64,000 nt of DNA from an uncultured Clostridia bacterium (GTDB lineage: Bacteria > Bacillota > Clostridia > UBA1381), in assembly GCA_947626075.1 (NCBI GenBank), contig CANQQW010000001.1, positions 14,213 through 78,212 of the forward strand, given 5' to 3'. Shown here in pieces: positions 1 to 64,000 of this stretch. The notes below the pieces were generated by a model. That model was not told the origin of the DNA. It saw nothing but the letters and a program-made list of their open reading frames with translations, and did not search any database. The translations under genes were made by a program, and so were the position numbers. Numbering within the stretch: position 1 is the stretch's first letter; the number at the start of each line of letters is the position of its first letter.

Positions 1-2
1 AT

Positions 3-3000
3 GTTCCTAATACAGACGAGAGCGACGGTGTTATAAGCTCAGACGCGCCTATCTCCTTTTTCAGCGCGAACGACTTTTTCGATATATCGCTTCTGAGCAC
101 AGGAGTAAACAGTATGATGATTGATAAAGACGGCGATGGCGAAGATGATAGTACTGTATTTTATGGCGATTGTACCGGCGATGGTTCCAGTTATGTAGAA
201 GGTGCACATTATCAAGATGGCGATAAAGTCGAATGGTGGCTTGACAGTGATGGTACATTAACATTTAAAGGTACTGGTTGTATTAAGGACTACGGTAAAC
301 AGAAAAATGCAAGACCGCCGTGGTATGGCGGGATACAGATACCTTATGACGTAAAAAATATTATTATAGGTGAAGGTATAAGATACATCGGAAGTGATGC
401 TTTTTCAGGTTTGGACAAAATAGAAACCGTGACCTATCCTGAAACAAGCTTAATTGATATAGGTTCCAGTGCATTTGAAAATAGCAGTATAAGAGAGTTT
501 AATATTCCCGATACCGTTAAATATATTCAAATGTATGCTTTTAGGGATTGTACAAAATTATTATATGAAGATTACGATGTGCCGGAAGAGAACAGAAAAA
601 CTTTGCATTTGCCAAATTCTTTGGTATCTTTAAGTTCTGGTGCTTTTCAAGGTTCATACTGTATACACAAAGTAGAGTTCCCGGAAGGTTTAACAAAGAT
701 ACCGGATAGTTGCTTTAAAGGTTGTAGCGCTTTAGGGAAACAGTATGATGAAGAAGCATATGTATTTCCTGATACAATAACAACTATAGGAAGTTCTGCG
801 TTCGCAAATACAGGTTTTAAGAATGTTATAATACCGGCAAATACCACTTTAGGAAATGCGATATTTATGGGAAGTGCCTTAAAAAAGGTCGAATTCGAAA
901 ATGGCGTAACAGAAGTGCCTAATTCTATGTTTAAAGAATGTGATGCCTTGGAAAATGTTAAAATGGTGGATAGTATAGAATCTATAGGCTCTGAAGCGTT
1001 TAGAGCTTGTACGAAGCTTCCCTATGTTGAAATACCACAGAACGTAACAGAAATAGGGAATGATGCTTTTTCTTATTGCTATAATCTTGAAGAGTTGAAC
1101 ATTCCGGCGAAAGTTGAATTAATAAAAGGAAATCCTGCCGTGTTCTCTTTTAGATTGAAGAATATCAATGTAGACCCTGAGAACGATTATTACGAGAGTA
1201 ATAATGGTGTATTGTTCACAAAAGGTTTAGAGGATTTAATATATTACCCTATATGGGGGAAAGAAGAAACAGAATATACTATTCCTAACGGTACAAAAAA
1301 TATTTTACAGAGTGCATTTGCAAAAAATACACTTACAGGCTCTGAAAAATATGAAACTCCGCCTGAAACACATCTTACTACTGTGCATTTTCCCGAAACG
1401 GTAAAAACGATAGGGAAAGAGGCGTTTTATGGCTTAGAAAGTTTAACCACTGTTACTTTAAATAATGGCTTGGAGAGTATAGGAGAAAAAGCATTTTCTT
1501 ATACAGGTCTGGAGAGTATAACGATACCGGAGACTGTAAATAAAATGCTTTCGGGAACATTTTTAAATTGTAAGTGTTTGACAACGGCAGAACTATCATC
1601 TAATCTAACAACAATATCGCAAGACACATTCAGCGGCTGCGTTCATTTAGGAGAGGTCATTGTTCCTGAAGGCATCACCTATATTGGTTCATATGCTTTT
1701 GCCAGTTGCGAAGAACTATCGTCAATTGCTTTACCAAGCACACTTGAGACTATAGATGTTTGCGGTTTTATGAACTGTAAAAATTTAAAAACTATAGAAT
1801 TGCCTAAAAGCTTGAAGGAAATATCTGTTAAAGGTTTACCGTTTGGGACTTTGGAAACAATTACGGTTAATGAAGAAAATACCACATATCGCGTAGACAA
1901 TGACGTTGCTCTTATAAATAACGATACAAAGACGTTGGTCGGATATTTGACACAAAATAAACAAACTATATATACTGTACCTGAAGATGTTGAGGTAATA
2001 GGAAAATATGCATTTTACAATGCTTCATATTTACAATCCATAAACCTCAGTAATATTACAGCTATCGAACGAAGTGCTTTTGAGGGGGCGTCCAAAATAC
2101 ATTTTACATTACCTGAAGGACTTAAATCAATCGGTGCATGGGCATTTTACAATATTGGAGTGGTGTCGAACTTAAAAATACCGGCATCTGTTATATCTAT
2201 AGGGCAAAAGGCGTTCGCTCAATCAAGTTCCGGAAAAGGCGTATCAGGAGTTTTAACCTTTGAGTCACAAGAAGAACCTAACGATAGCAGAAAACTTGTA
2301 TTTGAAATAAACCAGTTTTCCGGCACAGATGAATCAATAAGTAAGGCTTTCGATAAAAGCAGCCTCAGATCTATTGATTTTGGGAATAGAATAATTGTAT
2401 TCAATGGCTATGAATTTTCAAATAGTCCTCTTCTGATGTCCGTCGATATGTCCAAAGCAAGTGTAGCAACAATCGCAGTCAGTACATTTGACGGTTGTCC
2501 TTACTTGAACGATGTTCAGTTTTCGCCGTCTATTCAGAATATTTGTAATCGAGCATTCGCCGGTTCCACACAACTTGCTCAGATAACTATACCATGGAGC
2601 ATTCGGGGTATCTCTACAAATGCTTTTCTGGGTACAAGATTGCAGAAAATCGTGATACGTAGATTTAAACTTCCGTATATTGTAGAGAATGGTGATTCAA
2701 ATACAGAAGGAGCGGAAGTTATTTATGCGAACGCATATTATCCCCAAACGGCATATAATTATACAGGCGCAATGCCTAAGCCGACAGTAACTCTCGACGG
2801 TGAAAGCTTAATTGAAAACGTGGACTATACCATTGAATACGGTGAGTTGGACGAAGAAAATCAAATGGAAGCAACCATCCGAGGCGTACCGGGGCGTGTG
2901 GGAGGCTATGCGGTCGCTACGTTTAAATTGATACCTGACAGCATAACAAGAGCTACTTATGATCCGCTGCCCGATGTGACGTATACGGGCGATCCGTTCA

Positions 3001-6000
3001 AGCCAAAACCGGTACTGACGTATAAGTTTTTTGAGAACGGTCCCGGTCAGCTTGTCGAAGGTGAGGACTATACTCTTTCATGGGAGTCGAACGTGAACGC
3101 GGGTACGGGAAAGGTAATTGTTCGCGGCATAAACCGGTTTTCAGGTGAGATGTCAATACCGTTCACTATCAATAAGCGCAGTATAACCGAAGCGAGAATT
3201 ACACAGATACCCGCACAAGACTATACGGGAAATCCCATTACGCCTAACCCGACCTTGACGTATAACGGACATAAGCTGTTACAGTCCGCTGATTATACGC
3301 TAAGCTATTCGGATAATACTACGGATATAGGTACGGTAACCATTACCATAACAGGTATCGGTAACTTCGAGGGCACAGTTAATACAACGTTTGAGATTGA
3401 ACCGTCAGGAATTGAAGGGGTAGCCGTACATCATATACCCGACCAAGAATATAACGGCAAGCCGCAAGAACCTGATTTGACAATCACGTACAAAGGACGA
3501 ACGCTCGAGGAAGATACCGACTATACGTTAGACTACTCGAATAACGTAGATGTGGGTACTGCCACTGTTACCATTACAGGCGTGGAAAACTCGGGCTTTA
3601 CAGGTACAACAGAAGCCAATTTTAATATTATCGCGTGTCCAATATCCCGTGCGGCGATAGAAACACCCGATAATGTGACGTATACAGGTTCTGAGATCAC
3701 ACCCGGTCTGACTATTACATACAACGGCATGACGCTTGAACAGAATGTGGACTACACATTGGGCTACAGCGAGAACGTAAATGCGGGTATGGCAGAGATT
3801 ATTGTGACCGGTATAGGTAACTATTCAGGTACACGCAGCACTAACTTCGGTATAGATCCGTGTGAGATTTCCAAAGCTGATATTTCGGAAATAGACGAGC
3901 AGATGTATACGGGTGAGGTAATCACACCCAAGCCGACGCTCTCGTTCAACGGTAAGACACTGGTACAGGGCGTAGACTATACGCTGTACTATTCCGAAAA
4001 CAGGGATATTGGTACGGCTACTATTACAATAACAGGTAACGGCAACTTTACCGGTGTGACAACTACCACGTTCCAAATCATAGCATCCGATATTAAGGAT
4101 GTCATAGTGCTTAACATACCCGACCAGCTATATACCGGTAAGCAGATAACGCCTGATCCGACAATTATGTTTAACGGGCGACTGCTGGCTAAAGACTACG
4201 ACTATACACTAAGTTATGAAAATAACGTGGACGTAGGCACGGCTACGGTAACGATAACAAGTGTAGAGGAATCGGACTTTGTGGGTACGGCTACCAAGAC
4301 GTTTGAAATTGTTCCAAGACCTATCGCTGACGCGGCTATTACTCTGCCGAAGCATGAGACATATACGGGCGATCCGATAACACCACACCTAACAATTGAG
4401 TTTGAGGGTATGAGCCTTGTAGTAGGCAAGGACTACAATATATCATATGATAGTAACACCAATGTCGGAATGGCAGAAATAGTAATTGAGGGTATCAATA
4501 ATTTTGAAGGTTCACGGCATACGGTGTTTACAATTGTACCCCGCAACATCTTTGAAGCGGACATCACGGAAATACCGCCGCAGCACTATACGGGCGATGC
4601 TCTGACACCTGAACCGACTATCTCGTATCGCGGTAAGCCACTTACAAAGAACGTCGATTATGTATTGATGTACGCGAACAACGTAAGGGAAGGTACGGCT
4701 ACGGTAACGGTAAGGGGTGTTGGTAACTTTACAGACATAGCAACAACGACATTCAAAATCGAGTCGTCAGGTGTTGACGGCGTAGTAGTTTTAGGTATAC
4801 CCGACCAAGTATATACGGGTAAGCCCATAACTCCTGAACCGACTATCTCGTATCGCGGTAAAACACTCACGAAGGACGAAGATTACACCTTGGACTATGA
4901 GAATAACATCAATGTAGGACGTGCAACGGTTAAAATCACGGGCATAGCAGGTTCGGGATTTGACGGAACGACAACTGTTTCGTTCAATATAACGCACAAA
5001 CCGATTGCTGACGCGGCAATTAAGCTGCCTGAGCACCATGTCTATACCGGTGAACCGATACAACCGGAAATGGAAGTCACGTTAGAGGATTTGACGCTTG
5101 TCAAGGACAAAGACTATACGGTAGACTATGATGATAATACGCGTGTTGGTACAGCCGAAGTGGTTATAACGGGCGTAGGCAACTTTGCCGGCACAAGACA
5201 TACGGTATTTGCTATCATGCCTTGCGATATAGAGGATACGGATATAGACGATATACCCGCACAGGACTATACAGGCTATCATATAACGCCTGATCCGCAT
5301 ATATCATATAACGGTCAGGATTTGATATTCGGACGCGATTATACGTTAAAGTATGAAGATAACCTTGAGGTAGGTACTGCTACCGTTACTATCGCCGGAA
5401 ACGGTAATTTTACGGGCACAGTGGACAAGACGTTTGAAATATCGGAAATGGATATTGATTATGTCGATATTGCGCCTATACCGTCACAAACATATACCGG
5501 TTATGAGATAACGCCCGAGATGTCAATCACGTTCCACGGCAGAACGCTTGTTAAGGGCTTGGACTATACGGTTGAGTTTGAGAATAACAAGGACGTAGGT
5601 ACGGCTACGGTAATAATTACAGGTATTCCCGAAGCGGGCGTTAAAGGAACAAAGGAAACAGAGTTTGACATAACTCCCGCACAAATAAGCTCTGCTAAGG
5701 TATCATCGGTACCGAAGCATGAAACATACACGGGCGATCCGTATACACCTGAACCGACGCTTGTGTTCAACGGTATAGAGCTTGTTAAAGATGTCGATTA
5801 CACGTTGGACTACTCGAATAACGTAGACGCGGGTGAGGTTGTAATCACCATTACCGGTATGGGTAATTTTGAGGGTACAATGACCGAAACGTTTGTTATA
5901 GAAGCTGTGCTTATAACCAACGTTGAAGTAACCGCTATCCCGGCAGAAACATATTCGGGTGAGGAAATAACCCCTGAACCGACAGTGACGTATGAAGGTA

Positions 6001-8165
6001 ATGAGCTTACAATGGGCGAAGATTATGTGCTGGAATACGATAATAACCTTAACGCGGGTACAGCTATGGTAATCATACGCGGTATAGGTAACTATACGGG
6101 CACAACCAACAGGGTATTCACGATCAATTCGCAGCTTATAAGCAACACGGATATGTCCATTGAGGACGTAGAATTTACAGGCTATCCTCAGGACGGACAT
6201 CTTGCACTGACATACGGTGACAATACACTTGTTAAAGACAAGGACTATACGGCATCGTTTATCAATAATATCAATGTAGGTACTGCTACCGCAATCATTA
6301 CCGGTGTAGGCAATTTTGCGGGTAATCTTACGTCCGGATTTGATATATTACAACGACTTATTACGTTGAAAAACATCAAAGCTGAACCTATACCCACACA
6401 GGCATATACCGGCTATGAAGTAACACCTAAACCTGTCATATGGTACGGTGATTTCCTGCTTGAGGAAGATAAGGACTATACGCTTGAATACCGTAATAAC
6501 GTTAATGTAGGCACAGCGAGTGTAGATGTGACGTTTATGGGTAACTATACGGGCAAAATAACCTTGGATTTTGAGATACAAAAGTATCGCGTAACGGCAT
6601 CGAATAATGGCGGCTACATTGACGGGGCAAAGACAGAGTATGTAGACGACAACAATATCAATGTTACGCTTCCTGACGGTGTGGTATTCGACTACGACGA
6701 CAGAGTACATGTGACCGTAACAGATATGGACGGCAACCCTGTAGAGGGCGTTACGGTCCATGTAACAGACAGTAACGGTACGGTAGAGCAAGACACTACA
6801 GATGAGCAAGGTGACGCTTCTGTGCCGCCGCAAAAGACCGATACGACCGATAAAAACGGTCAAGGTGAAATTATAATAACAGACGACGACGGCAACGTTA
6901 CGGGCAGGTATACGGTCACTGTGAGCGATGAGAGTGGTCCTGTAAAAGACGCATTTTTGTCATTAACAAACGACGGCAATTTAAGTGTTACAATGCCTGA
7001 CGGCAAGGTCGTAGGCGCGTCTAACAGAGTAACGGTCAGTGTTAAAGACGAGAATGGCGAGGGTGTAGCTGATTTGACAGTAACAGTATCGGATACAGCT
7101 GAAACACCGTCAACGTTCAGTGGTAAGACATCGAACACCGGTTCTGTGACCTTACCGCCTAAATCGTCAGTTTCAAGCGGCGGCGGTGGCGGTGGTTCAT
7201 CAGGTGGTGGCGGCGGTGGTGGTTCGTCAAGTGGCGTACTAACCCCGTCTGCAACAGTAACCGATGATACCAACCAAGAGTTGACCGTTGAAGAAGAGAA
7301 GTCAAAAACCGGCGATTATACCATTACTCTGCCGGAGTCTGAAAACCTTGAAGACGGCAAAGAATATACCGTTACATTGCCGGGCAAGAAAGAGGGCGTA
7401 AAGGTTACTCTAAAGGATAAGTTCGGTAATGAAGTATCAGGTATTACCGATAAAGGTGGAAAGGTTGTTCTTAAGTATAAGAAGACGGCAATAGAACCGA
7501 CAGAGCCGACAGACACGGTAGAGCACAGCGCATACATTTACGGCGATGATTACGGCTTATTCAGACCTGATAATATGATGACACGAGCTGAAGCGGCTAC
7601 TATATTTGCACAAAATATATCGCAGCGTCTTGACGAGGATATTTCCGATAACAATTCACAGTTTGCTGATGTTTTGCCGGGTACATGGTATAATAAATAT
7701 ATCGCATATCTCGAAGGTTATGACATCATAACAGGCTATGAAGACGGTTTATTCTATCCTGAAACACCTATTACGCGTACCGAGTTTGTAACCATGTGCA
7801 AGAAGTATTACGAGCTTTATGATACCGTTGAGGAATTTAACGAGAATATATTCCCCGACGTCCCCGATACACATTGGGGTGTTGCATACATAAAAGACTC
7901 CGTTGGTATGGGCTGGATAAGCGGTTATGAAGACGGCACGTTTAAGCCTGATAACTTTATCACGCGTTCAGAGGTAGTGGCTATCATTAATAGAGTACTC
8001 GGACGTTCCACTGACAGGGAGTATATAAACAGCAACATTGAAGCAGTGGCACAGTTCACTGATGTACCGACTACACATTGGGCATACTACGACATACTCG
8101 AAGCTTGTAATTCACATACCTGCTCCAATGAGTCAACCGGTGAGGTTTGGGTAAAGGTTCAATAA
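3..8165 (+). CDS. Giant surface protein (5'-partial): BspA-type LRR region, 17 Ig-like repeats, further beta-sandwich repeats, Gly/Ser linker, three C-terminal SLH domains
   Basis: Frame is open from base 3 (VPNTDES...) to the ATG at 114, so the true start is upstream. LRR_5-like IGxxAFxxCxxL repeats, YTG..ITP..DYT..Y.NN..VGTATVTITG.GNF repeats, and SLH motifs (FRPDNMMTRAEAA, FYPETPITRTEF, FKPDNFITRSEV). Confidence 0.9.
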   Translation, partial: VPNTDESDGVISSDAPISFFSANDFFDISLLSTGVNSMMIDKDGDGEDDSTVFYGDCTGDGSSYVEGAHYQDGDKVEWWLDSDGTLTFKGTGCIKDYGKQKNARPPWYGGIQIPYDVKNIIIGEGIRYIGSDAFSGLDKIETVTYPETSLIDIGSSAFENSSIREFNIPDTVKYIQMYAFRDCTKLLYEDYDVPEENRKTLHLPNSLVSLSSGAFQGSYCIHKVEFPEGLTKIPDSCFKGCSALGKQYDEEAYVFPDTITTIGSSAFANTGFKNVIIPANTTLGNAIFMGSALKKVEFENGVTEVPNSMFKECDALENVKMVDSIESIGSEAFRACTKLPYVEIPQNVTEIGNDAFSYCYNLEELNIPAKVELIKGNPAVFSFRLKNINVDPENDYYESNNGVLFTKGLEDLIYYPIWGKEETEYTIPNGTKNILQSAFAKNTLTGSEKYETPPETHLTTVHFPETVKTIGKEAFYGLESLTTVTLNNGLESIGEKAFSYTGLESITIPETVNKMLSGTFLNCKCLTTAELSSNLTTISQDTFSGCVHLGEVIVPEGITYIGSYAFASCEELSSIALPSTLETIDVCGFMNCKNLKTIELPKSLKEISVKGLPFGTLETITVNEENTTYRVDNDVALINNDTKTLVGYLTQNKQTIYTVPEDVEVIGKYAFYNASYLQSINLSNITAIERSAFEGASKIHFTLPEGLKSIGAWAFYNIGVVSNLKIPASVISIGQKAFAQSSSGKGVSGVLTFESQEEPNDSRKLVFEINQFSGTDESISKAFDKSSLRSIDFGNRIIVFNGYEFSNSPLLMSVDMSKASVATIAVSTFDGCPYLNDVQFSPSIQNICNRAFAGSTQLAQITIPWSIRGISTNAFLGTRLQKIVIRRFKLPYIVENGDSNTEGAEVIYANAYYPQTAYNYTGAMPKPTVTLDGESLIENVDYTIEYGELDEENQMEATIRGVPGRVGGYAVATFKLIPDSITRATYDPLPDVTYTGDPFKPKPVLTYKFFENGPGQLVEGEDYTLSWESNVNAGTGKVIVRGINRFSGEMSIPFTINKRSITEARITQIPAQDYTGNPITPNPTLTYNGHKLLQSADYTLSYSDNTTDIGTVTITITGIGNFEGTVNTTFEIEPSGIEGVAVHHIPDQEYNGKPQEPDLTITYKGRTLEEDTDYTLDYSNNVDVGTATVTITGVENSGFTGTTEANFNIIACPISRAAIETPDNVTYTGSEITPGLTITYNGMTLEQNVDYTLGYSENVNAGMAEIIVTGIGNYSGTRSTNFGIDPCEISKADISEIDEQMYTGEVITPKPTLSFNGKTLVQGVDYTLYYSENRDIGTATITITGNGNFTGVTTTTFQIIASDIKDVIVLNIPDQLYTGKQITPDPTIMFNGRLLAKDYDYTLSYENNVDVGTATVTITSVEESDFVGTATKTFEIVPRPIADAAITLPKHETYTGDPITPHLTIEFEGMSLVVGKDYNISYDSNTNVGMAEIVIEGINNFEGSRHTVFTIVPRNIFEADITEIPPQHYTGDALTPEPTISYRGKPLTKNVDYVLMYANNVREGTATVTVRGVGNFTDIATTTFKIESSGVDGVVVLGIPDQVYTGKPITPEPTISYRGKTLTKDEDYTLDYENNINVGRATVKITGIAGSGFDGTTTVSFNITHKPIADAAIKLPEHHVYTGEPIQPEMEVTLEDLTLVKDKDYTVDYDDNTRVGTAEVVITGVGNFAGTRHTVFAIMPCDIEDTDIDDIPAQDYTGYHITPDPHISYNGQDLIFGRDYTLKYEDNLEVGTATVTIAGNGNFTGTVDKTFEISEMDIDYVDIAPIPSQTYTGYEITPEMSITFHGRTLVKGLDYTVEFENNKDVGTATVIITGIPEAGVKGTKETEFDITPAQISSAKVSSVPKHETYTGDPYTPEPTLVFNGIELVKDVDYTLDYSNNVDAGEVVITITGMGNFEGTMTETFVIEAVLITNVEVTAIPAETYSGEEITPEPTVTYEGNELTMGEDYVLEYDNNLNAGTAMVIIRGIGNYTGTTNRVFTINSQLISNTDMSIEDVEFTGYPQDGHLALTYGDNTLVKDKDYTASFINNINVGTATAIITGVGNFAGNLTSGFDILQRLITLKNIKAEPIPTQAYTGYEVTPKPVIWYGDFLLEEDKDYTLEYRNNVNVGTASVDVTFMGNYTGKITLDFEIQKYRVTASNNGGYIDGAKTEYVDDNNINVTLPDGVVFDYDDRVHVTVTDMDGNPVEGVTVHVTDSNGTVEQDTTDEQGDASVPPQKTDTTDKNGQGEIIITDDDGNVTGRYTVTVSDESGPVKDAFLSLTNDGNLSVTMPDGKVVGASNRVTVSVKDENGEGVADLTVTVSDTAETPSTFSGKTSNTGSVTLPPKSSVSSGGGGGGSSGGGGGGGSSSGVLTPSATVTDDTNQELTVEEEKSKTGDYTITLPESENLEDGKEYTVTLPGKKEGVKVTLKDKFGNEVSGITDKGGKVVLKYKKTAIEPTEPTDTVEHSAYIYGDDYGLFRPDNMMTRAEAATIFAQNISQRLDEDISDNNSQFADVLPGTWYNKYIAYLEGYDIITGYEDGLFYPETPITRTEFVTMCKKYYELYDTVEEFNENIFPDVPDTHWGVAYIKDSVGMGWISGYEDGTFKPDNFITRSEVVAIINRVLGRSTDREYINSNIEAVAQFTDVPTTHWAYYDILEACNSHTCSNESTGEVWVKVQ
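2750..6590 (+). repeat. 17 tandem ~80-aa Ig-like coding repeats
   Basis: Counted 17 Y[TNS]G/FTG-initiated units in the translation; boundaries approximate. Confidence 0.85.
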
Positions 8166-8173
8166 ATAATACG

Positions 8174-8203
8174 AAAGAAGGGCTTTGAAGCCCTTCTTTT
8201 TTT
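8174..8203 (+). terminator. Intrinsic terminator
   Basis: AAAGAAGGGCTT-TG-AAGCCCTTCTTT followed by T run. Confidence 0.9.
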
Positions 8204-8238
8204 ACTAATTTTTTTATTAAATTTTTCTAATTAAACGC

Positions 8239-8267
8239 TTGACATGAAATTTCCACTATGATATAAT
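8239..8267 (+). promoter_or_regulatory. Consensus sigma-A promoter with extended -10
   Basis: TTGACA (8239-8244), 17 bp, TG-n-TATAAT (8262-8267). Confidence 0.85.
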
Positions 8268-8273
8268 ACAGAT

Positions 8274-8502
8274 AAGTTATATGAAGTATTATGGAACGGA
8301 ACCACTATGTGATTTTGTTTCAACACTATTAAAAGTGACCGTTGGCGGGATTTTTGTACCATTTTTTATGAAGTAGTATAAAAATCCCTTTTGTTTATTT
8401 ACATCATTAGCAGAACGCAAAAAGACAAGTCGGTTACTTAAAAAATCAAGTTAAAAAAGAGAACGAAGATAATTATATTTTCGTTCTCTTTTTCTTTTTT
8501 TT
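8274..8502 (+). ncRNA. Candidate structured sRNA or attenuator leader
   Basis: Lies between a consensus promoter and a strong terminator. Nested helices AAGTGACCG/CGGTTACTT (8333-8341/8431-8439) and GGGATTTTTGTAC/GTATAAAAATCCC (8347-8359/8376-8388). No known family recognised. Confidence 0.4.
8454..8502. terminator. Strong, possibly bidirectional intrinsic terminator
   Basis: 14-bp stem AAAAAGAGAACGAA / TTCGTTCTCTTTTT with long T tail. Confidence 0.85.
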
Positions 8503-8586
8503 CTCAAGATGCTTATGTAATCATGTGTTCTCAAGGAGTTGTGTGCATATTTCCTTCTTGTTCCCGTAAAGAAAGGAATAAAGATT

Positions 8587-9105
8587 ATGGAAAAAACTCA
8601 AGAAGATTTAATATTGGACAATATAGATACCGCAAAGAATCTGGTACAAAGTATTTCCCAACGCCTACATTTAAGACCATCCACGCGCGAAGAATGTGAA
8701 GATATAGCCTTTTTTCAATTATGTAAGTGTGCATCCCAGTACGATGCAACGAAAGGCAAGTTTAAGACATATTTTGAAAAAAACGCAAGGTTCAAGATTT
8801 GGACATCCCTAAAAAAGGAGTTTCTGCATGGTATGTCGTATAGCAATAATTTAAATCTGCAAAACACACGGCAAATAGATTTAGATTTGAGCGAAATAGA
8901 AGCTACGAACGATGACATTACCGAAGCTGAAATAATCTTAGACATTAATAATATCCTTACGAAAAAACAACGCGATGCGTTTACTTATCTCCGTCAGGGA
9001 TTTGACAATCATAAAATTGCAGCAATTATAGGGATTTCAGATCGTGCTGCTCGCGCGTTAGTGCAACGTGTCAAAGATAAAATTTATATTGTTATCACTT
9101 CTTAA
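8587..9105 (+). CDS. Sigma-70-family (ECF/group 4-like) sigma factor
   Basis: Region-2-like EDIAFFQLCKCASQYDATKGKFKTY and region-4 HTH LTKKQRDAFTYLRQGFDNHKIAAIIGIS. ATG 8587 chosen from RBS AAAGGA. Confidence 0.7.
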   Translation: MEKTQEDLILDNIDTAKNLVQSISQRLHLRPSTREECEDIAFFQLCKCASQYDATKGKFKTYFEKNARFKIWTSLKKEFLHGMSYSNNLNLQNTRQIDLDLSEIEATNDDITEAEIILDINNILTKKQRDAFTYLRQGFDNHKIAAIIGISDRAARALVQRVKDKIYIVITS

Positions 9106-9173
9106 GTGAGGATAGATAGCAGAGAAACATGATTTATATAATATTTAACAACATGGAATAAGAAAGGAAACTT

Positions 9174-9206
9174 GGGAATGAGAGGTAATAATATATTCTC
9201 ATTCCC
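9174..9206. other. Inverted repeat / hairpin
   Basis: GGGAATGAGA (9174-9183) / TCTCATTCCC (9197-9206); no T tail. Confidence 0.55.
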
Positions 9207-9298
9207 CCACAATTCCATCTAATTTAATAAATAATTAACGCTTTGTAAGAAAGCTATTAACATATATGTGTATCATTTAAGTGAGGAGTGAATAGTAT

Positions 9299-10756
9299 AT
9301 GGCAAAATATGATGACACTATGCCAATCGGCAAAAAAAGAAATCAGTCAATGCAGAACAACACAGAAGATGTAAAAGAGCCAATGTCACCGGAATCGCAT
9401 GACAGCGAACAGAAATTGCCTAATATGCCTGAACAGAAAGAACACGAAAAGCCTGAAACGACCGAAAATAACTCGGATGAACCGACAGAAAAGAAGTTGT
9501 CCGAAGAAGAAATATTAAGTTTACCGATACGTAAGGTAAAGAGCGGCGATCGTGTATTTTACGGACATTATGACGAGGAACGGCTAATAGTTTATCTAAT
9601 TGACGAGAACGGTAAACTGACGGGCAAATGCGGAAGATTGCATAAACCTTTACCGCCCAAACACCCACAGCCTGTTTCAGAGGATAGTTCTGATACGAAA
9701 CAAAACAATGCGCTGATGAATATTAAGGAGAGAAAGTTTAAAATCGGCTTCAATAAGGTTGATGATGAAAGAACATCCTCTTCGCCGCTTAAACGGTATA
9801 AAAAGGTTATTATTTTCGCTGCTGTTGCCTTAGCGGCAATTATTGGTATAGCGTCTTATCGAAGCGTCATGAACTCTGTATTTTCACCTAACGGGGACGA
9901 TAGCCCCGAACCGCAAGAAACGATTGCCCCGTCAGACGGGGAAATGTTGGTTATAGAAATAAACACTGACGTGATTGCAGGAGACGAAATAACAGAGGAT
10001 ATGCTGCAACCGGCTACCATAGACGGGCAAATGTATAACCAGATAGCAATTAATGGTAACGACTTGTATCGTTGGGATCAGCGCGAAAATATTATAGGTA
10101 TGTATGCCACGGAATATATCTCGCAAGGTCATTATATTACGACCAATTCGCTTTCAAAGATTGTTCGAGATGCTGAAAATCCGTGGATAATAAACAGCTC
10201 ACAGACAGCGTATGCGGATATACCTATTCAGTCTACAGAACTTGACGCATCAAGCATATTGATAGGAGACAAGCTTAAACTGGATTTTGAGGTCCAAGTA
10301 AGCGAGCAGGGCGTAAATAATACAGACGATACGGACGTTTCATCAGGGCAGAAAACTGTAACTATCAATTCGTATTCTATCAATAATGCCGTTATAGCGG
10401 ATATGTTCACAGCAAGCGACAAGAGTATATTCAATATATATACTGCGTTGTTATCTGTACCGGAAGGTAATCAGGAGTATTATCTAAAGAATATGTGCAA
10501 TAAAAATCCCAATTACTTAGACGGCATAAAACCTGTTAAGATACGTGTTTATTTTGATAAACAGTATGCGGATGCACTTTCGACTGCAATAGCAAGTCAG
10601 GAGAACATTCAAGTTACTTTGGGTGATGGCTCGGATATATCAACAACAGAGAAGAAACAGTTCTACGACGGGGAACGGGCATTACAAACAAGTTTTTCCA
10701 ATCTTGCAGCGGATAGCGACAGTATCAGTGTAGTGAAAGGGGACGATGAAAAATGA
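9299..10756 (+). CDS. Membrane-anchored SAF-domain (CpaB/RcpC-like) protein
   Basis: Charged low-complexity N-terminus, one TM (VIIFAAVALAAIIGIASY), SAF-like segment LVIEINTDVIAGDEITEDML...IIGMYATEYISQGHYIT. Confidence 0.6.
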   Translation: MAKYDDTMPIGKKRNQSMQNNTEDVKEPMSPESHDSEQKLPNMPEQKEHEKPETTENNSDEPTEKKLSEEEILSLPIRKVKSGDRVFYGHYDEERLIVYLIDENGKLTGKCGRLHKPLPPKHPQPVSEDSSDTKQNNALMNIKERKFKIGFNKVDDERTSSSPLKRYKKVIIFAAVALAAIIGIASYRSVMNSVFSPNGDDSPEPQETIAPSDGEMLVIEINTDVIAGDEITEDMLQPATIDGQMYNQIAINGNDLYRWDQRENIIGMYATEYISQGHYITTNSLSKIVRDAENPWIINSSQTAYADIPIQSTELDASSILIGDKLKLDFEVQVSEQGVNNTDDTDVSSGQKTVTINSYSINNAVIADMFTASDKSIFNIYTALLSVPEGNQEYYLKNMCNKNPNYLDGIKPVKIRVYFDKQYADALSTAIASQENIQVTLGDGSDISTTEKKQFYDGERALQTSFSNLAADSDSISVVKGDDEK

Positions 10757-11187
10757 TGTTAAATATATCAGAAAAGCTAAAAAAAATATGGCAACAGTTA
10801 AAAGAAACACAAGTTCCACCTGCATTAAGGACTATGCAAATCAAACGGTCACTGTTTGCAATAATGGTATTTGCTGTAACGATACTGTCAGCGATACTGA
10901 CGAAGAATGTAGGATTTTTGGTCGGCGCGATTATAGGTTTGTACTTGCTGTATTTAGTCGTTGCGATTAAGTACGACTATGCAAACGGGAAAATAGCCGA
11001 GTATACATTAACTTGTTTGTACATAAAAACGCAACCAAACCGATTAGCGATCGTATTCGCCGATGATGAAGATAACAGAGACGTGTTTTTCACGTTAAAC
11101 AAGAAAGATAATTTTATTGAAGATATAAAATACACAATCTACTGTAAGAATGAAAGCAAGGTTATTATTGCGTATGAGCAATCATGA
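10753..11187 (+). CDS. Hypothetical membrane protein (2 TM)
   Basis: ATGA overlap with the upstream gene; two hydrophobic segments. Confidence 0.75.
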   Translation: MMLNISEKLKKIWQQLKETQVPPALRTMQIKRSLFAIMVFAVTILSAILTKNVGFLVGAIIGLYLLYLVVAIKYDYANGKIAEYTLTCLYIKTQPNRLAIVFADDEDNRDVFFTLNKKDNFIEDIKYTIYCKNESKVIIAYEQS

Positions 11188-11192
11188 TAAGG

Positions 11193-11228
11193 AGTCGCTG
11201 CAATTTTAGTAGATTGCAACGACTTTTT
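11193..11228 (+). terminator. Intrinsic terminator
   Basis: AGTCG-C-TGCAAT ... ATTGCA-A-CGACT followed by T run. Confidence 0.7.
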
Positions 11229-11366
11229 TACATATTAAGCAAGCGAGAAAGGCAATATGGAAGAAATTAAAAAAATTTATAACCAATATACCGTTTTCGT
11301 GATTTTGAGATATGTAATAAATGAGGGGCAAAGAAAGAAAACTTTTTGAAAGTAGGTGGTTCATTA

Positions 11367-11546
11367 TCTCGTCGCTCTTACGTCAACAGGGCAGAAAAAA
11401 GAAGACAAAGCACGTCGCCGGTCTTTTAAAGGGAGTCGTAATATAAAAGCTGATAGGTATTTTTTTCGAGTGATTTTCTCACTTGTTCCTTTCTTCTTAT
11501 CAGCATAAAAGAACGGTAGGGCTCCCTTCAAAAGGCGGGCGACAGA
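11367..11546 (+). ncRNA. Candidate ~180-nt structured RNA upstream of the S1-like gene
   Basis: Five nested helices, including GTCGCTC/GGGCGAC, AAGGGAG/CTCCCTT and GCTGATAG/TTATCAGC. No known family recognised; strand assumed from gene orientation. Confidence 0.4.
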
Positions 11547-11588
11547 AAAATAAATTGTATACAAGGCGTAAATAAAGGAGTGATTATA

Positions 11589-12764
11589 ATGCCGAGAGCG
11601 AAGAAAAACACTGTTGTTGAAGAAACAGTAAAGGATAACACAATTCAGGAAGAAGTAACACAGGAAGACCGCGAGCAAGAGGAAATCCTTGAACAAGCCG
11701 AAACGGAACATTCAAAGGATAAAGCGGCTTCTAAGCCTAAGACGAGGAAGAAAACAAAAATTATGGAAGATGACGTTTCCCAAGCCCCTGCACGGACGCG
11801 TAAAGACGTTATTAACGAAATGGTTACAAACGAAAGAACGCGAGCGGCAAGAAACGATAAGCGTGAGACTACGCTGATGAGTTGGGAACAGTTACGCGGC
11901 GCACACAAAGACGGCAGAATTGTAACAGGAAGTATATTCTCAATTGAGACACTGGACAACAAGCACGTCGTTGCTGTGGTTGATATGACAGGGTTCAGGG
12001 TCATTATCCCTATCGAGGAGATGTACAAGAATCCACCCTTGGACTACTCGACTGTAGTCAATGAAGCACAGCGCATACACCGTGAACGTCAAATGCTGTC
12101 CAAACTGTTAGGTGGCGAGATACAGTTTATTATAACCAACATTGACGGCTCACCATCAGACAATGAAGACGGATACCTGATTGTAGGTTCGCGTCGTCAG
12201 GCACTGGCACGTATAGAGGAACGCAATTACATACGTCATAGCCGTAACGGTATGCCCGCTATAACTGAGGGTAGTGTTGCTGAAGCTACGGTTGTATCAG
12301 TAGGTCAGCATGCCGTATTTGCAAATGTAGGCGGCGTAGACACTTCAATTTCCACATATCAGCTAACATATAGATATGTAGACAATGCCACAAATATGTA
12401 CACGCTTGGGGACAAATTCAATGTTGTCGTTAAGAGTATTGAGTTTGACGAGGACGGCAGCGTTAAAAATCTTGTCGTATCGGGCAAGGAAGCTGAGATT
12501 GAAGAATATCAGTCCCGCATTGATAAGATTAAGCCTAACACACTGACATTGGGTGTTATTACGTCTGTGAGAGCGTCAAAGAAGACACCCGGCAAGACAA
12601 TAATAACGCTGTTTATCGACGCATACAAGATGCCGGCTATGGCATCCTATGTCAAGATAGACACTATGGCAGAACCGCCCAAAACAGGCGACAGGGTTGT
12701 ATTCTCGACCTACATGGTAACGGATAGGGGATTCGTGATGGGACAGATCTTGCGTAAGGCATAA
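11589..12764 (+). CDS. Multi-S1 (OB-fold) RNA-binding protein resembling ribosomal protein S1 repeats
   Basis: S1-like units such as EGSVAEATVVSVGQHAVFANVGGVDTSISTYQLTYRYVDNATNMYTLGDKFNVVVKSIE; RBS AAGGAG before ATG 11589. Confidence 0.75.
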   Translation: MPRAKKNTVVEETVKDNTIQEEVTQEDREQEEILEQAETEHSKDKAASKPKTRKKTKIMEDDVSQAPARTRKDVINEMVTNERTRAARNDKRETTLMSWEQLRGAHKDGRIVTGSIFSIETLDNKHVVAVVDMTGFRVIIPIEEMYKNPPLDYSTVVNEAQRIHRERQMLSKLLGGEIQFIITNIDGSPSDNEDGYLIVGSRRQALARIEERNYIRHSRNGMPAITEGSVAEATVVSVGQHAVFANVGGVDTSISTYQLTYRYVDNATNMYTLGDKFNVVVKSIEFDEDGSVKNLVVSGKEAEIEEYQSRIDKIKPNTLTLGVITSVRASKKTPGKTIITLFIDAYKMPAMASYVKIDTMAEPPKTGDRVVFSTYMVTDRGFVMGQILRKA

Positions 12765-12798
12765 TTATTACATCAAAATTCTATACGAGGAGGTTTGA

Positions 12799-13671
12799 AT
12801 GATGGCAAAGAATGAGGGTGTGGACATATATGTTATCCCCGAGAACTTTATCGAAGGTGGAAGAATATTAAATGGTATGTTCAAAACACGGAATTTCGTT
12901 GAAGCTGTCGCGTTAGCATTAGCTGTAGGTATTCCGCTGTGGTTCATACCGTACCCTTCGGTTGCCATGAAAATGAGTGTCCTAATATCCGTTGTATTGC
13001 CTGTTTTCATAATGGGTGTCATCGGCATAAACGATAGCTCGTTGTTGGAGTTTCTGCAACAGTTCTTAAAGTGGCGAAAGAACAAGCGGATAATGATATA
13101 CAACACAAACACGCGCTCACGAGATGTAAGACCGGTTGAGGTTGTGCTATCACAGGAGCTGCCTAAAGATAAAATCGTAAAAACTATTGATACATGGCGT
13201 GAAAACAAGCGTCATAAGTCAACCGGCGAGACATTTATCGAGGGCAGAGACTTTGTATTTGACGAAGAAGTCAACACGTCATATACCGCCGCTGAAAACA
13301 AGCTCTTGTCACAGGACGATACGGACGAAACAGCAGAGAAGAAACCTAAGAAAGAGCGCAAACATAAGGGTAAAAAGGCAAAGGACGGCGAAAACACCGA
13401 AACCGCTGAAGAAACCGTTAGCACATCCGATACGGAAGAAGTTGATAATACCGAAGCAGAAACAGCGCAGGAAGCCGATACAGAGCCTACAGAAACCGAA
13501 AACGAGCCGCATGAGGTAAGTGATAGGGCAGAAGAAAACAGTGCGCAAGAAGGTAAAAGACCCGCCAAAAATGATGTACAAAAGCAAGAGGATGAGTTTG
13601 ACAAGTTTATCGACGTGGAAGCTGTGACGGACGAAACCGATGATGTGTTCGATATTATAACAGGGGAGTGA
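12799..13671 (+). CDS. prgI: PrgI-family (VirB3-like) T4SS membrane protein with long acidic tail
   Basis: YVIPENFIEGGRILNG..TRNFVEA motif, two TMs, EFL..FLKWRK; located immediately before VirB4. Confidence 0.7.
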   Translation: MMAKNEGVDIYVIPENFIEGGRILNGMFKTRNFVEAVALALAVGIPLWFIPYPSVAMKMSVLISVVLPVFIMGVIGINDSSLLEFLQQFLKWRKNKRIMIYNTNTRSRDVRPVEVVLSQELPKDKIVKTIDTWRENKRHKSTGETFIEGRDFVFDEEVNTSYTAAENKLLSQDDTDETAEKKPKKERKHKGKKAKDGENTETAEETVSTSDTEEVDNTEAETAQEADTEPTETENEPHEVSDRAEENSAQEGKRPAKNDVQKQEDEFDKFIDVEAVTDETDDVFDIITGE

Positions 13672-13677
13672 TAGAGA

Positions 13678-16203
13678 ATGGCAAAAGAACAAAAAGCGGC
13701 TAAAAAAGCCGGTCAAACCAAGAAAAAGCAAAAAAGCTTGATGAAAATCCAAAGCACACAAGCATTTCTCCCTATTCGCGATATATCTGACGGAATTATT
13801 ATAACGACCGACAGGAGGTTTATAAAAATCCTCGAAGTAACGCCTATAAATTTTTTGCTCAGGTCGCCATCTGAACAGAGCGCAATAGTACAGTCATTTG
13901 CCGGCGTTTTAAAGCAAATGCCGATCAAAGTACAGTTCAAGATTATATCTCGTCGAGCGGATGTGTCGAATTATATTGATAAGATATACACCAATATGGA
14001 GACAGAGGAAAACGATAAGTGTTTGCAGCTACAGGAAGAACAGATAAATCTTATTTCCACTGTTGGCGAGAGAGAGGGCATATCACGCCGGTTCTATATT
14101 ATTTTTGAATATGAAGAACCGACAGGCTTGCAGAAGTCCGCGACGTTCTCGGAGATCAAGTCGTCGTTAAACACTTATGCTATGCGTATTCAGAATATGC
14201 TCTTGCCTTGCGGAAACGAGGTACATCCACTTACAGACGATAAGGATATATTGAATGTATTCTATCAAATCCTGTGCAAAAACGAGAGCGATAATAAGGC
14301 GTTCGATATACGAATGTATGAGACCATTTCACGATACATAGCAGATACGAATTACAATCCCGAAAAGGACTCATACATACCGCTAACCGACTTTATATCG
14401 CCTAAGACAATAGATACGCGGCAATCGCCTAAATATATTGTTGTTGATGGGACATATTACGCATTTGCATACATTCCATCCAAGTCGTATAACACTACTT
14501 CAATAGCGGGTTGGCTGTCGTATCTTATAAACCTTGGCGAGGGCATAGATGTTGACCTATATATAAAGAAGGAAAACATAGCTTCCACACAACAGAAATT
14601 GGCATATGCACTGAGATTTAACAAGGTAAAGGCAAGGAGTATGGATGATACATCTGCCGACTATGACGATGTACGAGATGCCATATCTTCCGGGTACTAC
14701 CTGCGACAAGGCATATCAAACGGTGAGGACTTTTGCTATATGTCCATTTTACTCACGGTTATGGCAGATAGCTATGAGGAGCTTGAGTGGAAAATGCGCG
14801 AGGTGAAAGCATACCTAATTACACAGGATATACGCGTAAAATCGTGCCTGTTCCGTCAAGAGGAAGCGTTTTTAATGGCACTGCCGTTATGCTATATGGA
14901 CAATTTTATCTATCGCCGAGCGCGCAGAAATGTTTTAACGCATGATTGCGCGTCTGCTTATCCGTTCATATCGTTCGAGATTACTGATGAGAACGGCATT
15001 ATGCTTGGGCTTAATAAGAACAACAATTCACTGGTGTTCTTGGATCCGTTCGATACGAAAAAATATAAAAATGCCAATATGGCTATTATAGGAACGCCGG
15101 GTGCGGGAAAGACATATACACTACAATGTTTGGCTATGCGTATGCGTCAGCAAAAGAAGCAGGTATTCATTATCGCCCCTGATAAGGGATATGAGTTTAT
15201 ACGAGCTTGTGAGGAAATAGGCGGTGAGTATATCAATATCAGTGCCGGTTCAAAGCAGAATATAAACATCATGGAAATACGCAAAATGGATACTGAAACG
15301 TCGGAAATACTGGACGGTAGAAACGCTGTCAGCGCGTCTATTATGTCGCGCAAAATTCAACAGCTTCATATTTTTTTCACACTGTTAATACCTGATATAT
15401 CTTATGAGGAAAAGCAGTTGTTGGACGAAGCATTGGTTAATACATATGCAAAGTTTGGCATAACAGCTGATAATAAATCTCTTATCAATACTGACGATCC
15501 GACGAGGTATAAGCCAATGCCGATATTGGGTGACTTGCATAAAGAATTAAAGAAAATGGGTGAAAAAACAAACCGCCTATACAGCATATTGCTACGATAT
15601 ATTACAGGTTCGGCATCGTCTTTCAACGCTCAAACAAACGTCAACTTGGATAATAAATATATTATCTTGGACGTATCGGAGCTGACAAAAGAAATGATAC
15701 CTATGGGAATGTTTATTGTTCTTGACTATGTATGGGACAAAATCAAAGAGGATAGAACAAAGCGTAAAGTCATTTTTATAGACGAGGTATGGGAGTTAAT
15801 CGGTGCAAAAGCGTCTGAGGAAACGGCAGAATTTGTTCTTGAAATCTTTAAACTGATTCGTAGCTATGGCGGTAGCGCGGTGGCTTCAACGCAGGACCTA
15901 AACGACTTTTTCTCCCGTGACGACGGTCGATACGGTAAGGGTGTTGTAAACAGTGCAAAGATAAAGATTATCATGCAGCTTGAACAGCAAGAGGCAGAGT
16001 TCGTACAGGATGCGTTTAACCTGTCCGACACAGAACGACAGCAAGTAGCGCAGTTCCAAAAGGGTGAGGGATTGCTGTGTGCTAACAATAATCATGTGAT
16101 GATAAAGGTAACAGCATCCAAGACAGAGGACGAATTGATTACAACCGACTCAAATCAATTGCGCGAAATCGCGACACACAAACGCGAGGAAAGATATATT
16201 TAA
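13678..16203 (+). CDS. virB4: VirB4-like conjugative T4SS ATPase
   Basis: Walker A GTPGAGKT, Walker B VIFIDEVW, IRSYGG..VASTQ motif, 841 aa. Confidence 0.9.
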   Translation: MAKEQKAAKKAGQTKKKQKSLMKIQSTQAFLPIRDISDGIIITTDRRFIKILEVTPINFLLRSPSEQSAIVQSFAGVLKQMPIKVQFKIISRRADVSNYIDKIYTNMETEENDKCLQLQEEQINLISTVGEREGISRRFYIIFEYEEPTGLQKSATFSEIKSSLNTYAMRIQNMLLPCGNEVHPLTDDKDILNVFYQILCKNESDNKAFDIRMYETISRYIADTNYNPEKDSYIPLTDFISPKTIDTRQSPKYIVVDGTYYAFAYIPSKSYNTTSIAGWLSYLINLGEGIDVDLYIKKENIASTQQKLAYALRFNKVKARSMDDTSADYDDVRDAISSGYYLRQGISNGEDFCYMSILLTVMADSYEELEWKMREVKAYLITQDIRVKSCLFRQEEAFLMALPLCYMDNFIYRRARRNVLTHDCASAYPFISFEITDENGIMLGLNKNNNSLVFLDPFDTKKYKNANMAIIGTPGAGKTYTLQCLAMRMRQQKKQVFIIAPDKGYEFIRACEEIGGEYINISAGSKQNINIMEIRKMDTETSEILDGRNAVSASIMSRKIQQLHIFFTLLIPDISYEEKQLLDEALVNTYAKFGITADNKSLINTDDPTRYKPMPILGDLHKELKKMGEKTNRLYSILLRYITGSASSFNAQTNVNLDNKYIILDVSELTKEMIPMGMFIVLDYVWDKIKEDRTKRKVIFIDEVWELIGAKASEETAEFVLEIFKLIRSYGGSAVASTQDLNDFFSRDDGRYGKGVVNSAKIKIIMQLEQQEAEFVQDAFNLSDTERQQVAQFQKGEGLLCANNNHVMIKVTASKTEDELITTDSNQLREIATHKREERYI

Positions 16204-16206
16204 ACA

Positions 16207-16244
16207 TTTCATCCCACCGTTTTCAATATGGCGGTGGGATGAAA
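16207..16244. terminator. Terminator-like hairpin after virB4
   Basis: 13-bp stem TTTCATCCCACCG / CGGTGGGATGAAA; the A run after it would make it a better terminator on the minus strand. Confidence 0.65.
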
Positions 16245-16257
16245 AAACACTTTACAG

Positions 16258-16360
16258 AACGTTTATTAAACGTGTTAAAAGCGTGTTAAAAACGTTTGTT
16301 GGTAGTCAAAACGTTTATTAAAGCGTATATAAAGCGTTTATTAAACGTTTTATATACGTT
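16258..16360. repeat. Array of nine degenerate 11-bp-phased repeats (consensus ~AAACGTTTATT)
   Basis: CGT cores at 16260, 16271, 16282, 16293, 16312, 16324, 16335, 16346 and 16357. Confidence 0.8.
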
Positions 16361-16378
16361 AAGAAAGGACAAATAGCT

Positions 16379-16936
16379 ATGATTTCAACGATTTTAGTAA
16401 ATAACATTCTTGAGTTCGTGAACCGTATTGGGGTGGTAGAGGAAAATCAGCTCTTCACTATGTTCGGTATGACGCACGACATAGATACCATTGACTGGTG
16501 TTTACGACATCTTAGCCGAACCAATCAAATCAATATGGACAGGGAACGAGGAATAATTACACGTCGGCAATGGGTGAACGAGTCTGATTTCGGGCAGAAG
16601 CTAATGACGACGGCAACATGGGTTTTAGCTCACATGGGTGAAACGCGCGTACGGGACTTTTTTCCCGTTTCTTATCCGTCCCAACTACTGATTATAGGTG
16701 AGGACAACAACGTCTATGATGTGACGGTGTATACATGGCAAACACTCGACGCAATAAATATGTCGATTATCCCGAAGCGTAATCAGATCGTCCCGCCGGG
16801 TGAGGTTGATATGACTATACATATCGCGCTGCTTCCCGATGAGGAAATGGCAAGTAAGGTAAAGGCGTTCGGGTTCGATAATTACTGTATTCTCGACGAG
16901 AATGGTAAGCCTAAATACTACGAGTGGGAGGACTAA
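16379..16936 (+). CDS. Hypothetical protein, possible N-terminal winged helix
   Basis: RBS AGAAAGGA; ILEFVNRIGVVEENQL...CLRHLSRTNQI looks wHTH-like. Family not established. Confidence 0.65.
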   Translation: MISTILVNNILEFVNRIGVVEENQLFTMFGMTHDIDTIDWCLRHLSRTNQINMDRERGIITRRQWVNESDFGQKLMTTATWVLAHMGETRVRDFFPVSYPSQLLIIGEDNNVYDVTVYTWQTLDAINMSIIPKRNQIVPPGEVDMTIHIALLPDEEMASKVKAFGFDNYCILDENGKPKYYEWED

Positions 16937-16939
16937 ACC

Positions 16940-17668
16940 ATGACAAAGGATTTTGTGCAGAATATGGCTGATGTGGATATAATCGACATGGTTAATACCT
17001 ATAAGGCAACCGGCAAGACAGCTGAACAGCTACAGAACGAAATAAACAAGTCATTGCCCACGCTTGAATCATTTGCGAGCACATACAGATTTATGCTGCC
17101 AAAGGAACGGCATAAGACCGCCAAAGATATACAGAAGCTTATAACTCGCGATTATATACGGTTTCTGCTGCTGTATCAGCAGTTATATAACGATTACAGC
17201 AACATATTCTACGCTGTGTACGATGCACATTTGAAGAATACGGTAACAGTTGAGTGCGACAGTTCGTTCATATCGGCATTTGCCACAGATGATATGCTCG
17301 CAGTGAAACTACCACATCTGCCGGTCAAAGCTCGTATTCGCTCCTCGGTGTTCCAAGACCTGCTACGTGATAAGCTTTCGGTCGTCAATGTGCCGCTTAT
17401 CCGTGACAAGCTGATACACATCGTACATATATATCCCACAGCGATGAGTGAGCTTAGAGTCCCCGACAATGACAATTATGACATAAAACGATTGATTGAT
17501 GTCATATCCGACTATATGGGCTATGGGGATAGCGGAGTACACTGTTCGCTGTTCATGGAGACGCTTCTGACAGACGATGTACCCGAAGGTAGCTATGTTA
17601 TAGTTACACCTAAGAGTAGTGGAGTAAAATCCGATTCCGAAACCTTAGAAATTCTTCAAAATTTCTGA
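16940..17668 (+). CDS. RusA-like nuclease/resolvase candidate
   Basis: C-terminal PDNDNYDIKRLIDVI...GD resembles the RusA DxDNxxKxxxD...DD catalytic motif. Confidence 0.5.
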   Translation: MTKDFVQNMADVDIIDMVNTYKATGKTAEQLQNEINKSLPTLESFASTYRFMLPKERHKTAKDIQKLITRDYIRFLLLYQQLYNDYSNIFYAVYDAHLKNTVTVECDSSFISAFATDDMLAVKLPHLPVKARIRSSVFQDLLRDKLSVVNVPLIRDKLIHIVHIYPTAMSELRVPDNDNYDIKRLIDVISDYMGYGDSGVHCSLFMETLLTDDVPEGSYVIVTPKSSGVKSDSETLEILQNF

Positions 17669-17688
17669 TTTTCAACCTTTAAAAACTC

Positions 17689-17726
17689 GTGAAATTTATG
17701 TAATTTTTCGACTACATAAATTTCAC
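17689..17726. other. 14-bp perfect inverted repeat (oriT/operator candidate)
   Basis: GTGAAATTTATGTA-N10-TACATAAATTTCAC, no T tail, upstream of the Rep/relaxase candidate. Confidence 0.5.
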
Positions 17727-17856
17727 AAGGTTCGGGAGCGGATTTATATAGGTTTTTACTAAGGATTTTTAAGGCATAAGACCGAAAATCTATTGAAGAT
17801 AGATTAGCTTGATAGATTTTAGATCATACAACGGCAAAAAGAAAGGGGCAAAAGGA

Positions 17857-19062
17857 ATGTCTAAATCACACATAAAGTACAACATTTTAATGTGTCTTAT
17901 GGACAACGGTATAGCACTTTCTCAAACCATAAAAGCGGTATTGGGTGGCACTTCACAGGTCGGTAATTACATATCCATATTAACACGTCAAGGGTATATA
18001 AAACGTAAAGACTTACCTGTACGGTCAAACAACCGTAAATATACCATTCAATACATATCAATCACACGTCAAGGGGTTCAGTGGCTTGTAGATAACTATC
18101 CAAACGATAGCTACATTCCATTCTTACCAAATCCTGTGCCGAGATTTCGCATAACGGACATAACCAATAACGATACAATACAGAAATATCTTAAAAGCAT
18201 ATCAGCGTCATTGATATTCAAGTCAATCGGCATAGAAACGGCAGACCAAGACAATAAAAAGGCAACAGACACACTGTACTTTATAGACATGATAGAAAAG
18301 GCGAAAAGACAGTACAGTATAGCCCAAGATAAGCCCATAAACAGTACCCAAATAGCAAATGCACTCAACACAGTGACAAGATATTATCATTCAAGAACTA
18401 TACACGACAACTTCACGCTCAATCAAGACGAGGTAGCACAGTACAAATTCTCAACACACATCGGTCTATTGCTTAACTGTTCAATACCTTATATCATCTA
18501 CGCGTCAAATCCGAACGGGACAGTATTCCAAGCAAAAGCAGTAGAGAGAGCACAGTTATCAGTCAGTACCATGCTGCGTATGCAAGGTATAGGCGTAAGC
18601 AACGAACTAAGCAACGGTATAGTATTTTGCAAGAACGGCAGAGAGTTTGGGAAAGTATTTAATAGTCTTAAAGACCGTATGGGGCAAGACCAAGAACAGT
18701 TTATGGATAGACGATTAGCGCGGATATTTAAGCACCTGTACGCTGTACCTATCCAGTCCGCAAACCTACCAATACTTAAAGAGATACTTACCTACGAGGA
18801 TAACTATCGTGTAAAGATACGGGACAAACTACTTAGCATTGACAGTTCATTTCAGAGCACATTCTCACCTATTACGGAGCTTGACTATGACGGTACACCT
18901 GCGTATATAGGTACTGACATGGACTTGTGCCGTATCCAGTATTTGTATCGCAACCTAAGCTATCAAAAATCTGTTAATGTGGTTATCATCTGCTACCCGC
19001 ACCAACGGGACTATTACGAGCGTGTCATGCCGAAGGACAGAGTGAGTTATTACCTCATATAA
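17857..19062 (+). CDS. Winged-helix protein, replication-relaxation (Rep/relaxase) candidate
   Basis: N-terminal ILMCL...YISILTRQGYIKR...YISITRQGVQWL pattern typical of wHTH/Replic_Relax-like proteins. ATG 17857 after AAAGGA; no canonical MOB HUH motif seen. Confidence 0.45.
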   Translation: MSKSHIKYNILMCLMDNGIALSQTIKAVLGGTSQVGNYISILTRQGYIKRKDLPVRSNNRKYTIQYISITRQGVQWLVDNYPNDSYIPFLPNPVPRFRITDITNNDTIQKYLKSISASLIFKSIGIETADQDNKKATDTLYFIDMIEKAKRQYSIAQDKPINSTQIANALNTVTRYYHSRTIHDNFTLNQDEVAQYKFSTHIGLLLNCSIPYIIYASNPNGTVFQAKAVERAQLSVSTMLRMQGIGVSNELSNGIVFCKNGREFGKVFNSLKDRMGQDQEQFMDRRLARIFKHLYAVPIQSANLPILKEILTYEDNYRVKIRDKLLSIDSSFQSTFSPITELDYDGTPAYIGTDMDLCRIQYLYRNLSYQKSVNVVIICYPHQRDYYERVMPKDRVSYYLI

Positions 19063-19235
19063 ATAGAAAATAAAAAATAAAATTTAAAAAAATAAAAAAT
19101 AAAATAAAAAAATATTTTTATTTTCCCTACCTGTGCGGAGCGAAGCAAAGCATAAGCAGAACAGAGCAAAGCCGGTACATGACGGTTCGGTACAGAATAG
19201 GGACAGTAAGAATACGGACAGAAAGGGGACAGTAA
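19063..19235. other. A-tract plus short repeats; candidate origin
   Basis: ~55-bp A/T tract, GCGAAGC at 19140-19146, GGACAG x3 (19201, 19216, 19227), CGGTACA x2, AGCAAAGC x2. Confidence 0.4.
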
Positions 19236-19466
19236 ATGATGAGTAAAGTAGAGATAGGTAATCGGTTTGGTTGTTTAGAGGTAAAGAAAGACTTAGGTGC
19301 GGATAAGCATCGGCATCATAAGTATAGGTGTGTATGCTTAAGTTGTGGCAGAGAGCAGGACGTAGACGTTCGTATGCTGAGAGGGCAAGTACACGAGTGT
19401 AAGTGTTGCAAGAGCAAATCGGGCGATGTGAAACTCCCGAAAGCTTTTGTTGAGCAGATGATATAA
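19236..19466 (+). CDS. Small Cys-rich (zinc-ribbon) phage-like protein
   Basis: IGNRFGCLEV...YRCVCLSCG...HECKCC, similar to the Cys-rich N-terminal module of phage HNH/AP2-associated proteins. Confidence 0.6.
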   Translation: MMSKVEIGNRFGCLEVKKDLGADKHRHHKYRCVCLSCGREQDVDVRMLRGQVHECKCCKSKSGDVKLPKAFVEQMI

Positions 19467-19483
19467 ACGGAAAGGGGCGAGTT

Positions 19484-20482
19484 ATGATGATAAGAGTAGA
19501 AAGGGCAATATTGCACATATGCGAGATGAACGCGGGGACAATGATATGGTCTGATAAGGAACTGGACATAACCGACACGAACATATACCTATACATCACA
19601 GCGCAGGTAACGAAGGTGATAAACAGTTCCAATAAGAAACGAGCCGAGTTCATGAGCAACAGCGGCTGCAAGGTCGCACTGACAGATTACAAGAAGGACG
19701 AGATTGGATTTATAGCGTTGTCCTGTCAAATAGCGAAGCGGATATATGACGGCATGGCAGGGTACGAGAAAGCGGGCGGTATGGACGTGGTTATAGCCGA
19801 GGTAGAGATACAGGGCGGTAAGTACATAGTCGTTCTGAACCTTGACCGCAAGACGGGGTATGTGCATAACGTAATAGATAACGGCAATACCATATCAATC
19901 AATACGGCGTTACTGCCGAATAATCAGACCGTGAAAGAGTTTGCCATTATAAACGAGGACGACTTTGGCATAGAGTATGCGAGCAAGACATACCCGATAG
20001 ACGGCGAGCGAGTAGATGTCATGTCGGAACTGGTTCTCGAATGTGAGAATGTGAGCGTATCGAGCAAACAAGCCGATACGAGCATAAAGAAACTGATACG
20101 CAAGGTATCTACGGACGCGCTCAGAAGTAACGTCAAGCTGAAAGACACCATGCAGAACATAATAACGGCGCAATCGGGGAGTAAGGATAAGACGTATAGC
20201 CTTGACACAATATCCGCGAATATCTTTGAGAGCTACGGCGAGAAGAAAGAGTTTGTGGACATGGCAATAGGCACAGGACTTGTTACGGACGGTGACGATA
20301 AGCTCCCCATTGACGACTATACGGTTAAAAAGGCGAACGAGAAAGTCAAGGTAACGACGGATAACGGGTTTGAGATAAAATTCCCGCACGGTCTGTATGC
20401 GGACTGTTTTGAAATGGAGCGCGACAGTGACGGAGCGATACGGATCGTGCTAAAGGGTATAAGCTCACTGGACGTGAAGTAG
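19484..20482 (+). CDS. NdpA/YejK-like nucleoid-associated protein
   Basis: 332 aa; N-terminal IRVERAILHI...SDKELD and overall pattern typical of the 37-kDa NAP family. Confidence 0.65.
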   Translation: MMIRVERAILHICEMNAGTMIWSDKELDITDTNIYLYITAQVTKVINSSNKKRAEFMSNSGCKVALTDYKKDEIGFIALSCQIAKRIYDGMAGYEKAGGMDVVIAEVEIQGGKYIVVLNLDRKTGYVHNVIDNGNTISINTALLPNNQTVKEFAIINEDDFGIEYASKTYPIDGERVDVMSELVLECENVSVSSKQADTSIKKLIRKVSTDALRSNVKLKDTMQNIITAQSGSKDKTYSLDTISANIFESYGEKKEFVDMAIGTGLVTDGDDKLPIDDYTVKKANEKVKVTTDNGFEIKFPHGLYADCFEMERDSDGAIRIVLKGISSLDVK

Positions 20483-20504
20483 GCAATGGGGGGAGGAAAG
20501 CGAC

Positions 20505-20810
20505 ATGACTACGACACAAAAGCGTATATACTCGTCGTCCACGTTCAACCTTGACAATACATCTGTGATAGAGTCGATGGGTAGTTATGAGCGATTAGCG
20601 TATGCGATAATAATTCAGGCGGTAAAGGACTACCGTCGTGCGAAACGTACAGAGAATTTGGGCGTATTAAAGGAATGTGAGCGTTTTTTCGGTGGGAGCT
20701 GGTTTGAAGTCTTAACGGACATACCCGGCAAGCTCATAATCGAGAAATTACGTCAAGAGAACGTATCAAGGCGAAAGCGCAGGAAGAAAGCGGGTGTGCA
20801 AGGTGGATAA
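20505..20810 (+). CDS. Conserved phage/ICE hypothetical protein
   Basis: YERLAYAIIIQAVKDYRRA...ECERFFGGSWFEVLTD pattern common in clostridial mobile elements. Confidence 0.65.
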   Translation: MTTTQKRIYSSSTFNLDNTSVIESMGSYERLAYAIIIQAVKDYRRAKRTENLGVLKECERFFGGSWFEVLTDIPGKLIIEKLRQENVSRRKRRKKAGVQGG

Positions 20811-20982
20811 CGAGTATATGACACGCCAAGAAACAGCGGAATATTTAAAGATCAGCATACGCAGCGTGGACAGGCTAATACACAACAAGCATTTTGACGG
20901 TATACAGTACATTGGCAGAAATGTACGGGTGCATAAGCCCACGCTGGACAGATACCTTGAACAACGACGAGGAAGTAAGTAA
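20794..20982 (+). CDS. xis: Excisionase-like HTH protein
   Basis: YMTRQETAEYLKISIRSVDRLI...IGRNVRV (MerR/HTH_17 type) directly upstream of the integrase; the start may be 20803 or 20818. Confidence 0.75.
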   Translation: MCKVDNEYMTRQETAEYLKISIRSVDRLIHNKHFDGIQYIGRNVRVHKPTLDRYLEQRRGSK

Positions 20983-21014
20983 GGTTATATAACAAAAGGC
21001 AAGACCTGACGTTA

Positions 21015-21043
21015 TTGACAGAAGGAGTAGTATATGATAAGAT
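21015..21043 (+). promoter_or_regulatory. Sigma-A promoter for the integrase
   Basis: TTGACA, 17 bp, TG-n-TAAGAT. Confidence 0.65.
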
Positions 21044-21106
21044 ATAAGATAACAAAAAAATCAATAATAGGCGGGTTTTGCTTTTTAATCAGAAGGAGGA
21101 ATTAAA

Positions 21107-22285
21107 ATGGCAAAACGAGCCAACGGTGAAGGAACGATACGCAAACGAGTATCGGGGAAGAAAGGTAACATTAGGTGGGAAGGGAGGTATTACGATCCAT
21201 ACCTAAAGAAGCAAAAGAGTGTGTATGGGGACACTAAAGAGGAAGTCCGAAAGATGTTGTCACAGATTGCCGTAAAGAAAGACACGGGCAATTTTGTATC
21301 GCAAAACAACATAACGCTCGACGAATGGCGAGAAACGTACTTAAGCCTATACGTTGAAGGAGTATTAAAACCGCAAACGATCAGTGCAAAACAGAAAATG
21401 TATACGCTGCACATACAGCCAATGATTGGCAGTAAATGTGTACAGAACATAACAGATATGGATGTAAAAACACTGTTAAACCGGCTACAGGCGTTGCATT
21501 ATGCTACCAGTACCATATCCAACATACGCAACGAGCTATCTACCATGTTAAAAAGGGCAGTAGAGCATAAGCTCATAAGCAGCAATCCGGTAAGCAATAT
21601 CAAAGCGGTCAACGGTACAGACAGCAAAGAACGACGAGAACTGACAGACTATGAGCTAAAATGGTTTTTTCGAGGTTTAGAGGAGAGAAGACCACAAGAC
21701 CTGCTATTTTTCCTGATAATGGCAACCACAGGCGCAAGATGCGGTGAAGTTATAGGGTTACAGTGGTGCAACTTTTCAGACGACTATTCGAGTATGAGCA
21801 TAAACAAAACATATACTCAATACCAAACCGAGCAAGGAGTTATACGAGGGTTTAGCAAACCAAAGACGAAAACATCCGTTCGTACCATACCTATCATACC
21901 GAAAGTCAGTGAAGAATTACGGAAAAAATATGAGGAAAACAAAGAGATTATGTCTTCATTGAATCAAACAATATCCGATAATGACTTTATTTTTATGGAT
22001 TTTAGACGTGATAGGGTTAATAATCACAGTTATTATCGCAACGTCATAAAAGGTGTTTTAGATTATCTAAAGAGGTGTTACAACATAGAAATAGAGATGT
22101 TTTCAACACACTATTTTAGACATACGTTCACAAGCCGAGCATTGCGTAGTAATGTATCACTGGAAACATTAAAGCGATTGTTGGGACACAAGAGCTATAA
22201 TATGATCGAACAGGTTTATGCCCATGTATCTCAAAGCGACAAAGTTAATGCGGTAATGGCTATGTTCAGCGAAGCCAACAATTAG
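21107..22285 (+). CDS. int: Tyrosine integrase (Tn916-like N-terminal arm-binding domain)
   Basis: MAKRANGEGTIRKR..WEGRY N-terminus; catalytic TGARCGE, PKTKTS, HYFRH, LGH and VYAH. Confidence 0.95.
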   Translation: MAKRANGEGTIRKRVSGKKGNIRWEGRYYDPYLKKQKSVYGDTKEEVRKMLSQIAVKKDTGNFVSQNNITLDEWRETYLSLYVEGVLKPQTISAKQKMYTLHIQPMIGSKCVQNITDMDVKTLLNRLQALHYATSTISNIRNELSTMLKRAVEHKLISSNPVSNIKAVNGTDSKERRELTDYELKWFFRGLEERRPQDLLFFLIMATTGARCGEVIGLQWCNFSDDYSSMSINKTYTQYQTEQGVIRGFSKPKTKTSVRTIPIIPKVSEELRKKYEENKEIMSSLNQTISDNDFIFMDFRRDRVNNHSYYRNVIKGVLDYLKRCYNIEIEMFSTHYFRHTFTSRALRSNVSLETLKRLLGHKSYNMIEQVYAHVSQSDKVNAVMAMFSEANN

Positions 22286-22339
22286 GGTAAAAGTAGGGTA
22301 GATTTGAGAAAATTAAGTGAATAAGGTACAGTCAAATCT
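22283..22339. repeat. Putative integrase arm-type sites near attR
   Basis: TAGGGTA twice, 11 bp apart (22283, 22294); AGATTTGA/TCAAATCT inverted pair (22300-22307, 22332-22339). Confidence 0.5.
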
Positions 22340-22441
22340 CAAATAATGCCGTACAAACCACGGTTTTATGCGTATATCCAAGTCATTACAACGAAGAGGG
22401 AACGAATTTATTAATAAATTATGAAAATTTGTATTAACTTC

Positions 22442-22470
22442 TTGACAATTAAGTATAATAGTGGTATCTT
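22442..22470 (+). promoter_or_regulatory. hrcA operon promoter
   Basis: TTGACA, 17 bp, TG-n-TATCTT. Confidence 0.7.
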
Positions 22471-22477
22471 ATACTTG

Positions 22478-22504
22478 TTAGCACTCAATTGGCGCGAGTG
22501 CTAA
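22478..22504. promoter_or_regulatory. CIRCE operator
   Basis: Perfect TTAGCACTC-N9-GAGTGCTAA. Confidence 0.98.
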
Positions 22505-22532
22505 TAAAATGCTGAAAAAAGGAGTGATTGCC

Positions 22533-23570
22533 ATGGATTTGAACGACAGAAAAAGAAAAATTCTTCAGGCAATCATTGACGAATACATCGGTACGGCGGA
22601 ACCTGTCGGCTCGCGCGCAATTTCAAAAAAAGAAAATCTCGGACTTTCAAGCGCCACCATACGCAACGAAATGGCTGACCTGGAGGAAATGGGCTATCTC
22701 ATTCAGCCTCACACCTCGGCGGGCAGAATACCGTCGGACGCGGGCTACCGCTTCTACGTAAACTCGCTTATGAGTAATTATAAAATAGGTATGGAAGCCG
22801 TGTCGCAGCTTCGGAATCTTCTTGAAACGCGGGTAAGCCAACTTGAAAAGCTGATAAAGTACGCGGCGGCTATCGCTTCCAGTCTTACCGATTACGCGAC
22901 CGTGGCGGCGGCGCCGAAAGAAAACAACTCGGAAATAAGAAAAATCGACCTTGTACCTGTATCGAACCATACCGTTATGCTGATAGTCGTGACGCGCAAC
23001 GTGCGCAGCCGCGCCATAAATACGGATATTGACGGCGAAAGCTGCGAAAAGCTGTCAAAGCTGTTAAACGCAAGACTTTCGGGACTTAAAGCGGACGATA
23101 TAGATTTTGCTAAAATACAGGAAATCCAAAGAGAAACGGAAAATAAGCTTTCAATAAATCCAAAGGTGCTTATAGATATACTTCATTTTCTATACGACAC
23201 CGTAACCGCCGACGCGGAAACGGAGATATATGTGAATAACGCGAAATCAATACTCCGTTATCCCGAATATAAAAATGTTGAGAAAGCGGAAAAGATACTG
23301 TCCTTTTTGGAGGATAAGGAGAATCTGAAAAAGCTTGTCGAGACTGACGGCAAGGACGGCATAGAAGCCAAGATAGGAAAGGAAAATGATTTTGAAATAT
23401 TGCAGGACTGCTCGCTTGTGAGCGTAAATTATTCGCTGGGCGATAAGGCGTCGGGTAAGCTCGCCGTCATAGGACCCAAACGCATGAATTACGCGAAAGT
23501 TTTCGCAAGTCTCGACCTTATTTCAAATGAAATAGATAAAATACTCGGTTACTATATGAATGACGGCTGA
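22533..23570 (+). CDS. hrcA: Heat-inducible transcription repressor HrcA
   Basis: LNDRKRKILQAIIDEYI..EPVGSR, SSATIRNEMADLE, HTSAGRIPS; CIRCE upstream; start from RBS AAGGAG. Confidence 0.97.
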   Translation: MDLNDRKRKILQAIIDEYIGTAEPVGSRAISKKENLGLSSATIRNEMADLEEMGYLIQPHTSAGRIPSDAGYRFYVNSLMSNYKIGMEAVSQLRNLLETRVSQLEKLIKYAAAIASSLTDYATVAAAPKENNSEIRKIDLVPVSNHTVMLIVVTRNVRSRAINTDIDGESCEKLSKLLNARLSGLKADDIDFAKIQEIQRETENKLSINPKVLIDILHFLYDTVTADAETEIYVNNAKSILRYPEYKNVEKAEKILSFLEDKENLKKLVETDGKDGIEAKIGKENDFEILQDCSLVSVNYSLGDKASGKLAVIGPKRMNYAKVFASLDLISNEIDKILGYYMNDG

Positions 23571-23586
23571 GGAAAGGGGTAATCTG

Positions 23587-24120
23587 ATGGAAATTAATGA
23601 AGAAAAAAATACCGCGGAAGAGGAAACCGCCGCGGAGGAAACGCAGAACCGGGAAGAGGCGGAGGAGAGGTCAAACGAGGAAATCCTTGAGGAAAAGCTT
23701 AAGGAACAGACTGATAAATACGTGCGTCTTTACGCCGAGTTTGACAACTTTCAAAAACGCACGCAGCGCGAAAAGGATATGCGCTACGGCGACGCGGTGA
23801 TAGACGCGGCTGCGGCGATACTTCCGATAGGCGATAACTTAGAGCGCGCGCTTAAAATCGAGGTTAAATCCGAGGACGCGGTAAAGCTTAAAGAGGGCGT
23901 AGAGATGGTTTTAAAGCAGTTTGCCGACACGCTTGACAAGCTCGGCGTAAAGCCGATAAAAGCCGAGGGCGAGCAGTTTGACCCGAATCTCCATAACGCC
24001 GTGATGCATATCGAGGACGATACGATAGACGATAACACCGTTGTTGAAGAGCTTATGAAAGGCTACATATACAAGGACAACCGCGTTGTTCGTCACAGTA
24101 TGGTAAAGGTAGCAAATTAA
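23587..24120 (+). CDS. grpE: Nucleotide exchange factor GrpE
   Basis: RLYAEFDNFQKR, FDPNLHNAV, RHSMVKVA; synteny. Confidence 0.97.
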   Translation: MEINEEKNTAEEETAAEETQNREEAEERSNEEILEEKLKEQTDKYVRLYAEFDNFQKRTQREKDMRYGDAVIDAAAAILPIGDNLERALKIEVKSEDAVKLKEGVEMVLKQFADTLDKLGVKPIKAEGEQFDPNLHNAVMHIEDDTIDDNTVVEELMKGYIYKDNRVVRHSMVKVAN

Positions 24121-24152
24121 ATTTTGATTTTTATTAAGGAGGACAATATATC

Positions 24153-25985
24153 ATGGGAAAAATAATAGGAATTGACCTGGGAACAACAAACAGCTGCGTG
24201 GCAGTTATGGAGGGCGGAAACCCGAACGTTATCACTAACAGTGAGGGCGCGAGAACCACTCCGTCCGTTGTCGCTTTCCAAAAGGACGGCGAGAGAATAG
24301 TCGGACAGGTGGCGAAGCGTCAGGCTGTCACCAATGCGGACAGAACTATAATGTCCATAAAGAGAAAAATGGGTACTACGGAAAAGGTTACGATAGACGG
24401 TAAGGCGTACACGCCGCAGGAAATTTCGGCAATGATTTTGTCGAAGCTAAAGCAGGACGCGGAAAGCTACCTCGGAGAAACGGTAACGCAGGCGGTCATT
24501 ACTGTTCCCGCTTACTTTAACGACTCACAGCGTCAGGCGACGAAAGACGCGGGTAAGATTGCGGGTCTTGAGGTAATGAGAATAGTAAACGAGCCTACGG
24601 CTGCGGCGCTTGCTTACGGCGTGGGCGAGAAAGATCAGAAGATAATGGTATACGACCTCGGCGGCGGTACGTTCGATGTGTCTATACTTGACATTTCGGA
24701 CGGCGTGTTCGAGGTGCTTTCGACAAACGGCGACACGCATTTGGGCGGCGACGATTTTGACCAAAGAATTATCGATTTCCTTGTATCGGAATTTAAGAAG
24801 AGCGACGGCGTAGACCTTTCGGGCGACAAAATGGCTATGCAGCGTCTTAAGGAAGCGGCGGAAAAGTCGAAGATAGAACTTTCGACAACTACTACCTCAA
24901 ACATCAACCTGCCGTTTATAACAGCCGACGCGTCAGGCCCCAAGCATATGGACATCACGCTTACAAAGGCTAAGTTTGACGAGCTTACGGCTGACCTTGT
25001 TGACAGAACGTTGACGTGTATCCGTAACGCTATGAGAGACGCGTCGCTCAGCGCGTCTCAGATCGACGAAGTTCTTCTTGTCGGCGGCTCGTCGAGAATA
25101 CCGGCTGTACAGGAAGCCGTTAAAAAGGAAATGGGCAAAGAGCCGAACAAGGGAATTAACCCCGACGAGTGCGTTGCCGTGGGCGCCGCAAGACAGGCGG
25201 GCGTTCTTTCGGGCGATAACTCGCAGGATATACTTCTTCTTGACGTAACGCCGCTGTCTCTCGGTATCGAAACTATGGGCGGCGTGTTCACGAAACTTAT
25301 CGAAAGAAACACTACAATACCAACCTCAAAGTCGCAGATATTCTCAACGGCGGCGGACGGTCAAACGTCGGTTGAGGTTCACGTTCTCCAGGGCGAGAGA
25401 GAAATGGCTCAGTACAATAAGACGCTCGGACGCTTTAACCTTACCGGCATAGCTCCCGCGCCGCGCGGCGTGCCGCAGATTGAGGTAACGTTTGACATTG
25501 ACGCGAACGGTATCGTAAACGTAAGCGCAAAGGATTTGGGAACGGGCAACGAGCAGAAAATTACGATTACAGCTTCTTCAAACCTTTCGGACGAAGATAT
25601 AGATAAAGCGGTGAAAGAAGCCGAAAAGTATGCGGAGGAGGACAAGAAGCGCAAAGAGGAAGTTGAGATTAGAAACAACGCCGAATCGCTTGTATACCAG
25701 TGTGAGAAAGCCGTTAAGGACGCTGGCGACAAGATTGACGACGCGACAATGGTAGAGACCGAGGTAAACAAGGTTAAGGAAGCGCTTAAGGGTACGGACA
25801 GCGCGGCTATAAAGGCGGCGACAGACGAGCTTCAGGAAAAGTTTTACACCGTAGCGCAGCAGATGTACGCACAGGCTAACCCGCAGGGCGCGGACCCGAA
25901 CGCGGGCGCGGATTCAAACGCGGCGCCGGGCGGAGATAATGTTTACGAAGCTGACTATAAGGAAGTAGACAACGATAACAAATAA
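24153..25985 (+). CDS. dnaK: Chaperone DnaK
   Basis: [32 protein letters not shown]. Confidence 0.99.
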
Positions 25986-25994
25986 AACAGACGC

Positions 25995-26023
25995 GGGGCT
26001 GTCTTAACCGACAGCCCCTGTTT
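25995..26023 (+). terminator. Intrinsic terminator after dnaK
   Basis: GGGGCTGTC-N6-GACAGCCCC followed by TGTTT. Confidence 0.75.
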
Positions 26024-26030
26024 GCGGTAG

Positions 26031-26124
26031 ATTATGATTTAGCGATGTATTTGCGGTGTGGACGTAGGGGCGGTCATTGGCCGCCCGTTCCCGACGTCCC
26101 GCATTTACACCGTCAAATCATAAT
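26031..26124. repeat. REP-containing miniature element, copy 1
   Basis: Terminal IR ATTATGATTT/AAATCATAAT enclosing GTAGGGGCGGTCATTGGCCGCCCG; first ~58 bp identical to copy 2. Confidence 0.8.
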
Positions 26125-26146
26125 TTACATACATTCAAAATACCCC

Positions 26147-26175
26147 TTTACAAACCAAACCAAATTTAGTATAAT
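26147..26175 (+). promoter_or_regulatory. Putative sigma-A promoter for dnaJ
   Basis: TTTACA, 17 bp, TATAAT. Confidence 0.6.
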
Positions 26176-26190
26176 ACCCATATTAGGCAG

Positions 26191-27315
26191 GTGAAAAAAT
26201 TGGCGGACAAGAGAGATTACTACGAGGTCCTGGGTGTCCAAAAGGGCGCGTCGGACGATGAAATAAAGAAAGCGTTCCGCAAGCAGAGCAAACAGTACCA
26301 CCCCGACCTCCACCCGGGCGACAAGGAAGCCGAGGAAAAGTTTAAGGAGGTAAACGAAGCGTATCAGGTACTTTCCGACCCGGAGAAAAAAGCCAACTAC
26401 GACCGATTCGGTCACGCGGGCGTAGACCCGAACTTCGGCGCGGGCGGCGGCTTTAACGGCGCAGGATTCGACTTTGGCGATATATTTGATATGTTTGGCG
26501 GTTTTGGCGGCTTCGGCGGCGGACGCAGGAACGGACCGAAACGCGGAGCGGATATACGTCAGACTGTAGATGTAAGCTTCGAGGAAGCGGCATTCGGCTG
26601 TAAGAGAAAACTGAACATCATGACGCAGGAAAAATGCGAAAGCTGCGGCGGCACGGGCGCGAAAAGAGGTACTCCCATAACTACTTGCACAAACTGCCGA
26701 GGCACGGGACGCGTACAGACTCAGCAGCGCACCATTTTAGGTTATATGACTACGGAAACCGTATGTCCGCAATGCCGAGGCGAGGGTAAAATTATAAAAG
26801 AACCGTGCCGCGACTGCCGAGGAACGGGCAGCGTCAGAAAAAACAAAACGATAGAGGTTCAAATCCCCGCCGGAATTGACAACGGACAAACCATACAACT
26901 CTCCGGCAAAGGCGAAGCGGGAGCAAAGGGCGGACCGAACGGCGATTTGCTCATTACCGTAAGAGTCCGTCCGCACGAGGTATTTCGCCGTGAGGGAAAC
27001 AATGTACTTATTGATATGCCGATAACCTTTGTACAGGCGGCATTGGGCGCTACGGTCAAGGTACCGACGCTCGACGGACCCGTGGAACTGACCATTCCCG
27101 AGGGAACGCAAACCTCATCGCGTTTCCGCATGAAAGGGAAAGGTATTCCGTATCTAAAAAGCAAATCGCGAGGCGACCAGTATGTAACGGTAAACGTTGA
27201 AGTACCGAGGAACCTGACCGCGAAGCAGAAAGAAATTCTGCGCAATTTTGACGAGGATAATAATTATAAACAGAAGAAAAGCTTTTACGATAAAATGAAA
27301 GATTTTCTTAAATAA
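26191..27315 (+). CDS. dnaJ: Chaperone DnaJ
   Basis: J domain with HPD, G/F region, four CxxCxGxG motifs; the start may be the TTG at 26200. Confidence 0.98.
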
Positions 27316-27338
27316 ACAAAAAACGTGGGAGGAAAACA

Positions 27339-28637
27339 ATGACACCGAATATTTATAAACTGTCCGATATGACAAAGGACCGTTACGACTTTATAATGAA
27401 GCGCGCCGAGCTTGACATAACGGAGCAAATGAAAGTTGCGCGCGAGGTTTCGGACGACGTAAGGGATCGCGGCGACGCTGCCGTTCTCGAATACACCGCG
27501 AAGTTTGACCATGTTGAGCTTACAGCCGACCAAATGAAAGTAAAGCCCGAGGAAATCGAAGCGGGCTACAACCGTCTTGACAAGGAAACACGCGAGGCTA
27601 TAGAGTACGCGTACAAGAACATTTACGACTTCCACGAGAAACAGCTTCCCGAGGAAATGTGGTTCACAATGGTTGACGACGGTCTTATGGTCGGCGAGAA
27701 AACAACGCCGATAGTCGACGTGTGCCTGTACGTGCCGCACGGCAAAGGCTCATTCCCGTCGGTACTGTGTATGCTCGGTATTCCGGCGGTCGTTGCGAAA
27801 GTACCGAAAATCGTCGTTGTAACGCCCCCGAACGAAAAGGGCGAGGTTGACGACGCAATCTTAGCGGCTGCGAAAATTATCGGTATCACCGAAATATACA
27901 AGGTCGGCGGCATACAGGCGATAGCGGCTGTCGCGTACGGCACGGAAACGATCCCGAAGTGCCACAAGGTCATAGGACCCGGCAACAGCTACGCAACCGC
28001 GGCAAAACGCGTACTCGCCAACCATATCGACGCGGGACTTCCCGCGGGACCGAGCGAGATAATCGTTTTAGCCGACGAAAAAGCCGACCCCGAAAAGGTC
28101 GCGCTCGACTGGATGATAGAAGCCGAGCACGGACCCGACAGCGCGGCGCTTCTCGTGACGCACTCAAAGGAATTAGTTGACGCGGTTATCCCAATCGTGA
28201 ACCGCCAGCTTGAAAAAATATCGCCGAAGCGCAAGGAGTTTATCGAAACGAACCTCACCACCTACGGCGGCGTCATTTTGACAAACTCGCTCGACGAATC
28301 TATCGCGTTCGTAAACGACTACGCGCCCGAGCATATGGAGGTAATGACGGAAAAACCGTTTGACACGCTCCCGAAAATCAAAAACGCGGGCGAGATACTT
28401 TTGGGCGACTACACGCCGGTAACGCTCTGCAACTTCGTTTTGGGACCCAACGCAATACTTCCGACGGGCGGCTTTGCGAAAACGTACTCGTCGGTAAGCG
28501 TGCAGGATTTCTTAAAGCGCTCGTCCGTCGGCTACGCGTCGAAGGACGGATTTGAAAAGGTAAGAGACTACGCGTACAGATTTGCGAAAGTCGAGGGATT
28601 TGATACGCACGGCTTAGCCGTAAAAGAAAGGAAATAA
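27339..28637 (+). CDS. Histidinol dehydrogenase homologue with non-canonical Zn/substrate motifs
   Basis: HisD fold motifs (GPGN, AGPSE, APEH) but IEAEHG, LCNF and PNAILPT replace SQAEHD, GDY and PNHVLPT. Confidence 0.85.
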   Translation: MTPNIYKLSDMTKDRYDFIMKRAELDITEQMKVAREVSDDVRDRGDAAVLEYTAKFDHVELTADQMKVKPEEIEAGYNRLDKETREAIEYAYKNIYDFHEKQLPEEMWFTMVDDGLMVGEKTTPIVDVCLYVPHGKGSFPSVLCMLGIPAVVAKVPKIVVVTPPNEKGEVDDAILAAAKIIGITEIYKVGGIQAIAAVAYGTETIPKCHKVIGPGNSYATAAKRVLANHIDAGLPAGPSEIIVLADEKADPEKVALDWMIEAEHGPDSAALLVTHSKELVDAVIPIVNRQLEKISPKRKEFIETNLTTYGGVILTNSLDESIAFVNDYAPEHMEVMTEKPFDTLPKIKNAGEILLGDYTPVTLCNFVLGPNAILPTGGFAKTYSSVSVQDFLKRSSVGYASKDGFEKVRDYAYRFAKVEGFDTHGLAVKERK

Positions 28638-28639
28638 TT

Positions 28640-29257
28640 ATGGAAAAGGTACAGGTTACGCGCAAAACCACGGAATCGGAAATGAAAGTCGTGTTCGACT
28701 TTTCACCGATCAAGCCCGATTACAGAAAGAATATAAAGACTCCGCTTCCGTTTCTAAGTCACATGATTGAGCATATCGCGTGGCGCGGCGGATTTAATAT
28801 CGAAACCGACATTAAGCTTGACGAGTTCACTTTGACGCACGTAATATGCGAGGATCTCGGTATGGCTATGGGCAAGGCGGCGCGCGAGTACGTGCAGAAA
28901 ACCGACGGCGCGGCGGGCTTTGGCGACGCTGTGGGCATTATCGACGAGGCGAAAGCGGAATGTGCCGTAAGCTTTGAGGACAGAGTGTACATAGACGTCG
29001 ACTACCACGGCAACGCGCCGGCGGCGAAAGTCGAGGGTATGGACAGCGAGGATTTGGAAACGTTTCTCGAAGGCTTTGTTCAGGGCGCGATGTGTACGAT
29101 GCACATAGATTTGCAAAAAGGTCATAACGGTCATCACATCTGGGAAGCGATTTACAGAAGCGTCGGCTCGGCGCTGAGCCGCGCATTCACGGTAAGCGAG
29201 GCGCGCAAGGGCATGACCAGCGGCGTTGCCGGTAAAATTGAGTGGACAGTGGAATAA
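28640..29257 (+). CDS. Imidazoleglycerol-phosphate dehydratase (HisB) homologue, divergent
   Basis: RKTTE, FLSHMI, DEA and NGHHIWEA retained; first HH motif is THVICED; C-terminal STKG is absent. Confidence 0.8.
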   Translation: MEKVQVTRKTTESEMKVVFDFSPIKPDYRKNIKTPLPFLSHMIEHIAWRGGFNIETDIKLDEFTLTHVICEDLGMAMGKAAREYVQKTDGAAGFGDAVGIIDEAKAECAVSFEDRVYIDVDYHGNAPAAKVEGMDSEDLETFLEGFVQGAMCTMHIDLQKGHNGHHIWEAIYRSVGSALSRAFTVSEARKGMTSGVAGKIEWTVE

Positions 29258-29393
29258 ATTATGATTTAGCGATGTATTTGCGGTGTGGACGTAGGGGCGG
29301 TCATTGGCCGCCCGTCCCCGACAACCCGATGTCAACAGGATTTTGTAGGGGCGACCCTTGCGGTCGCCCGCATTTACGCACATAAATCATAAT
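29258..29393. repeat. REP-containing miniature element, copy 2
   Basis: Same terminal IR; two GTAG palindromes (29291-29314 and GTAGGGGCGACCCTTGCGGTCGCCCG at 29345-29370). Confidence 0.8.
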
Positions 29394-29453
29394 CTATAAC
29401 CGTACCAAACCAAAGGGACACATCGTGTCCCTGTTTTAACAGGAGGCAAAACA

Positions 29454-30005
29454 ATGGAAAAGAAAATAACCACGCCGTTCACTAAGGATAAAATCCGCGC
29501 TTTAAAAGCGGGCGACAGCGTGCTTATAACGGGAGTTATATACACGGCTCGCGACGCGGCGCACGAGCGCATGACGGCTAACTTCAAAAAAGACGGCGCA
29601 TTCCCGATTGACCTTACCGACGGCGCGATTTATTACGCCGGTCCGTGTCCCGCCAAACCGGGCGAGGTTATAGGCTCATGCGGACCCACCACCGCGGGCA
29701 GAATGGACGCTTACACGCCGCTTTTGCTCGACTGCGGTTTGGGATGCATGATAGGCAAAGGCGCGCGGAATAAAGACGTTGTGGACGCGATGAAGCGCAA
29801 CACCGCCGTGTACCTCGGCGCGATAGGCGGCGCGGGCGCACTTATAGCAAAGTCCATAAAGAAAGCGGAGGTTGTGGCGTATGACGACCTCGGCACGGAA
29901 GCGATACGCCGCCTTGAAGTGGAGGACTTTCCGGCGGTTGTGCTTATCGACTGCGAGGGTAACGACCTGTACGAAATAGGGCAGGCAAAATATAGGGAAA
30001 TTTAA
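29454..30005 (+). CDS. Fe-S hydro-lyase (class I fumarase/tartrate dehydratase) beta subunit
   Basis: LKAGDSVLITGVIYTARDAAH, GPTTAGRMD, MIGKG, DCEGNDLY. Confidence 0.92.
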   Translation: MEKKITTPFTKDKIRALKAGDSVLITGVIYTARDAAHERMTANFKKDGAFPIDLTDGAIYYAGPCPAKPGEVIGSCGPTTAGRMDAYTPLLLDCGLGCMIGKGARNKDVVDAMKRNTAVYLGAIGGAGALIAKSIKKAEVVAYDDLGTEAIRRLEVEDFPAVVLIDCEGNDLYEIGQAKYREI

Positions 30006-30008
30006 AAA

Positions 30009-31352
30009 ATGAGTACACTTGAAAATTCATTATCAATGGAAATCTCGTTTGGAAGGCTTATCAAATTCACTATCCCCACAATCATAATGATGATTTTCAC
30101 TTCGATGTATACAATAGTGGACGGCATTTTTGTGTCGCGGCTTGTGAATACTGACGCGCTTTCGGCGGTAAACATCGTGTTCCCGATTTTGGGACTTGCG
30201 ACGGGCATAGGCACGATGTTCGGTACGGGCATGTCCGCTGTTGTTTCGATTAAGAACGGGGCGGGCAGAAATCTTGAAGCGAACCGAGACTTTACATATA
30301 TTTACATAGTTTTAGCCGCGCTTGCCATAGCGTCAATGGCGTTGGTTTTTATATTCATAAAACCGATAATTATTTTTCTCGGTGCGAATGAGGCAATTTA
30401 CGATTACTGCTACGATTACGCGCGCGTATCGGCGTTTTTCATACCGTTTTCGATAATGCAGATGTATGTGCATGGCGCTATTTTAGCCGACGGCAAGCCG
30501 AAGCTGATGCTTGCGCTCTCACTCACCGGCGGCATAGCGAATATCGTGCTCGACTACGTGTTCATAAAGCCGTGCGGCATGGGAATATCGGGCGCCGCTT
30601 TGGCTACGGGAATAGGGTATATGATTCAAACGACAGCCGCGACCGTTTACTTTGCGCGCAATAAAAACGGACTTGTGCATTTTGTAAATCCTCGCCGCGA
30701 CAGACGCGCGCTCGTATCGACCGTTACAAACGGTTCGTCGGAAATGGTTAATAACCTCGCCATGAGCATTACCACGCTTTTATTCAATCTCGCGATGATG
30801 CGCTTTGCGGGGCAGGACGGAGTAGCCGCGATTACGATAGTACTCTATATTGATTTTTTCCTTGCCGCTGTAAGCATAGGATATTCAATGGGAGCCGCGC
30901 CCGTGATAAGCTATAATTACGGCGCGGAAGAAAAGGAGAAGCTTGGTAAAATTTTCCGAATAAGCCTGATTTTTTTAGGCATCTTCTCCATAGCCGTTAC
31001 GGCGCTTACCGTTATATTCAGAGGACCGCTTGTGCTGACGTTTGCAAAGTCGGGTACGGGGGTATTTGAAATCGCAAAGCGCGGAATGTTGCTATTCGCG
31101 TCGGGGTATCTGTTCAAAGGTTATAATATATTTGCCTCGTCGCTTTTTACTGCGTACTCAAACGGCAAAATTTCGGCGGTTATTTCATTTATCAGAACGC
31201 TCGGACTAACATCGCTGTTTATAATAGGCTTCGCGGCGCTTTTCGGCGTGGACGGAATATGGTTTGCTATACCGGCAGCGGAATTTCTGACGCTCATTTT
31301 GGCGGCGTATTTCGTTTGGAAATACAAAGACAAATATTATCTGCTGCGCTAA
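30009..31352 (+). CDS. MATE-family efflux transporter
   Basis: SMYTIVDGIFV, DGKPK, ANIVLDYVFI..MGISGAALAT, GVDGIWFA. Confidence 0.92.
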   Translation: MSTLENSLSMEISFGRLIKFTIPTIIMMIFTSMYTIVDGIFVSRLVNTDALSAVNIVFPILGLATGIGTMFGTGMSAVVSIKNGAGRNLEANRDFTYIYIVLAALAIASMALVFIFIKPIIIFLGANEAIYDYCYDYARVSAFFIPFSIMQMYVHGAILADGKPKLMLALSLTGGIANIVLDYVFIKPCGMGISGAALATGIGYMIQTTAATVYFARNKNGLVHFVNPRRDRRALVSTVTNGSSEMVNNLAMSITTLLFNLAMMRFAGQDGVAAITIVLYIDFFLAAVSIGYSMGAAPVISYNYGAEEKEKLGKIFRISLIFLGIFSIAVTALTVIFRGPLVLTFAKSGTGVFEIAKRGMLLFASGYLFKGYNIFASSLFTAYSNGKISAVISFIRTLGLTSLFIIGFAALFGVDGIWFAIPAAEFLTLILAAYFVWKYKDKYYLLR

Positions 31353-31366
31353 CAACCGCATTGTGC

Positions 31367-31401
31367 AAAAACCGCTCAGACAAAAGCCTGAGCGGTTTTT
31401 T
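31367..31401. terminator. Bidirectional terminator between convergent genes
   Basis: AAAAACCGCTCAG-N8-CTGAGCGGTTTTT. Confidence 0.85.
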
Positions 31402-31444
31402 GTAACTCATTATACCATCGGCGCACATTTTCAAAATTACGAAA

Positions 31445-31460
31445 GTAGGGGACGGCGCCC
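31445..31460 (+). repeat. Truncated GTAG REP-like half site
   Basis: GTAGGGGACGGCGCCC abutting the stop codon of the convergent gene. Confidence 0.4.
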
Positions 31461-33170
31461 TTAATCTTTCCATACCACCGTAAGCCCGAGCGCTTCGGCG
31501 GCAAAACGCACCGGGATAAATATTCTGTCCTCTTTCATAATCACTTCGGTGTCCATTTCTACGGCATCACCGCCGACAAGCATTATATTGCTTCCGAGCG
31601 TCAAAGATACCGTCTTGCCGTTCTTTTCTATAGCTGCGGTATGCGTTTCCTGCGACCAATCCACTTTAGCGTCAAGCATTTCCGATAACGCGCGAACAGG
31701 TACCTGCGTTCTGCCGTTACCGTCTATAAACGGCTTCGCGTCGGGGAAGTCGACCGTTTCTCCGTCAACCTTTATCACTGGTGTTTCGCCGTTTTCAACG
31801 TACAGCTTCCTAGGCTCCGCCGACGGCGTGGGAGCTGCGGTAGGAGCTAAGGTAGGAGCTGCGGTAGGTTCCGCGCTCGGCTCGGGTGCGGCTGTTTCTT
31901 CGGGCAGCTTTGTCGGGACAGGAGTTGAAGCGTTTTCGACAACAGTTCCGTTTTCCGCTAATTGATTATAAAAAGAATCCATATTGTTTTCCACACCGAT
32001 AAAGTCATAGAAGTCTTTTGACAGCTTTATTGATTTGTCTTTGATTATTACGTTTTCCTTTGTCAGCAATCCACTCTCATGAAACGCGTTCCCGACCTCG
32101 GGCGCTCCCTCAAAGGTAACCTTTTCAATCAGCGGACATTCCCTGAACGCGCCGTCATTTATTACCTTTACATTTTTAGGTATGGTTACTTCTTTGAGTG
32201 TAGTGTATGCGAACGCGCTGCTGTCAATGCTTTCCAACGTCGTGGGGAATGTAACCGTATCAATATCACGGTACGCGAACGCATATTCGGTAATTGATTT
32301 TATACCCTCCGGGATTATCGGATTTTTTTCGTTTGAAATATACTTTAGAACAGTATTTTCCACAACTGCATAATCCTCATAATTGCCGGTGCTTTTATCT
32401 GTTTTACCTTTCAGATATTTATCGTTGCACCAGCTTGAATCTCTGACGGCTTTAAAGATTTTAACCGTCATATCGGAATTAAAGGTAATCTCTTGGGCGG
32501 ACAGTACGGGCGGATTGTCAAGCAGCGCGTCGGGAATGTTAATTTCCTTTATTTCTGTTCCCGCAAACCATGTGCTTTTCGGAACATTTGTAATATTGTC
32601 TGACAAATGCACCTTGTCAAGCGAGCCGCAGTCACTAAACGCGCTATCTCCGACATATGTAACGGTATCGGGCATAATAATATCACCCGACGGCGACGTG
32701 CCGTAAAAAGCGTATTCGCCGATTGACTGCAAGCCGTCAGACCATTCAATTGTTTTCAGTCTCTTGCAATTCATAAATGCTCGGTCGCCGATTTTCGTCA
32801 AGCTTGACGGCAATGTGACCTTTTCAAGAGCTTCACAGTCCTCAAAATACCTGTAATCAACCTCCGTCACACCCTCCTTAAATTCTGCTTCCTTTAGAGT
32901 TGTCTGCGCGGAAGCGGGGAGAGGAGAGAGCTTAACGCCCTTGTTTACAATAAGCTTTTTAATTGGATTTCCTTTCAGACTGTTCACCTCTGCATCTTCC
33001 GGGATTTCACATATTCCGTTATCGCCTGTATACGATGTTATTTTTCCGGCTTCATTATATACAAAATCGTCTTTTTGCATACTATCCGCAAATGCATTAT
33101 GCGGTGATGTACTTGCCGCACAGCTTGCGAAAAGTATACCTGCTATTATTGTTGAAATAATTTTTTTCAT
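31461..33170 (-). CDS. Secreted BspA-type LRR protein with C-terminal copper-amine-oxidase-N (stalk) domain
   Basis: Signal peptide MKKIISTIIAGILFASCAAS, LRR_5 repeats, Pro/Thr/Ala linker, DAKPFIDGNGRTQVPVRALSE...DRIFIPVRFAAEALG. Confidence 0.88.
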   Translation of the reverse strand: MKKIISTIIAGILFASCAASTSPHNAFADSMQKDDFVYNEAGKITSYTGDNGICEIPEDAEVNSLKGNPIKKLIVNKGVKLSPLPASAQTTLKEAEFKEGVTEVDYRYFEDCEALEKVTLPSSLTKIGDRAFMNCKRLKTIEWSDGLQSIGEYAFYGTSPSGDIIMPDTVTYVGDSAFSDCGSLDKVHLSDNITNVPKSTWFAGTEIKEINIPDALLDNPPVLSAQEITFNSDMTVKIFKAVRDSSWCNDKYLKGKTDKSTGNYEDYAVVENTVLKYISNEKNPIIPEGIKSITEYAFAYRDIDTVTFPTTLESIDSSAFAYTTLKEVTIPKNVKVINDGAFRECPLIEKVTFEGAPEVGNAFHESGLLTKENVIIKDKSIKLSKDFYDFIGVENNMDSFYNQLAENGTVVENASTPVPTKLPEETAAPEPSAEPTAAPTLAPTAAPTPSAEPRKLYVENGETPVIKVDGETVDFPDAKPFIDGNGRTQVPVRALSEMLDAKVDWSQETHTAAIEKNGKTVSLTLGSNIMLVGGDAVEMDTEVIMKEDRIFIPVRFAAEALGLTVVWKD

Positions 33171-33197
33171 TAAAATACACACTCCTTATATATATTT

Positions 33198-34847
33198 CTA
33201 TTTAACCATTTTATATGATAACTGATAGTTATTAGCTGTATTAGTTCCTGTCGAAACAGATTGTATCGTGATAGCATTATCCGACCAATTATACGGATAA
33301 CAGTATATGGTCATGTCTGTATTCTTGGGTACAGTATATACATTATTTGTATACCATCGTGTCATCTCATATTTATTATTAATTGTCCAAATAGATAAAG
33401 TCTTATCCGGGGAACCTTTTGCGTATACACCGCTGTCCATCTTCGCTTGATCTTCTAAACTTCTGTTTTTAATTTCAACCTTGTATTCTACATCGGTTGT
33501 ACCCCAATAATCTATACAAAAAGCGTCAATATCCCATGAATCCGTCAGTGTAAATTCTGTATTGTTAAGTTCACGATATGAACTGTCGCCATTATATGCA
33601 TTGTATACAGAACCCGTAACATCGTCTTCATATCCGCTAATTGCTTCAACATTTAGCATAGCATAGCCGTCTGTTGCACTTGGGAAATATATTAAAACAT
33701 AGAATGATATAAACTGAGCTGTATTCTTATAGTCCTCTGTGTATACGTCCATATAAGTAGTATTAGTGTTATTATTCGAGGTATATGTTCTTAGGAGCTG
33801 AGGAGTAACACTATTTTTTAAATCACTCCAAACCTTCATTGATATTTTATTTGTTCCCTGAACAGATATTCTGAATTGGGCATCTTTAGCACTTGAACCT
33901 ACTAACGATTGCGGTAAATAAACCGAATAAGCTGCATAATCACCTTGTTTGGAAGTGTCTTTAAGTCTAAAACTGGCGTCTGTTACTCTTATTTCCTCAG
34001 CCTCACTCATTACATCATCTATTGTAAGTGTAGGAGTGGTTAAAGGCTCAATATTATAAATGTCTTCCCAATCATAAGCATCAATTGTTAAATCATATAT
34101 TTCGTTTCCATGTGCTTTGGAGAAAAATCCGCCACATTGTCTATTGCCATCTGACGCAAAAACTCTGTATGTTTTATCTTCCGATAAAGAATTACAATAA
34201 TTCCAAAAATCTTTTGCACATACCTTGTTATATTTCGCAACAGAAGTGTCTACAATAATTTGACCGTCTTCTCCTGTTGTTTGACCTGCACGTAATGTAT
34301 CAACATCTGCAATTAGAATTTGAGCATTTTCGTCTTGTGCGGGATTGCTTACAAACTCGGGCATTTGAGCCGGTGTCTTGTTTACAAACACAACTTTTGT
34401 GTAATCCGTAATTTTATCTTCAATTGCTTCTGTTAGTTTTACTTCATACTGACCATTCACTTCTAAAATAGGGGAATAAAAGCTCTGTTCAGTAATCTCG
34501 TTGTCATAAACGATCGTATCATCTAAAAGATTTGTAATTGTTAAATGTACAGAGTTCATCTCATTGATATTTTTCATATACACACAATCTAATGACAATT
34601 CTGCAAAATCATTTGTAAAACCTGTCATACTCATAGGGAAATTTTCATAGATAATAGGTGCGGTATCACCTAATGCGTCCTTATCCCAATGACCTGCGTC
34701 AAGGTCTGCCTGTGTGATATTTTCTTCCTGCCCATCCTGTATGTAGGTATACACCACTTCATTTCCGTTATCTGCCGCAAGAGCGCCCATTGACGACGCT
34801 GCCATAATATAGGCAAGTGTCATTGCTATTAACTTTTTGATTTTCAT
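33198..34847 (-). CDS. Secreted hypothetical protein
   Basis: 549-aa ORF with signal peptide MKIKKLIAMTLAYIMAASSMGALA and RBS AAAGGAAAG; AT-rich. Confidence 0.8.
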   Translation of the reverse strand: MKIKKLIAMTLAYIMAASSMGALAADNGNEVVYTYIQDGQEENITQADLDAGHWDKDALGDTAPIIYENFPMSMTGFTNDFAELSLDCVYMKNINEMNSVHLTITNLLDDTIVYDNEITEQSFYSPILEVNGQYEVKLTEAIEDKITDYTKVVFVNKTPAQMPEFVSNPAQDENAQILIADVDTLRAGQTTGEDGQIIVDTSVAKYNKVCAKDFWNYCNSLSEDKTYRVFASDGNRQCGGFFSKAHGNEIYDLTIDAYDWEDIYNIEPLTTPTLTIDDVMSEAEEIRVTDASFRLKDTSKQGDYAAYSVYLPQSLVGSSAKDAQFRISVQGTNKISMKVWSDLKNSVTPQLLRTYTSNNNTNTTYMDVYTEDYKNTAQFISFYVLIYFPSATDGYAMLNVEAISGYEDDVTGSVYNAYNGDSSYRELNNTEFTLTDSWDIDAFCIDYWGTTDVEYKVEIKNRSLEDQAKMDSGVYAKGSPDKTLSIWTINNKYEMTRWYTNNVYTVPKNTDMTIYCYPYNWSDNAITIQSVSTGTNTANNYQLSYKMVK

Positions 34848-34915
34848 TATTTCTCTTTCCTTTCATATAAAACTTTAATTTTTCACACACTGCGCGCAAA
34901 TTCGGTTATACTTAA

Positions 34916-34943
34916 ATTATACTACCAATAAATCTAATGTCAA
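34916..34943 (-). promoter_or_regulatory. Sigma-A promoter for the secreted-protein pair
   Basis: Minus-strand TTGACA, 16 bp, TATAAT. Confidence 0.6.
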
Positions 34944-34963
34944 TATATATAATTCTAAACTCC

Positions 34964-34996
34964 TTAATAATCATGCCAAAAAAATGCTTTTTTCAT
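34964..34996 (-). CDS. Candidate 10-aa micro-peptide MKKAFFWHDY
   Basis: Strong RBS GGAGGAGG 7 nt before the ATG in an otherwise AT-rich intergenic region. Confidence 0.3.
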   Translation of the reverse strand: MKKAFFWHDY

Positions 34997-35030
34997 AATT
35001 ATCCCTCCTCCGCTGTATTAATCTTACCGA

Positions 35031-35046
35031 CATTGTGCGCACAATG
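35031..35046. promoter_or_regulatory. Perfect 16-bp palindrome, putative operator
   Basis: CATTGTGCGCACAATG; related TTTGCGCAAA at 35079-35088. Confidence 0.45.
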
Positions 35047-35220
35047 AGTTATACTAAGACATGCTTTTGCGCCCTAATTTTGCGCAAACTTACCCTTTTT
35101 GTCTTTCATATTATGGAACTGCCGCGCAAGTCATTAACTGCAACCATTTTTATAAAAAAATATATTTTTGTAAACCTTGCACAATTTTTACAGCACGCTT
35201 TCGGTAAAAATGCCAATACA

Positions 35221-35252
35221 AAAAGCCGCTCAGACTTTTGTCTGAACGGCTT
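35221..35252 (-). terminator. glnA terminator
   Basis: Minus-strand AAGCCGTTCAGACAAAAGTCTGAGCGGCTTTT. Confidence 0.8.
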
Positions 35253-35270
35253 ATGTAGTTTATTATACGA

Positions 35271-37346
35271 TTATACGAGATAGAGTAAATCCGTGTATGT
35301 CGGGAACGGCCAGTATTCCTTTGAAACCATTGTTTCAAGAGTATCCGCCGTTTCACGCAGCGCCGCCATAGCGGGAAGCACCTTTTCTTTGTAGTACATA
35401 CCCACCGCGTACGCGTCAACATCGGGAATATCCGTAGCCGCGTCGAGAGCGTCGATTTTTGCCATAAGCTCCTCCGTAAGCGCGGTCAGCGTCTTAACTC
35501 TTTCAAGCTCATTCGGCGCGTCGATACCGAGCGCTTTCTTTGAAGCGTAATCTTCGGCGACAAAATTCGTGTACTTGAGACATGCGGGAAGAATTTCCTG
35601 CTTTGCCATTTCAAGCATTGTAAGCATCTCGAAATGAACCGTGTTGTTGTAATCCTCCATCATAATCTCGCCGCGCGTCTTAACCTCGACCTCTGTAAAC
35701 ACGCCCTGCTTAGTGAACAGGTCAATCGACTTCTGCGCCACGAAATGGGGGAGAGCGTCCGGAGTAGTTTTGAGGTTATAAAGACCTCTTCTTTCAGCCT
35801 CTTCGATCCACTCGTCGCTGTAACCGTTACCGTTGAATATGATTCTGTCATGCTCGGAGAAAATCTTAACCGCAAGCTCGAACGCGTCCTTTTGAATATT
35901 TTTGCTGCCTTCAAGCTCATCTGCGATTTCCGTAAGCGTCTCCGCGACGATTGTATTGATAACGATGTTGATACCCGCGATTGATTGTCTCGAACCGGGC
36001 GCGCGGAACTCGAAACGGTTACCCGTAAACGCGAACGGAGACGTTCTGTTTCTGTCAGTGGTATCTCTTTCGATGTCGGGGAGAGCGTCAACGCCTGTTT
36101 CAATTAAATCACCCGACGCACTCTTAACATCCTTATGCTTTTTCAGACGGTCAACGACAGCCGCGAGCTGATCGCCCAGATACATAGATATAATAGCGGG
36201 CGGCGCTTCGTTCGCACCGAGACGGTGATCGTTACCCGCCGTTGCGACCGACGCCCTTAAAATATCCGCGTAATCATCAATAGCCTTAATAACAGCCGCA
36301 AGGAACAACAGGAACTGTACATTTTCCTCGGGCTTTTTACCCGGTCTTAACAAAAGTTCCCCGTCCGACGTACCGATTGACCAGTTGTTGTGCTTACCGC
36401 TTCCGTTTATACCCTCATACGGCTTTTCATGGAGCAGACAGTACAGACCGTGATGGTCGGCGACCTTTTTAAGAATTTCCATTGTAAGCTGGTTATGGTC
36501 GGTAGAGATATTTGTCGTTGAGAATACAGGCGCGATTTCATGCTGAGCGGGAGCCACCTCGTTGTGTTTCGTCTTTGCGAACACACCGAGCTTCCATAAC
36601 TCCTCGTCAACCTCTTTCATGAAGTTTGCGACTCTTTCCTTGATTTGACCGAAATAATGGTCGTCCATTTCCTGACCCTTTGCGGGCTTCGCGCCGAAGA
36701 GCGTTCTGCCTGTAAGGAGTAAGTCCTTACGCTTATTTCTGAGCTTCTTATCTACCAGGAAGTACTCCTGCTCGGGACCTACGTAAGCGACGACCCTCTT
36801 GGGATACTTACCGAACAGCGCGAGCACCTTTTTAGCCGCTTTATCTATTGCCGCTTCCGAGCGCAGGAGCGGAGTTTTCTTGTCAAGCACCTCACCGCTG
36901 TAGGAAACGAATGACGTGGGAATGTACAATGAATTATCCTTGATGAACGCGAACGAAGTCGGATCCCACGCCGTGTAGCCTCTCGCCTCGAATGTGGCTC
37001 TCAGTCCGCCCGAGGGGAAAGAGGATGCGTCAGGTTCACCCATAACAAGCTCCTTGCCGGAGAATTCCATAATAACCGTTCTGTCGTCCGTCGGCTGAAT
37101 GAAAGAATCGTGCTTTTCCGCCGTAAGACCCGTCATCGGCTGGAACCAGTGGGTGTAGTGGGTGCAGCCGTTTTCGATTGCCCAGTCTTTCATTGCGTGA
37201 GCGACTACCTCCGCAACCGAAATATCAAGCTTTGTGCCGTCATTGATTGTCTTTACAAGTGACTTGTACGTTTCCTTAGGAAGACGTTCCTTCATGGTCG
37301 GCAGATTAAATACCTTACTGCCGAAGATTTGTGCAACATTACTCAT
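35271..37346 (-). CDS. glnA: Glutamine synthetase type III
   Basis: THYTHWFQPMTGLTAEKHDSF, EPDASSFPSGG, HEKPYEGINGSGKHNNWS, DRNRTSPFAFTGNRFEFR. Confidence 0.96.
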   Translation of the reverse strand: MSNVAQIFGSKVFNLPTMKERLPKETYKSLVKTINDGTKLDISVAEVVAHAMKDWAIENGCTHYTHWFQPMTGLTAEKHDSFIQPTDDRTVIMEFSGKELVMGEPDASSFPSGGLRATFEARGYTAWDPTSFAFIKDNSLYIPTSFVSYSGEVLDKKTPLLRSEAAIDKAAKKVLALFGKYPKRVVAYVGPEQEYFLVDKKLRNKRKDLLLTGRTLFGAKPAKGQEMDDHYFGQIKERVANFMKEVDEELWKLGVFAKTKHNEVAPAQHEIAPVFSTTNISTDHNQLTMEILKKVADHHGLYCLLHEKPYEGINGSGKHNNWSIGTSDGELLLRPGKKPEENVQFLLFLAAVIKAIDDYADILRASVATAGNDHRLGANEAPPAIISMYLGDQLAAVVDRLKKHKDVKSASGDLIETGVDALPDIERDTTDRNRTSPFAFTGNRFEFRAPGSRQSIAGINIVINTIVAETLTEIADELEGSKNIQKDAFELAVKIFSEHDRIIFNGNGYSDEWIEEAERRGLYNLKTTPDALPHFVAQKSIDLFTKQGVFTEVEVKTRGEIMMEDYNNTVHFEMLTMLEMAKQEILPACLKYTNFVAEDYASKKALGIDAPNELERVKTLTALTEELMAKIDALDAATDIPDVDAYAVGMYYKEKVLPAMAALRETADTLETMVSKEYWPFPTYTDLLYLV

Positions 37347-37491
37347 TGTAATACCTCCCAATAATGTTAGATTAAGCTAATTTTTTAATATTTATGAAAA
37401 AAAGGTGAATTATATTTTTTGAGCAATATAAAACACCTTTGTCTTATCGAAAAATCAGCTATTAAATTGTTATTAGCAATTTACATGATTA

Positions 37492-37519
37492 ATTATACCA
37501 CTAATAAAACTTTTGTCAA
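37492..37519 (-). promoter_or_regulatory. glnA promoter
   Basis: Minus-strand TTGACA, 16 bp, TG-n-TATAAT. Confidence 0.65.
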
Positions 37520-37653
37520 TATGCAACTTGCAAAATTTGATGATGTAATAATAAATATTAATTATGCAAAATGTCAGTCATATGTGCGGGGAACGATAAA
37601 AAAAGAAGTCCCCGCATTGCGGGAACCTCGTGATATTGCCGCTTGTTTCGGCA

Positions 37654-37744
37654 TGGAGGAGAGGATGGGATTCGAACCCACGAACGAGTTACCCCCGTTA
37701 CAGCATTTCCAATGCTGCGCCTTCGACCACTCGGCCACCTCTCC
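37654..37744 (-). tRNA. tRNA-Ser(GGA)
   Basis: Acceptor GGAGAGG/CCTCTCC, anticodon arm CAGCA-TTGGAAA-TGCTG, long variable arm, GTTCGAATC T loop, encoded CCA. Confidence 0.97.
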
Positions 37745-37789
37745 GCGGCAATGGGCGTATCGAGCGATACGCCCGTTTTGCATATTCAA

Positions 37790-38710
37790 TTACTTATTTT
37801 TCTTATTCGACTTTCTCTCCTGAGCCGCCGCTGCTTTAGCCTTCATATTAGACTCTCTCCACGCCGCCCAGAACGTGCTCGCGATAAAGATTGACGTGTA
37901 CGCACCCGCGATTATACCTATAATAAGCGGAAGCGCAAAATCCTTGATTGTCGATACGCCAAGGAAGTAGATAAGAACGATCGTTATAAGCGTTGTAATC
38001 GTAGAATTGATTGTACGTCCCAGCGTCTCGTTGATACTCCTGTCAGTCATATCGGCTATTGTCTCATTCTTCTTACGAAGCTTTTGATTTTCGCGTATTC
38101 TGTCGAATATGACGATGGTATTATTGATTGAGTAACCTATAACCGTCAGCATAGCCGCGATAAACGTTGTGTTGATCGGGATATTGGTTATGGCGTATAC
38201 CGCCGCCATGACAAGCACGTTTATAGCCAGCGCGAATACAGCCATAATGGCGCTTCTCCACTCAAAACGTATAGCGATGTAAATCAAAATACATATAATC
38301 GCGAGAAGCGTGTACATAAGCGCTTTTCTCTGGACCTCAAGACCGAAGCTTGCCGACGCGGACGATACGGAGATAAGATCCTCGTCCGCGAGCGAGTACT
38401 TGTCCTTGAGGGCGTTAAAGATTTCGTCCTTAACGGAATCGTCGACCGGCGGAGTTTTAATAACGGCTATCTCGTTTGTCGTGCCTTTCTGAACCGTTGC
38501 CGAAACCGTGTCCTTGGTATTCTGCTGAACAAGATCCGCAATTTCGCCGTTGTCAAAATCCGTGTGCAGATTTACCTGCATTCTCACACCGCCCAGGAAC
38601 TCAACGTCAAAGTTAAATCCGCCGTGTACGATGTATAACACAACGCCTGCGAGAACTATAAGTGCGGGTATAATAAGGAATTTCCATCTGTTTTTGGTTA
38701 AGTCTTTCAT
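37790..38710 (-). CDS. secF: Protein translocase subunit SecF
   Basis: FNFDVEFLGG, IGYSINNTIVIFDRIRE, RTINSTITT. Confidence 0.95.
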   Translation of the reverse strand: MKDLTKNRWKFLIIPALIVLAGVVLYIVHGGFNFDVEFLGGVRMQVNLHTDFDNGEIADLVQQNTKDTVSATVQKGTTNEIAVIKTPPVDDSVKDEIFNALKDKYSLADEDLISVSSASASFGLEVQRKALMYTLLAIICILIYIAIRFEWRSAIMAVFALAINVLVMAAVYAITNIPINTTFIAAMLTVIGYSINNTIVIFDRIRENQKLRKKNETIADMTDRSINETLGRTINSTITTLITIVLIYFLGVSTIKDFALPLIIGIIAGAYTSIFIASTFWAAWRESNMKAKAAAAQERKSNKKNK

Positions 38711-40017
38711 TACGCTTCCGCACCTCCCTTGTTAGCCTTTGTATTGTAGAACATACTTCTGTTTTCGATACCGATACCGATAAGCTGCTTCAATAGGAAC
38801 TTAGTGATAACGATAGCCGTGAACATACTCAGTATAACGCCGATACCAAGCGTCGTGGCAAAGCCGGTAACCGTGCCTATGCCTGAGATATAAAGAACGA
38901 CGCAGGTGATGATTGTTGTTATGTTTGAATCGAGAATAGCGGAGAAGGCCTTGTCAAAGCCGGACGTAATCGACGCCCGTATTGTCTTGCCGAGCCGAAG
39001 CTCCTCTTTCATTCTTTCAAATATAATACAGTCCGCGTCGACCGCCATACCTATGGATAGGACAATACCAGCGATACCCGAAAGGCTGAGGTTTACATGG
39101 AACACACCCATAGCAAGTCCTATAAGACCCACGTATATGAGCAGCGATATATCCGCTATAAGTCCCGGTATCCTGTACATGATAACCATGAATATCATTA
39201 TCAGAAGAATACCTATCGCCGCCGCCAAAAGGCTTGAACGAAGCGCCTCGGGACCAAGCTCAGCGCCTACGGTGTCCTTTGAAACGACCGTGAGGTCGAA
39301 CGGAAGCTGACCCGACTTGATCTGATTGGCAAGCATCTCAGCCGTTTCCGGAGTGAAGCTTCCCGAGATAACACATGATTCCGAGTTGATTTCCTCTCTA
39401 ACCGACGGTCTTGAGATTTCCTCGCCGTCCATCTCGATTGAGATGTAGTTGGTGCCGTCAGACGTGCGCGCCGCCGCAGCGCCGGTCGCGTTTGCGAACT
39501 TCTCTCTCGCCTCGGTGTTGAACTCTACCTTTACGTAAGGTATCGACGGACCGTTCTGCTCCACCTGACCGAACTGGTATGACGCGTCCTTAATATCGGT
39601 CGCGCCGTCGAGAACAACGTTGCCGTCAGCGTCGTTAAACGTCAGCTTTGCGACGTTTCCGAGGAGGTCTGCCGCCTCGTCGGTGTTTGTAACCGAGGGT
39701 ATCTCGACTGTGATTTTTCCGCCCTCGCTCTGCGATATGCGCGCCTCGGTATATCCGGCGTTTGTCATACGAGTTTGGAAAATTGATTCAACGACTTGCA
39801 TTTGGTCGTCTGTGGGCGAATCTGTCGCCGCCTGGAAGGTGATAACCGAACCTCCGGCGAGGTCGATGCCCTTTTTGATACCCTTTTCTCCGAAAGCGCC
39901 GTCATACGAATATCCCGCTATATTGAAGCCTATGAAGGCAACATAGTTAAGGATAAGCGCAAGAGCCACAACGAAGCAAAGAGTAACAATACTCTTTTTT
40001 TTCATTAGCGTATCCAT
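38710..40017 (-). CDS. secD: Protein translocase subunit SecD
   Basis: KKGIDLAGG, QIKSGQLP, IGMAVDADCIIFERMKEE. Confidence 0.95.
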   Translation of the reverse strand: MDTLMKKKSIVTLCFVVALALILNYVAFIGFNIAGYSYDGAFGEKGIKKGIDLAGGSVITFQAATDSPTDDQMQVVESIFQTRMTNAGYTEARISQSEGGKITVEIPSVTNTDEAADLLGNVAKLTFNDADGNVVLDGATDIKDASYQFGQVEQNGPSIPYVKVEFNTEAREKFANATGAAAARTSDGTNYISIEMDGEEISRPSVREEINSESCVISGSFTPETAEMLANQIKSGQLPFDLTVVSKDTVGAELGPEALRSSLLAAAIGILLIMIFMVIMYRIPGLIADISLLIYVGLIGLAMGVFHVNLSLSGIAGIVLSIGMAVDADCIIFERMKEELRLGKTIRASITSGFDKAFSAILDSNITTIITCVVLYISGIGTVTGFATTLGIGVILSMFTAIVITKFLLKQLIGIGIENRSMFYNTKANKGGAEA

Positions 40018-40087
40018 TCCTTTCTTTACCGGATTGTTTCATAAATTTATTTCATAAAAAACCCAGTTTATAAAATAGCATAAGGCT

Positions 40088-40116
40088 ATTATAACTCCAT
40101 ATTCCGAGTTCGTCAA
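40088..40116 (-). promoter_or_regulatory. secDF promoter
   Basis: Minus-strand TTGACG, 17 bp, TATAAT. Confidence 0.65.
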
Positions 40117-40302
40117 CAATCTTTATATTACTATTATGTGACAAAAAGATTACAATTCTGATTATTTGCGGATTTTCTACATAAAATACATATATAAATT
40201 AAAAAAGATTGTGTCATATGCGGAAAAGAGAAGTCAAAATTAGTCTTGACATATGATTTGTTTAAGATAAAATATTGGTAAACGAAAAAATAGGAGAAAC
40301 AT

Positions 40303-42579
40303 ATGGACAGAAAAGAAAGAATACTTGCGTTTATAAACTCGGAGGAATATGTCCCGCTGAAAGTGAAAGAGCTTATGACCGTGCTTGACGTGCCGGGCGC
40401 GGACAGAGAGGAATTGGAGGATATACTCGACGCGCTTTGCAGAGAGGGCAAAATATATCAGAGCAAAAAGGGCAGATACGTTTCCGTGGACGCGGAGGCG
40501 CTTTGTATCGCCGGCAGGCTGAGCTGCAGCGCGAACGGCTGCTTCGGCTTCCTCGTGTGCGGCGCGGGCGAGGAGGACGTTTTCGTAAAGGGCTGCGATA
40601 TGCTTACCGCGCTCGACGGTGATAAAGTGCTTGTGCGCGTCGATAAGGACGAAAGAGGCGGACGTCATCGGCGTGGACGCGTCATTAAGGTGCTCGAACG
40701 CGCCAATAAAACTGTGGTCGGCGTTATATATAAGATGAAAGACGGATATTTCTGCCTGCGTCCCGATAACAGACAGATATACGCGAAAATATATATCGCC
40801 GATAAGGACGCGATGACCGCGCGCGTGGGCGACAGGGCGGCTGTGACCGTGACGGGGTACGGCGCGGACGGTAAGGTTTTCGGCGAGATATCGAGCGTTT
40901 TGGGCGACGGAAATTCCCTCAAAAGCTGTATCGAGGGCATAATAGTAGACGGCGGAATAAAGCAGGAATTTGACCGTGAAACGCTTCGCGAGGCGGAAAA
41001 AATTGCACCCGAGGTAAGCGCGGATATGATAAAGGGCAGGGAAGATTTGCGCGATGCGCTTATATTCACGATAGACGGAGACGACGCGCGCGACTTTGAC
41101 GATGCCGTGTCGCTCACTATAGCCGAAAACGGTAATTATATGCTCGGCGTGCATATAGCGGACGTGTCCGAGTATGTGAGGGAAGGCGGCGCTCTCGACA
41201 GCGAGGCATACGAGCGCGGCACGAGCGTATACCTTGCCGACAGGGTAATACCGATGCTGCCCGAGGCGCTGTCAAACGGCATATGCAGTCTTAATCCGAA
41301 CGAGGACAGGCTCACACTGTCGGTATTTATGGAAATATCGGGCAGCGGAAAGATACTCTCCCACAGGCTTTCGGAGACTGTCATACGCTCAAAGGCGAGA
41401 ATGACATATAATAATGTAAATAAGATCCTTGAAGAAAACGATGCGGCGCTTTGCGAGAGATACGCTTACATGGTACCGACGCTGCGCCTTATGGAGGAGC
41501 TTGCCAAGGTCCTTAACAAAAAACGCGCGTTAAGGGGCGCGATTGAGTTTGACTTCCCCGAAAGCTGCGTGACGGTAGACGAAAACGGCGAGCCGACCGG
41601 CGTTGAAACTAAAACGCGCGGAGTGTCGAACAAAATGATAGAGGAATTTATGCTCGCCGCGAACGAAACGGTGGCGGAGCGGGCGTTCCGCGCGGAGCTT
41701 CCCTTTGTTTACCGTAATCACGAAGCGCCGACCGTGGAAAAGATAAAGGATTTTAATAATTTTATACGTCCCTACGGCTTAGCCGTGCAGGGTAAAATAG
41801 ACCGTGACAGTCCGATAAATCCAAAATCGCTGCGGTACATTATCGACGCGGTAAAAGGAGCGCCGAACGAAAGAATTGTTTCGATTACGATGCTGAGGTC
41901 TTTAATGAAAGCGAGGTACAGCGAGGAAAATCTGGGTCATTTTGGGCTTGCGGCAAAATTTTACTGCCATTTCACGTCGCCGATACGGCGTTATCCCGAC
42001 CTTGCGGTTCACAGAATTTTAAAGGACTGCCTCGCGTCGCGCCTTACGGAGGGAAGAATAAAATACCTTAAAGGCTATACCGCCGCCGTATCGCTGCAGT
42101 CTACCGACCGCGAGATAGACGCTGAGGCAACGGAAAGAAATGTGGACGACTTAATTAAGACGGCTTATATGAGCCGCTTTGTCGGAGAGGAATTTGAAGC
42201 GACCGTATCGAGCATAACAAGCTTCGGTATGTTTGTCGAGCTTGATAATTCGATAGAGGGGCTTATCCGCATCGAGAACATGACCGATGATTATTACGAG
42301 TATGATGAAAGCGCCGCCGAGCTTGTCGGCAAGCGTAAAAAACGCGTTTACAAAATCGGCGGGCGAGTAAACGTCGTGCTTGCGAAGGCGGATATTTCTC
42401 TGCGCCGAATTGATTTCGTACTCGCCCAAGACGCGTTTGGGAAGATTTTGAACAAAAAGGGGTGCGAACACGAAAAGGTTACGGGCGCGAAGCGCAAAAA
42501 AGATATGAAAAGAGCGAGAAAAGGCGGTAAAAATAAGGCAAATAACGGCAAAAAGAATCGAAAACGAACGATAAAATAA
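40303..42579 (+). CDS. rnr: Ribonuclease R
   Basis: TIDGDDARDFDDAV, HIADVS, IEEFMLAAN, HFTSPIRRYPDL, S1 domain, Lys-rich tail. Confidence 0.96.
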   Translation: MDRKERILAFINSEEYVPLKVKELMTVLDVPGADREELEDILDALCREGKIYQSKKGRYVSVDAEALCIAGRLSCSANGCFGFLVCGAGEEDVFVKGCDMLTALDGDKVLVRVDKDERGGRHRRGRVIKVLERANKTVVGVIYKMKDGYFCLRPDNRQIYAKIYIADKDAMTARVGDRAAVTVTGYGADGKVFGEISSVLGDGNSLKSCIEGIIVDGGIKQEFDRETLREAEKIAPEVSADMIKGREDLRDALIFTIDGDDARDFDDAVSLTIAENGNYMLGVHIADVSEYVREGGALDSEAYERGTSVYLADRVIPMLPEALSNGICSLNPNEDRLTLSVFMEISGSGKILSHRLSETVIRSKARMTYNNVNKILEENDAALCERYAYMVPTLRLMEELAKVLNKKRALRGAIEFDFPESCVTVDENGEPTGVETKTRGVSNKMIEEFMLAANETVAERAFRAELPFVYRNHEAPTVEKIKDFNNFIRPYGLAVQGKIDRDSPINPKSLRYIIDAVKGAPNERIVSITMLRSLMKARYSEENLGHFGLAAKFYCHFTSPIRRYPDLAVHRILKDCLASRLTEGRIKYLKGYTAAVSLQSTDREIDAEATERNVDDLIKTAYMSRFVGEEFEATVSSITSFGMFVELDNSIEGLIRIENMTDDYYEYDESAAELVGKRKKRVYKIGGRVNVVLAKADISLRRIDFVLAQDAFGKILNKKGCEHEKVTGAKRKKDMKRARKGGKNKANNGKKNRKRTIK

Positions 42580-42700
42580 GCCAATAAACGGCATAACCGT
42601 GCGAAAAAGACAGGCAAAACAAGCCAATAAACGGCATAACCGTGCGAAAAGACAGACGAAAACAAGCCAATAAACGACACAATCATGCGAAAAGGCGGGC
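42573..42700. repeat. ~43-bp tandem repeat x3, with degenerate copies on both sides
   Basis: Units start at 42573, 42616 and 42659; core AAGCCAATAAACGGCATAACCGTGCGAAAA. Confidence 0.85.
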
Positions 42701-42788
42701 AAACCAACCCAAACAGCGGCAAAAATGTGCAAAAAAGAACCGCGAATAAACCAAACAGCAAAAAAAGCGGCATTGGCGCTATACCGCT

Positions 42789-43385
42789 TTACATAATCTG
42801 CCGCCCTTCAAGCGCTTTTATAAGGGTAATTTTGTCGGCGTATTCAAGGTCGCTGCCGATAGGTATACCGTGCGCGATACGCGTCACCTTAACGCCGAAC
42901 GGCGACAGCAGCTTTGAGATATACACTGCGGTAGCGGTGCCGTTTACGGTAGGATTGGTAGCCATAATCACTTCCTTTACACTACCGTCGCCAAGCCTCA
43001 AAAGCAGCTCGTTTATTTTTATATCGTCGGGCGTTATCCCGTCCATCGGCGATAGCGCGCCGTGCAGAACATGGTAAAGCCCGTTAAATTCGTTTGTAGC
43101 CTCAATGGCGGAAACATCCTCCGGGCTTTCAACAACGCATATAACCGACGGATCGCGCTTTTGCGACGCGCATATTTTGCACGGCGAAGAGTCTGTGAGA
43201 TTTTGACACACAGGACAGAGAAGAATTTTTTCTTTCGCCTCATTAAGACACGCCGCCATAGACGCAACATCGTCCTTCGACATGCGTTCAAGTATATGAA
43301 ACGCGATACGCTCCGCGCTTTTTCTGCCTATACCGGGCAGCTGCTCAAATTTTTCTATCAGTGTTTCTATTATTGTAGCGTGCAT
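42789..43385 (-). CDS. recR: Recombination protein RecR
   Basis: LPGIGRKSAER, C4 zinc finger, YHVLHGALSP, Toprim. Confidence 0.97.
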   Translation of the reverse strand: MHATIIETLIEKFEQLPGIGRKSAERIAFHILERMSKDDVASMAACLNEAKEKILLCPVCQNLTDSSPCKICASQKRDPSVICVVESPEDVSAIEATNEFNGLYHVLHGALSPMDGITPDDIKINELLLRLGDGSVKEVIMATNPTVNGTATAVYISKLLSPFGVKVTRIAHGIPIGSDLEYADKITLIKALEGRQIM

Positions 43386-43390
43386 GGCAA

Positions 43391-43744
43391 TTAAAATAGT
43401 CCGGGAATATTGATTCCGCCGGTAACCGCGCTCATACCTTCCGCCATCATCTCGTCGGCTTTTTTAATAGCGTCGTTTACCGCTACCGTAACAAGATCCT
43501 CCAAGGTTTCCACATCGTCCGGGTCTACCGCTTCGGGAGATATTTTCAGAGAAACGATCTCTTTCTTACCGTTTACCGTAACGCTTACCGCGCCGCCGCC
43601 GGAGCTTGCCTCAACCGTCTTGTCCTCAAGCTCCTCCTGAACCTTTTCCATTTCCTCCTGCATCTTTTGCGCCTGTTTGATTACGTTGCTCACATTCTTG
43701 TTAGTGTTCATGCCTGCGCCTGCAAATCCTTTGTATTTTCCCAT
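43391..43744 (-). CDS. ybaB: YbaB/EbfC nucleoid-associated protein
   Basis: [25 protein letters not shown]; dnaX-ybaB-recR synteny. Confidence 0.95.
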
Positions 43745-43764
43745 TTTAATATACCTCTTTCTTT

Positions 43765-45603
43765 TTAAATATTTTCGTTCTCTTGGGAGATTTCATTTTC
43801 CTCAAGAAATTCCTCTCTGTCGCTGTCCTCATCGAACGACGACTGCGAGAAGTTATCCTGTGAGGAATCATATTCAATAAATTCACTTTCATCCGCGTCC
43901 TCGACAATCTCACCAAAGTTTTCGATAAGATTTTCAAGCGGGTCGGCGGACACAGCCGAATTATTACTGTCATTGTCGTTATCCGCGTTTGACGCGGGAA
44001 GCGCCCAAAAGTCAACAAGGTCGTCTTGTATTTCATCCTCATAGGCGATTTTCAGAACATATTCCGTGCCTGACGCGCGCTTAAACGTTTGCTGAAGCCT
44101 TTCCTTGAAATTCACGCCTATATCGTGTGCTCCCTTTTCCTCACGCTTAAACAGCAGGATAATACCGTCCGCATCAATCGTGATAGCCCTGTTTATAAGA
44201 CACGGCTTTAAATATGCCGCGTTGTTAGCCATGGTGCGCGATATATTGTTCCAGTTTTTGGCGGTCTTTACGATAGGATTATCAGCCGTAAGCTCGTACT
44301 CGGGTATTGGACGGTAAAGCCTTACGGGGGCTTTTTTCTCCGCCTTGTGCTGTTCATTTTTTGCCGGAGATTCGCTTACCTTGATACCGTTTTTAATTTT
44401 ATCCTCGATTTTTTTAATCCTGTCCGTGAGAGATGACGTATCCGCTACCGCGCCGTTCGCCACTTTCTTTTCAAGCGATGTGATTCGGTCGAAAAGGGCG
44501 GCGGGGGAGTCGTCGAACTCAGGCTTTGATATTTTTATCAGTGCAAGCTCGTATATTATCCGCGGCGATTTTACCCATTTTGTATCCGCCTGCGCGTCGG
44601 AGAGTATCGCCGCCGCGTGTGATATTTTTTCAAACGTCATTTTATCCGCGAGCGATTTTAATTTTACCATATCCTCCGCCGTATAGTCAAGTATGGAATC
44701 GGGATTGTCCGACACCTTGCATATAAGCATATCGCGGAAATTCTTTATAAGCGCGTCCATGAACACGCGTATATCCTTACCGTCGGACAGTATTGTGTCA
44801 AGCAGCGATATTATACCGTCTATATCCCCGTTGATTATTGAGCCGGTAATCGCGAAAACGGAGTCTGCCGACGATATTCCCAATGTGTCTGTTATATCCT
44901 TAGACGTTACGCTGCTGCCGCAAGCGGACACTACTCTTTCAAGAATACTCAAACCGTCGCGCATGGAACCGTCGGCAAGACGTGCGAGCATATCGTAAGC
45001 ATCGTCCGAGATGGTAAGATTGTCACCGTGGGCGATTTCTTTCATACGAAGTATTATGTCGGAGGGCTTTATACGCTTGAAGTCAAAGCGCTGACAGCGC
45101 GACAATATAGTCTGCGGTACCTTGTGCGCCTCCGTTGTGGCGAGTATGAATATAACATATTCGGGCGGCTCCTCCAGTGTTTTCAAAAGCGCGTTAAAGG
45201 CTCCGGCGGAGAGCATATGCACCTCGTCTATTATATACACGGTGTATTTCGCGTTTGTTGACACGTACCGTACATCGTCTCGGATTTCGCGGATATTGTC
45301 AACGCCGTTATTTGAAGCGGCGTCGATTTCTTTGACGTCCATGATACTTCCGTCTATGATACCCCTGCAAACCTCGCATTCGTTGCAAGGACTGCCGTCC
45401 TTGGGATTAAGACAGTTGACGGCGCGCGAAAACACTTTCGCACAGGTGGTTTTGCCCGTGCCGCGGGTACCGCAAAACAGGTATGCATGACCTATTTTAC
45501 CGCTTAGAATTTGGTTTTTCAGCGTCTTGGTAATATGTTCCTGCCCAACGATGTCCTCAAAGACCATAGGACGCCACTTCCTGTATATAGCCTGATGCGC
45601 CAT
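43765..45603 (-). CDS. dnaX: DNA polymerase III gamma/tau
   Basis: [39 protein letters not shown]. Confidence 0.98.
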
Positions 45604-45644
45604 GAGAAATGCCCGTACCTTTCTTTAGATTTTACATATACACG

Positions 45645-45666
45645 AAAAAACGCCGTAAAAGGCGTT
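45645..45666 (-). terminator. Terminator after SRP RNA
   Basis: AACGCC/GGCGTT hairpin followed by a T run on the minus strand. Confidence 0.6.
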
Positions 45667-45679
45667 ACGTTTATAAAAA

Positions 45680-45790
45680 GGCTCAGACCGAGTTTTCCGC
45701 AACACACCGCCCACACCGCTTATTGCTGCTTGGTTCCCCATCTGACAAGGTTCACGGGGCGCGGTCGCGCGGGCTCGGTCATCATCGCCG
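45680..45790 (-). ncRNA. ffs: Small bacterial SRP RNA (4.5S type)
   Basis: Minus-strand GTGAACCTTGTCAGATGGGGAACCAAGCAGCAATAAGCG (domain IV), closing GACCGAG/CTCGGTC stem, conserved position upstream of dnaX; ends approximate. Confidence 0.9.
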
Positions 45791-45795
45791 AAATT

Positions 45796-45824
45796 ATTAT
45801 AATATATTTTTTACAAAACTTCAA
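45796..45824 (-). promoter_or_regulatory. SRP RNA promoter
   Basis: Minus-strand TTGAAG, 17 bp, TATAAT. Confidence 0.7.
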
Positions 45825-45983
45825 TACTTTAATTCAAACTTTGTGTAAAATAATTTTTATTACGCAGTATATAATTTTATTTTTATAGGTATTTTCTATT
45901 GTTTTATTCGTTATTTTCAGATTATAATACATATATGATAAAATGTCAATATCATACTATAAAACAAACGGGACGGATAAAAT

Positions 45984-47126
45984 ATGGTTATAAAAAATAT
46001 TGCGGGCAAGATATTTGATTTTGTGAAGAACGAAACGGTTTTGTGCGCAGCATCTGTGCTTGCGGTAATATCGTCGTTTATTGTAAAGCCGGACGCAAAT
46101 TACTTGTCTTACATAGATTTTAGAACACTGGCGCTTTTGTTCTGTCTTATGTCGGTCATGGCGGGACTTCAAAAGACCGGCGTGTTTAGCGCGCTCGCGA
46201 AAATAATGTTAAAACGCGTACGAAGTACATCCGCGCTTACGTTTATACTTGTAATGCTTTGCTTTTTCTTCAGTATGCTCATAACTAACGACGTGGCGCT
46301 GATAACGTTTGTGCCGTTTGCGTTTACGGCGCTCGATATGCTTGATAAAGACGTGAGGGACAGACTTATTATACCCGTTGTGGCTATGCAGACCATAGCT
46401 GCCAATCTGGGCAGTATGCTTACTCCGATAGGAAATCCGCAGAACCTTTACCTGCACGGCGCTTCGGGAATGGGATTGTGTGAGTTTATAATGCTTATGC
46501 TGCCGTACGTAGCCGCATCGTTTGCGCTTCTCGCGATATGGATTTTATGCCGCCGCACGGGAAGAGCCTGCATACAAATACGCTTTTTGGGCGGCACTCG
46601 GGTGAGTGAGAAAAAGAAAATAATGGTTTACATTATCGCGTTTGTTATCTGTTTGCTTACCGTAGCGCGCGTTGTTGACTATCGTATTACGCTCGTTGCC
46701 GTGACAGCGCTTATTGCGGCGGCTGACTGCCGCATTTTTTCAAAAGTGGACTACACGCTTCTTCTGACGTTTGTCGCGTTTTTTGTTTTTATAGGGAACA
46801 TGGGACGCATACCCGTTTTTGAAAATTATATAAAGAACGTCATAGACGGACGGGAATGTATAAGGGGAGTTTTGGCAAGTCAGGTTATAAGCAACGTGCC
46901 TGCGGCGCTGCTGCTTTCCGGCTTTACCGACAATTTCAGACCGCTCATTGTGGGAGTAAATATAGGAGGACTGGGAACGCTGATAGCGTCTATGGCAAGC
47001 CTCATATCGTTTAAGCTTTTGGGACGCTGCGATAAAAAACTGTGCGGGAAATATATGGTATATTTTACCGTGTCCAATATACTTTTCCTTGCCGTTCTTC
47101 TCGCGCTGTATTATATTTTGATGTAA
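45984..47126 (+). CDS. ArsB/NhaD/citrate-type (SLC13-like) permease
   Basis: MLITNDVALITFVP, AANLGSMLTPIGNPQNLY, SNVPAALLL. Confidence 0.85.
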   Translation: MVIKNIAGKIFDFVKNETVLCAASVLAVISSFIVKPDANYLSYIDFRTLALLFCLMSVMAGLQKTGVFSALAKIMLKRVRSTSALTFILVMLCFFFSMLITNDVALITFVPFAFTALDMLDKDVRDRLIIPVVAMQTIAANLGSMLTPIGNPQNLYLHGASGMGLCEFIMLMLPYVAASFALLAIWILCRRTGRACIQIRFLGGTRVSEKKKIMVYIIAFVICLLTVARVVDYRITLVAVTALIAAADCRIFSKVDYTLLLTFVAFFVFIGNMGRIPVFENYIKNVIDGRECIRGVLASQVISNVPAALLLSGFTDNFRPLIVGVNIGGLGTLIASMASLISFKLLGRCDKKLCGKYMVYFTVSNILFLAVLLALYYILM

Positions 47127-47219
47127 AAGACGGTTTAAGAGGAATATATCGGAAATTTTTCTCATATAATGTTTGGTGGTTCAAAATCGGGATTTATACA
47201 ACAAGGAGGTATAATAGGT

Positions 47220-47543
47220 ATGGACGGTGAGGTTTTGTACGAGAGAATACAGACTGAGGAACGCCCGCTTATATTTCTTGACTACTACATTATAACCGAA
47301 AACATCTCGGCTGATTACTGTGATTTGAAATGCTACGGTATAAAAATACAGAAAACCGTAATATACGAAGGCGGCGGAAAAATTGTGGAAAGCAAACAGA
47401 TCAATAACGTATTCTACCGTTACAACGACGTGTTGGAATTTGTGAAGAAAATCATAGTCCGTTCGACGGAGCCGGCGAGGCTGAGGGACGCGGTGGAAAA
47501 TTATATTGCGGAGAGTATTGACAGAGCCAAAGAAAGCGCATAA
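47220..47543 (+). CDS. Conserved clostridial hypothetical protein
   Basis: RBS AAGGAGG before ATG 47220; YGIKI...P..L...VENY pattern. Confidence 0.7.
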   Translation: MDGEVLYERIQTEERPLIFLDYYIITENISADYCDLKCYGIKIQKTVIYEGGGKIVESKQINNVFYRYNDVLEFVKKIIVRSTEPARLRDAVENYIAESIDRAKESA

Positions 47544-47578
47544 AATATTGCCAAGGAAAAGAAAAGGATAAACGAACT

Positions 47579-48181
47579 ATGTACAAGGTTAAGGAAACGA
47601 TAGTAGTAGAGGGTATATACGACAAAATAAAGTTGTCGAGTTTTTTGGACGCGGTTATAATCGTTACGAACGGTTTCGGTGTATTCACGGACGGACGCAT
47701 AATAGACAGTATAAAGAAAATGGCGGACGAGACGGGCGTTGTAATTCTTACGGACTCCGACAGCGCGGGCTTTCGTATACGCGCGTACATAAAACAGTCG
47801 ATACCTAAAGGTAAGGTAAAGCACGCCTATATTCCTGAAACGCACGGTAAGGAAAAAAGAAAGAGAGAGGCGGGCAGGGAAGGACTTATAGGCGTTGAGG
47901 GCATAAAGGACGAAATTATACTTGACGCCCTGCGAAACGCCGGCTGCGTCATAGACGGCAGCGCTGCCGCCCCGAAAGAGGGACGCGCGATAACAAAAAC
48001 CGATTTATATAAGACGGGAATGTCGGGAGGAGAGAGAAGCCGAGAGAGGCGGCGTATACTTGCCGATTCTCTCGGTATTCCCATGAAAATATCGGCTAAT
48101 ATGCTGCTCGACATACTAAACCGCCTGCTTACATATGAGGAATTTTGTGAAATTGTACAAAACATAAACGAGCAAATTTGA
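47579..48181 (+). CDS. rnmV: Ribonuclease M5-like Toprim protein
   Basis: IVVEGIYDK, ILTDSDSAGFRIR, EGLIGVEG. Confidence 0.8.
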   Translation: MYKVKETIVVEGIYDKIKLSSFLDAVIIVTNGFGVFTDGRIIDSIKKMADETGVVILTDSDSAGFRIRAYIKQSIPKGKVKHAYIPETHGKEKRKREAGREGLIGVEGIKDEIILDALRNAGCVIDGSAAAPKEGRAITKTDLYKTGMSGGERSRERRRILADSLGIPMKISANMLLDILNRLLTYEEFCEIVQNINEQI

Positions 48182-48201
48182 TAAATTTGATAAAAAATAT
48201 A

Positions 48202-48230
48202 TTGACAAAGCTCATTAAATCAGGTAAACT
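48202..48230 (+). promoter_or_regulatory. ylxM-ffh promoter
   Basis: TTGACA, 17 bp, TAAACT. Confidence 0.65.
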
Positions 48231-48268
48231 ATTAGCTGTAAAATAAAAATGCTTTACAGGTGATGTAA

Positions 48269-48601
48269 GTGGCAAAAGATTTGAATGTGACGGTTTTGCT
48301 GGACGTGTACGGGCAGCTTCTCACGGAAAAGCAACGCTTCGCGATTGATATGTACTATAATGAGGATTTGTCGCTCGCGGAAATCGCGGAAGAAGCGGAT
48401 ATAAGCCGTCAGGGAGTAAGGGACTCAATAAAGCAGGGCGAAAAGCACCTTGCGGAGTTTGAGGAACAGTTGGGAATTGTGAAGCGTTTTCATAATATAA
48501 ATTCTCACATCGCCAAGCTTACCGAAATTTTGGACAAGTATGAATTTCAGGGTAAGGAAGAAGCGACGGAAATTATCGCTAAAATCTCAAGCGAATTATA
48601 A
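48269..48601 (+). CDS. ylxM: YlxM SRP-associated protein
   Basis: LLDVYGQLLTEKQ..YYNEDLSLAEIAE..ISRQGV; upstream of ffh. Confidence 0.93.
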   Translation: MAKDLNVTVLLDVYGQLLTEKQRFAIDMYYNEDLSLAEIAEEADISRQGVRDSIKQGEKHLAEFEEQLGIVKRFHNINSHIAKLTEILDKYEFQGKEEATEIIAKISSEL

Positions 48602-48630
48602 ATCGAATTTTATGAAAGGGGTCGGGCGTT

Positions 48631-49974
48631 ATGGCGTTTGAAAGTCTGGGCGATAAGCTTCAGGGCGTATTTAAAAAGCTCAGAGGCAAGGGCAAACTTA
48701 ACGAAAAAGACATAAAAGACGCAATGCGCGAGATAAAACTGGCTCTTTTGGAGGCTGACGTTAATTTCAAGGTTGTAAAGGAATTTGTAAGCACGGTGTC
48801 CGAGAAAGCGCTCGGACAGGAGATAATGGAGTCTTTGACTCCGGCGCAGCAGCTTGTAAAAATAGTAAACGACGAGCTTACCGAGATGATAGGCGGAGAA
48901 ACCGCTCGATTGGAATTCGCGTCCAAACCGCCGACTGTAATTATGATGTGCGGCTTGCAGGGCGCGGGTAAAACCACGGCTACGGGTAAGCTTGCGCTTA
49001 ACCTTTCAAAGCAGATGGGGAAACGCCCGCTCATGGTTGCGTGCGACGTGTACCGTCCCGCCGCGATAAAGCAGCTGGAGGTTCTCGGAAAACAGGTACA
49101 GATACCTGTATTTTCGATGGGTGACAGTGTAAGCCCGGTAAAAATAGCAAAGGAAGCGGTAGCTTACGCGGTAAAACACGGAAACGACCCGATTATACTT
49201 GATACTGCGGGACGGCTCCATATAGACGAGGAGCTTATGGACGAGCTTGCGGATATAAAGGCGGAGGTAAACCCTACCGAAATATTGCTTGTTGTTGACG
49301 CTATGACAGGTCAGGACGCGGTAAATGTGGCTAAAACCTTTAACGAGCAGCTTGACATTACGGGCGTTATACTGTCAAAGCTTGACGGCGACACGCGCGG
49401 CGGCGCGGCGCTGTCGGTAAAGCAGGTGACGGGCAAGCCGATAAAGTATGCGTCGGTGGGTGAAAAGCTTTCGGACTTGGAGCAGTTCCACCCTGACAGA
49501 ATGGCGTCGCGTATTCTCGGTATGGGCGATGTTCTGACGCTTATAGACAAGGCGCAGGAGGCTATAGACGAGAAAAAGGCGCAGGAGCTTGAAGCGAAGA
49601 TACGCAAACAGCAGTTTGACCTCGACGATTTCCTCGAACAGTTTCGTCAGATAAAGAAGATGGGCTCATTTTCGCAAATACTCGGTATGATGCCGGGTAT
49701 AGACAAGAAAATGCTTGAAGCTGTTGACACGGAGGAAAACGAAAAGAGAATGCTCCATATTGAGGCGATAATCCAGTCAATGACGGAGGAAGAACGCAGA
49801 AAACCGAATATTATCGGCGCGAGCCGTAAGGTGCGTATAGCCAAAGGCAGCGGCACGAGAGTACAGGATGTAAACCAGCTTTTGAAGCAGTTTGGCGAGA
49901 TGCAGAAAATGATGAAGCAGTTCACGAGCGGTAAGCAGTCAAGAATGTTGAAGAGATTGAGAAAAATGAGATAA
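48631..49974 (+). CDS. ffh: Signal recognition particle protein Ffh
   Basis: GLQGAGKTT, DTAGRL, KLDGD, RMASRILGMGD, M domain. Confidence 0.98.
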   Translation: MAFESLGDKLQGVFKKLRGKGKLNEKDIKDAMREIKLALLEADVNFKVVKEFVSTVSEKALGQEIMESLTPAQQLVKIVNDELTEMIGGETARLEFASKPPTVIMMCGLQGAGKTTATGKLALNLSKQMGKRPLMVACDVYRPAAIKQLEVLGKQVQIPVFSMGDSVSPVKIAKEAVAYAVKHGNDPIILDTAGRLHIDEELMDELADIKAEVNPTEILLVVDAMTGQDAVNVAKTFNEQLDITGVILSKLDGDTRGGAALSVKQVTGKPIKYASVGEKLSDLEQFHPDRMASRILGMGDVLTLIDKAQEAIDEKKAQELEAKIRKQQFDLDDFLEQFRQIKKMGSFSQILGMMPGIDKKMLEAVDTEENEKRMLHIEAIIQSMTEEERRKPNIIGASRKVRIAKGSGTRVQDVNQLLKQFGEMQKMMKQFTSGKQSRMLKRLRKMR

Positions 49975-49980
49975 TGCAGG

Positions 49981-50036
49981 GTAGGGTAATTAACTGCCCA
50001 AAAAGCATATCTTAGGGGGGCGAACCGCGTTCGCCC
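49981..50036 (+). repeat. Two REP-like GTAG palindromes
   Basis: GTAGGGTAATTAACTGCCC (49981-49999) and TAGGGGGCGAACCGCGTTCGCCCG (50013-50036). Confidence 0.5.
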
Positions 50037-50104
50037 GAGGCAAAGTTAATAAGGTATATTATATACTTTATATAAACCATAATCATGTATGGGAGGTGAA
50101 TAAC

Positions 50105-50347
50105 ATGGCGGTTAAAATCAGATTAAGAAGAATGGGCGCGAAGAAAACTCCTTTTTACAGAGTAGTTGTTGCGGATTCCAGATATCCGAGAAACGGAAGA
50201 TTTATTGAGGAAGTAGGCACATACAATCCTCTTACCGACCCCGCGACTGTTAATATTGACGCGGAAGCTGTAAAGAAGTGGATTTCTAACGGCGCTCAGC
50301 CGACGGATACTGTTAAGGCGCTTTTAAAGAAGTCTAACATTATCTAA
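50105..50347 (+). CDS. rpsP: 30S ribosomal protein S16
   Basis: [26 protein letters not shown]; RBS GGAGG. Confidence 0.98.
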
Positions 50348-50363
50348 TTAGGAGGGTAGGCTA

Positions 50364-50597
50364 ATGAAAGACGTATTGGAGATAATAGCCAAATCACTTG
50401 TTGACTATCCCGACGAGGTTGACGTTAAGGAGATACTGAACGACGACAATACGGTTACGCTTGAACTGAGAGTAGCCGAGAGCGATATGGGTAAGGTGAT
50501 TGGCAAGCAGGGCAGAATTGCGAAGGCGATAAGAACCGTTGTCAAGGCTGCCGCAAGCCGCGAAAATAAAAAAGCAGCGGTTGAAATCTTACAATAG
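50364..50597 (+). CDS. khpA: KH-domain RNA-binding protein KhpA/YlqC
   Basis: DMGKVIGKQGRIAKAIR; synteny. Confidence 0.95.
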   Translation: MKDVLEIIAKSLVDYPDEVDVKEILNDDNTVTLELRVAESDMGKVIGKQGRIAKAIRTVVKAAASRENKKAAVEILQ

Positions 50598-50658
50598 GAT
50601 AGGAGGGGCTTGCGTTTGTAAGCCCTTTTTGCGTATCCTTTAAAAGAAAGGAATAAAT

Positions 50659-51168
50659 ATGGATTTACTTGAAGTAGGTAAAATTGTTAATACGCACGGA
50701 TTGCGCGGCGAGGTCAAGGCTGTACCATGGACCGATTACCCGGAGGTCTTTGAGGATATAGAATACGTGTATGTCAAACGCGGCGGGGATGAAAAAAAGC
50801 TTACAATAGTGAATGTCAGATACCAAAAGAACAATCTGATATTGAAGATAGACGGCGTAGAGGATATAGATGAGGCTCAGAAATACAAAAATCTTATAAT
50901 GTACACGCCGCGTGAAATGCTTGGACCTCTTCCCGAGGGCGTACATTATATTGCCGACTTGATAGGTCTTGAAGTGGTCACCGAGGACGGCAGAAGCATC
51001 GGCACGATAGCCGACGTTTTCAATACCGGCAGTAATGATATATACGAGGTAAAACGCGAGGGAAAAAAGAATATGCTGCTTCCGGTCATAGACGAGGTGG
51101 TGCTTGACGTGGATACAGATTTGAGAAAGGTTACCGTCCGCATGATAGACGGTTTGGAGGATTTATAA
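50659..51168 (+). CDS. rimM: 16S rRNA processing protein RimM
   Basis: VGKIVNTHGLRGEVK, YIADLIGLEV, GSNDIY. Confidence 0.96.
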   Translation: MDLLEVGKIVNTHGLRGEVKAVPWTDYPEVFEDIEYVYVKRGGDEKKLTIVNVRYQKNNLILKIDGVEDIDEAQKYKNLIMYTPREMLGPLPEGVHYIADLIGLEVVTEDGRSIGTIADVFNTGSNDIYEVKREGKKNMLLPVIDEVVLDVDTDLRKVTVRMIDGLEDL

Positions 51169-51914
51169 TGAAGTTTGATGTGCTGACGTTGTTCCCCGCG
51201 ATGTTCGACGCGGTTTTGGGCGACAGTATTATAGGGCGCGCCCGTGAAAACGGACTGATTGAAATGAGCTTTACCGATATACGCGGCTTTTCCAAAAATA
51301 AGCACAGAAAGACCGACGATTACCCATATAGCGGCGGAGGCGGAATGTTGATGACACCGCAGCCGGTATACGATGCGTATATGTCTGTCGCGGACGGGCT
51401 TGACTATAAGCCGTTTACGGTATATATGTCGCCTCAGGGCAGGATATTCAATCAGTCCATAGCGGCACAGCTTGCAAAAAAGGAGCATATAGTGCTTTTG
51501 TGCGGTCATTACGAGGGCGTTGACCAAAGAGTAATTGACGAAATCTCGGATATGGAGCTGTCAATGGGTGATTTTGTGCTGACAGGCGGCGAAATACCGG
51601 CGATGGCTGTGATAGACGCGGTATCAAGACTGATTCCCGGTGTGCTTGCGTCCGAGGGGTCGTACAAAAACGAGTCGCATTACAGCGGACTGTTGGAGTA
51701 CCCGCAGTATACGCGTCCCGCCGAGTGGCACGGAATGAAAATACCCGATGTGCTTATATCGGGACACCATGCGAACATAGAAAAGTGGAAGCGCGAGCAA
51801 TCGCTTATCAACACGCTTTTAAAACGTCCCGATATGCTTGAGAAAGCCGCGCTTACCAAGGAAGATATTGAGTTTTTGGAAAAATACAAAAAGGAAAACG
51901 CAGCTATTCTTTAA
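51168..51914 (+). CDS. trmD: tRNA (m1G37) methyltransferase
   Basis: DDYPYSGGGGM, CGHYEGVDQR, SMGDFVLTGGE, YPQYTRP. Confidence 0.98.
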   Translation: MKFDVLTLFPAMFDAVLGDSIIGRARENGLIEMSFTDIRGFSKNKHRKTDDYPYSGGGGMLMTPQPVYDAYMSVADGLDYKPFTVYMSPQGRIFNQSIAAQLAKKEHIVLLCGHYEGVDQRVIDEISDMELSMGDFVLTGGEIPAMAVIDAVSRLIPGVLASEGSYKNESHYSGLLEYPQYTRPAEWHGMKIPDVLISGHHANIEKWKREQSLINTLLKRPDMLEKAALTKEDIEFLEKYKKENAAIL

Positions 51915-52587
51915 GCTCTTTCGCAAGACGTTCAAGACATTTTTTTTCTATCCTGCTGACGTAGCTGCGGCTTATACCGAGTATGTCGGCAATTTCCTTT
52001 TGCGTTTTTTTCTTCTGATTACCGAGTCCGTAGCGCCAGCAGATTATGTTTATCTCGTTGGGGCTGAGCGTTTTTTTCATAGCAGCGTACAGCTTCTGCG
52101 CTTCAAGCTTGCCGGAGATAATATCCGATATGTCGGCGTTGTCCGTTGTAAGCACATCTGAAAAGGTCATATTATTACCCTCACGGTCGGTGCCGATGCT
52201 TTCATCTATCGACACCTCATTTGAAAGCTTTCGCGAGCTGCGCATAAACATAAGCACTTCGTTTTCGATGCAGCGCGATATATAAGTGGAAAGCTTGCTG
52301 TTCTTTTTCGGATTAAATGTGTTTATACCCTTTATAAGACCGATTGTGCCGATTGAAATTAAATCTTCGAGATTTTTTTCGTCGGCGTATTTTTTTGCTA
52401 TATGCGCCACAAGACGCAGATTATGCTCGATAAGTATATTCTTGGCATTCTCGTTGCCAAGCGCGTACTCATCTATATATTTTTGCTCTTCCTCGGCTGT
52501 CAGCGGCTTAGGAAACGCCGCGTTGCCGCTGACGTATCCTGCCAGTATCAATACTGTTTGTACCCATTCAAACAATATGCCAAACAT
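51904..52587 (-). CDS. sigK: Sporulation sigma factor, SigK-like, uninterrupted
   Basis: Short pro-sequence, YVSGNAAFPKPLT, HNLRLVAHIAKKY, TQKEIADILGISRSYVSRIEKK; start from RBS AGGAGG. Confidence 0.85.
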   Translation of the reverse strand: MFGILFEWVQTVLILAGYVSGNAAFPKPLTAEEEQKYIDEYALGNENAKNILIEHNLRLVAHIAKKYADEKNLEDLISIGTIGLIKGINTFNPKKNSKLSTYISRCIENEVLMFMRSSRKLSNEVSIDESIGTDREGNNMTFSDVLTTDNADISDIISGKLEAQKLYAAMKKTLSPNEINIICWRYGLGNQKKKTQKEIADILGISRSYVSRIEKKCLERLAKELKE

Positions 52588-52841
52588 ACCAAAAACCTCC
52601 TTTTTACACATAATATGCCCTACAAGACGTACAATTTGCATACAAAAGTGTCCTTATTTTAGGCTTAATGAGATAAAAATACGGTTATAAAAGGAATTTC
52701 ATGGGTAAAATAAAAAGCATAATGACGCAAATTGTCTTTTTATTGTAATAGATATATAACGCGCCTGATATTGATTTGAAATGCAGAAGCATATATAATA
52801 TTCGTGTATAGGAAGAAAAAAATAATCGGAGGGTAAAATAT

Positions 52842-54092
52842 ATGATATGTAAAGAATGCGGCGCGCAAATTCCCGATAATGCAACCGAATGTGAATTTTG
52901 CGGCGCAAAAATAAAAGCCGACACAAACGATACATCTGTCAGCGCGGAAGATAATAGAAATAACGAGTTTACCGCTGACAGCGTGAGAAATACAGATGGA
53001 AGGCCTGAAGAAATTTTTGACGATAACGAAAAAAGACGGCGCGAGCAGATGCGGAGGATGATGGAGAATAAAAAGCAGCAGCTTTCCGAAATAGAGAAGC
53101 GCCGCGTGGAAAAAAGGCAGAGACAAAAGCGCAATCGTATTATGCTGGTGGGCGCGATATGCGCGGCGGCTGTCGCAGCCGCGGGAATAGGAACGTACTA
53201 TGTGGCGGAGAATGTAGGAGAAAAGGCGATTGTGGACGAAAGCCCCGTACCTACGGCAACAGCCGCGTCCACACCGGCGGCGTTTACTCCGGCGCCCTCG
53301 CCAACTGCGGCGCCTTCACCGCAGATATTCACCTCGCCCGCGCCCAACGATGCTTCGTCGGGTAGTCAGTCAACGCACTCATGGACTGCTTCCGGCTCAT
53401 CATCGAACGGCTCATCGTCGGGCGGCTCGTCAAACGCTTCAGCATCGGGCAAAAGCTCGTCAAACGGTTCTTCAAACGCTTCAGCATCGGGCAAAAGCTC
53501 ATCGGGAGGTTCGTCAAACGGCTCATCGAACAGCAAAGGCTCATCTTCCGGCGGCTCGTCATCACAGACCGTAAAGCCGAGCGGCAAATCATCAAATGCC
53601 ATCGCGTCTCAGCTTGCCACGGGCGGCGAGGTTCTGTACGATAATTCTACAGGTAAATACCTTATGACCTTTACGGTCGGCAGCACGAGATACTACGCGA
53701 ATGTGTCGCCGGGAAGCACAACGGAGCAGATACAGAACAAGCCGTACACCGTTACGGCGCAGCCGACTTCGCAGACATACGACGGAAACACGGTATACGA
53801 GATTACAGACCTTACGAACTATGAGGGCGACTATATTCTCGCTAATTCCGGCACAAAGCTGCTCACAAACAGTGATATAAAAGGTATGTCAAAGTACGAC
53901 CTTGCCCTTGCGCGTAACGAGATATACGCTCGTCACGGACGCAAGTTCCAAACTGCGGAGTACAACACATACTTCAGCGGCAAGTCATGGTACAAACTCA
54001 ACCCGAATTATAATTACAGCGACGATAACAGCAATCTGAACGAAACGGAAAGAAAGAATGTTCAGTTTATTTTGGACGCGGAAAGAAGATAA
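52842..54092 (+). CDS. Zinc-ribbon/TM/YARHG-domain membrane protein
   Basis: CKECG..CEFCG, one TM, Ser/Gly linker with a 42-bp internal duplication, LARNEIYARHGRKF. Confidence 0.88.
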   Translation: MICKECGAQIPDNATECEFCGAKIKADTNDTSVSAEDNRNNEFTADSVRNTDGRPEEIFDDNEKRRREQMRRMMENKKQQLSEIEKRRVEKRQRQKRNRIMLVGAICAAAVAAAGIGTYYVAENVGEKAIVDESPVPTATAASTPAAFTPAPSPTAAPSPQIFTSPAPNDASSGSQSTHSWTASGSSSNGSSSGGSSNASASGKSSSNGSSNASASGKSSSGGSSNGSSNSKGSSSGGSSSQTVKPSGKSSNAIASQLATGGEVLYDNSTGKYLMTFTVGSTRYYANVSPGSTTEQIQNKPYTVTAQPTSQTYDGNTVYEITDLTNYEGDYILANSGTKLLTNSDIKGMSKYDLALARNEIYARHGRKFQTAEYNTYFSGKSWYKLNPNYNYSDDNSNLNETERKNVQFILDAERR

Positions 54093-54099
54093 AATTACG

Positions 54100-54137
54100 G
54101 CGGCAGTCTTACCGATACGGCAAGGCTGCCGCTTTTT
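54100..54137 (+). terminator. Intrinsic terminator
   Basis: GCGGCAGTCTT / AAGGCTGCCGC followed by T5. Confidence 0.75.
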
Positions 54138-54202
54138 GCGAATAATATTGGCGCGCGATATTTACAATACTTAAAATTTATGCTAAAATAGGAATAGTAT
54201 GT

Positions 54203-56458
54203 ATGAAAGAGCAGGTGAGTATATTGAAAAAAGGAGCCAATATCCTTTTATCACTTATGCAGCTTAATATAGGCGGCGCGGAAACTCATGTGGTGGAGCT
54301 TGCCAAGGAGCTTAAAAGAAAGGGCTTTAACGTCATAGTGACGTCCAACGGCGGCGTTTACGTGAAAGAACTTGAAGAAAGCGGAATTAAGCACTACAGA
54401 GTACCGCTCCAGAATAAAAATCCGTTTAATATGATACGCGCGGCGCGTCTTTTGAAGAAAATTATTCAAGACGAGAACATAGACATAGTACACTCCCACG
54501 CGCGAATACCGTCGTTTATACTGGGTAAGCTTCATAAAAAAATGAAGTTTCCGTTCGTCACGACGGCGCACTGGGTATTTAATCTCGGCTACGGTCTTAA
54601 ATATATAACCGACTGGGGCGAAAAGACCGTGGCGGTATCCGAGGATATAAAAGAGTATCTTATGGACAACTACCATGTACCCGAGGGTGATATTAACGTT
54701 ACTATAAACGGTATAGACACGGATAAGTTTTCGCCGGATACCGATGCCGATGCGGTTATGCGCGAGCTTGGCATAAACGACAAGGACACAGTAATAACGT
54801 ATGTCAGCCGCCTTGACGATTCGAGAAGCCTTGTGGCGAAACAGCTTATATCAGTTGTGCCGGAGCTTGACAAAAAGATAAATAACCTGAAAGTTATAAT
54901 GGTAGGCGCGGGCAATGATTTTAACAACGTAAAAGCAATGGCAAAAAAGGCGAACGACACGCTCGGAAGAGAGGCGGTAATACTTACCGGCGCGAGAACG
55001 GATATAAATAAGCTGATAGCTCCATGCTCGCTGTTTGTGGGCGTAAGCCGCGCCGTGTTGGAGGCTATGGCGGCGCAAAAAAGCGTTATAATAGCCGGTA
55101 ACGAGGGATATATAGGACTGTTTGACGAAAGTAAATTACAGGTGGGTATAGACACCAATTTCTGCTGCCGCGGCTGTGAGATGCCGACGGAGGAAAGATT
55201 AAAAAACGATATACTGAAATTCTTTTCCCTTGACCAGTCGCAGCAATATAATCTCGGCGCTTACGGACGTGAGCTTATAAAGAAAGAATATTCGGTAAGC
55301 CGCATGGCGGACGACAGTATTAAGGTATATGACTGGGTGACGGAAAAACACAGAGAAATACTTATTTCCGGTTACTACGGCTTTAGGAACAGCGGTGACG
55401 ATGCGCTTCTGAAAGCAATTATCGAGGATTTGAAAATGCACAAGGAAAGCCCCAACATAGTGGTGTTGAGCGCCAATCCGCGAGAGACAATGAAAATCTA
55501 TCGAGTTAAGTCGATAAACCGAATAAACATACCGTCTGTAATGCGTCATATGAAAAATTCCGAAATGCTTATTTCGGGCGGCGGCACACTTATACAGGAC
55601 AGGACAAGCACCAAATCGCTGTGGTACTATCTTATGATAATATCAATAGCGCTAAGGAAGAATTTAAGAGTAATGCTGTATTCAAACGGTATAGGACCGC
55701 TTGAGAAAAAAATGAATATTAAAAAGACGCGGAAGATACTGAATAAGGTTGATTTGATAACGCTGCGAGACGAGCGCTCGTATAAAACGCTTCGTGAAAT
55801 AGGCGTGGACAATAAGAACGTCGCAATAACGGCGGATCCGGCGCTGGAGCTTGATATAGCCGACGAACAGCGCGGACGCGGTATACTAAACGGCGAGGGC
55901 GTACCCCAAGGTCAAAAGCTCCTCGGAGTGTCGATAAGACGCTGGCAGACTTTGGGCGCGGGCTTTGAGGACGCTGTTGCGGCGCTGTGCGACTACGCTT
56001 ATGAAAAGTACGGATACCATACGGTACTTATGCCGATGCAGTCAAGCCGCGATACGGCGATTTTACAGAATATAAAATACAGAATGAAGCACGGCGCGTC
56101 GATAATCGAAAAGCGTTACAGCGTAGAGGATACAATGTCGGTAATGAAGTGCTTTGACCTGTGCCTCGGTATGCGTCTGCATACGCTTATCTACGCGGTT
56201 ATAAACTCCGTACCGCTTATCGGTATAGCGTATGACCCGAAGATTTCAAGCTTTATGGAATACACTCACCAGACGCACTGCATAGACGTTGAGAATATGT
56301 CGTTTGAAAACCTGAGGGAGCTTTTTGAGGAGTGCGTTGAGCATTACGATGAAATTAAAAAGGATCTTGCGGAAAATTACGCCGCCCTTAAAGAGCAAGC
56401 ACGCCTCAACGGTAAATACGCGATTGAGCTTTACGAAAAAGGGAGTGTTAAACTGTGA
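54203..56458 (+). CDS. csaB: Fused GT4 glycosyltransferase and CsaB polysaccharide pyruvyltransferase
   Basis: N-half GGAETHV..VHSHAR..LEAMA; C-half ISGYYGFRNSGDDAL, ISGGGTLIQDRTS, GMRLHTLIYA. Confidence 0.88.
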   Translation: MKEQVSILKKGANILLSLMQLNIGGAETHVVELAKELKRKGFNVIVTSNGGVYVKELEESGIKHYRVPLQNKNPFNMIRAARLLKKIIQDENIDIVHSHARIPSFILGKLHKKMKFPFVTTAHWVFNLGYGLKYITDWGEKTVAVSEDIKEYLMDNYHVPEGDINVTINGIDTDKFSPDTDADAVMRELGINDKDTVITYVSRLDDSRSLVAKQLISVVPELDKKINNLKVIMVGAGNDFNNVKAMAKKANDTLGREAVILTGARTDINKLIAPCSLFVGVSRAVLEAMAAQKSVIIAGNEGYIGLFDESKLQVGIDTNFCCRGCEMPTEERLKNDILKFFSLDQSQQYNLGAYGRELIKKEYSVSRMADDSIKVYDWVTEKHREILISGYYGFRNSGDDALLKAIIEDLKMHKESPNIVVLSANPRETMKIYRVKSINRINIPSVMRHMKNSEMLISGGGTLIQDRTSTKSLWYYLMIISIALRKNLRVMLYSNGIGPLEKKMNIKKTRKILNKVDLITLRDERSYKTLREIGVDNKNVAITADPALELDIADEQRGRGILNGEGVPQGQKLLGVSIRRWQTLGAGFEDAVAALCDYAYEKYGYHTVLMPMQSSRDTAILQNIKYRMKHGASIIEKRYSVEDTMSVMKCFDLCLGMRLHTLIYAVINSVPLIGIAYDPKISSFMEYTHQTHCIDVENMSFENLRELFEECVEHYDEIKKDLAENYAALKEQARLNGKYAIELYEKGSVKL

Positions 56459-57987
56459 ACAAGAAAAACGGCGGAATACTCCTGACAGCCGGATTTATGG
56501 CTGCGGTGACGCTGCTTTCCAAGGCGCTCGGACTTGTGCGCGATTCCATGCTTACAGCGTACTTCGGTTCGGGGCTTGTGTCCGACGCGTTTCTTACCGC
56601 TTCTACCATACCTACCACGTTTTTCGACGTGATAATAGGCGGAGTTATTTCCGCGACTTTCATACCTGTATTTAATGATATAATGTCTAAGCGGGGCAAG
56701 GACGACGCGATGAAATTTGTTAATAAGTTTGTCACGCTTATTGTGTCGATAACGCTTGTGATTGTCGCGGCGGGAATAATTTTCCGCGGAGCGCTTGTCA
56801 GTCTGCAAACGAATTACACGGGAGAAAAGGCGGAGCTTACGGCGACGCTTACGGCGATAATGTTCCCGATGATTATTTTTACGGGACTTGCGTTTTCGTT
56901 TGTCGGACTTTTGCAGTCGTTCGGCGAATATAAAATACCCTCTCTTATAAGCCTTGTTTCAAACGCGGCTATAATACTGTACTACCTGCTGTTCGGCTCA
57001 AAATTCGGAGTGTACGGACTGTCCGTAACAATGGTAATAGCGTGGAGCCTGCAGTTCCTGATACTTGTACCGTGGATAAGAAAATTCGGCGTAAAATACC
57101 GACCCGATTTCCGATTTAAAGATGATGATATAAAACAAACATTGCTTTTGGCGGGACCGATGCTTATATCCACATGGGTGCAGCCGCTTTACACAATAGT
57201 AAATCAGCGGTTCGCGTCAAATATAGAGTCGGCGGTTACGTACATTCAGCAGTCGAACAGACTGTATATAATAATCGTGGGTGTGTTCAGCTTTGTGGTT
57301 ACCAATCTCATCTTCCCGAAGCTTGCAAAGGCTGTGGCGGACGGCGACATGACCGAGGCGAAGCAGCTTACGGTAGGCTCTATGCGCGCGATAGTACTCG
57401 TAATAGCGCCGCTTATGGCGATTTTTATGACGCTTTCGTACCCGATTGCGTCCGTGGTGTACGGCTACGGTAAAATGGGCGCGGAGGGCGTGGCGGCGAT
57501 AAGCGCTCTTTTAAAATACTATTCCGTCGGCATGATAGGACTGGGACTTAACGAAATACTTTCCAAAGCGTTTTTCTCGCTTCATGACAGTAAAACACCC
57601 ATGCGCAATTCCATAATAAGCATGGTTGTGAATATAGCGTTCGCGTTTATATTCTACAACATAATGTCAACTAACGGACTTGCCCTTGCGGCGGCGCTCG
57701 GTTCAATAGTGAACGCGGCGCTCAACTGGTTCTGTATAGCAAGGAAGTACCCGGATATGATTAAAGGCTCCGACGTGCTCAATATGATAAAGGCTGTGAT
57801 TTCGGCGGCTGTAATGTTTGCGGTGATGTACGCGATTTACAATCTTTTGGCAGGACGCTTCGACGGACTTATAGGAAATATTGTAATCTGCGTTCTTTGC
57901 TCGGCTGCGGGACTTGTATCTTACGCATTGCTGCTTCTTGTTACGGGCGAGCAGGATATAAAAAATATTTTAAGAAAGAGAGGGTGA
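56455..57987 (+). CDS. murJ: MurJ/MviN flippase
   Basis: SKALGLVRD..AYFG...SDAF, ATFIPVF, FFSLHDSKTPM. Confidence 0.92.
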   Translation: MNKKNGGILLTAGFMAAVTLLSKALGLVRDSMLTAYFGSGLVSDAFLTASTIPTTFFDVIIGGVISATFIPVFNDIMSKRGKDDAMKFVNKFVTLIVSITLVIVAAGIIFRGALVSLQTNYTGEKAELTATLTAIMFPMIIFTGLAFSFVGLLQSFGEYKIPSLISLVSNAAIILYYLLFGSKFGVYGLSVTMVIAWSLQFLILVPWIRKFGVKYRPDFRFKDDDIKQTLLLAGPMLISTWVQPLYTIVNQRFASNIESAVTYIQQSNRLYIIIVGVFSFVVTNLIFPKLAKAVADGDMTEAKQLTVGSMRAIVLVIAPLMAIFMTLSYPIASVVYGYGKMGAEGVAAISALLKYYSVGMIGLGLNEILSKAFFSLHDSKTPMRNSIISMVVNIAFAFIFYNIMSTNGLALAAALGSIVNAALNWFCIARKYPDMIKGSDVLNMIKAVISAAVMFAVMYAIYNLLAGRFDGLIGNIVICVLCSAAGLVSYALLLLVTGEQDIKNILRKRG

Positions 57988-57991
57988 TGAA

Positions 57992-59869
57992 ATGAACAGT
58001 GTTATTTTATCTTCGCTGGCGTCATTTTTCGGGACGCTCGGCGCGTGGTTTAAAAACAGCGCCTTGTACGCGCTATTTATGAAAATCTATACAGCCGTAA
58101 GCAATTCATGGAAAAACAGCGCCGTTATGACTTGGATACGCTCCGCGAAAAGCGACGGCGCATCGGTCAAAAGCGCGTCGGCTAAGGTTCTTTTCAGTCC
58201 GTTTGCGCTGCTTGACGTTCTGCGCGGTAAGGCGGGCGAGTTTTTGGATAAAAACATATCGCAAAGCTTTATATGCGTGTGGGCTAAAACGTATATGCAA
58301 AACTTCATGGCGGTGAACACAAGATTTTTCGGTATTATGCTTATAGCCATGGCGTTTTCGTACTGCGCGGCTTCGCGCCATATTTCAAAAATAGCGCTTA
58401 TTGCGGGCGCTGTCGGCGCGGTATTATGTATCGTAAACTACAATCTTATGTCATTTCTCAATCCGAGCAAATTCGTCGGTATAGTAAAGAGTATGGCGGG
58501 ATTTAAGGACCTTGACTTTGAATTTTTTGACGAAACAAAAACGCACGGCATACTGCGCCTCGTACTCGCTTTGGCTGCGGGACTTATAACCGGCGCGGCT
58601 GTGAGCTTCAACGCGCTTTACGGCGCGGTCATACCGTTTGCCGTATTCGGACTTGTGCTTGTGATGTATGCTCCTATTACGGGTGTGTACGCGGCTGTCT
58701 TTGCGGCGCCGTTTGTACCCACAATGATACTTGCCGGCTTGTGCCTTTGGACAACGCTTTCGCTTATTATAAAATCCGTAAGCAAGAGCGATTTCAAATG
58801 GCGATTTGACGGGGTGGGTATGTGCCTGATACTGTTCCTGCTTGTACTGTTAATGTCATCGGTTATGTCGTTTGCGAAAGTGGACAGTCTAAAGGTATGG
58901 GCGATGTACTTCGTCTTTGTAATATTCTATTTTACGGTCATAAATTCCGTTAAGACAAAGGAACAGCTTTACGGAGTTTATAAGCTGCTTGCCATATCGG
59001 GCGCGCTTGTCGCACTGTACGGAATAATGCAGTATATTTTCGGCTGGACGACAAGCAATTCATGGATTGACGAGGAAATGTTTGAGGACTCCGCTATGCG
59101 CGTATACTCGACGCTCGGCAACCCGAATGTGCTCGGTGAATATTTGCTGCTTGTCCTGCCGGTAGCGGCTGTGTTTATGTTAAAGGACAGATGGAAAGAG
59201 CTTTCCAAATGGACGTACGGCGCTATGTTCCTTGTACTCGCGCTGTGCCTTGTGCTTACGCAGTCACGCGGATGCTGGATAGGTTTTATGGTAAGCGTTG
59301 CGATTTTCGTTACGTTTTATGAGGGTAAATGGTGGGGACTTATTCCTGTTGTGATATGTATATTGCCGTTCGTCGTGCCGCAGACGGTAGTTGACCGTAT
59401 AATGAGTGTCGGCAATATGGAAGATACGTCCACATCGTACAGAGTATATATATGGCTCGGGACACTCGGCATGATGCGCCATTACTGGTTCGGCGGAATA
59501 GGAATGGGCGAGGCGGCGTTCGCGCACGTCTATCCGTTCTTTTCGTATAACGCTATACTTGCCCCGCACTCGCACAACACGTTTTTACAGCTTCTTGTTG
59601 AGGCGGGTATAGGAGGCTTGGGAATATTCGTTGTAACGCAGGGCGTGTTCCTAAAAAAGATGTCGCTCGTCTACAGAAACGGCAACAAAAAGAGCACAGA
59701 TTCAATGCTCGCGCTGGCGGCGGCGAGCGGTGTTGCCGGATTTCTCGTACAGAGTATGTTTGACTATACGTTCTATAATTACAGAGTAATGGCAATGTTC
59801 TTTATGATTATGGGGCTTGGCATGGCGCTTCGTCACATAGCCGTTCCGTATAGGAGGACTAACGAATGA
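57992..59869 (+). CDS. O-antigen-ligase-like (WaaL/Wzy_C) membrane protein
   Basis: RVYSTLGNPN, LTQSRG, SYRVYIW, GGIGMG, HSHNTFLQ. Confidence 0.88.
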   Translation: MNSVILSSLASFFGTLGAWFKNSALYALFMKIYTAVSNSWKNSAVMTWIRSAKSDGASVKSASAKVLFSPFALLDVLRGKAGEFLDKNISQSFICVWAKTYMQNFMAVNTRFFGIMLIAMAFSYCAASRHISKIALIAGAVGAVLCIVNYNLMSFLNPSKFVGIVKSMAGFKDLDFEFFDETKTHGILRLVLALAAGLITGAAVSFNALYGAVIPFAVFGLVLVMYAPITGVYAAVFAAPFVPTMILAGLCLWTTLSLIIKSVSKSDFKWRFDGVGMCLILFLLVLLMSSVMSFAKVDSLKVWAMYFVFVIFYFTVINSVKTKEQLYGVYKLLAISGALVALYGIMQYIFGWTTSNSWIDEEMFEDSAMRVYSTLGNPNVLGEYLLLVLPVAAVFMLKDRWKELSKWTYGAMFLVLALCLVLTQSRGCWIGFMVSVAIFVTFYEGKWWGLIPVVICILPFVVPQTVVDRIMSVGNMEDTSTSYRVYIWLGTLGMMRHYWFGGIGMGEAAFAHVYPFFSYNAILAPHSHNTFLQLLVEAGIGGLGIFVVTQGVFLKKMSLVYRNGNKKSTDSMLALAAASGVAGFLVQSMFDYTFYNYRVMAMFFMIMGLGMALRHIAVPYRRTNE

Positions 59870-60990
59870 AGATAAAGGTCATAGAGGTATCTTCAGATAC
59901 GAATATAGGCGGAGCGGGGAAGTGCCTGATTACGCTGCTCGAAAATTTTAATTATGATAAGTTTGACATAAGCGTGATACTGCCAAAAAACAGTCTGTTA
60001 AAACCTCGTATAGAAGAAATGGGGATAAAGGTAACCGAGGCGGACGGTATAGCAGACAAGTCGCTTGATATGTCGGCGGTCAGAGAGCTTATGCGCATAT
60101 TCAAACGCGAAAAGCCGGATATAGTTCATACCCACGCGAGTATGTCGGCAAGAATAGCGGCAAGATTTGCGGGCGCAAAGGTGGTTTATACGCGCCACAG
60201 CGTATTCCCGCCGCCTCCGCGCATATCGAAAGGTATAGGCAAGGCTGTAAACGGCGCGATAAACAATTACTTTGCGGACAAGATAATCGCGGTTGCTCAG
60301 GCGGCTAAGGAAAATCTTACCGATACTGGTGTTGACGAGAGTAAAATTAAGGTCATTTTAAACGGTGTGGACGGACTTTCACCCGTGTCCGAGGACGAAC
60401 GGCGCATAATTAAGGAACGCTTTAACCTGCCCGATACATGCAAGGCAGTGTCGATAGTGGCGCGGTTGGAGGACATCAAAGGACACGAGTATTTTATAGA
60501 CGCGGCCGATAAGCTTTTGCGCAAAGGCTGCAAATTAAGATTTTATATCGCCGGCACAGGTTCTTACGAGCAGTATTTAAAAGAAAAGGTAAAGAACCTT
60601 AACCGTCGGGAGCAAATAATATTCACCGGCTTTATTACCGACGTGGACAAGCTGATGTCGGTTACCGATATACAGGTAAACGCGTCTTACGGGACGGAGG
60701 CAACGTCGCTGGCGTTGCTTGAGGGCATGAGCTTGGGTATTCCTGCCGTGGTATCGGATTTCGGAGGTAATCCCGGAGTTATTCGGGACGGAGTAAACGG
60801 ATTTGTGGTACCGAAACGAAATGCGCAGGCGCTCGCAGACGGTATAGAAAAGCTGTTAAATGACGACGGGCTTTACGCGCGTATGTCGGAAAACTCAAAA
60901 AATATATTCGCAAAAACCTTTACCGCCGAGGCTATGACGCGGCAAACAGAGGACGTGTACAGTAGTTTAATAAATAAGGAGGGCGTTTAA
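59866..60990 (+). CDS. GT4 glycosyltransferase
   Basis: IGGAG, PDIVHTH, ARLEDIKGH, EATSLALLEGMSLGIPAV. Confidence 0.92.
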   Translation: MKIKVIEVSSDTNIGGAGKCLITLLENFNYDKFDISVILPKNSLLKPRIEEMGIKVTEADGIADKSLDMSAVRELMRIFKREKPDIVHTHASMSARIAARFAGAKVVYTRHSVFPPPPRISKGIGKAVNGAINNYFADKIIAVAQAAKENLTDTGVDESKIKVILNGVDGLSPVSEDERRIIKERFNLPDTCKAVSIVARLEDIKGHEYFIDAADKLLRKGCKLRFYIAGTGSYEQYLKEKVKNLNRREQIIFTGFITDVDKLMSVTDIQVNASYGTEATSLALLEGMSLGIPAVVSDFGGNPGVIRDGVNGFVVPKRNAQALADGIEKLLNDDGLYARMSENSKNIFAKTFTAEAMTRQTEDVYSSLINKEGV

Positions 60991-61458
60991 ATGTCAGAGA
61001 AGAAAGCAAGATTTACAGTGGTAGACGCTGTAATAATAGTGGTTGTTTTGGCAGCTGTGGTAATCGGCGCGATAAAGCTTTTACCGTCGCTTATAAATAC
61101 TGCCGAAACGGAAAAGGTAGACTTTACGGTACTTATACAGAATGAGGACGAAAGCTTTGCCGATGCGGTAACCGTAGGCGACAGAGTAACGATAAGCCTT
61201 ACCGAAAAGGACGGCGGCATTGTTAAGGACGTAAGGACGGAGCCGGCAAAAACTCTCGCGTATAACAGTATCGACGGCACATATGCGAACGAAGTAATAG
61301 ACGGTAAATACGACGTGTACGTAACCGTGGAGGCGGATATGGAGATTAACGACCTCGCCTTGAAGGCGGGCGGAACTCCCGTCAAGGTGGGCGCGGAAAT
61401 CCCCGTGCGCGGCAAGGGCTACGCCTCAATGGGCTACGTAATAGAAATCAACGATTAA
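60991..61458 (+). CDS. Membrane-anchored hypothetical protein (DUF4330-like)
   Basis: RFTVVDAVIIVVVL N-terminal TM; paralogous to the next gene. Confidence 0.75.
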   Translation: MSEKKARFTVVDAVIIVVVLAAVVIGAIKLLPSLINTAETEKVDFTVLIQNEDESFADAVTVGDRVTISLTEKDGGIVKDVRTEPAKTLAYNSIDGTYANEVIDGKYDVYVTVEADMEINDLALKAGGTPVKVGAEIPVRGKGYASMGYVIEIND

Positions 61459-61472
61459 GGAGGAGATAGAAC

Positions 61473-61958
61473 ATGGATAAGAACGGAAAAATAAAGGGTA
61501 AAGTAAGCATTATAGACATTCTTGTTATTCTTCTTATCGTCGTTGTGATAGCGGGCATAGGCGCGCGCTACGGAAGCCGCATAACGTCGGCGGTAAAATC
61601 GGATAAGGAATTTGAATATGTGCTTAGAGTGGAGAATGTAAGAGAATATACGGTAAACGCCCTGCAGCGAAAGGGAAAAATCACGGATAAAAAGTCGGAA
61701 AAGGACTTGGGTGAAATCACGGATGTGCGCGTTGAGAACGCGGTGCAGCAGTCCGTAACCGCGTCGGGAGAGGTGAAGTTCAGCGAGCTTCCCGACCGCT
61801 ACACCTGCTTTGTGACGATCATAGGCAAGGGTAAGGAATCGGATGACAATTACATTTTAAACGATACCACGGAGCTGTCGGTGGGCAGAAATATCGACCT
61901 CTACTCAAAGTATGTAAAAACATCGGGAGATATAGAGAGCGTAAAGGTAGTTGAGTAA
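61473..61958 (+). CDS. Membrane-anchored hypothetical protein (DUF4330-like)
   Basis: MDKNGKIKGKVSIIDILVILL N-terminus. Confidence 0.78.
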   Translation: MDKNGKIKGKVSIIDILVILLIVVVIAGIGARYGSRITSAVKSDKEFEYVLRVENVREYTVNALQRKGKITDKKSEKDLGEITDVRVENAVQQSVTASGEVKFSELPDRYTCFVTIIGKGKESDDNYILNDTTELSVGRNIDLYSKYVKTSGDIESVKVVE

Positions 61959-61962
61959 ATCA

Positions 61963-62005
61963 AAAAATAAGGGTACGCACCTCACTCATGCGTACCCTTA
62001 TTTTT
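61963..62005. terminator. Intrinsic terminator
   Basis: 17-bp stem AAAAATAAGGGTACGCA / TGCGTACCCTTATTTTT. Confidence 0.85.
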
Positions 62006-62095
62006 ATGCGCGTAAAGGGACATACTCATTTTTACCCTGCGTGGAATATACTGAAATAGGTAACATAATATATTTAAGAGAGGATAGGTGCGGAT

Positions 62096-62320
62096 ATGAA
62101 TAAGCTTGAAAAAATATTAAAGGACTTTGATGAGAACCAGTTAAGAGAAATAAACAAATTTTTAAATTCCGCTGACGGCAGAAGACTAAAGAATCAGATA
62201 AATTCCTGCGACAAGGAACGGCTTATGAACGAATTTTCAAAGCTTGACCGGAATGAGGTCAAAAGAAGAATATCAGGCTTAAGCACGGCGGAGTTAATGA
62301 AAATAATGAAGAATTTATAA
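62096..62320 (+). CDS. Small hypothetical protein
   Basis: 74-aa helical ORF with RBS-like AGGTG. Confidence 0.7.
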   Translation: MNKLEKILKDFDENQLREINKFLNSADGRRLKNQINSCDKERLMNEFSKLDRNEVKRRISGLSTAELMKIMKNL

Positions 62321-62350
62321 TTCCTGAAGTTATTGTAAGAGGTGACAAAA

Positions 62351-62659
62351 ATGGCTGACGCAATGGATACTTTAAAAAATATTTTGGGTGATGACGCCGA
62401 AGATAAAATTAAAAGCGTAATGAGCTCTATTTCTTCGACAGGCAATGAGGGAAACGGTGGATACGGCAGCGCGGAAAGTCTTAATCAGATTATGCAGATG
62501 AAAGATTTAATGCAAAATCTGACGATGAACAGAAACGACCCGCGCACCAATCTGCTTCTGTCCTTAAAGCCGTATATGCGCAGCGGCAGACAGCGCTCGA
62601 TAGATTCGGCGGTACGGCTTATAGGTCTCACGAGCGTCGCGAGGCTTTTAAGGCAGTAA
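62351..62659 (+). CDS. Small hypothetical protein (possibly spore-associated)
   Basis: DPRTNLLLSLKPYM..RQ..ID motif common in clostridial small proteins. Confidence 0.7.
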   Translation: MADAMDTLKNILGDDAEDKIKSVMSSISSTGNEGNGGYGSAESLNQIMQMKDLMQNLTMNRNDPRTNLLLSLKPYMRSGRQRSIDSAVRLIGLTSVARLLRQ

Positions 62660-62678
62660 TATTTCCGTTGGGGGTGGT

Positions 62679-62975
62679 GTGATGTACAGAACTTACAGCT
62701 ATAACGATATGCCGCAGCCGGTACATAAACGCAGGGAGGAAAAACGCGATGAGGGAAAGGAGGAGAAACGGCAAATAGCTTCTCCGCCGCCACCGCCGCA
62801 GCATCCGAAACGGTGCGAGGAGAAAAGAGAGGGACTTTTGGGCGGTATTTTAGACGGATTGGAAACGGATGACATAATACTGATAGTTATAGTTGCTGCG
62901 CTGCTTATGGACGACTGCGATGACAAGCTGCTTCTTATCGCACTGGCGTTTATCTTCTTTTCCGAGTGGTTTTAA
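62679..62975 (+). CDS. Small hypothetical protein (possibly spore-associated)
   Basis: Pro-rich middle; DDIILIVIVAALLMDDCDDKLLLIALAFIF C-terminus. Confidence 0.7.
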   Translation: MMYRTYSYNDMPQPVHKRREEKRDEGKEEKRQIASPPPPPQHPKRCEEKREGLLGGILDGLETDDIILIVIVAALLMDDCDDKLLLIALAFIFFSEWF

Positions 62976-63093
62976 CGCAGGTTTTACATATAAAAAACAA
63001 AAAAACGTATAAATTTCACCAAAACAGGAAAATAATATACCTGACAGAATAAAAAGAAATGCGGATATAAAGCATTTCACGGAGGTATGGTTA

Positions 63094-63480
63094 TTGGTAT
63101 ACGAGCCTAAATTTTATAAATGCGGCGAATGCGGCTCAATACTTGAGGCGATAACGCCGCAGTGCTGTGATGAATTAAACTGCTGCGGAAAATCTATGGC
63201 GCTTTTACGCGCAAACGAGATGAGCGCGCTTGAGGAAAAGCATATACCTGTGATAAAAAGGGAAGGCAGAAATCTTACGGTTTGCGTCGGACGTGTGCTG
63301 CACCCGATGAGCGGTGAACATAGTATTTTGTGGGTGGAGGTAAAGAGCAAGTATCGTGAGCAGCGCGTCACGCTCAAAAAGGGTGACGACCCGATAGCGA
63401 TATTTGAGATTCCCGAAAATGAGAAAGTCACGGTATATTCGTACTGCAATTTGCACGGACTTTGGAAAATGTCGGCATGA
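63094..63480 (+). CDS. Desulfoferrodoxin / superoxide reductase
   Basis: YKCGECG..CCG, EKHIP, HPM..EH.I.W, YCNLHGLW. Confidence 0.93.
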   Translation: MVYEPKFYKCGECGSILEAITPQCCDELNCCGKSMALLRANEMSALEEKHIPVIKREGRNLTVCVGRVLHPMSGEHSILWVEVKSKYREQRVTLKKGDDPIAIFEIPENEKVTVYSYCNLHGLWKMSA

Positions 63481-63488
63481 TTTGTTTC

Positions 63489-63530
63489 GTAAGCGTTACA
63501 AACAAAATATGTAACGCTTACATTTTTTTT
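63489..63530 (+). terminator. Intrinsic terminator
   Basis: GTAAGCGTTACA-N9-TGTAACGCTTAC followed by T8. Confidence 0.85.
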
Positions 63531-63608
63531 ACATCGTGTAATTTTGTTGATTTATCCAAAAATCTGTTATATAATTCAGACATAGGATAAAAGGGAATTT
63601 AAAAGTAA

Positions 63609-63646
63609 AAAAGCTGACAGAAGGCACTGCGCCGCTGTCAGCTTTT
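63609..63646. terminator. Bidirectional terminator hairpin
   Basis: AAAAGCTGACAG / CTGTCAGCTTTT just past the stop of the minus-strand gene. Confidence 0.8.
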
Positions 63647-63659
63647 CCCTTATCATAAG

Positions 63660-63998
63660 TTATTTAAATATCATTTCTAGCTTTTCAGGCTCTATTGACT
63701 GCGCCGGACTGAACGCGTCTGATGACACGTATTTAAAAATACTGTTTTTGAGCGCCGCGGTGGATTTATCCTTTGCATCAAGGTCTATACCGCAAAAGAG
63801 CAAACTCGCATTTTTGACTTTGGCTTCAAAGAGCGGAGAACGGCGCACATTATAGAAGAAGTTCGGCACCGGCTCTATAAGGTATTTGAATTCTTTGCCG
63901 AGCGCCGACACATCCGCGGCTACCGAATTGTCCATCGGATGCTTCCATTGGAAATTCGCGTGACGCTCGGTGGGGAAAAGGTCAAACAGCGGATGTTC
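63660..63998 (-). CDS. C-terminal part of a probable glycoside hydrolase (GH2-like); 5'-partial
   Basis: Frame open to the window end (EHPLFDLFPTERHANFQW...); motif resembles C-termini of large GH2-type sugar hydrolases. Confidence 0.55.
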   Translation of the reverse strand, partial: EHPLFDLFPTERHANFQWKHPMDNSVAADVSALGKEFKYLIEPVPNFFYNVRRSPLFEAKVKNASLLFCGIDLDAKDKSTAALKNSIFKYVSSDAFSPAQSIEPEKLEMIFK

Positions 63999-64000
63999 GC

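Follow-up and report, generated by a model that had tools for sequence, protein, structure and literature searches.

A three-barrel S1-like protein encoded in the T4SS cluster of conjugative elements from gut Clostridia

Several comparable systems have been described in Gram-positive conjugative elements. In ICEs of the ICEBs1/Tn916 type the usual gene order is helP-helP-conQ-nicK, HelP having an OB fold (PMC3542172). The relaxosome proteins OrfL and OrfM have this fold too and are essential for the transfer of ICESt3 (PMC12614216). PrgE of pCF10 is a DNA-binding OB-fold protein from a Gram-positive T4SS operon (PMC11137577). The conAn1/conAn2 system of pLS20-type plasmids mediates processive antitermination, and its ConAn1 protein is marked by the processivity domain PF17362 (PMC8191782).

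The gene studied here was located in a window of 64,000 nucleotides (the whole stretch of DNA that was analysed) and encodes an S1-like protein. Like HelP, Orf22/Orf23 of Tn916 and OrfL/OrfM of ICESt3, this is an OB-fold protein of Firmicute conjugative elements and, as with HelP and OrfL/OrfM, the genes of its family lie beside the coupling-protein gene (PMC3542172, PMC12614216). HelP, Orf22, Orf23, OrfL and OrfM are, however, single OB folds of about 100-140 amino acids without an S1 signature, whereas the S1-like protein has three barrels; in searches of Pfam and NCBIfam (E <= 0.1) it showed no detectable sequence relationship to these proteins, S1 being its only Pfam match; the HelP and OrfL/OrfM genes lie upstream of the T4CP and relaxase genes and the S1 family downstream of T4CP; and their T4SS belongs to a different family (the ICEBs1/Tn916 type). 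The gene for PrgE, likewise an OB-fold protein, belongs to a Gram-positive T4SS operon, but PrgE is a single SSB-like OB fold forming filaments, without S1 repeats or a comparably long disordered arm. Phage-encoded bS1-like proteins are also multi-S1 proteins of mobile elements (about 360-385 amino acids) and were the top structural matches in BFVD (E 1.6e-12 to 4e-9), but they shared only 11-16% sequence identity with the S1-like protein in the structural alignment and are viral, not conjugative, presumed translational and without T4SS linkage. The conAn1/conAn2 system resembles the locus in that a Gram-positive conjugation operon opens with a protein and a structured RNA (PMC8191782), but the conAn RNA element lies 3' of the conAn1 gene, whereas the structure in the window lies 5' of the S1-like gene, and most members of the S1 family have no such leader. 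Antitermination of the ConAn type was rejected: PF17362 was absent in the Pfam scan, and the operon showed no excess of terminators.

The S1-like coding sequence (11589..12764, + strand) encodes 391 amino acids and is supported by the open reading frame list, the S1 match, the family profile, the structural model and a codon comparison. It is preceded by a Shine-Dalgarno sequence, AAGGAG, 8 nt 5' of the ATG (11575..11580, + strand). Among the codons that differ between the gene and a 92%-identical copy, 98 differ synonymously and 24 non-synonymously, as is typical of a genuine gene kept by purifying selection. The protein begins with a charged, disordered region (amino acids 1-68; 11589..11792, + strand) with a basic tip, MPRAKK; 44% of its residues are charged (13 K+R vs. 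17 D+E), it contains zero aromatics, and the mean pLDDT per 10-residue block stayed below about 55 up to residue 60 in the AlphaFold2 (AF2) model, so that composition and low pLDDT agree with an initial description of this N-terminus as charged and disordered. The arm is the least conserved part of the protein, and a start of the form M-x(1,2)-[KR][KR] was present in 57 of 121 full-length family members. It is followed by a long helix (amino acids 71-108; 11799..11912, + strand) with a conserved W99/L102/A105 motif, visible in the AF2 model and the family alignment, and by three S1/OB domains: domain 1 (amino acids 111-201; 11919..12191, + strand), which is divergent; domain 2 (amino acids 230-298; 12276..12482, + strand), which gave the canonical Pfam S1 match; and domain 3 (amino acids 319-390; 12543..12758, + strand). 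Domain 3, like the helix, is basic (pI ~10 for both). The domains were assigned from the family profile and the AF2 model, together with hhalign for domains 1 and 3, Pfam for domain 2 and composition for domain 3. Domain 1 carries a helix insert at 159-171, and within the family its I140, P141 and S201 are nearly invariant and R202 and A205 invariant.

In the whole protein, PF00575 was matched at amino acids 227-287 (26.1 bits vs. a gathering score of 22), and the same family was matched by 50 of 53 family members. Domain 2 alone also passed (23.3 bits), whereas domains 1 and 3 tested alone against PF00575 stayed below the gathering threshold. The repeat sub-alignments nevertheless matched one another by hhalign (domains 2/3, E 3e-6; domains 1/2, E 4e-4; domains 1/3, E 4e-3). 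AF2 with the 53-sequence alignment gave a model (pLDDT 86.9, pTM 0.74) containing three five-stranded barrels at 111-201, 230-298 and 319-390, each with the five strands and the helix between strands 3 and 4 that define an OB barrel. With this model as the Foldseek query, bS1, the S1 domain of PNPase, aIF2-alpha and NusA were matched with probabilities of 0.9-1.0, and the best PDB match was bS1 (9gut_B, E 2e-14, 310 columns). The OB/S1 fold, on whose presence an earlier note on this DNA had depended, was thus recovered by both AF2 and Foldseek. The note's count of two clear repeats and one divergent was partly revised, being one clear and two divergent in sequence and three clear in the predicted structure. 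The contact residues typical of S1 domains are two aromatics on strands 2-3, a His following strand 3 and a basic residue on strand 5. At the positions equivalent to the aromatic contacts of bS1, domain 2 carried H, K or Y in 31 and R, F, Y or W in 38 of the 53 members, and K300 was K or R in 51 of 53; the contact equivalents of domain 2 were mostly aromatic or basic, and an SR(K/R) motif in domain 1 was near-invariant. The His-equivalent contact of domain 2 was Pro in 27 of 53 members. Because of this change from His to Pro in most members and the only partial retention of the aromatics, the canonical binding mode is not guaranteed.

The 53-sequence family profile was colinear with E. coli bS1 residues 146-339 (E 2.8e-32), and the alignment ran from the end of bS1 domain 2 through domains 3 and 4 and took in the 'SRR/SRK + helix' linkers; family domain 3 aligned with bS1 domain 4. 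This colinearity, together with bS1 as the top structural match, bears out the likeness to RpsA first noticed in the repeats. The match between helix 71-108 and bS1 83-111, the linker between bS1 domains 1 and 2, was suggestive at best (1.7 bits). The rpsA models gave low scores: 37.5 bits for the best equivalog match, NF005208 (cut-off 368), and 33 bits for TIGR00717 (cut-off 577); bS1 proteins in turn scored at most about 127 bits against the S1-like family profile. A bS1 has four to six repeats including an N-terminal domain 1, and the S1-like protein has three, with an alignment that starts in domain 2. By these sequence comparisons the protein is not a ribosomal S1, lying far below all rpsA cut-offs and having no ribosome-anchoring domain 1. 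That the gene is a recently captured host rpsA was rejected, since the scores lie so far apart and domain 1 has been lost. It is well supported that this is a cytoplasmic protein descended from bS1 that corresponds to bS1 domains 2-4 and has lost the anchor domain, and equally that an acidic disordered arm of variable length stands where bS1 domain 1 was. The S1-like protein therefore shares with bS1 the homologous tandem S1/OB domains and a near-neutral to acidic overall charge, but differs from it in having three domains instead of four to six, in lacking domain 1 and its uS2 anchor, in the disordered charged arm at its N-terminus, in scoring at least 10-fold under every rpsA equivalog cut-off, and in being encoded inside a conjugative element beside T4SS genes and not in a housekeeping context.

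The size of the family depended strongly on the search used. A word-index search, which seriously underestimates the family, returned 6 proteins when queried with the one protein; with the profile it returned 35 (20 from the family, the rest mostly bS1). An exhaustive HMM search was needed, in which the best 150 representatives scored at least 215 bits, nearly all aligned in one stretch, and 695 representatives were found at E <= 1e-30. The family comprises no fewer than 150 clusters at 50% identity, and their number is probably several hundred. A metagenome scan gave at least 549 relatives, and a genome scan with the single protein gave one (92%), in a Clostridia MAG from rabbit gut. Members come mostly from gut metagenomes and are labelled in RefSeq only as "S1 RNA-binding domain-containing protein". 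No family name or paper on the S1-like family was found in databases or the literature, and to call the system undescribed was fair in this sense. At E <= 0.1, Pfam and NCBIfam returned only S1/rpsA matches and one weak, unrelated NCBIfam match; the SSB signature PF00436 had no Pfam match in the protein at that threshold, and a PHROGs search with it gave none. The sequencing runs holding the window sequence were DNA only, from rabbit gut metagenomes, with no expression runs among them.

The S1-like gene is followed, 34 nt after its stop codon, by a gene for a PrgI/VirB3-like membrane protein (12799..13671, + strand; Pfam PrgI 26.0 bits, cut-off 27). This protein has a long, charged tail and was 39-41% identical to the PrgI-like N-termini at other family loci. 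Six nt separate the stop of the PrgI-like gene from the start of that for a VirB4-type conjugation ATPase (13678..16203, + strand), which had a clear Pfam/NCBIfam match. Downstream lies a trio found by Pfam and locus comparison to accompany the S1 family (16379..19062, + strand): DUF5697 (16379-16936), DUF6100 (16940-17668) and a protein of 417 amino acids termed protein X (17809-19062), all on the + strand. Protein X had nothing significant in Pfam, NCBIfam or the PDB, even with a 9-sequence profile, and these searches did not identify it as a relaxase.

A T4SS cluster surrounded the S1-like gene at all 14 loci from assemblies and plasmids, and homologues down to about 25% identity were always beside T4SS genes at the loci examined, so that the linkage on which the earlier note had rested its case was upheld. 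Where at least 1.5 kb of upstream sequence was available (63 metagenome loci), the T4CP gene was in all cases directly upstream and on the same strand; where this sequence reached at least 7 kb (37 loci), 36-37 also had VirB4, DUF5697, DUF6100 and X in a fixed order. The 80 metagenome loci all fall into a single subfamily (56-75% identity to P0004) and do not count as independent samples. In four annotated loci (L006, L007, L009 and L013) the gap from T4CP to S1 was about 16-26 nt, and on the plasmid pRSJ17_1 of the cultured carrier Clostridium argentinense 89G the order was RepA, helicase, T4CP, a hypothetical gene and S1. The T4CP gene of the window's own element falls outside the region seen, and no relaxase gene was recognised within it. 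That the S1-like gene is a conserved component of a T4SS cluster in a large ICE and plasmid lineage of gut Clostridia is well supported, as is the composition of this cluster: a PrgI/VirB3-like protein, a VirB4 related to the CD1110 family, DUF5697, DUF6100, a protein of about 400 amino acids and a coupling protein of the CD1115 family. The first position in a prgI-virB4 operon, described from the window alone, holds only for the window's lineage, where the gene has come to lead the PrgI-VirB4 operon; the usual position in the family is directly after the T4CP gene. Some elements of the family also carry an ordinary SSB, and a canonical ssb is annotated on pMM35_02, the plasmid of another cultured carrier, Vescimonas fastidiosa MM35. 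Apparent PrgI::S1 and VirB4::S1 fusions were deletion or chimera junctions, cutting VirB4 and S1 domain 1 mid-domain or reading into an intact S1, and were rejected on these grounds as evidence of physical coupling; S1::SpaA, S1::PEPCK and S1::DUF6017 were single cases, set aside as probably artefactual.

Upstream of the S1-like gene, an intrinsic-terminator-like hairpin followed by a T-run marks the end of the preceding unit (11194..11229, + strand; arms 11194-11204 and 11213-11223). A consensus scan missed it because of one C-A mismatch; its stem is kept in the loci L008 and L001 via compensatory and wobble changes. Between this terminator and the gene, RNA folding and RNAalifold delineated a structured 5' leader (11362..11591, + strand). 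In the predicted structure, a long stem (11414-11438 with 11519-11543) encloses a hairpin at 11467-11485, and an outer helix (11362-11384 with 11565-11591) takes in the Shine-Dalgarno sequence and the AUG. The fold of 11330-11592 had an energy of -75.4 kcal/mol and a z of -4.64 on the + strand vs. -2.17 on the - strand, and RNAalifold with L008 and L001 gave 10 pairs with compensatory changes, from only 3 sequences. Rfam contained no known RNA family beside the gene, whether the whole window or the leader was searched. The leader is common to L008 and L001 but not obviously present in L002 or L012; the adjacent RNA of the first reading is a structured leader confined to the window's lineage.

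S1 domains, and bS1 itself, are classical RNA binders, and the OB/S1 fold by itself cannot tell RNA from ssDNA binding. The roles first listed (RNA regulator, translation helper or ssDNA chaperone) were too broad to fail; of these, the translation helper is now weakened, and the family-wide adjacency to the coupling protein favours the ssDNA version. By analogy with HelP and OrfL/OrfM, we tentatively regard the S1-like protein as an ssDNA accessory factor that would work with the coupling protein. The ligand of its three OB barrels would be single-stranded nucleic acid and, most likely, the DNA strand undergoing transfer; the protein would be co-produced with the coupling protein and act at the relaxosome/coupling-protein step, where it may hold the unwound strand in an extended, protected state or may assist the helicase or relaxase. 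The disordered arm might dock other proteins or act as a self-inhibiting tail and, in the window's lineage, the leader RNA may be able to mask the ribosome-binding site of the gene. PrgE is reported to be dispensable for conjugation (PMC11137577), which counts against an accessory factor of this kind, as does the ordinary SSB carried by some of these elements. The leading alternative, an RNA-binding regulator or chaperone of the element's mRNAs, its own leader included, controlling translation, stability or read-through of the long conjugation operon, is possible but rather unlikely. It would be comparable to bS1, which acts on rpsA mRNA, to FinO, a plasmid RNA-binding regulator, and to the antitermination pair conAn1/conAn2, and would suit the RNA binding of S1 domains, the position of the window gene as first in its operon behind a leader of about 360 nt with an unusually stable fold on the + strand only, and the predicted pairing of the Shine-Dalgarno sequence and AUG with an upstream segment; Gram-positive plasmid conjugation operons do begin with a leader and an antitermination protein and RNA (PMC8191782, PMC13401043). 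The leader, however, was not obvious at other type-A loci and its covariation comes from 3 sequences; most of the family has no leader at all, the gene lying about 16-26 nt 3' of the T4CP gene; neither the ConAn1 domain PF17362 nor any other regulator family was matched in Pfam or NCBIfam; and no + strand terminator excess in the operon calls for antitermination. Conjugation regulators are usually lineage-specific, whereas the S1-like protein has been kept along with the machinery in a family whose divergence reaches 20% identity or lower.

The barrels might instead serve as a protein-protein scaffold without nucleic-acid binding, linking the coupling protein to the VirB3/VirB4 platform with the arm as tether, which we consider improbable. 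The domains 1-2 of bS1 are protein-binding and have largely lost nucleic-acid binding, and the alignment of the family to bS1 begins in domain 2; a scaffold would also fit the Pro in place of the canonical His contact in 27 of 53 members and the variable aromatic contacts, the pTM of 0.74, which suggests that the model forms a rigid three-barrel body and not beads on a string, and the location of the gene, which always has the T4CP block on one side and the PrgI/VirB4 or pilus block on the other. The basic character of domain 3 and the helix (pI ~10) speaks against it, the SRK motif and the aromatic/basic contact residues are more easily explained by nucleic-acid binding, and the apparent fusions to PrgI and VirB4 are domain-truncating junctions. 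Least probable of all is a translation helper, replacing or supplementing host bS1 for the element's mRNAs, or an exported substrate that would protect DNA in the recipient as VirE2 does. Phage-encoded bS1 has been proposed to favour the phage's own mRNAs on ribosomes, the best viral structural matches were similar-sized phage '30S ribosomal protein S1' proteins, and the conserved basic tip of the disordered arm might signal docking or export. We know of no export signal for these systems, the element genes inspected have strong Shine-Dalgarno sequences, and the translation-helper version is weakened by the absence of bS1 domain 1 with its N-terminal uS2-binding segment and by the distance from rpsA (37.5 bits vs. 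cut-offs of at least 368). A bolder form of the favoured ssDNA role, which we think unlikely, is that a ribosomal protein was exapted as a core cytoplasmic subunit in a very widespread and hitherto uncharacterised line of Clostridial conjugation machines, a T-strand chaperone or helicase-processivity partner, which with protein X (as a possible new relaxase) and T4CP would make up a new DNA-processing module and, at its boldest, would travel into the recipient.

Elements carrying this family abound in the gut Clostridia of humans and animals, and the transfer machinery of these elements is essentially unstudied. The S1-like gene, together with DUF5697, DUF6100 and protein X, provides an annotation marker for this ICE and plasmid lineage. 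If the ssDNA accessory role is true, a bS1-derived protein with three OB barrels tied to the coupling protein would be a new type of accessory factor in Gram-positive conjugation; it would extend the recent finding that OB-fold, and not ribbon-helix-helix, proteins build some relaxosomes, and would clearly exemplify the recruitment of a translation protein by a mobile element.

The S1-like gene (11589-12764, forward strand) encoded 391 aa and carried the Shine-Dalgarno AAGGAG (11575-11580) 8 nt before its ATG; an alternative GTG start at 11580 was unlikely, as it sits within the Shine-Dalgarno. The upstream gene (10753-11187) was closed by a hairpin and T-run (11194-11229), whose pairing two related loci preserved through compensatory and wobble changes. 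Downstream, 34 nt after the stop codon, lay a PrgI/VirB3-like gene (12799-13671; Pfam PrgI 26.0 bits, slightly below the cut-off of 27) and, 6 nt beyond it, a clearly matching VirB4 ATPase gene (13678-16203), so that the placement before prgI-virB4 described in the earlier note was correct. The order then continued with genes for DUF5697, DUF6100 and a 417-aa protein (X, 17809-19062). The element's right end carried genes for an NA37 nucleoid-associated protein (19484-20482) and an excisionase (20794-20982), and then a tyrosine integrase gene (21107-22285). Beyond it, hrcA of the host begins at 22509, and the G+C content goes up from about 24 kb. The gene series ends in an integrase followed by host hrcA, which places the S1-like gene in the right part of an integrative conjugative element (ICE).

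Codon differences between the window gene and a 92%-identical copy were 98 synonymous and 24 non-synonymous, the signature of purifying selection; the gene is genuine and well conserved. RNA-seq was looked for among the sequencing runs holding the S1-like sequence, and none was found. The PrgI/VirB3-like protein had 290 aa instead of about 117; its tail of about 190 aa is charged and acidic, probably disordered, and resembles the N-terminal arm of the S1-like protein in character.

Likeness to S1 proteins was borne out by several searches. Pfam S1 matched aa 227-287 above the gathering score, NCBIfam gave weak rpsA matches only (e.g. 37.5 bits vs. a cut-off of 368), and the top phmmer matches among PDB sequences were ribosomal S1 proteins (bS1). 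Scanned singly, only the middle repeat passed Pfam; family sub-alignments of the three repeats shared one topology and matched each other (E 3e-6, 4e-4 and 4e-3), and a 53-sequence family profile aligned in a single colinear stretch (E 2.8e-32) with residues 146-339 of E. coli bS1, that is the end of domain 2 plus domains 3 and 4, including the “SRK + helix” inter-domain linkers. AlphaFold2, run with the 53-sequence alignment (pLDDT 86.9, pTM 0.74), predicted a disordered segment (1-68), a long helix (71-108) and three five-stranded OB barrels (111-201, 230-298 and 319-390) joined by helices; an earlier model from 6 sequences (pLDDT 70) had the same layout. The best Foldseek matches in PDB were bS1 (E 2e-14, 310 columns) and other multi-S1 proteins, and the best viral structural matches were phage-encoded bS1-like proteins. 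The matches between repeats, the colinear bS1 alignment and the model together show that all three repeats are present. The earlier note had thus been right about three repeats, but not in counting two as clear and one as divergent: there was one clear and two divergent by sequence, and three by structure. Its charged disordered N-terminus was also found: this region was 44% charged, had zero aromatics and was the least conserved part of the protein.

Family positions equivalent to the aromatic contacts of bS1 were mostly aromatic or basic, and the SR(K/R) motif was invariant. The position of the His contact was usually Pro (27 of 53 members), and the predicted nucleic-acid binding of the family may therefore not follow the textbook S1 mode. 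A start of the form M-x(1,2)-[KR][KR] (MPRKK, MAKKK and similar; 11589-11606 in the window) was present in 57 of 121 full-length members, followed by an arm of 56-677 aa that is acidic and varies greatly; the basic tip may act as a short docking motif or simply make the start region favourable to expression.

The protein descends from bS1, but it is not ribosomal protein S1: it missed all rpsA equivalog cut-offs by an order of magnitude, has three repeats where bS1 has four to six, and is without the N-terminal domain by which bS1 is anchored to the ribosome. Nor is it a recently captured host rpsA, since the gap in family profile scores (at least 215 bits for the top 150 members, about 127 bits at most for bS1 proteins) indicates an old separate branch. 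Membership of the rpsA, SSB, HelP and ConAn1 families was rejected in each case. A word-index search returned only a handful of relatives, and an exhaustive HMM search 695 representative clusters (50% identity) at E <= 1e-30 and 2879 at E <= 1e-10, the looser counts necessarily taking in ordinary S1 proteins. The best 150 HMM matches were almost all one single stretch, most of them in proteins of 300-540 aa. A pattern scan that used one subfamily on metagenome contigs confirmed at least 549 relatives, and many of the 80 metagenome loci kept carry a human gut label. Five GenBank entries from human faeces (MT838991, MT836123, MT836282, MT839932 and MT835478), unannotated contigs labelled “Bacteriophage sp.”, also encoded family members and may be pieces of conjugative elements that were filed as phage by mistake.

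The earlier note had made its proposal depend on homologues being linked to type IV secretion system (T4SS) genes. All loci examined with sufficient flank fell within T4SS clusters, an invariant membership, and adjacency to the coupling protein (T4CP) gene was observed. Two arrangements were seen; the 14 loci taken from assemblies and plasmids covered 25-92% identity to the window protein. Type A (S1, PrgI-like, VirB4, DUF5697, DUF6100, X) comprised the window, L008 (92% identity), L001 (61%), L012 (42%) and L002-L005 (33%), with T4CP and signal peptidase genes immediately upstream in L002. Type B (PrgI/VirB4, DUF5697, DUF6100, X, T4CP, S1, then sortase/SpaA or Tad-like pilus genes), of which type A is a rotated order, comprised L006, L007 (Vescimonas fastidiosa plasmid pMM35_02), L009, L011, L013 and L014. 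A same-strand T4CP gene was directly upstream in 63 of the 63 metagenome loci with at least 1.5 kb upstream (of 80), and X, DUF6100, DUF5697 and VirB4 kept a fixed order in 36-37 of the 37 that had 7 kb or more upstream; the 80 loci represent one subfamily and are not independent samples. The T4CP-to-S1 gap, about 16-26 nt in four annotated loci, suggests co-translation from one mRNA. Pilus genes downstream of the S1 gene in other family loci were Tad-like (prepilin peptidase, RcpC) or of the sortase type.

Two carriers were cultured strains, V. fastidiosa MM35 (pMM35_02) and Clostridium argentinense 89G (plasmid pRSJ17_1, locus L095), and in both a family member adjoined a CD1115-family T4CP gene. 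The 276-aa relative of pRSJ17_1 was preceded by genes for replication initiator A, an ATP-dependent helicase, a CD1115-family VirD4 and a hypothetical protein. MOB-suite typed both plasmids as “non-mobilizable”, so current typing seems to miss this T4SS lineage. PrgI or VirB4 fragments joined to truncated or intact S1-family genes recurred in metagenomic records (P0018, P0025, P0054, P0091 and P0100). They were rejected as Rosetta stones, since they were joined in mid-domain or read on into an S1 gene that was intact; the junctions resembled virB4-to-S1-gene deletions, some at short shared peptides, and are either deletions in decaying elements or assembly chimeras.

Protein X (about 380-490 aa) was conserved, always lay between DUF6100 and the T4CP gene in type B, and closed the conserved series after DUF6100 in type A. 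It had no family match in Pfam, NCBIfam or PDB, even with a 9-sequence profile. Just upstream was a 20-nt inverted repeat (17683-17732), identical in L008 and replaced at the same place by a different one in L012. X is a candidate for a new relaxase or DNA-processing protein, and the repeat for its operator or oriT. Elsewhere in the element, a 2683-aa surface protein (114-8165), probably an adhesin used in mating contact, contained seven BspA-type leucine-rich-repeat blocks and, C-terminally, SLH domains. Upstream of a gene for a sigma-70-family (ECF-like) sigma factor (8539-9105) was a perfect TTGACA-17-TATAAT promoter whose -10 box is extended by TG (8239-8267). An 18-bp hairpin and T-run between the two (8454-8493) may be an attenuator governing the element's own sigma factor. 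A 485-aa protein (9299-10756; disordered N-terminus, one membrane segment, faint CpaB/SAF-like match, E 0.005) overlapped the start of a 144-aa membrane protein (10753-11187). The tRNA-Ser (GGA) (37654-37744) and small SRP RNA (45683-45781), both on the reverse strand, were ordinary host features.

How the protein acts was weighed against these results. One rival, an RNA-binding regulator, is strongest for the window's own lineage, in which a 360-nt leader without a match in Rfam separates the terminator from the start codon. Region 11330-11592 of the forward strand folded at -75.4 kcal/mol (z -4.64, vs. -2.17 for the opposite strand, on which G-U pairs of the long stem would become A-C mismatches). 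In the predicted fold a long stem paired 11414-11438 with 11519-11543, and an outer helix paired 11362-11384 with 11565-11591, so that the leader (11362-11591) could sequester the Shine-Dalgarno and AUG; it plausibly serves to control translation of the S1 gene in this lineage. RNAalifold with L008 and L001 kept the long stem, with 10 pairs showing compensatory changes among only three sequences, two of them close. A hairpin inside the stem (11467-11485), followed by a pyrimidine-rich tract, was attenuator-like. The leader was common to the window, L008 and L001 only: in L002 and L012 the leader was short, held a terminator and showed no obvious structural similarity, and type B genes had no leader. 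The RNA, to which the earlier note had pointed as adjacent to the gene, is therefore a lineage trait and not a defining partner of the family. Overall, an RNA-binding regulator is somewhat less likely than the role favoured below.

Machinery genes are conserved over deep divergence and regulators are not, and the S1-like gene tracks the coupling-protein block; it most likely encodes a DNA-transfer part. The protein would be a working part of the transfer process, with single-stranded nucleic acid as the putative ligand of its three OB barrels. The closest functional precedent for this likely role is given by the OB-fold relaxosome/helicase accessories of other Gram-positive elements (HelP, Orf22, Orf23, OrfL and OrfM), whose genes adjoin coupling-protein and relaxase genes and which aid the helicase and the relaxase in acting on the strand being transferred (PMC3542172; PMC12614216). 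An ssDNA accessory factor is thus the reading we tentatively favour. A pure protein scaffold, which would leave the barrels without such a ligand, is improbable, and a ribosome-directed or exported protein more improbable still.

No cluster member read carried a family name, and two annotated plasmid copies are called “S1 RNA-binding domain-containing protein” in RefSeq. Full-text literature searches for DUF5697, for DUF6100 and for an S1 protein in a conjugation system returned no paper on any of them; HelP and OrfL/OrfM were the only OB-fold auxiliaries found in the accessible part of a December 2025 review of T4SS components. Within this window, the gene serves as founding example of a large family, so far unnamed, of proteins with three S1 domains derived from bS1, whose genes form part of the conjugation set in Clostridial ICEs and plasmids.

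Follow-up and report, generated by a model that had tools for sequence, protein, structure and literature searches.

The window, that is, the whole stretch of 64,000 nucleotides analysed here, contains two adjacent genes, HisD* and IGPD*, which are probably the organism's hisD-hisB pair. Their products would serve histidine synthesis as its dehydratase and its last dehydrogenase, in variant forms that evolved as a unit. The initial annotation had placed both enzymes in a pathway acting on a different, possibly non-phosphorylated substrate. Our data spoke against this view: relatives of the pair were found inside ordinary histidine operons, which makes a new pathway unlikely, the class-specific residues did not depend on the partner enzyme, and basic residues were present at the anion site. 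The interpretation of a new substrate was largely replaced by that of variant histidine enzymes. No measured activity for any member of either variant class was found in the literature.

The gene order on the forward strand (positions 22509-31352) was hrcA, grpE, dnaK, dnaJ, HisD*, IGPD*, a 196-nt spacer, Fumerase_C, and a MATE exporter. The coordinates are given in Table 1. No terminator-like site was present between dnaJ and HisD*. The absence of other his genes in the vicinity, mentioned in the initial annotation, was confirmed across the 64-kb window.

Table 1. Features of the window around the HisD*-IGPD* pair.
Feature	Position	Strand	Remarks
hrcA-grpE-dnaK-dnaJ operon	22509..27315	+	directly upstream of HisD*; dnaJ stop 24 nt before HisD*
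HisD*, histidinol dehydrogenase of E259/N360/A367 (ENA) type	27339..28637	+	432 aa; stop 2 nt before IGPD* start
IGPD*, variant-class imidazoleglycerol-phosphate dehydratase	28640..29257	+	205 aa, ATG start
Spacer after IGPD*	29258..29453		site of the HAD gene in most relatives
Fe-S hydro-lyase beta-type subunit, Fumerase_C only	29454..30005	+	183 aa; PF05683; NF005310 291 bits vs. 238

No HAD remnant was detected by tblastn of the HAD protein against the window; the gene was lost without trace here and in the nearest relatives. The spacer contained two near-identical G+C-rich hairpins, GGGGCGGTCATTGGCCGCCC and GGGGCGACCCTTGCGGTCGCCC, as well as a terminator-like hairpin at 29414-29432, and looks like dispersed hairpin-repeat elements at a site of gene loss. 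A Pfam scan of ten other ORFs of the window revealed no fumarase alpha subunit. The lone Fumerase_C gene was syntenic with HisD*-IGPD*-HAD, with no alpha-subunit gene nearby, also at L085:11712-12263 and 55 other loci, and is a syntenic neighbour of the HisD*-IGPD* module in Clostridia. The part of the window preceding hrcA was of a different character. It included a 2720-aa ORF running off the 5' end (3-8165), an ORF with a weak PrgI-family match below the cut-off (12799-13671) and, just upstream of hrcA, a gene for a nucleoid-associated NA37 protein and a tyrosine-recombinase-like gene (21107-22285). The G+C content of positions 3-22285 was 0.36-0.45 vs. 0.51-0.54. This region is probably an integrated conjugative element.

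IGPD* matched the entire PF00475 IGPD profile (profile positions 1-144 of 144, residues 34-179) with 124 bits at a cut-off of 27. It fell below all 13 NCBIfam HisB equivalog cut-offs, with NF002114 as the best one (116.7 bits vs. 189), and its orthologue P0083 bears the NCBI name 'hypothetical protein'. The AF2 model of IGPD* was of high confidence (pLDDT 95, pTM 0.92). Foldseek aligned it with solved IGPDs at TM 0.84-0.90, the best match being 4MU4 (TM 0.84/0.86), and 29 IGPD chains were retrieved with E ≤ 1e-11. The predicted structure had the IGPD fold. An antisense ORF of 209 aa (28754-29383, minus strand) overlaps and outlasts IGPD* and can mislead gene calling based on the longest ORF. 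It was rejected as a gene, since it arises merely as a by-product of the high G+C content of the IGPD* coding frame.

Active-site residues of IGPD* were mapped by aligning it with IGPDs of solved structure, among them A. thaliana IGPD2. Glu21, His47, His73, Glu77, Arg121, His145, His169, His170, and Glu173 were retained; His74 was replaced by Val, Arg99 by Gly, Lys177 by Arg, Gln51 by His, and His55 by Arg. The first metal motif read T-H-V-I-C-E-D and the second one, N-G-H-H-I-W-E, was intact, so that seven of the eight Mn ligands were in place. The C-terminal S-T-K-G loop was represented by S-G-V-A-G-K. The alignment upheld the earlier reading of the first motif as LTHVICED with Val instead of the second His, the changes of RYG to GFG and of STKG to SGVAG, and the intact second motif NxHHxxEA. 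His74 corresponds to His142 of the Medicago enzyme, a ligand of Mn2 (PMC10978614). The statement that the phosphate-binding residues are missing held only in part: Arg99 was indeed replaced by Gly, but Arg121 was kept within EDRV, the segment described previously as a change of SGRP to EDRV. Likewise, in the change of FKA to YRS, Lys177 was replaced, but by Arg, with the positive charge kept. As Arg121 persists and the changes at Lys177 and His55 keep or add a positive charge, the anion site of IGPD* appears to be re-arranged and not lost. Among the basic residues, Arg49 was invariant in the 88-member Clostridia clade, and Arg189 occurred in 110 of 113 members of the class.

The class to which IGPD* belongs was drawn from a search of 1.84 billion representatives and an alignment of its matches, in which IGPDs fell into two clean classes, variant and canonical. 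The variant class is characterised by H-[V/T/L] in place of H-H, Gly or Ser in place of Arg99, Arg in place of Lys177, the motif D-P-H-H-x-W-E, and a C-terminal G-V-K-G. His74 was absent in 113/113 members, and His145 was present in 66/113. At the position of Glu113, which is Ser in canonical enzymes, 110 of the 113 members had Glu and two had Asp. The position of Glu132 (canonical Gly) was acidic in all members, and Trp168 was invariant. All three of these class-specific residues were found in IGPD*. When species genomes were scanned for the class motif, 148 matches were confirmed. The best 80 of the 148 loci were examined and belonged to CPR bacteria, Chloroflexota, Actinomycetota, KSB3, Nitrospinota, Omnitrophota, DPANN, Thermoproteota, Thermoplasmatota, and others. 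Judging by these sequences, the variant class is deep and includes Clostridia, Chloroflexota, Actinomycetota, CPR bacteria, and many archaea. In the IGPD tree, variant and canonical enzymes were split by a fully supported long branch. The clade of the window (99% support) was located inside a set with 97% support, beside fusion proteins of Thermoproteota, and every row of this set with a typed partner HisD had the ENA type.

Genomic context of the variant IGPD (IGPDv) linked the class to histidine operons. Peregrinibacteria had the operon hisG-hisC-hisD-IGPDv-hisH-hisA-hisF-hisIE (L092, L094-L099, L161) with the variant enzyme in the hisB slot, and the same slot was occupied by it in complete operons of L102 and L103 and of archaeal loci L154, L155, L163, and L166. 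In Thermodesulfobacteriota, the order was hisD-HAD-IGPDv-hisH-hisA-hisF-hisIE. A contig of Peptococcales (Bacillota; L228) carried hisG-hisA-hisF-hisIE-HisD*-IGPDv, with the pair closing the operon. In Thermoproteota (L146, L171), a 650-aa HisD*::IGPDv fusion headed the operon hisG-hisH-hisA-hisF-hisIE; in all, the two enzymes were fused into one protein in P0126, P0127, L146, L171, L129, and L136. Archaeal clusters hisG-HisD*-IGPDv-HAD(-hisC) were found in L105, L108, L110, L114, and L121. Proteobacterial loci L175 and L198 contained clusters of the type [HAD::IGPD-like x2]-hisC-HisD*. Proteins of this kind, about 640 aa in length (P0160, P0161, P0165, P0166, P0168, P0169, P0180; L175:5022-6893; L198:9416-11380), combined a beta-phosphoglucomutase-like HAD with two IGPD-like domains in tandem. 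The first domain kept H47 and HHxxE and the second one H-V-x-x-E-D and Arg, which gives complementary half-sites.

HisD* scored 471.3 bits with TIGR00069 (cut-off 243.8) and 505 bits with PF00815, and its structure matches were E 1e-85 for HisD vs. E 1e-51 for HpsN. His262, Glu326, His327, Glu414, and His419 were retained, while Gln259 was replaced by Glu, Asp360 by Asn, and His367 by Ala. [quoted passage not shown] The exchange of Gln259 for Glu and of Asp360 for Asn leaves one carboxylate and one amide on the zinc and therefore looks like compensation. Among 70 HisD proteins encoded beside a variant IGPD, 18 had R259/D360/H367, 52 had E259/N360/A(S)367, and none had the canonical Gln259. The two types formed two clean groups in the HisD tree, with the ENA type as a single clade. 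In HisD of the R259 type from full operons (L092:8611-9978 and 17 other loci), Arg stood in for the zinc ligand Gln259 and was followed by Cys ('A-R-C-E-H'). The class-specific IGPD residues were identical beside D360/H367-type and ENA-type HisD, and the two partner contexts interleaved in the IGPD tree. Operons with D360/H367-type HisD and variant IGPD included hisC and an otherwise ordinary gene set.

HisD of the ENA type is common: a pattern scan for it returned at least 600 matches, and the sampled bearers included Ktedonobacter racemifer, cable bacteria, Magnetococcales, Anaerolineae, and many Clostridia. The gene was located within his operons in L146, L152, L171, L207, and L228, and adjoined hisG in L105, L108, L110, L114, L121, L176, L196, L203, L234, and L244. 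In Terrilactibacillus it was situated beside ABC-transporter genes. Most ENA loci had no hisC, though hisC-like genes were present in the ENA clusters L108, L114, L175, and L198. Two further proteins accompanied HisD of this type. The HAD phosphatase following the pair is similar to an uncharacterised S. aureus protein (PDB 1QYI), and its family, from archaea to Clostridia, has all four catalytic motifs of HAD enzymes. It recurred beside ENA-type HisD in 65 of 87 loci of the Clostridia clade, as well as at several loci of archaea, Nitrospinota, and Ktedonobacteraceae. An APH-like protein of the kinase fold (about 420 aa) was encoded directly beside ENA-type HisD in 13 loci of Chloroflexota and an alphaproteobacterium (L207:2450-4828; L176:9299-10552; L234:9187-10542, and 10 more). 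One his operon of Ktedonobacteraceae contained a fusion of the 1QYI-like HAD and the APH-like kinase in the hisB slot, with no IGPD at the locus.

The conservation of the pair was studied in 87 related loci, mostly from gut Clostridia MAGs (Monoglobus, Ornithomonoglobus, Hominilimicola) and also from Petroclostridium sp. X23. HisD* adjoined IGPD* in all 87 of them. This neighbourhood analysis, recommended in the initial annotation, supported its view that the enzymes diverged together, as did the fusions in other lineages; beyond these 87 loci, relatives of the pair were located inside his operons, as in L228. Within 8-10 kb of the pair, no other his genes were detected in the window or in the 87 related Clostridia loci. 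An Rfam scan of nine distant loci detected only tRNAs and no T-box before the module; in seven of the more distant loci of the Clostridia clade, neither a T-box nor another known histidine-sensing leader preceded it. Upstream of the pair, the dnaK operon was found in Monoglobus-like genomes and a polar amino-acid ABC transporter or other genes elsewhere. A HAD phosphatase gene of about 345 aa followed IGPD* in 65/87 loci, and the Fumerase_C gene was present downstream in 56/87, including loci with a differing upstream context. Most of the 87 loci shared a four-gene block of HisD*, IGPD*, HAD, and the lone Fe-S hydro-lyase beta subunit, in three upstream contexts. One more locus (L192, contig CAVGTH010000036.1), from a bin labelled Roseburia faecis, encoded HisD* with 82% identity to that of the window, a possibly truncated IGPD*, and a HAD gene. 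Either this contig was assigned to the wrong bin, or the genome has a canonical as well as a variant copy.

IGPD* has more than 1000 close homologues. Exact-protein look-ups of the Petroclostridium and L079 orthologues gave no match. Across 88 orthologues, H41, H45, R49, G93, R115, R173, and 'GVAG' were invariant, and position 68 was either V or L. The dN/dS values of HisD* and IGPD* vs. close relatives were 0.04-0.056, the same as for DnaK in those loci, and the pair is under strong purifying selection. The median identity across the related loci (L001-L087) was 91.6% for HisD* vs. 87.1% for DnaK. In HisD*, 67% of positions were at least 95% conserved across the clade, which is unusual for a biosynthetic enzyme. 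The dN/dS check named in the initial annotation gave no pseudogene-like values. It is extremely unlikely that IGPD* is a decaying or inactive copy, a pseudoenzyme, as could be supposed from the loss of one metal ligand and one phosphate-binding Arg. The pseudogene reading was rejected on the dN/dS values; the numerous close homologues, the invariance of the variant residues themselves, and the intact predicted fold also contradict it. Since the variant residues are fixed in 88 orthologues at such a low dN/dS, the changes in IGPD* represent neither chance nor decay. Fixed residues, dN/dS, and the confident AlphaFold model together indicate that IGPD* is a working protein.

Several lines of evidence argue for variant histidine enzymes: the variant IGPD in the hisB slot, the pair inside the L228 operon, the fusions heading his operons, the archaeal and proteobacterial clusters mirroring the E. 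coli order hisD-hisC-hisB(NB), the placement in the IGPD tree, the low dN/dS, the IGPD fold, and the score of HisD* well above the TIGR00069 cut-off. Most likely, IGPD* would convert imidazoleglycerol phosphate to imidazole-acetol phosphate, and HisD* would oxidise histidinol to histidine. The other his genes of the pathway would lie elsewhere in the genome. The binuclear metal site of IGPD* would be rebuilt, with Glu113 and Glu132 as likely replacement ligands, that is, with carboxylates in place of histidine at the metals and possibly with a changed metal preference. Glu113 is located two residues before Arg115 on a strand and so should point the same way, toward the substrate. The anion pocket would be composed of Arg49, Arg115, Arg173, and Arg189 in place of His55, Arg99, Arg121, and Lys177. 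HisD* has retained the Glu-His pair required for catalysis and the two zinc ligands that are His; the other two ligands are swapped, the ligand make-up being unchanged. As the class residues do not vary with the type of HisD beside them, the most economical reading is that a rebuilt site carries out ordinary dehydration of IGP.

Certain observations count against the histidine reading. These are the absence of Gln259 in all 70 HisD partners, a coupling of the two enzymes tighter than two non-consecutive steps need, the association of ENA-type HisD with the APH-like kinase where IGPD is absent, the missing highly conserved metal ligand, the lack of any other his gene within 8-10 kb, and the lack of a histidine-sensing leader in the scanned relatives. 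In a rival explanation, histidine is still made but the end of the pathway is re-ordered, with HisD* acting on a 2-oxo or 2-hydroxy intermediate. For example, IGP would be dehydrated, imidazole-acetol phosphate dephosphorylated by the HAD enzyme, the hydroxy-ketone oxidised by HisD* to imidazole-pyruvate, and a transaminase would act last; alternatively, imidazole-glycerol would be oxidised to the acid ahead of dehydration. The changes in HisD* coincide exactly with the zinc ligands other than His, those at 259 and 360, and the amino group of the substrate also binds this zinc (PMC11382572). With Asn in place of Asp, a hydrogen-bond donor replaces an acceptor, as would suit a carbonyl. The single ENA clade, the recurrence beside it of the HAD with all four motifs, the 13 loci with the kinase, and the scarcity of hisC in ENA loci point in the same direction. 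On the other hand, the reciprocal swap conserves the ligand make-up of the zinc, as expected for compensation rather than new specificity, and HpsN handles a 2-hydroxy substrate with canonical Gln/Asp ligands (PMC11382572). In addition, four ENA clusters do have hisC-like genes, and the same variant IGPD site is found beside D360/H367-type HisD in operons containing hisC. We regard a re-ordered end as rather unlikely but retain it, because the non-His zinc ligands are changed and ENA-type HisD travels with the HAD, or with the kinase without IGPD. It is similarly doubtful that variant IGPD, ENA-type HisD, and 1QYI-like HAD constitute an alternative histidine end-module with different chemistry. 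In such a module, dephosphorylation and oxidation may precede transamination, so that HisD* acts on the 2-oxo/2-hydroxy intermediate, or the dehydratase may have a carboxylate-rich metal site using another metal. Where IGPD is lacking, the APH-like kinase fused or adjacent to HAD and HisD* would carry out the dehydration at the cost of ATP.

A neofunctionalised set of paralogues acting on a non-histidine, possibly non-phosphorylated substrate, with canonical hisB and hisD elsewhere in the genome, is improbable. In L228, the nearest Bacillota relative of known genomic context, the pair forms part of a his operon. Operon-embedded members surround the clade in the IGPD tree as well as in the HisD tree, and its class residues are unchanged from theirs. 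This explanation would account for the isolation of the pair from his genes in all 87 Clostridia loci, for the four-gene block preserved in three upstream contexts, for the conservation of HisD* exceeding that of DnaK, and for the ABC-transporter genes beside ENA-type HisD in Terrilactibacillus. The module in the bin labelled Roseburia faecis would agree with it as well, as Roseburia was reported to have a hisG-Z-D-Bd-EI operon (PMC7478625); however, the name belongs to a MAG bin and could result from mis-binning.

In the study of Medicago HISN5, which covered 12,710 IGPD sequences, the eight metal ligands were the most conserved positions in all kingdoms (PMC10978614). In GapMind 2026, histidinol-phosphate phosphatase (hisN) was the most frequent of the gaps still left, with 20% of prototrophs lacking this step, and variant forms of IGPD or HisD were not mentioned (PMC13759103). 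The HAD phosphatase usually following the pair offers a concrete candidate for this step. No description of either variant class, or of an IGPD/HisD paralogue, was found in the searchable literature. The variant IGPD and HisD forms are apparently widespread and undescribed.

IGPD is a herbicide and antibiotic target. A class devoid of His74 and Arg99, distributed in many phyla and present in histidine operons, would demonstrate that an alternative construction of the site is possible, with consequences for the selectivity of inhibitors and for the mechanism of the reaction. As the class fails the NCBI models used for naming HisB, automated pipelines may score gut Clostridia, for instance relatives of Monoglobus, as histidine auxotrophs.

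IGPD* is similar to canonical IGPD (HisB/HISN5; A. thaliana IGPD2 4MU4, M. truncatula 8QAW, M. tuberculosis 4GQU), a Mn-dependent 24-mer, in the fold, the Pfam family, and the operon slot of its relatives. It differs in having only 23-28% identity, in the substitutions of His74, Arg99, Lys177, and His55, in the class-specific Glu113, Glu132, and Trp168, in the C-terminal loop (G-V-(K/A)-G in the class vs. S-T-K-G), and in failing the NCBIfam HisB equivalog cut-offs. The bifunctional HisB of E. coli is a HAD-type histidinol-phosphatase fused to IGPD, in the arrangement hisD-hisC-hisB. The HAD::IGPD-like fusions of L175 and L198 beside hisC and HisD*, as well as the HAD gene following IGPD* in most Clostridia loci, resemble this arrangement. 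However, the HADs of the relatives come from other subfamilies, resembling either 1QYI, with a large cap, or beta-phosphoglucomutase. The IGPD portion of the fusions consists of two half-degenerate domains in tandem, and the window is without HAD. HisD* shares Glu326, His327, His262, His419', and Glu414 with HisD of E. coli (1KAE/1K75), Brucella (4G07), and Medicago (5VLD), and its relatives are located in his operons; it is distinguished by the reciprocal swap of the axial Gln259 to Glu and the equatorial Asp360 to Asn, by the change of His367 to Ala, and by forming a clade of its own. HpsN (sulfopropanediol 3-dehydrogenase, 8V35) is a member of the HisD family that moved to another substrate, and hence the family can be re-purposed. 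In HpsN, however, the zinc ligands are still Gln and Asp, and a G-R-Y-A/S-H motif of its own is present (PMC11382572), whereas HisD* has Glu/Asn at these ligand positions.
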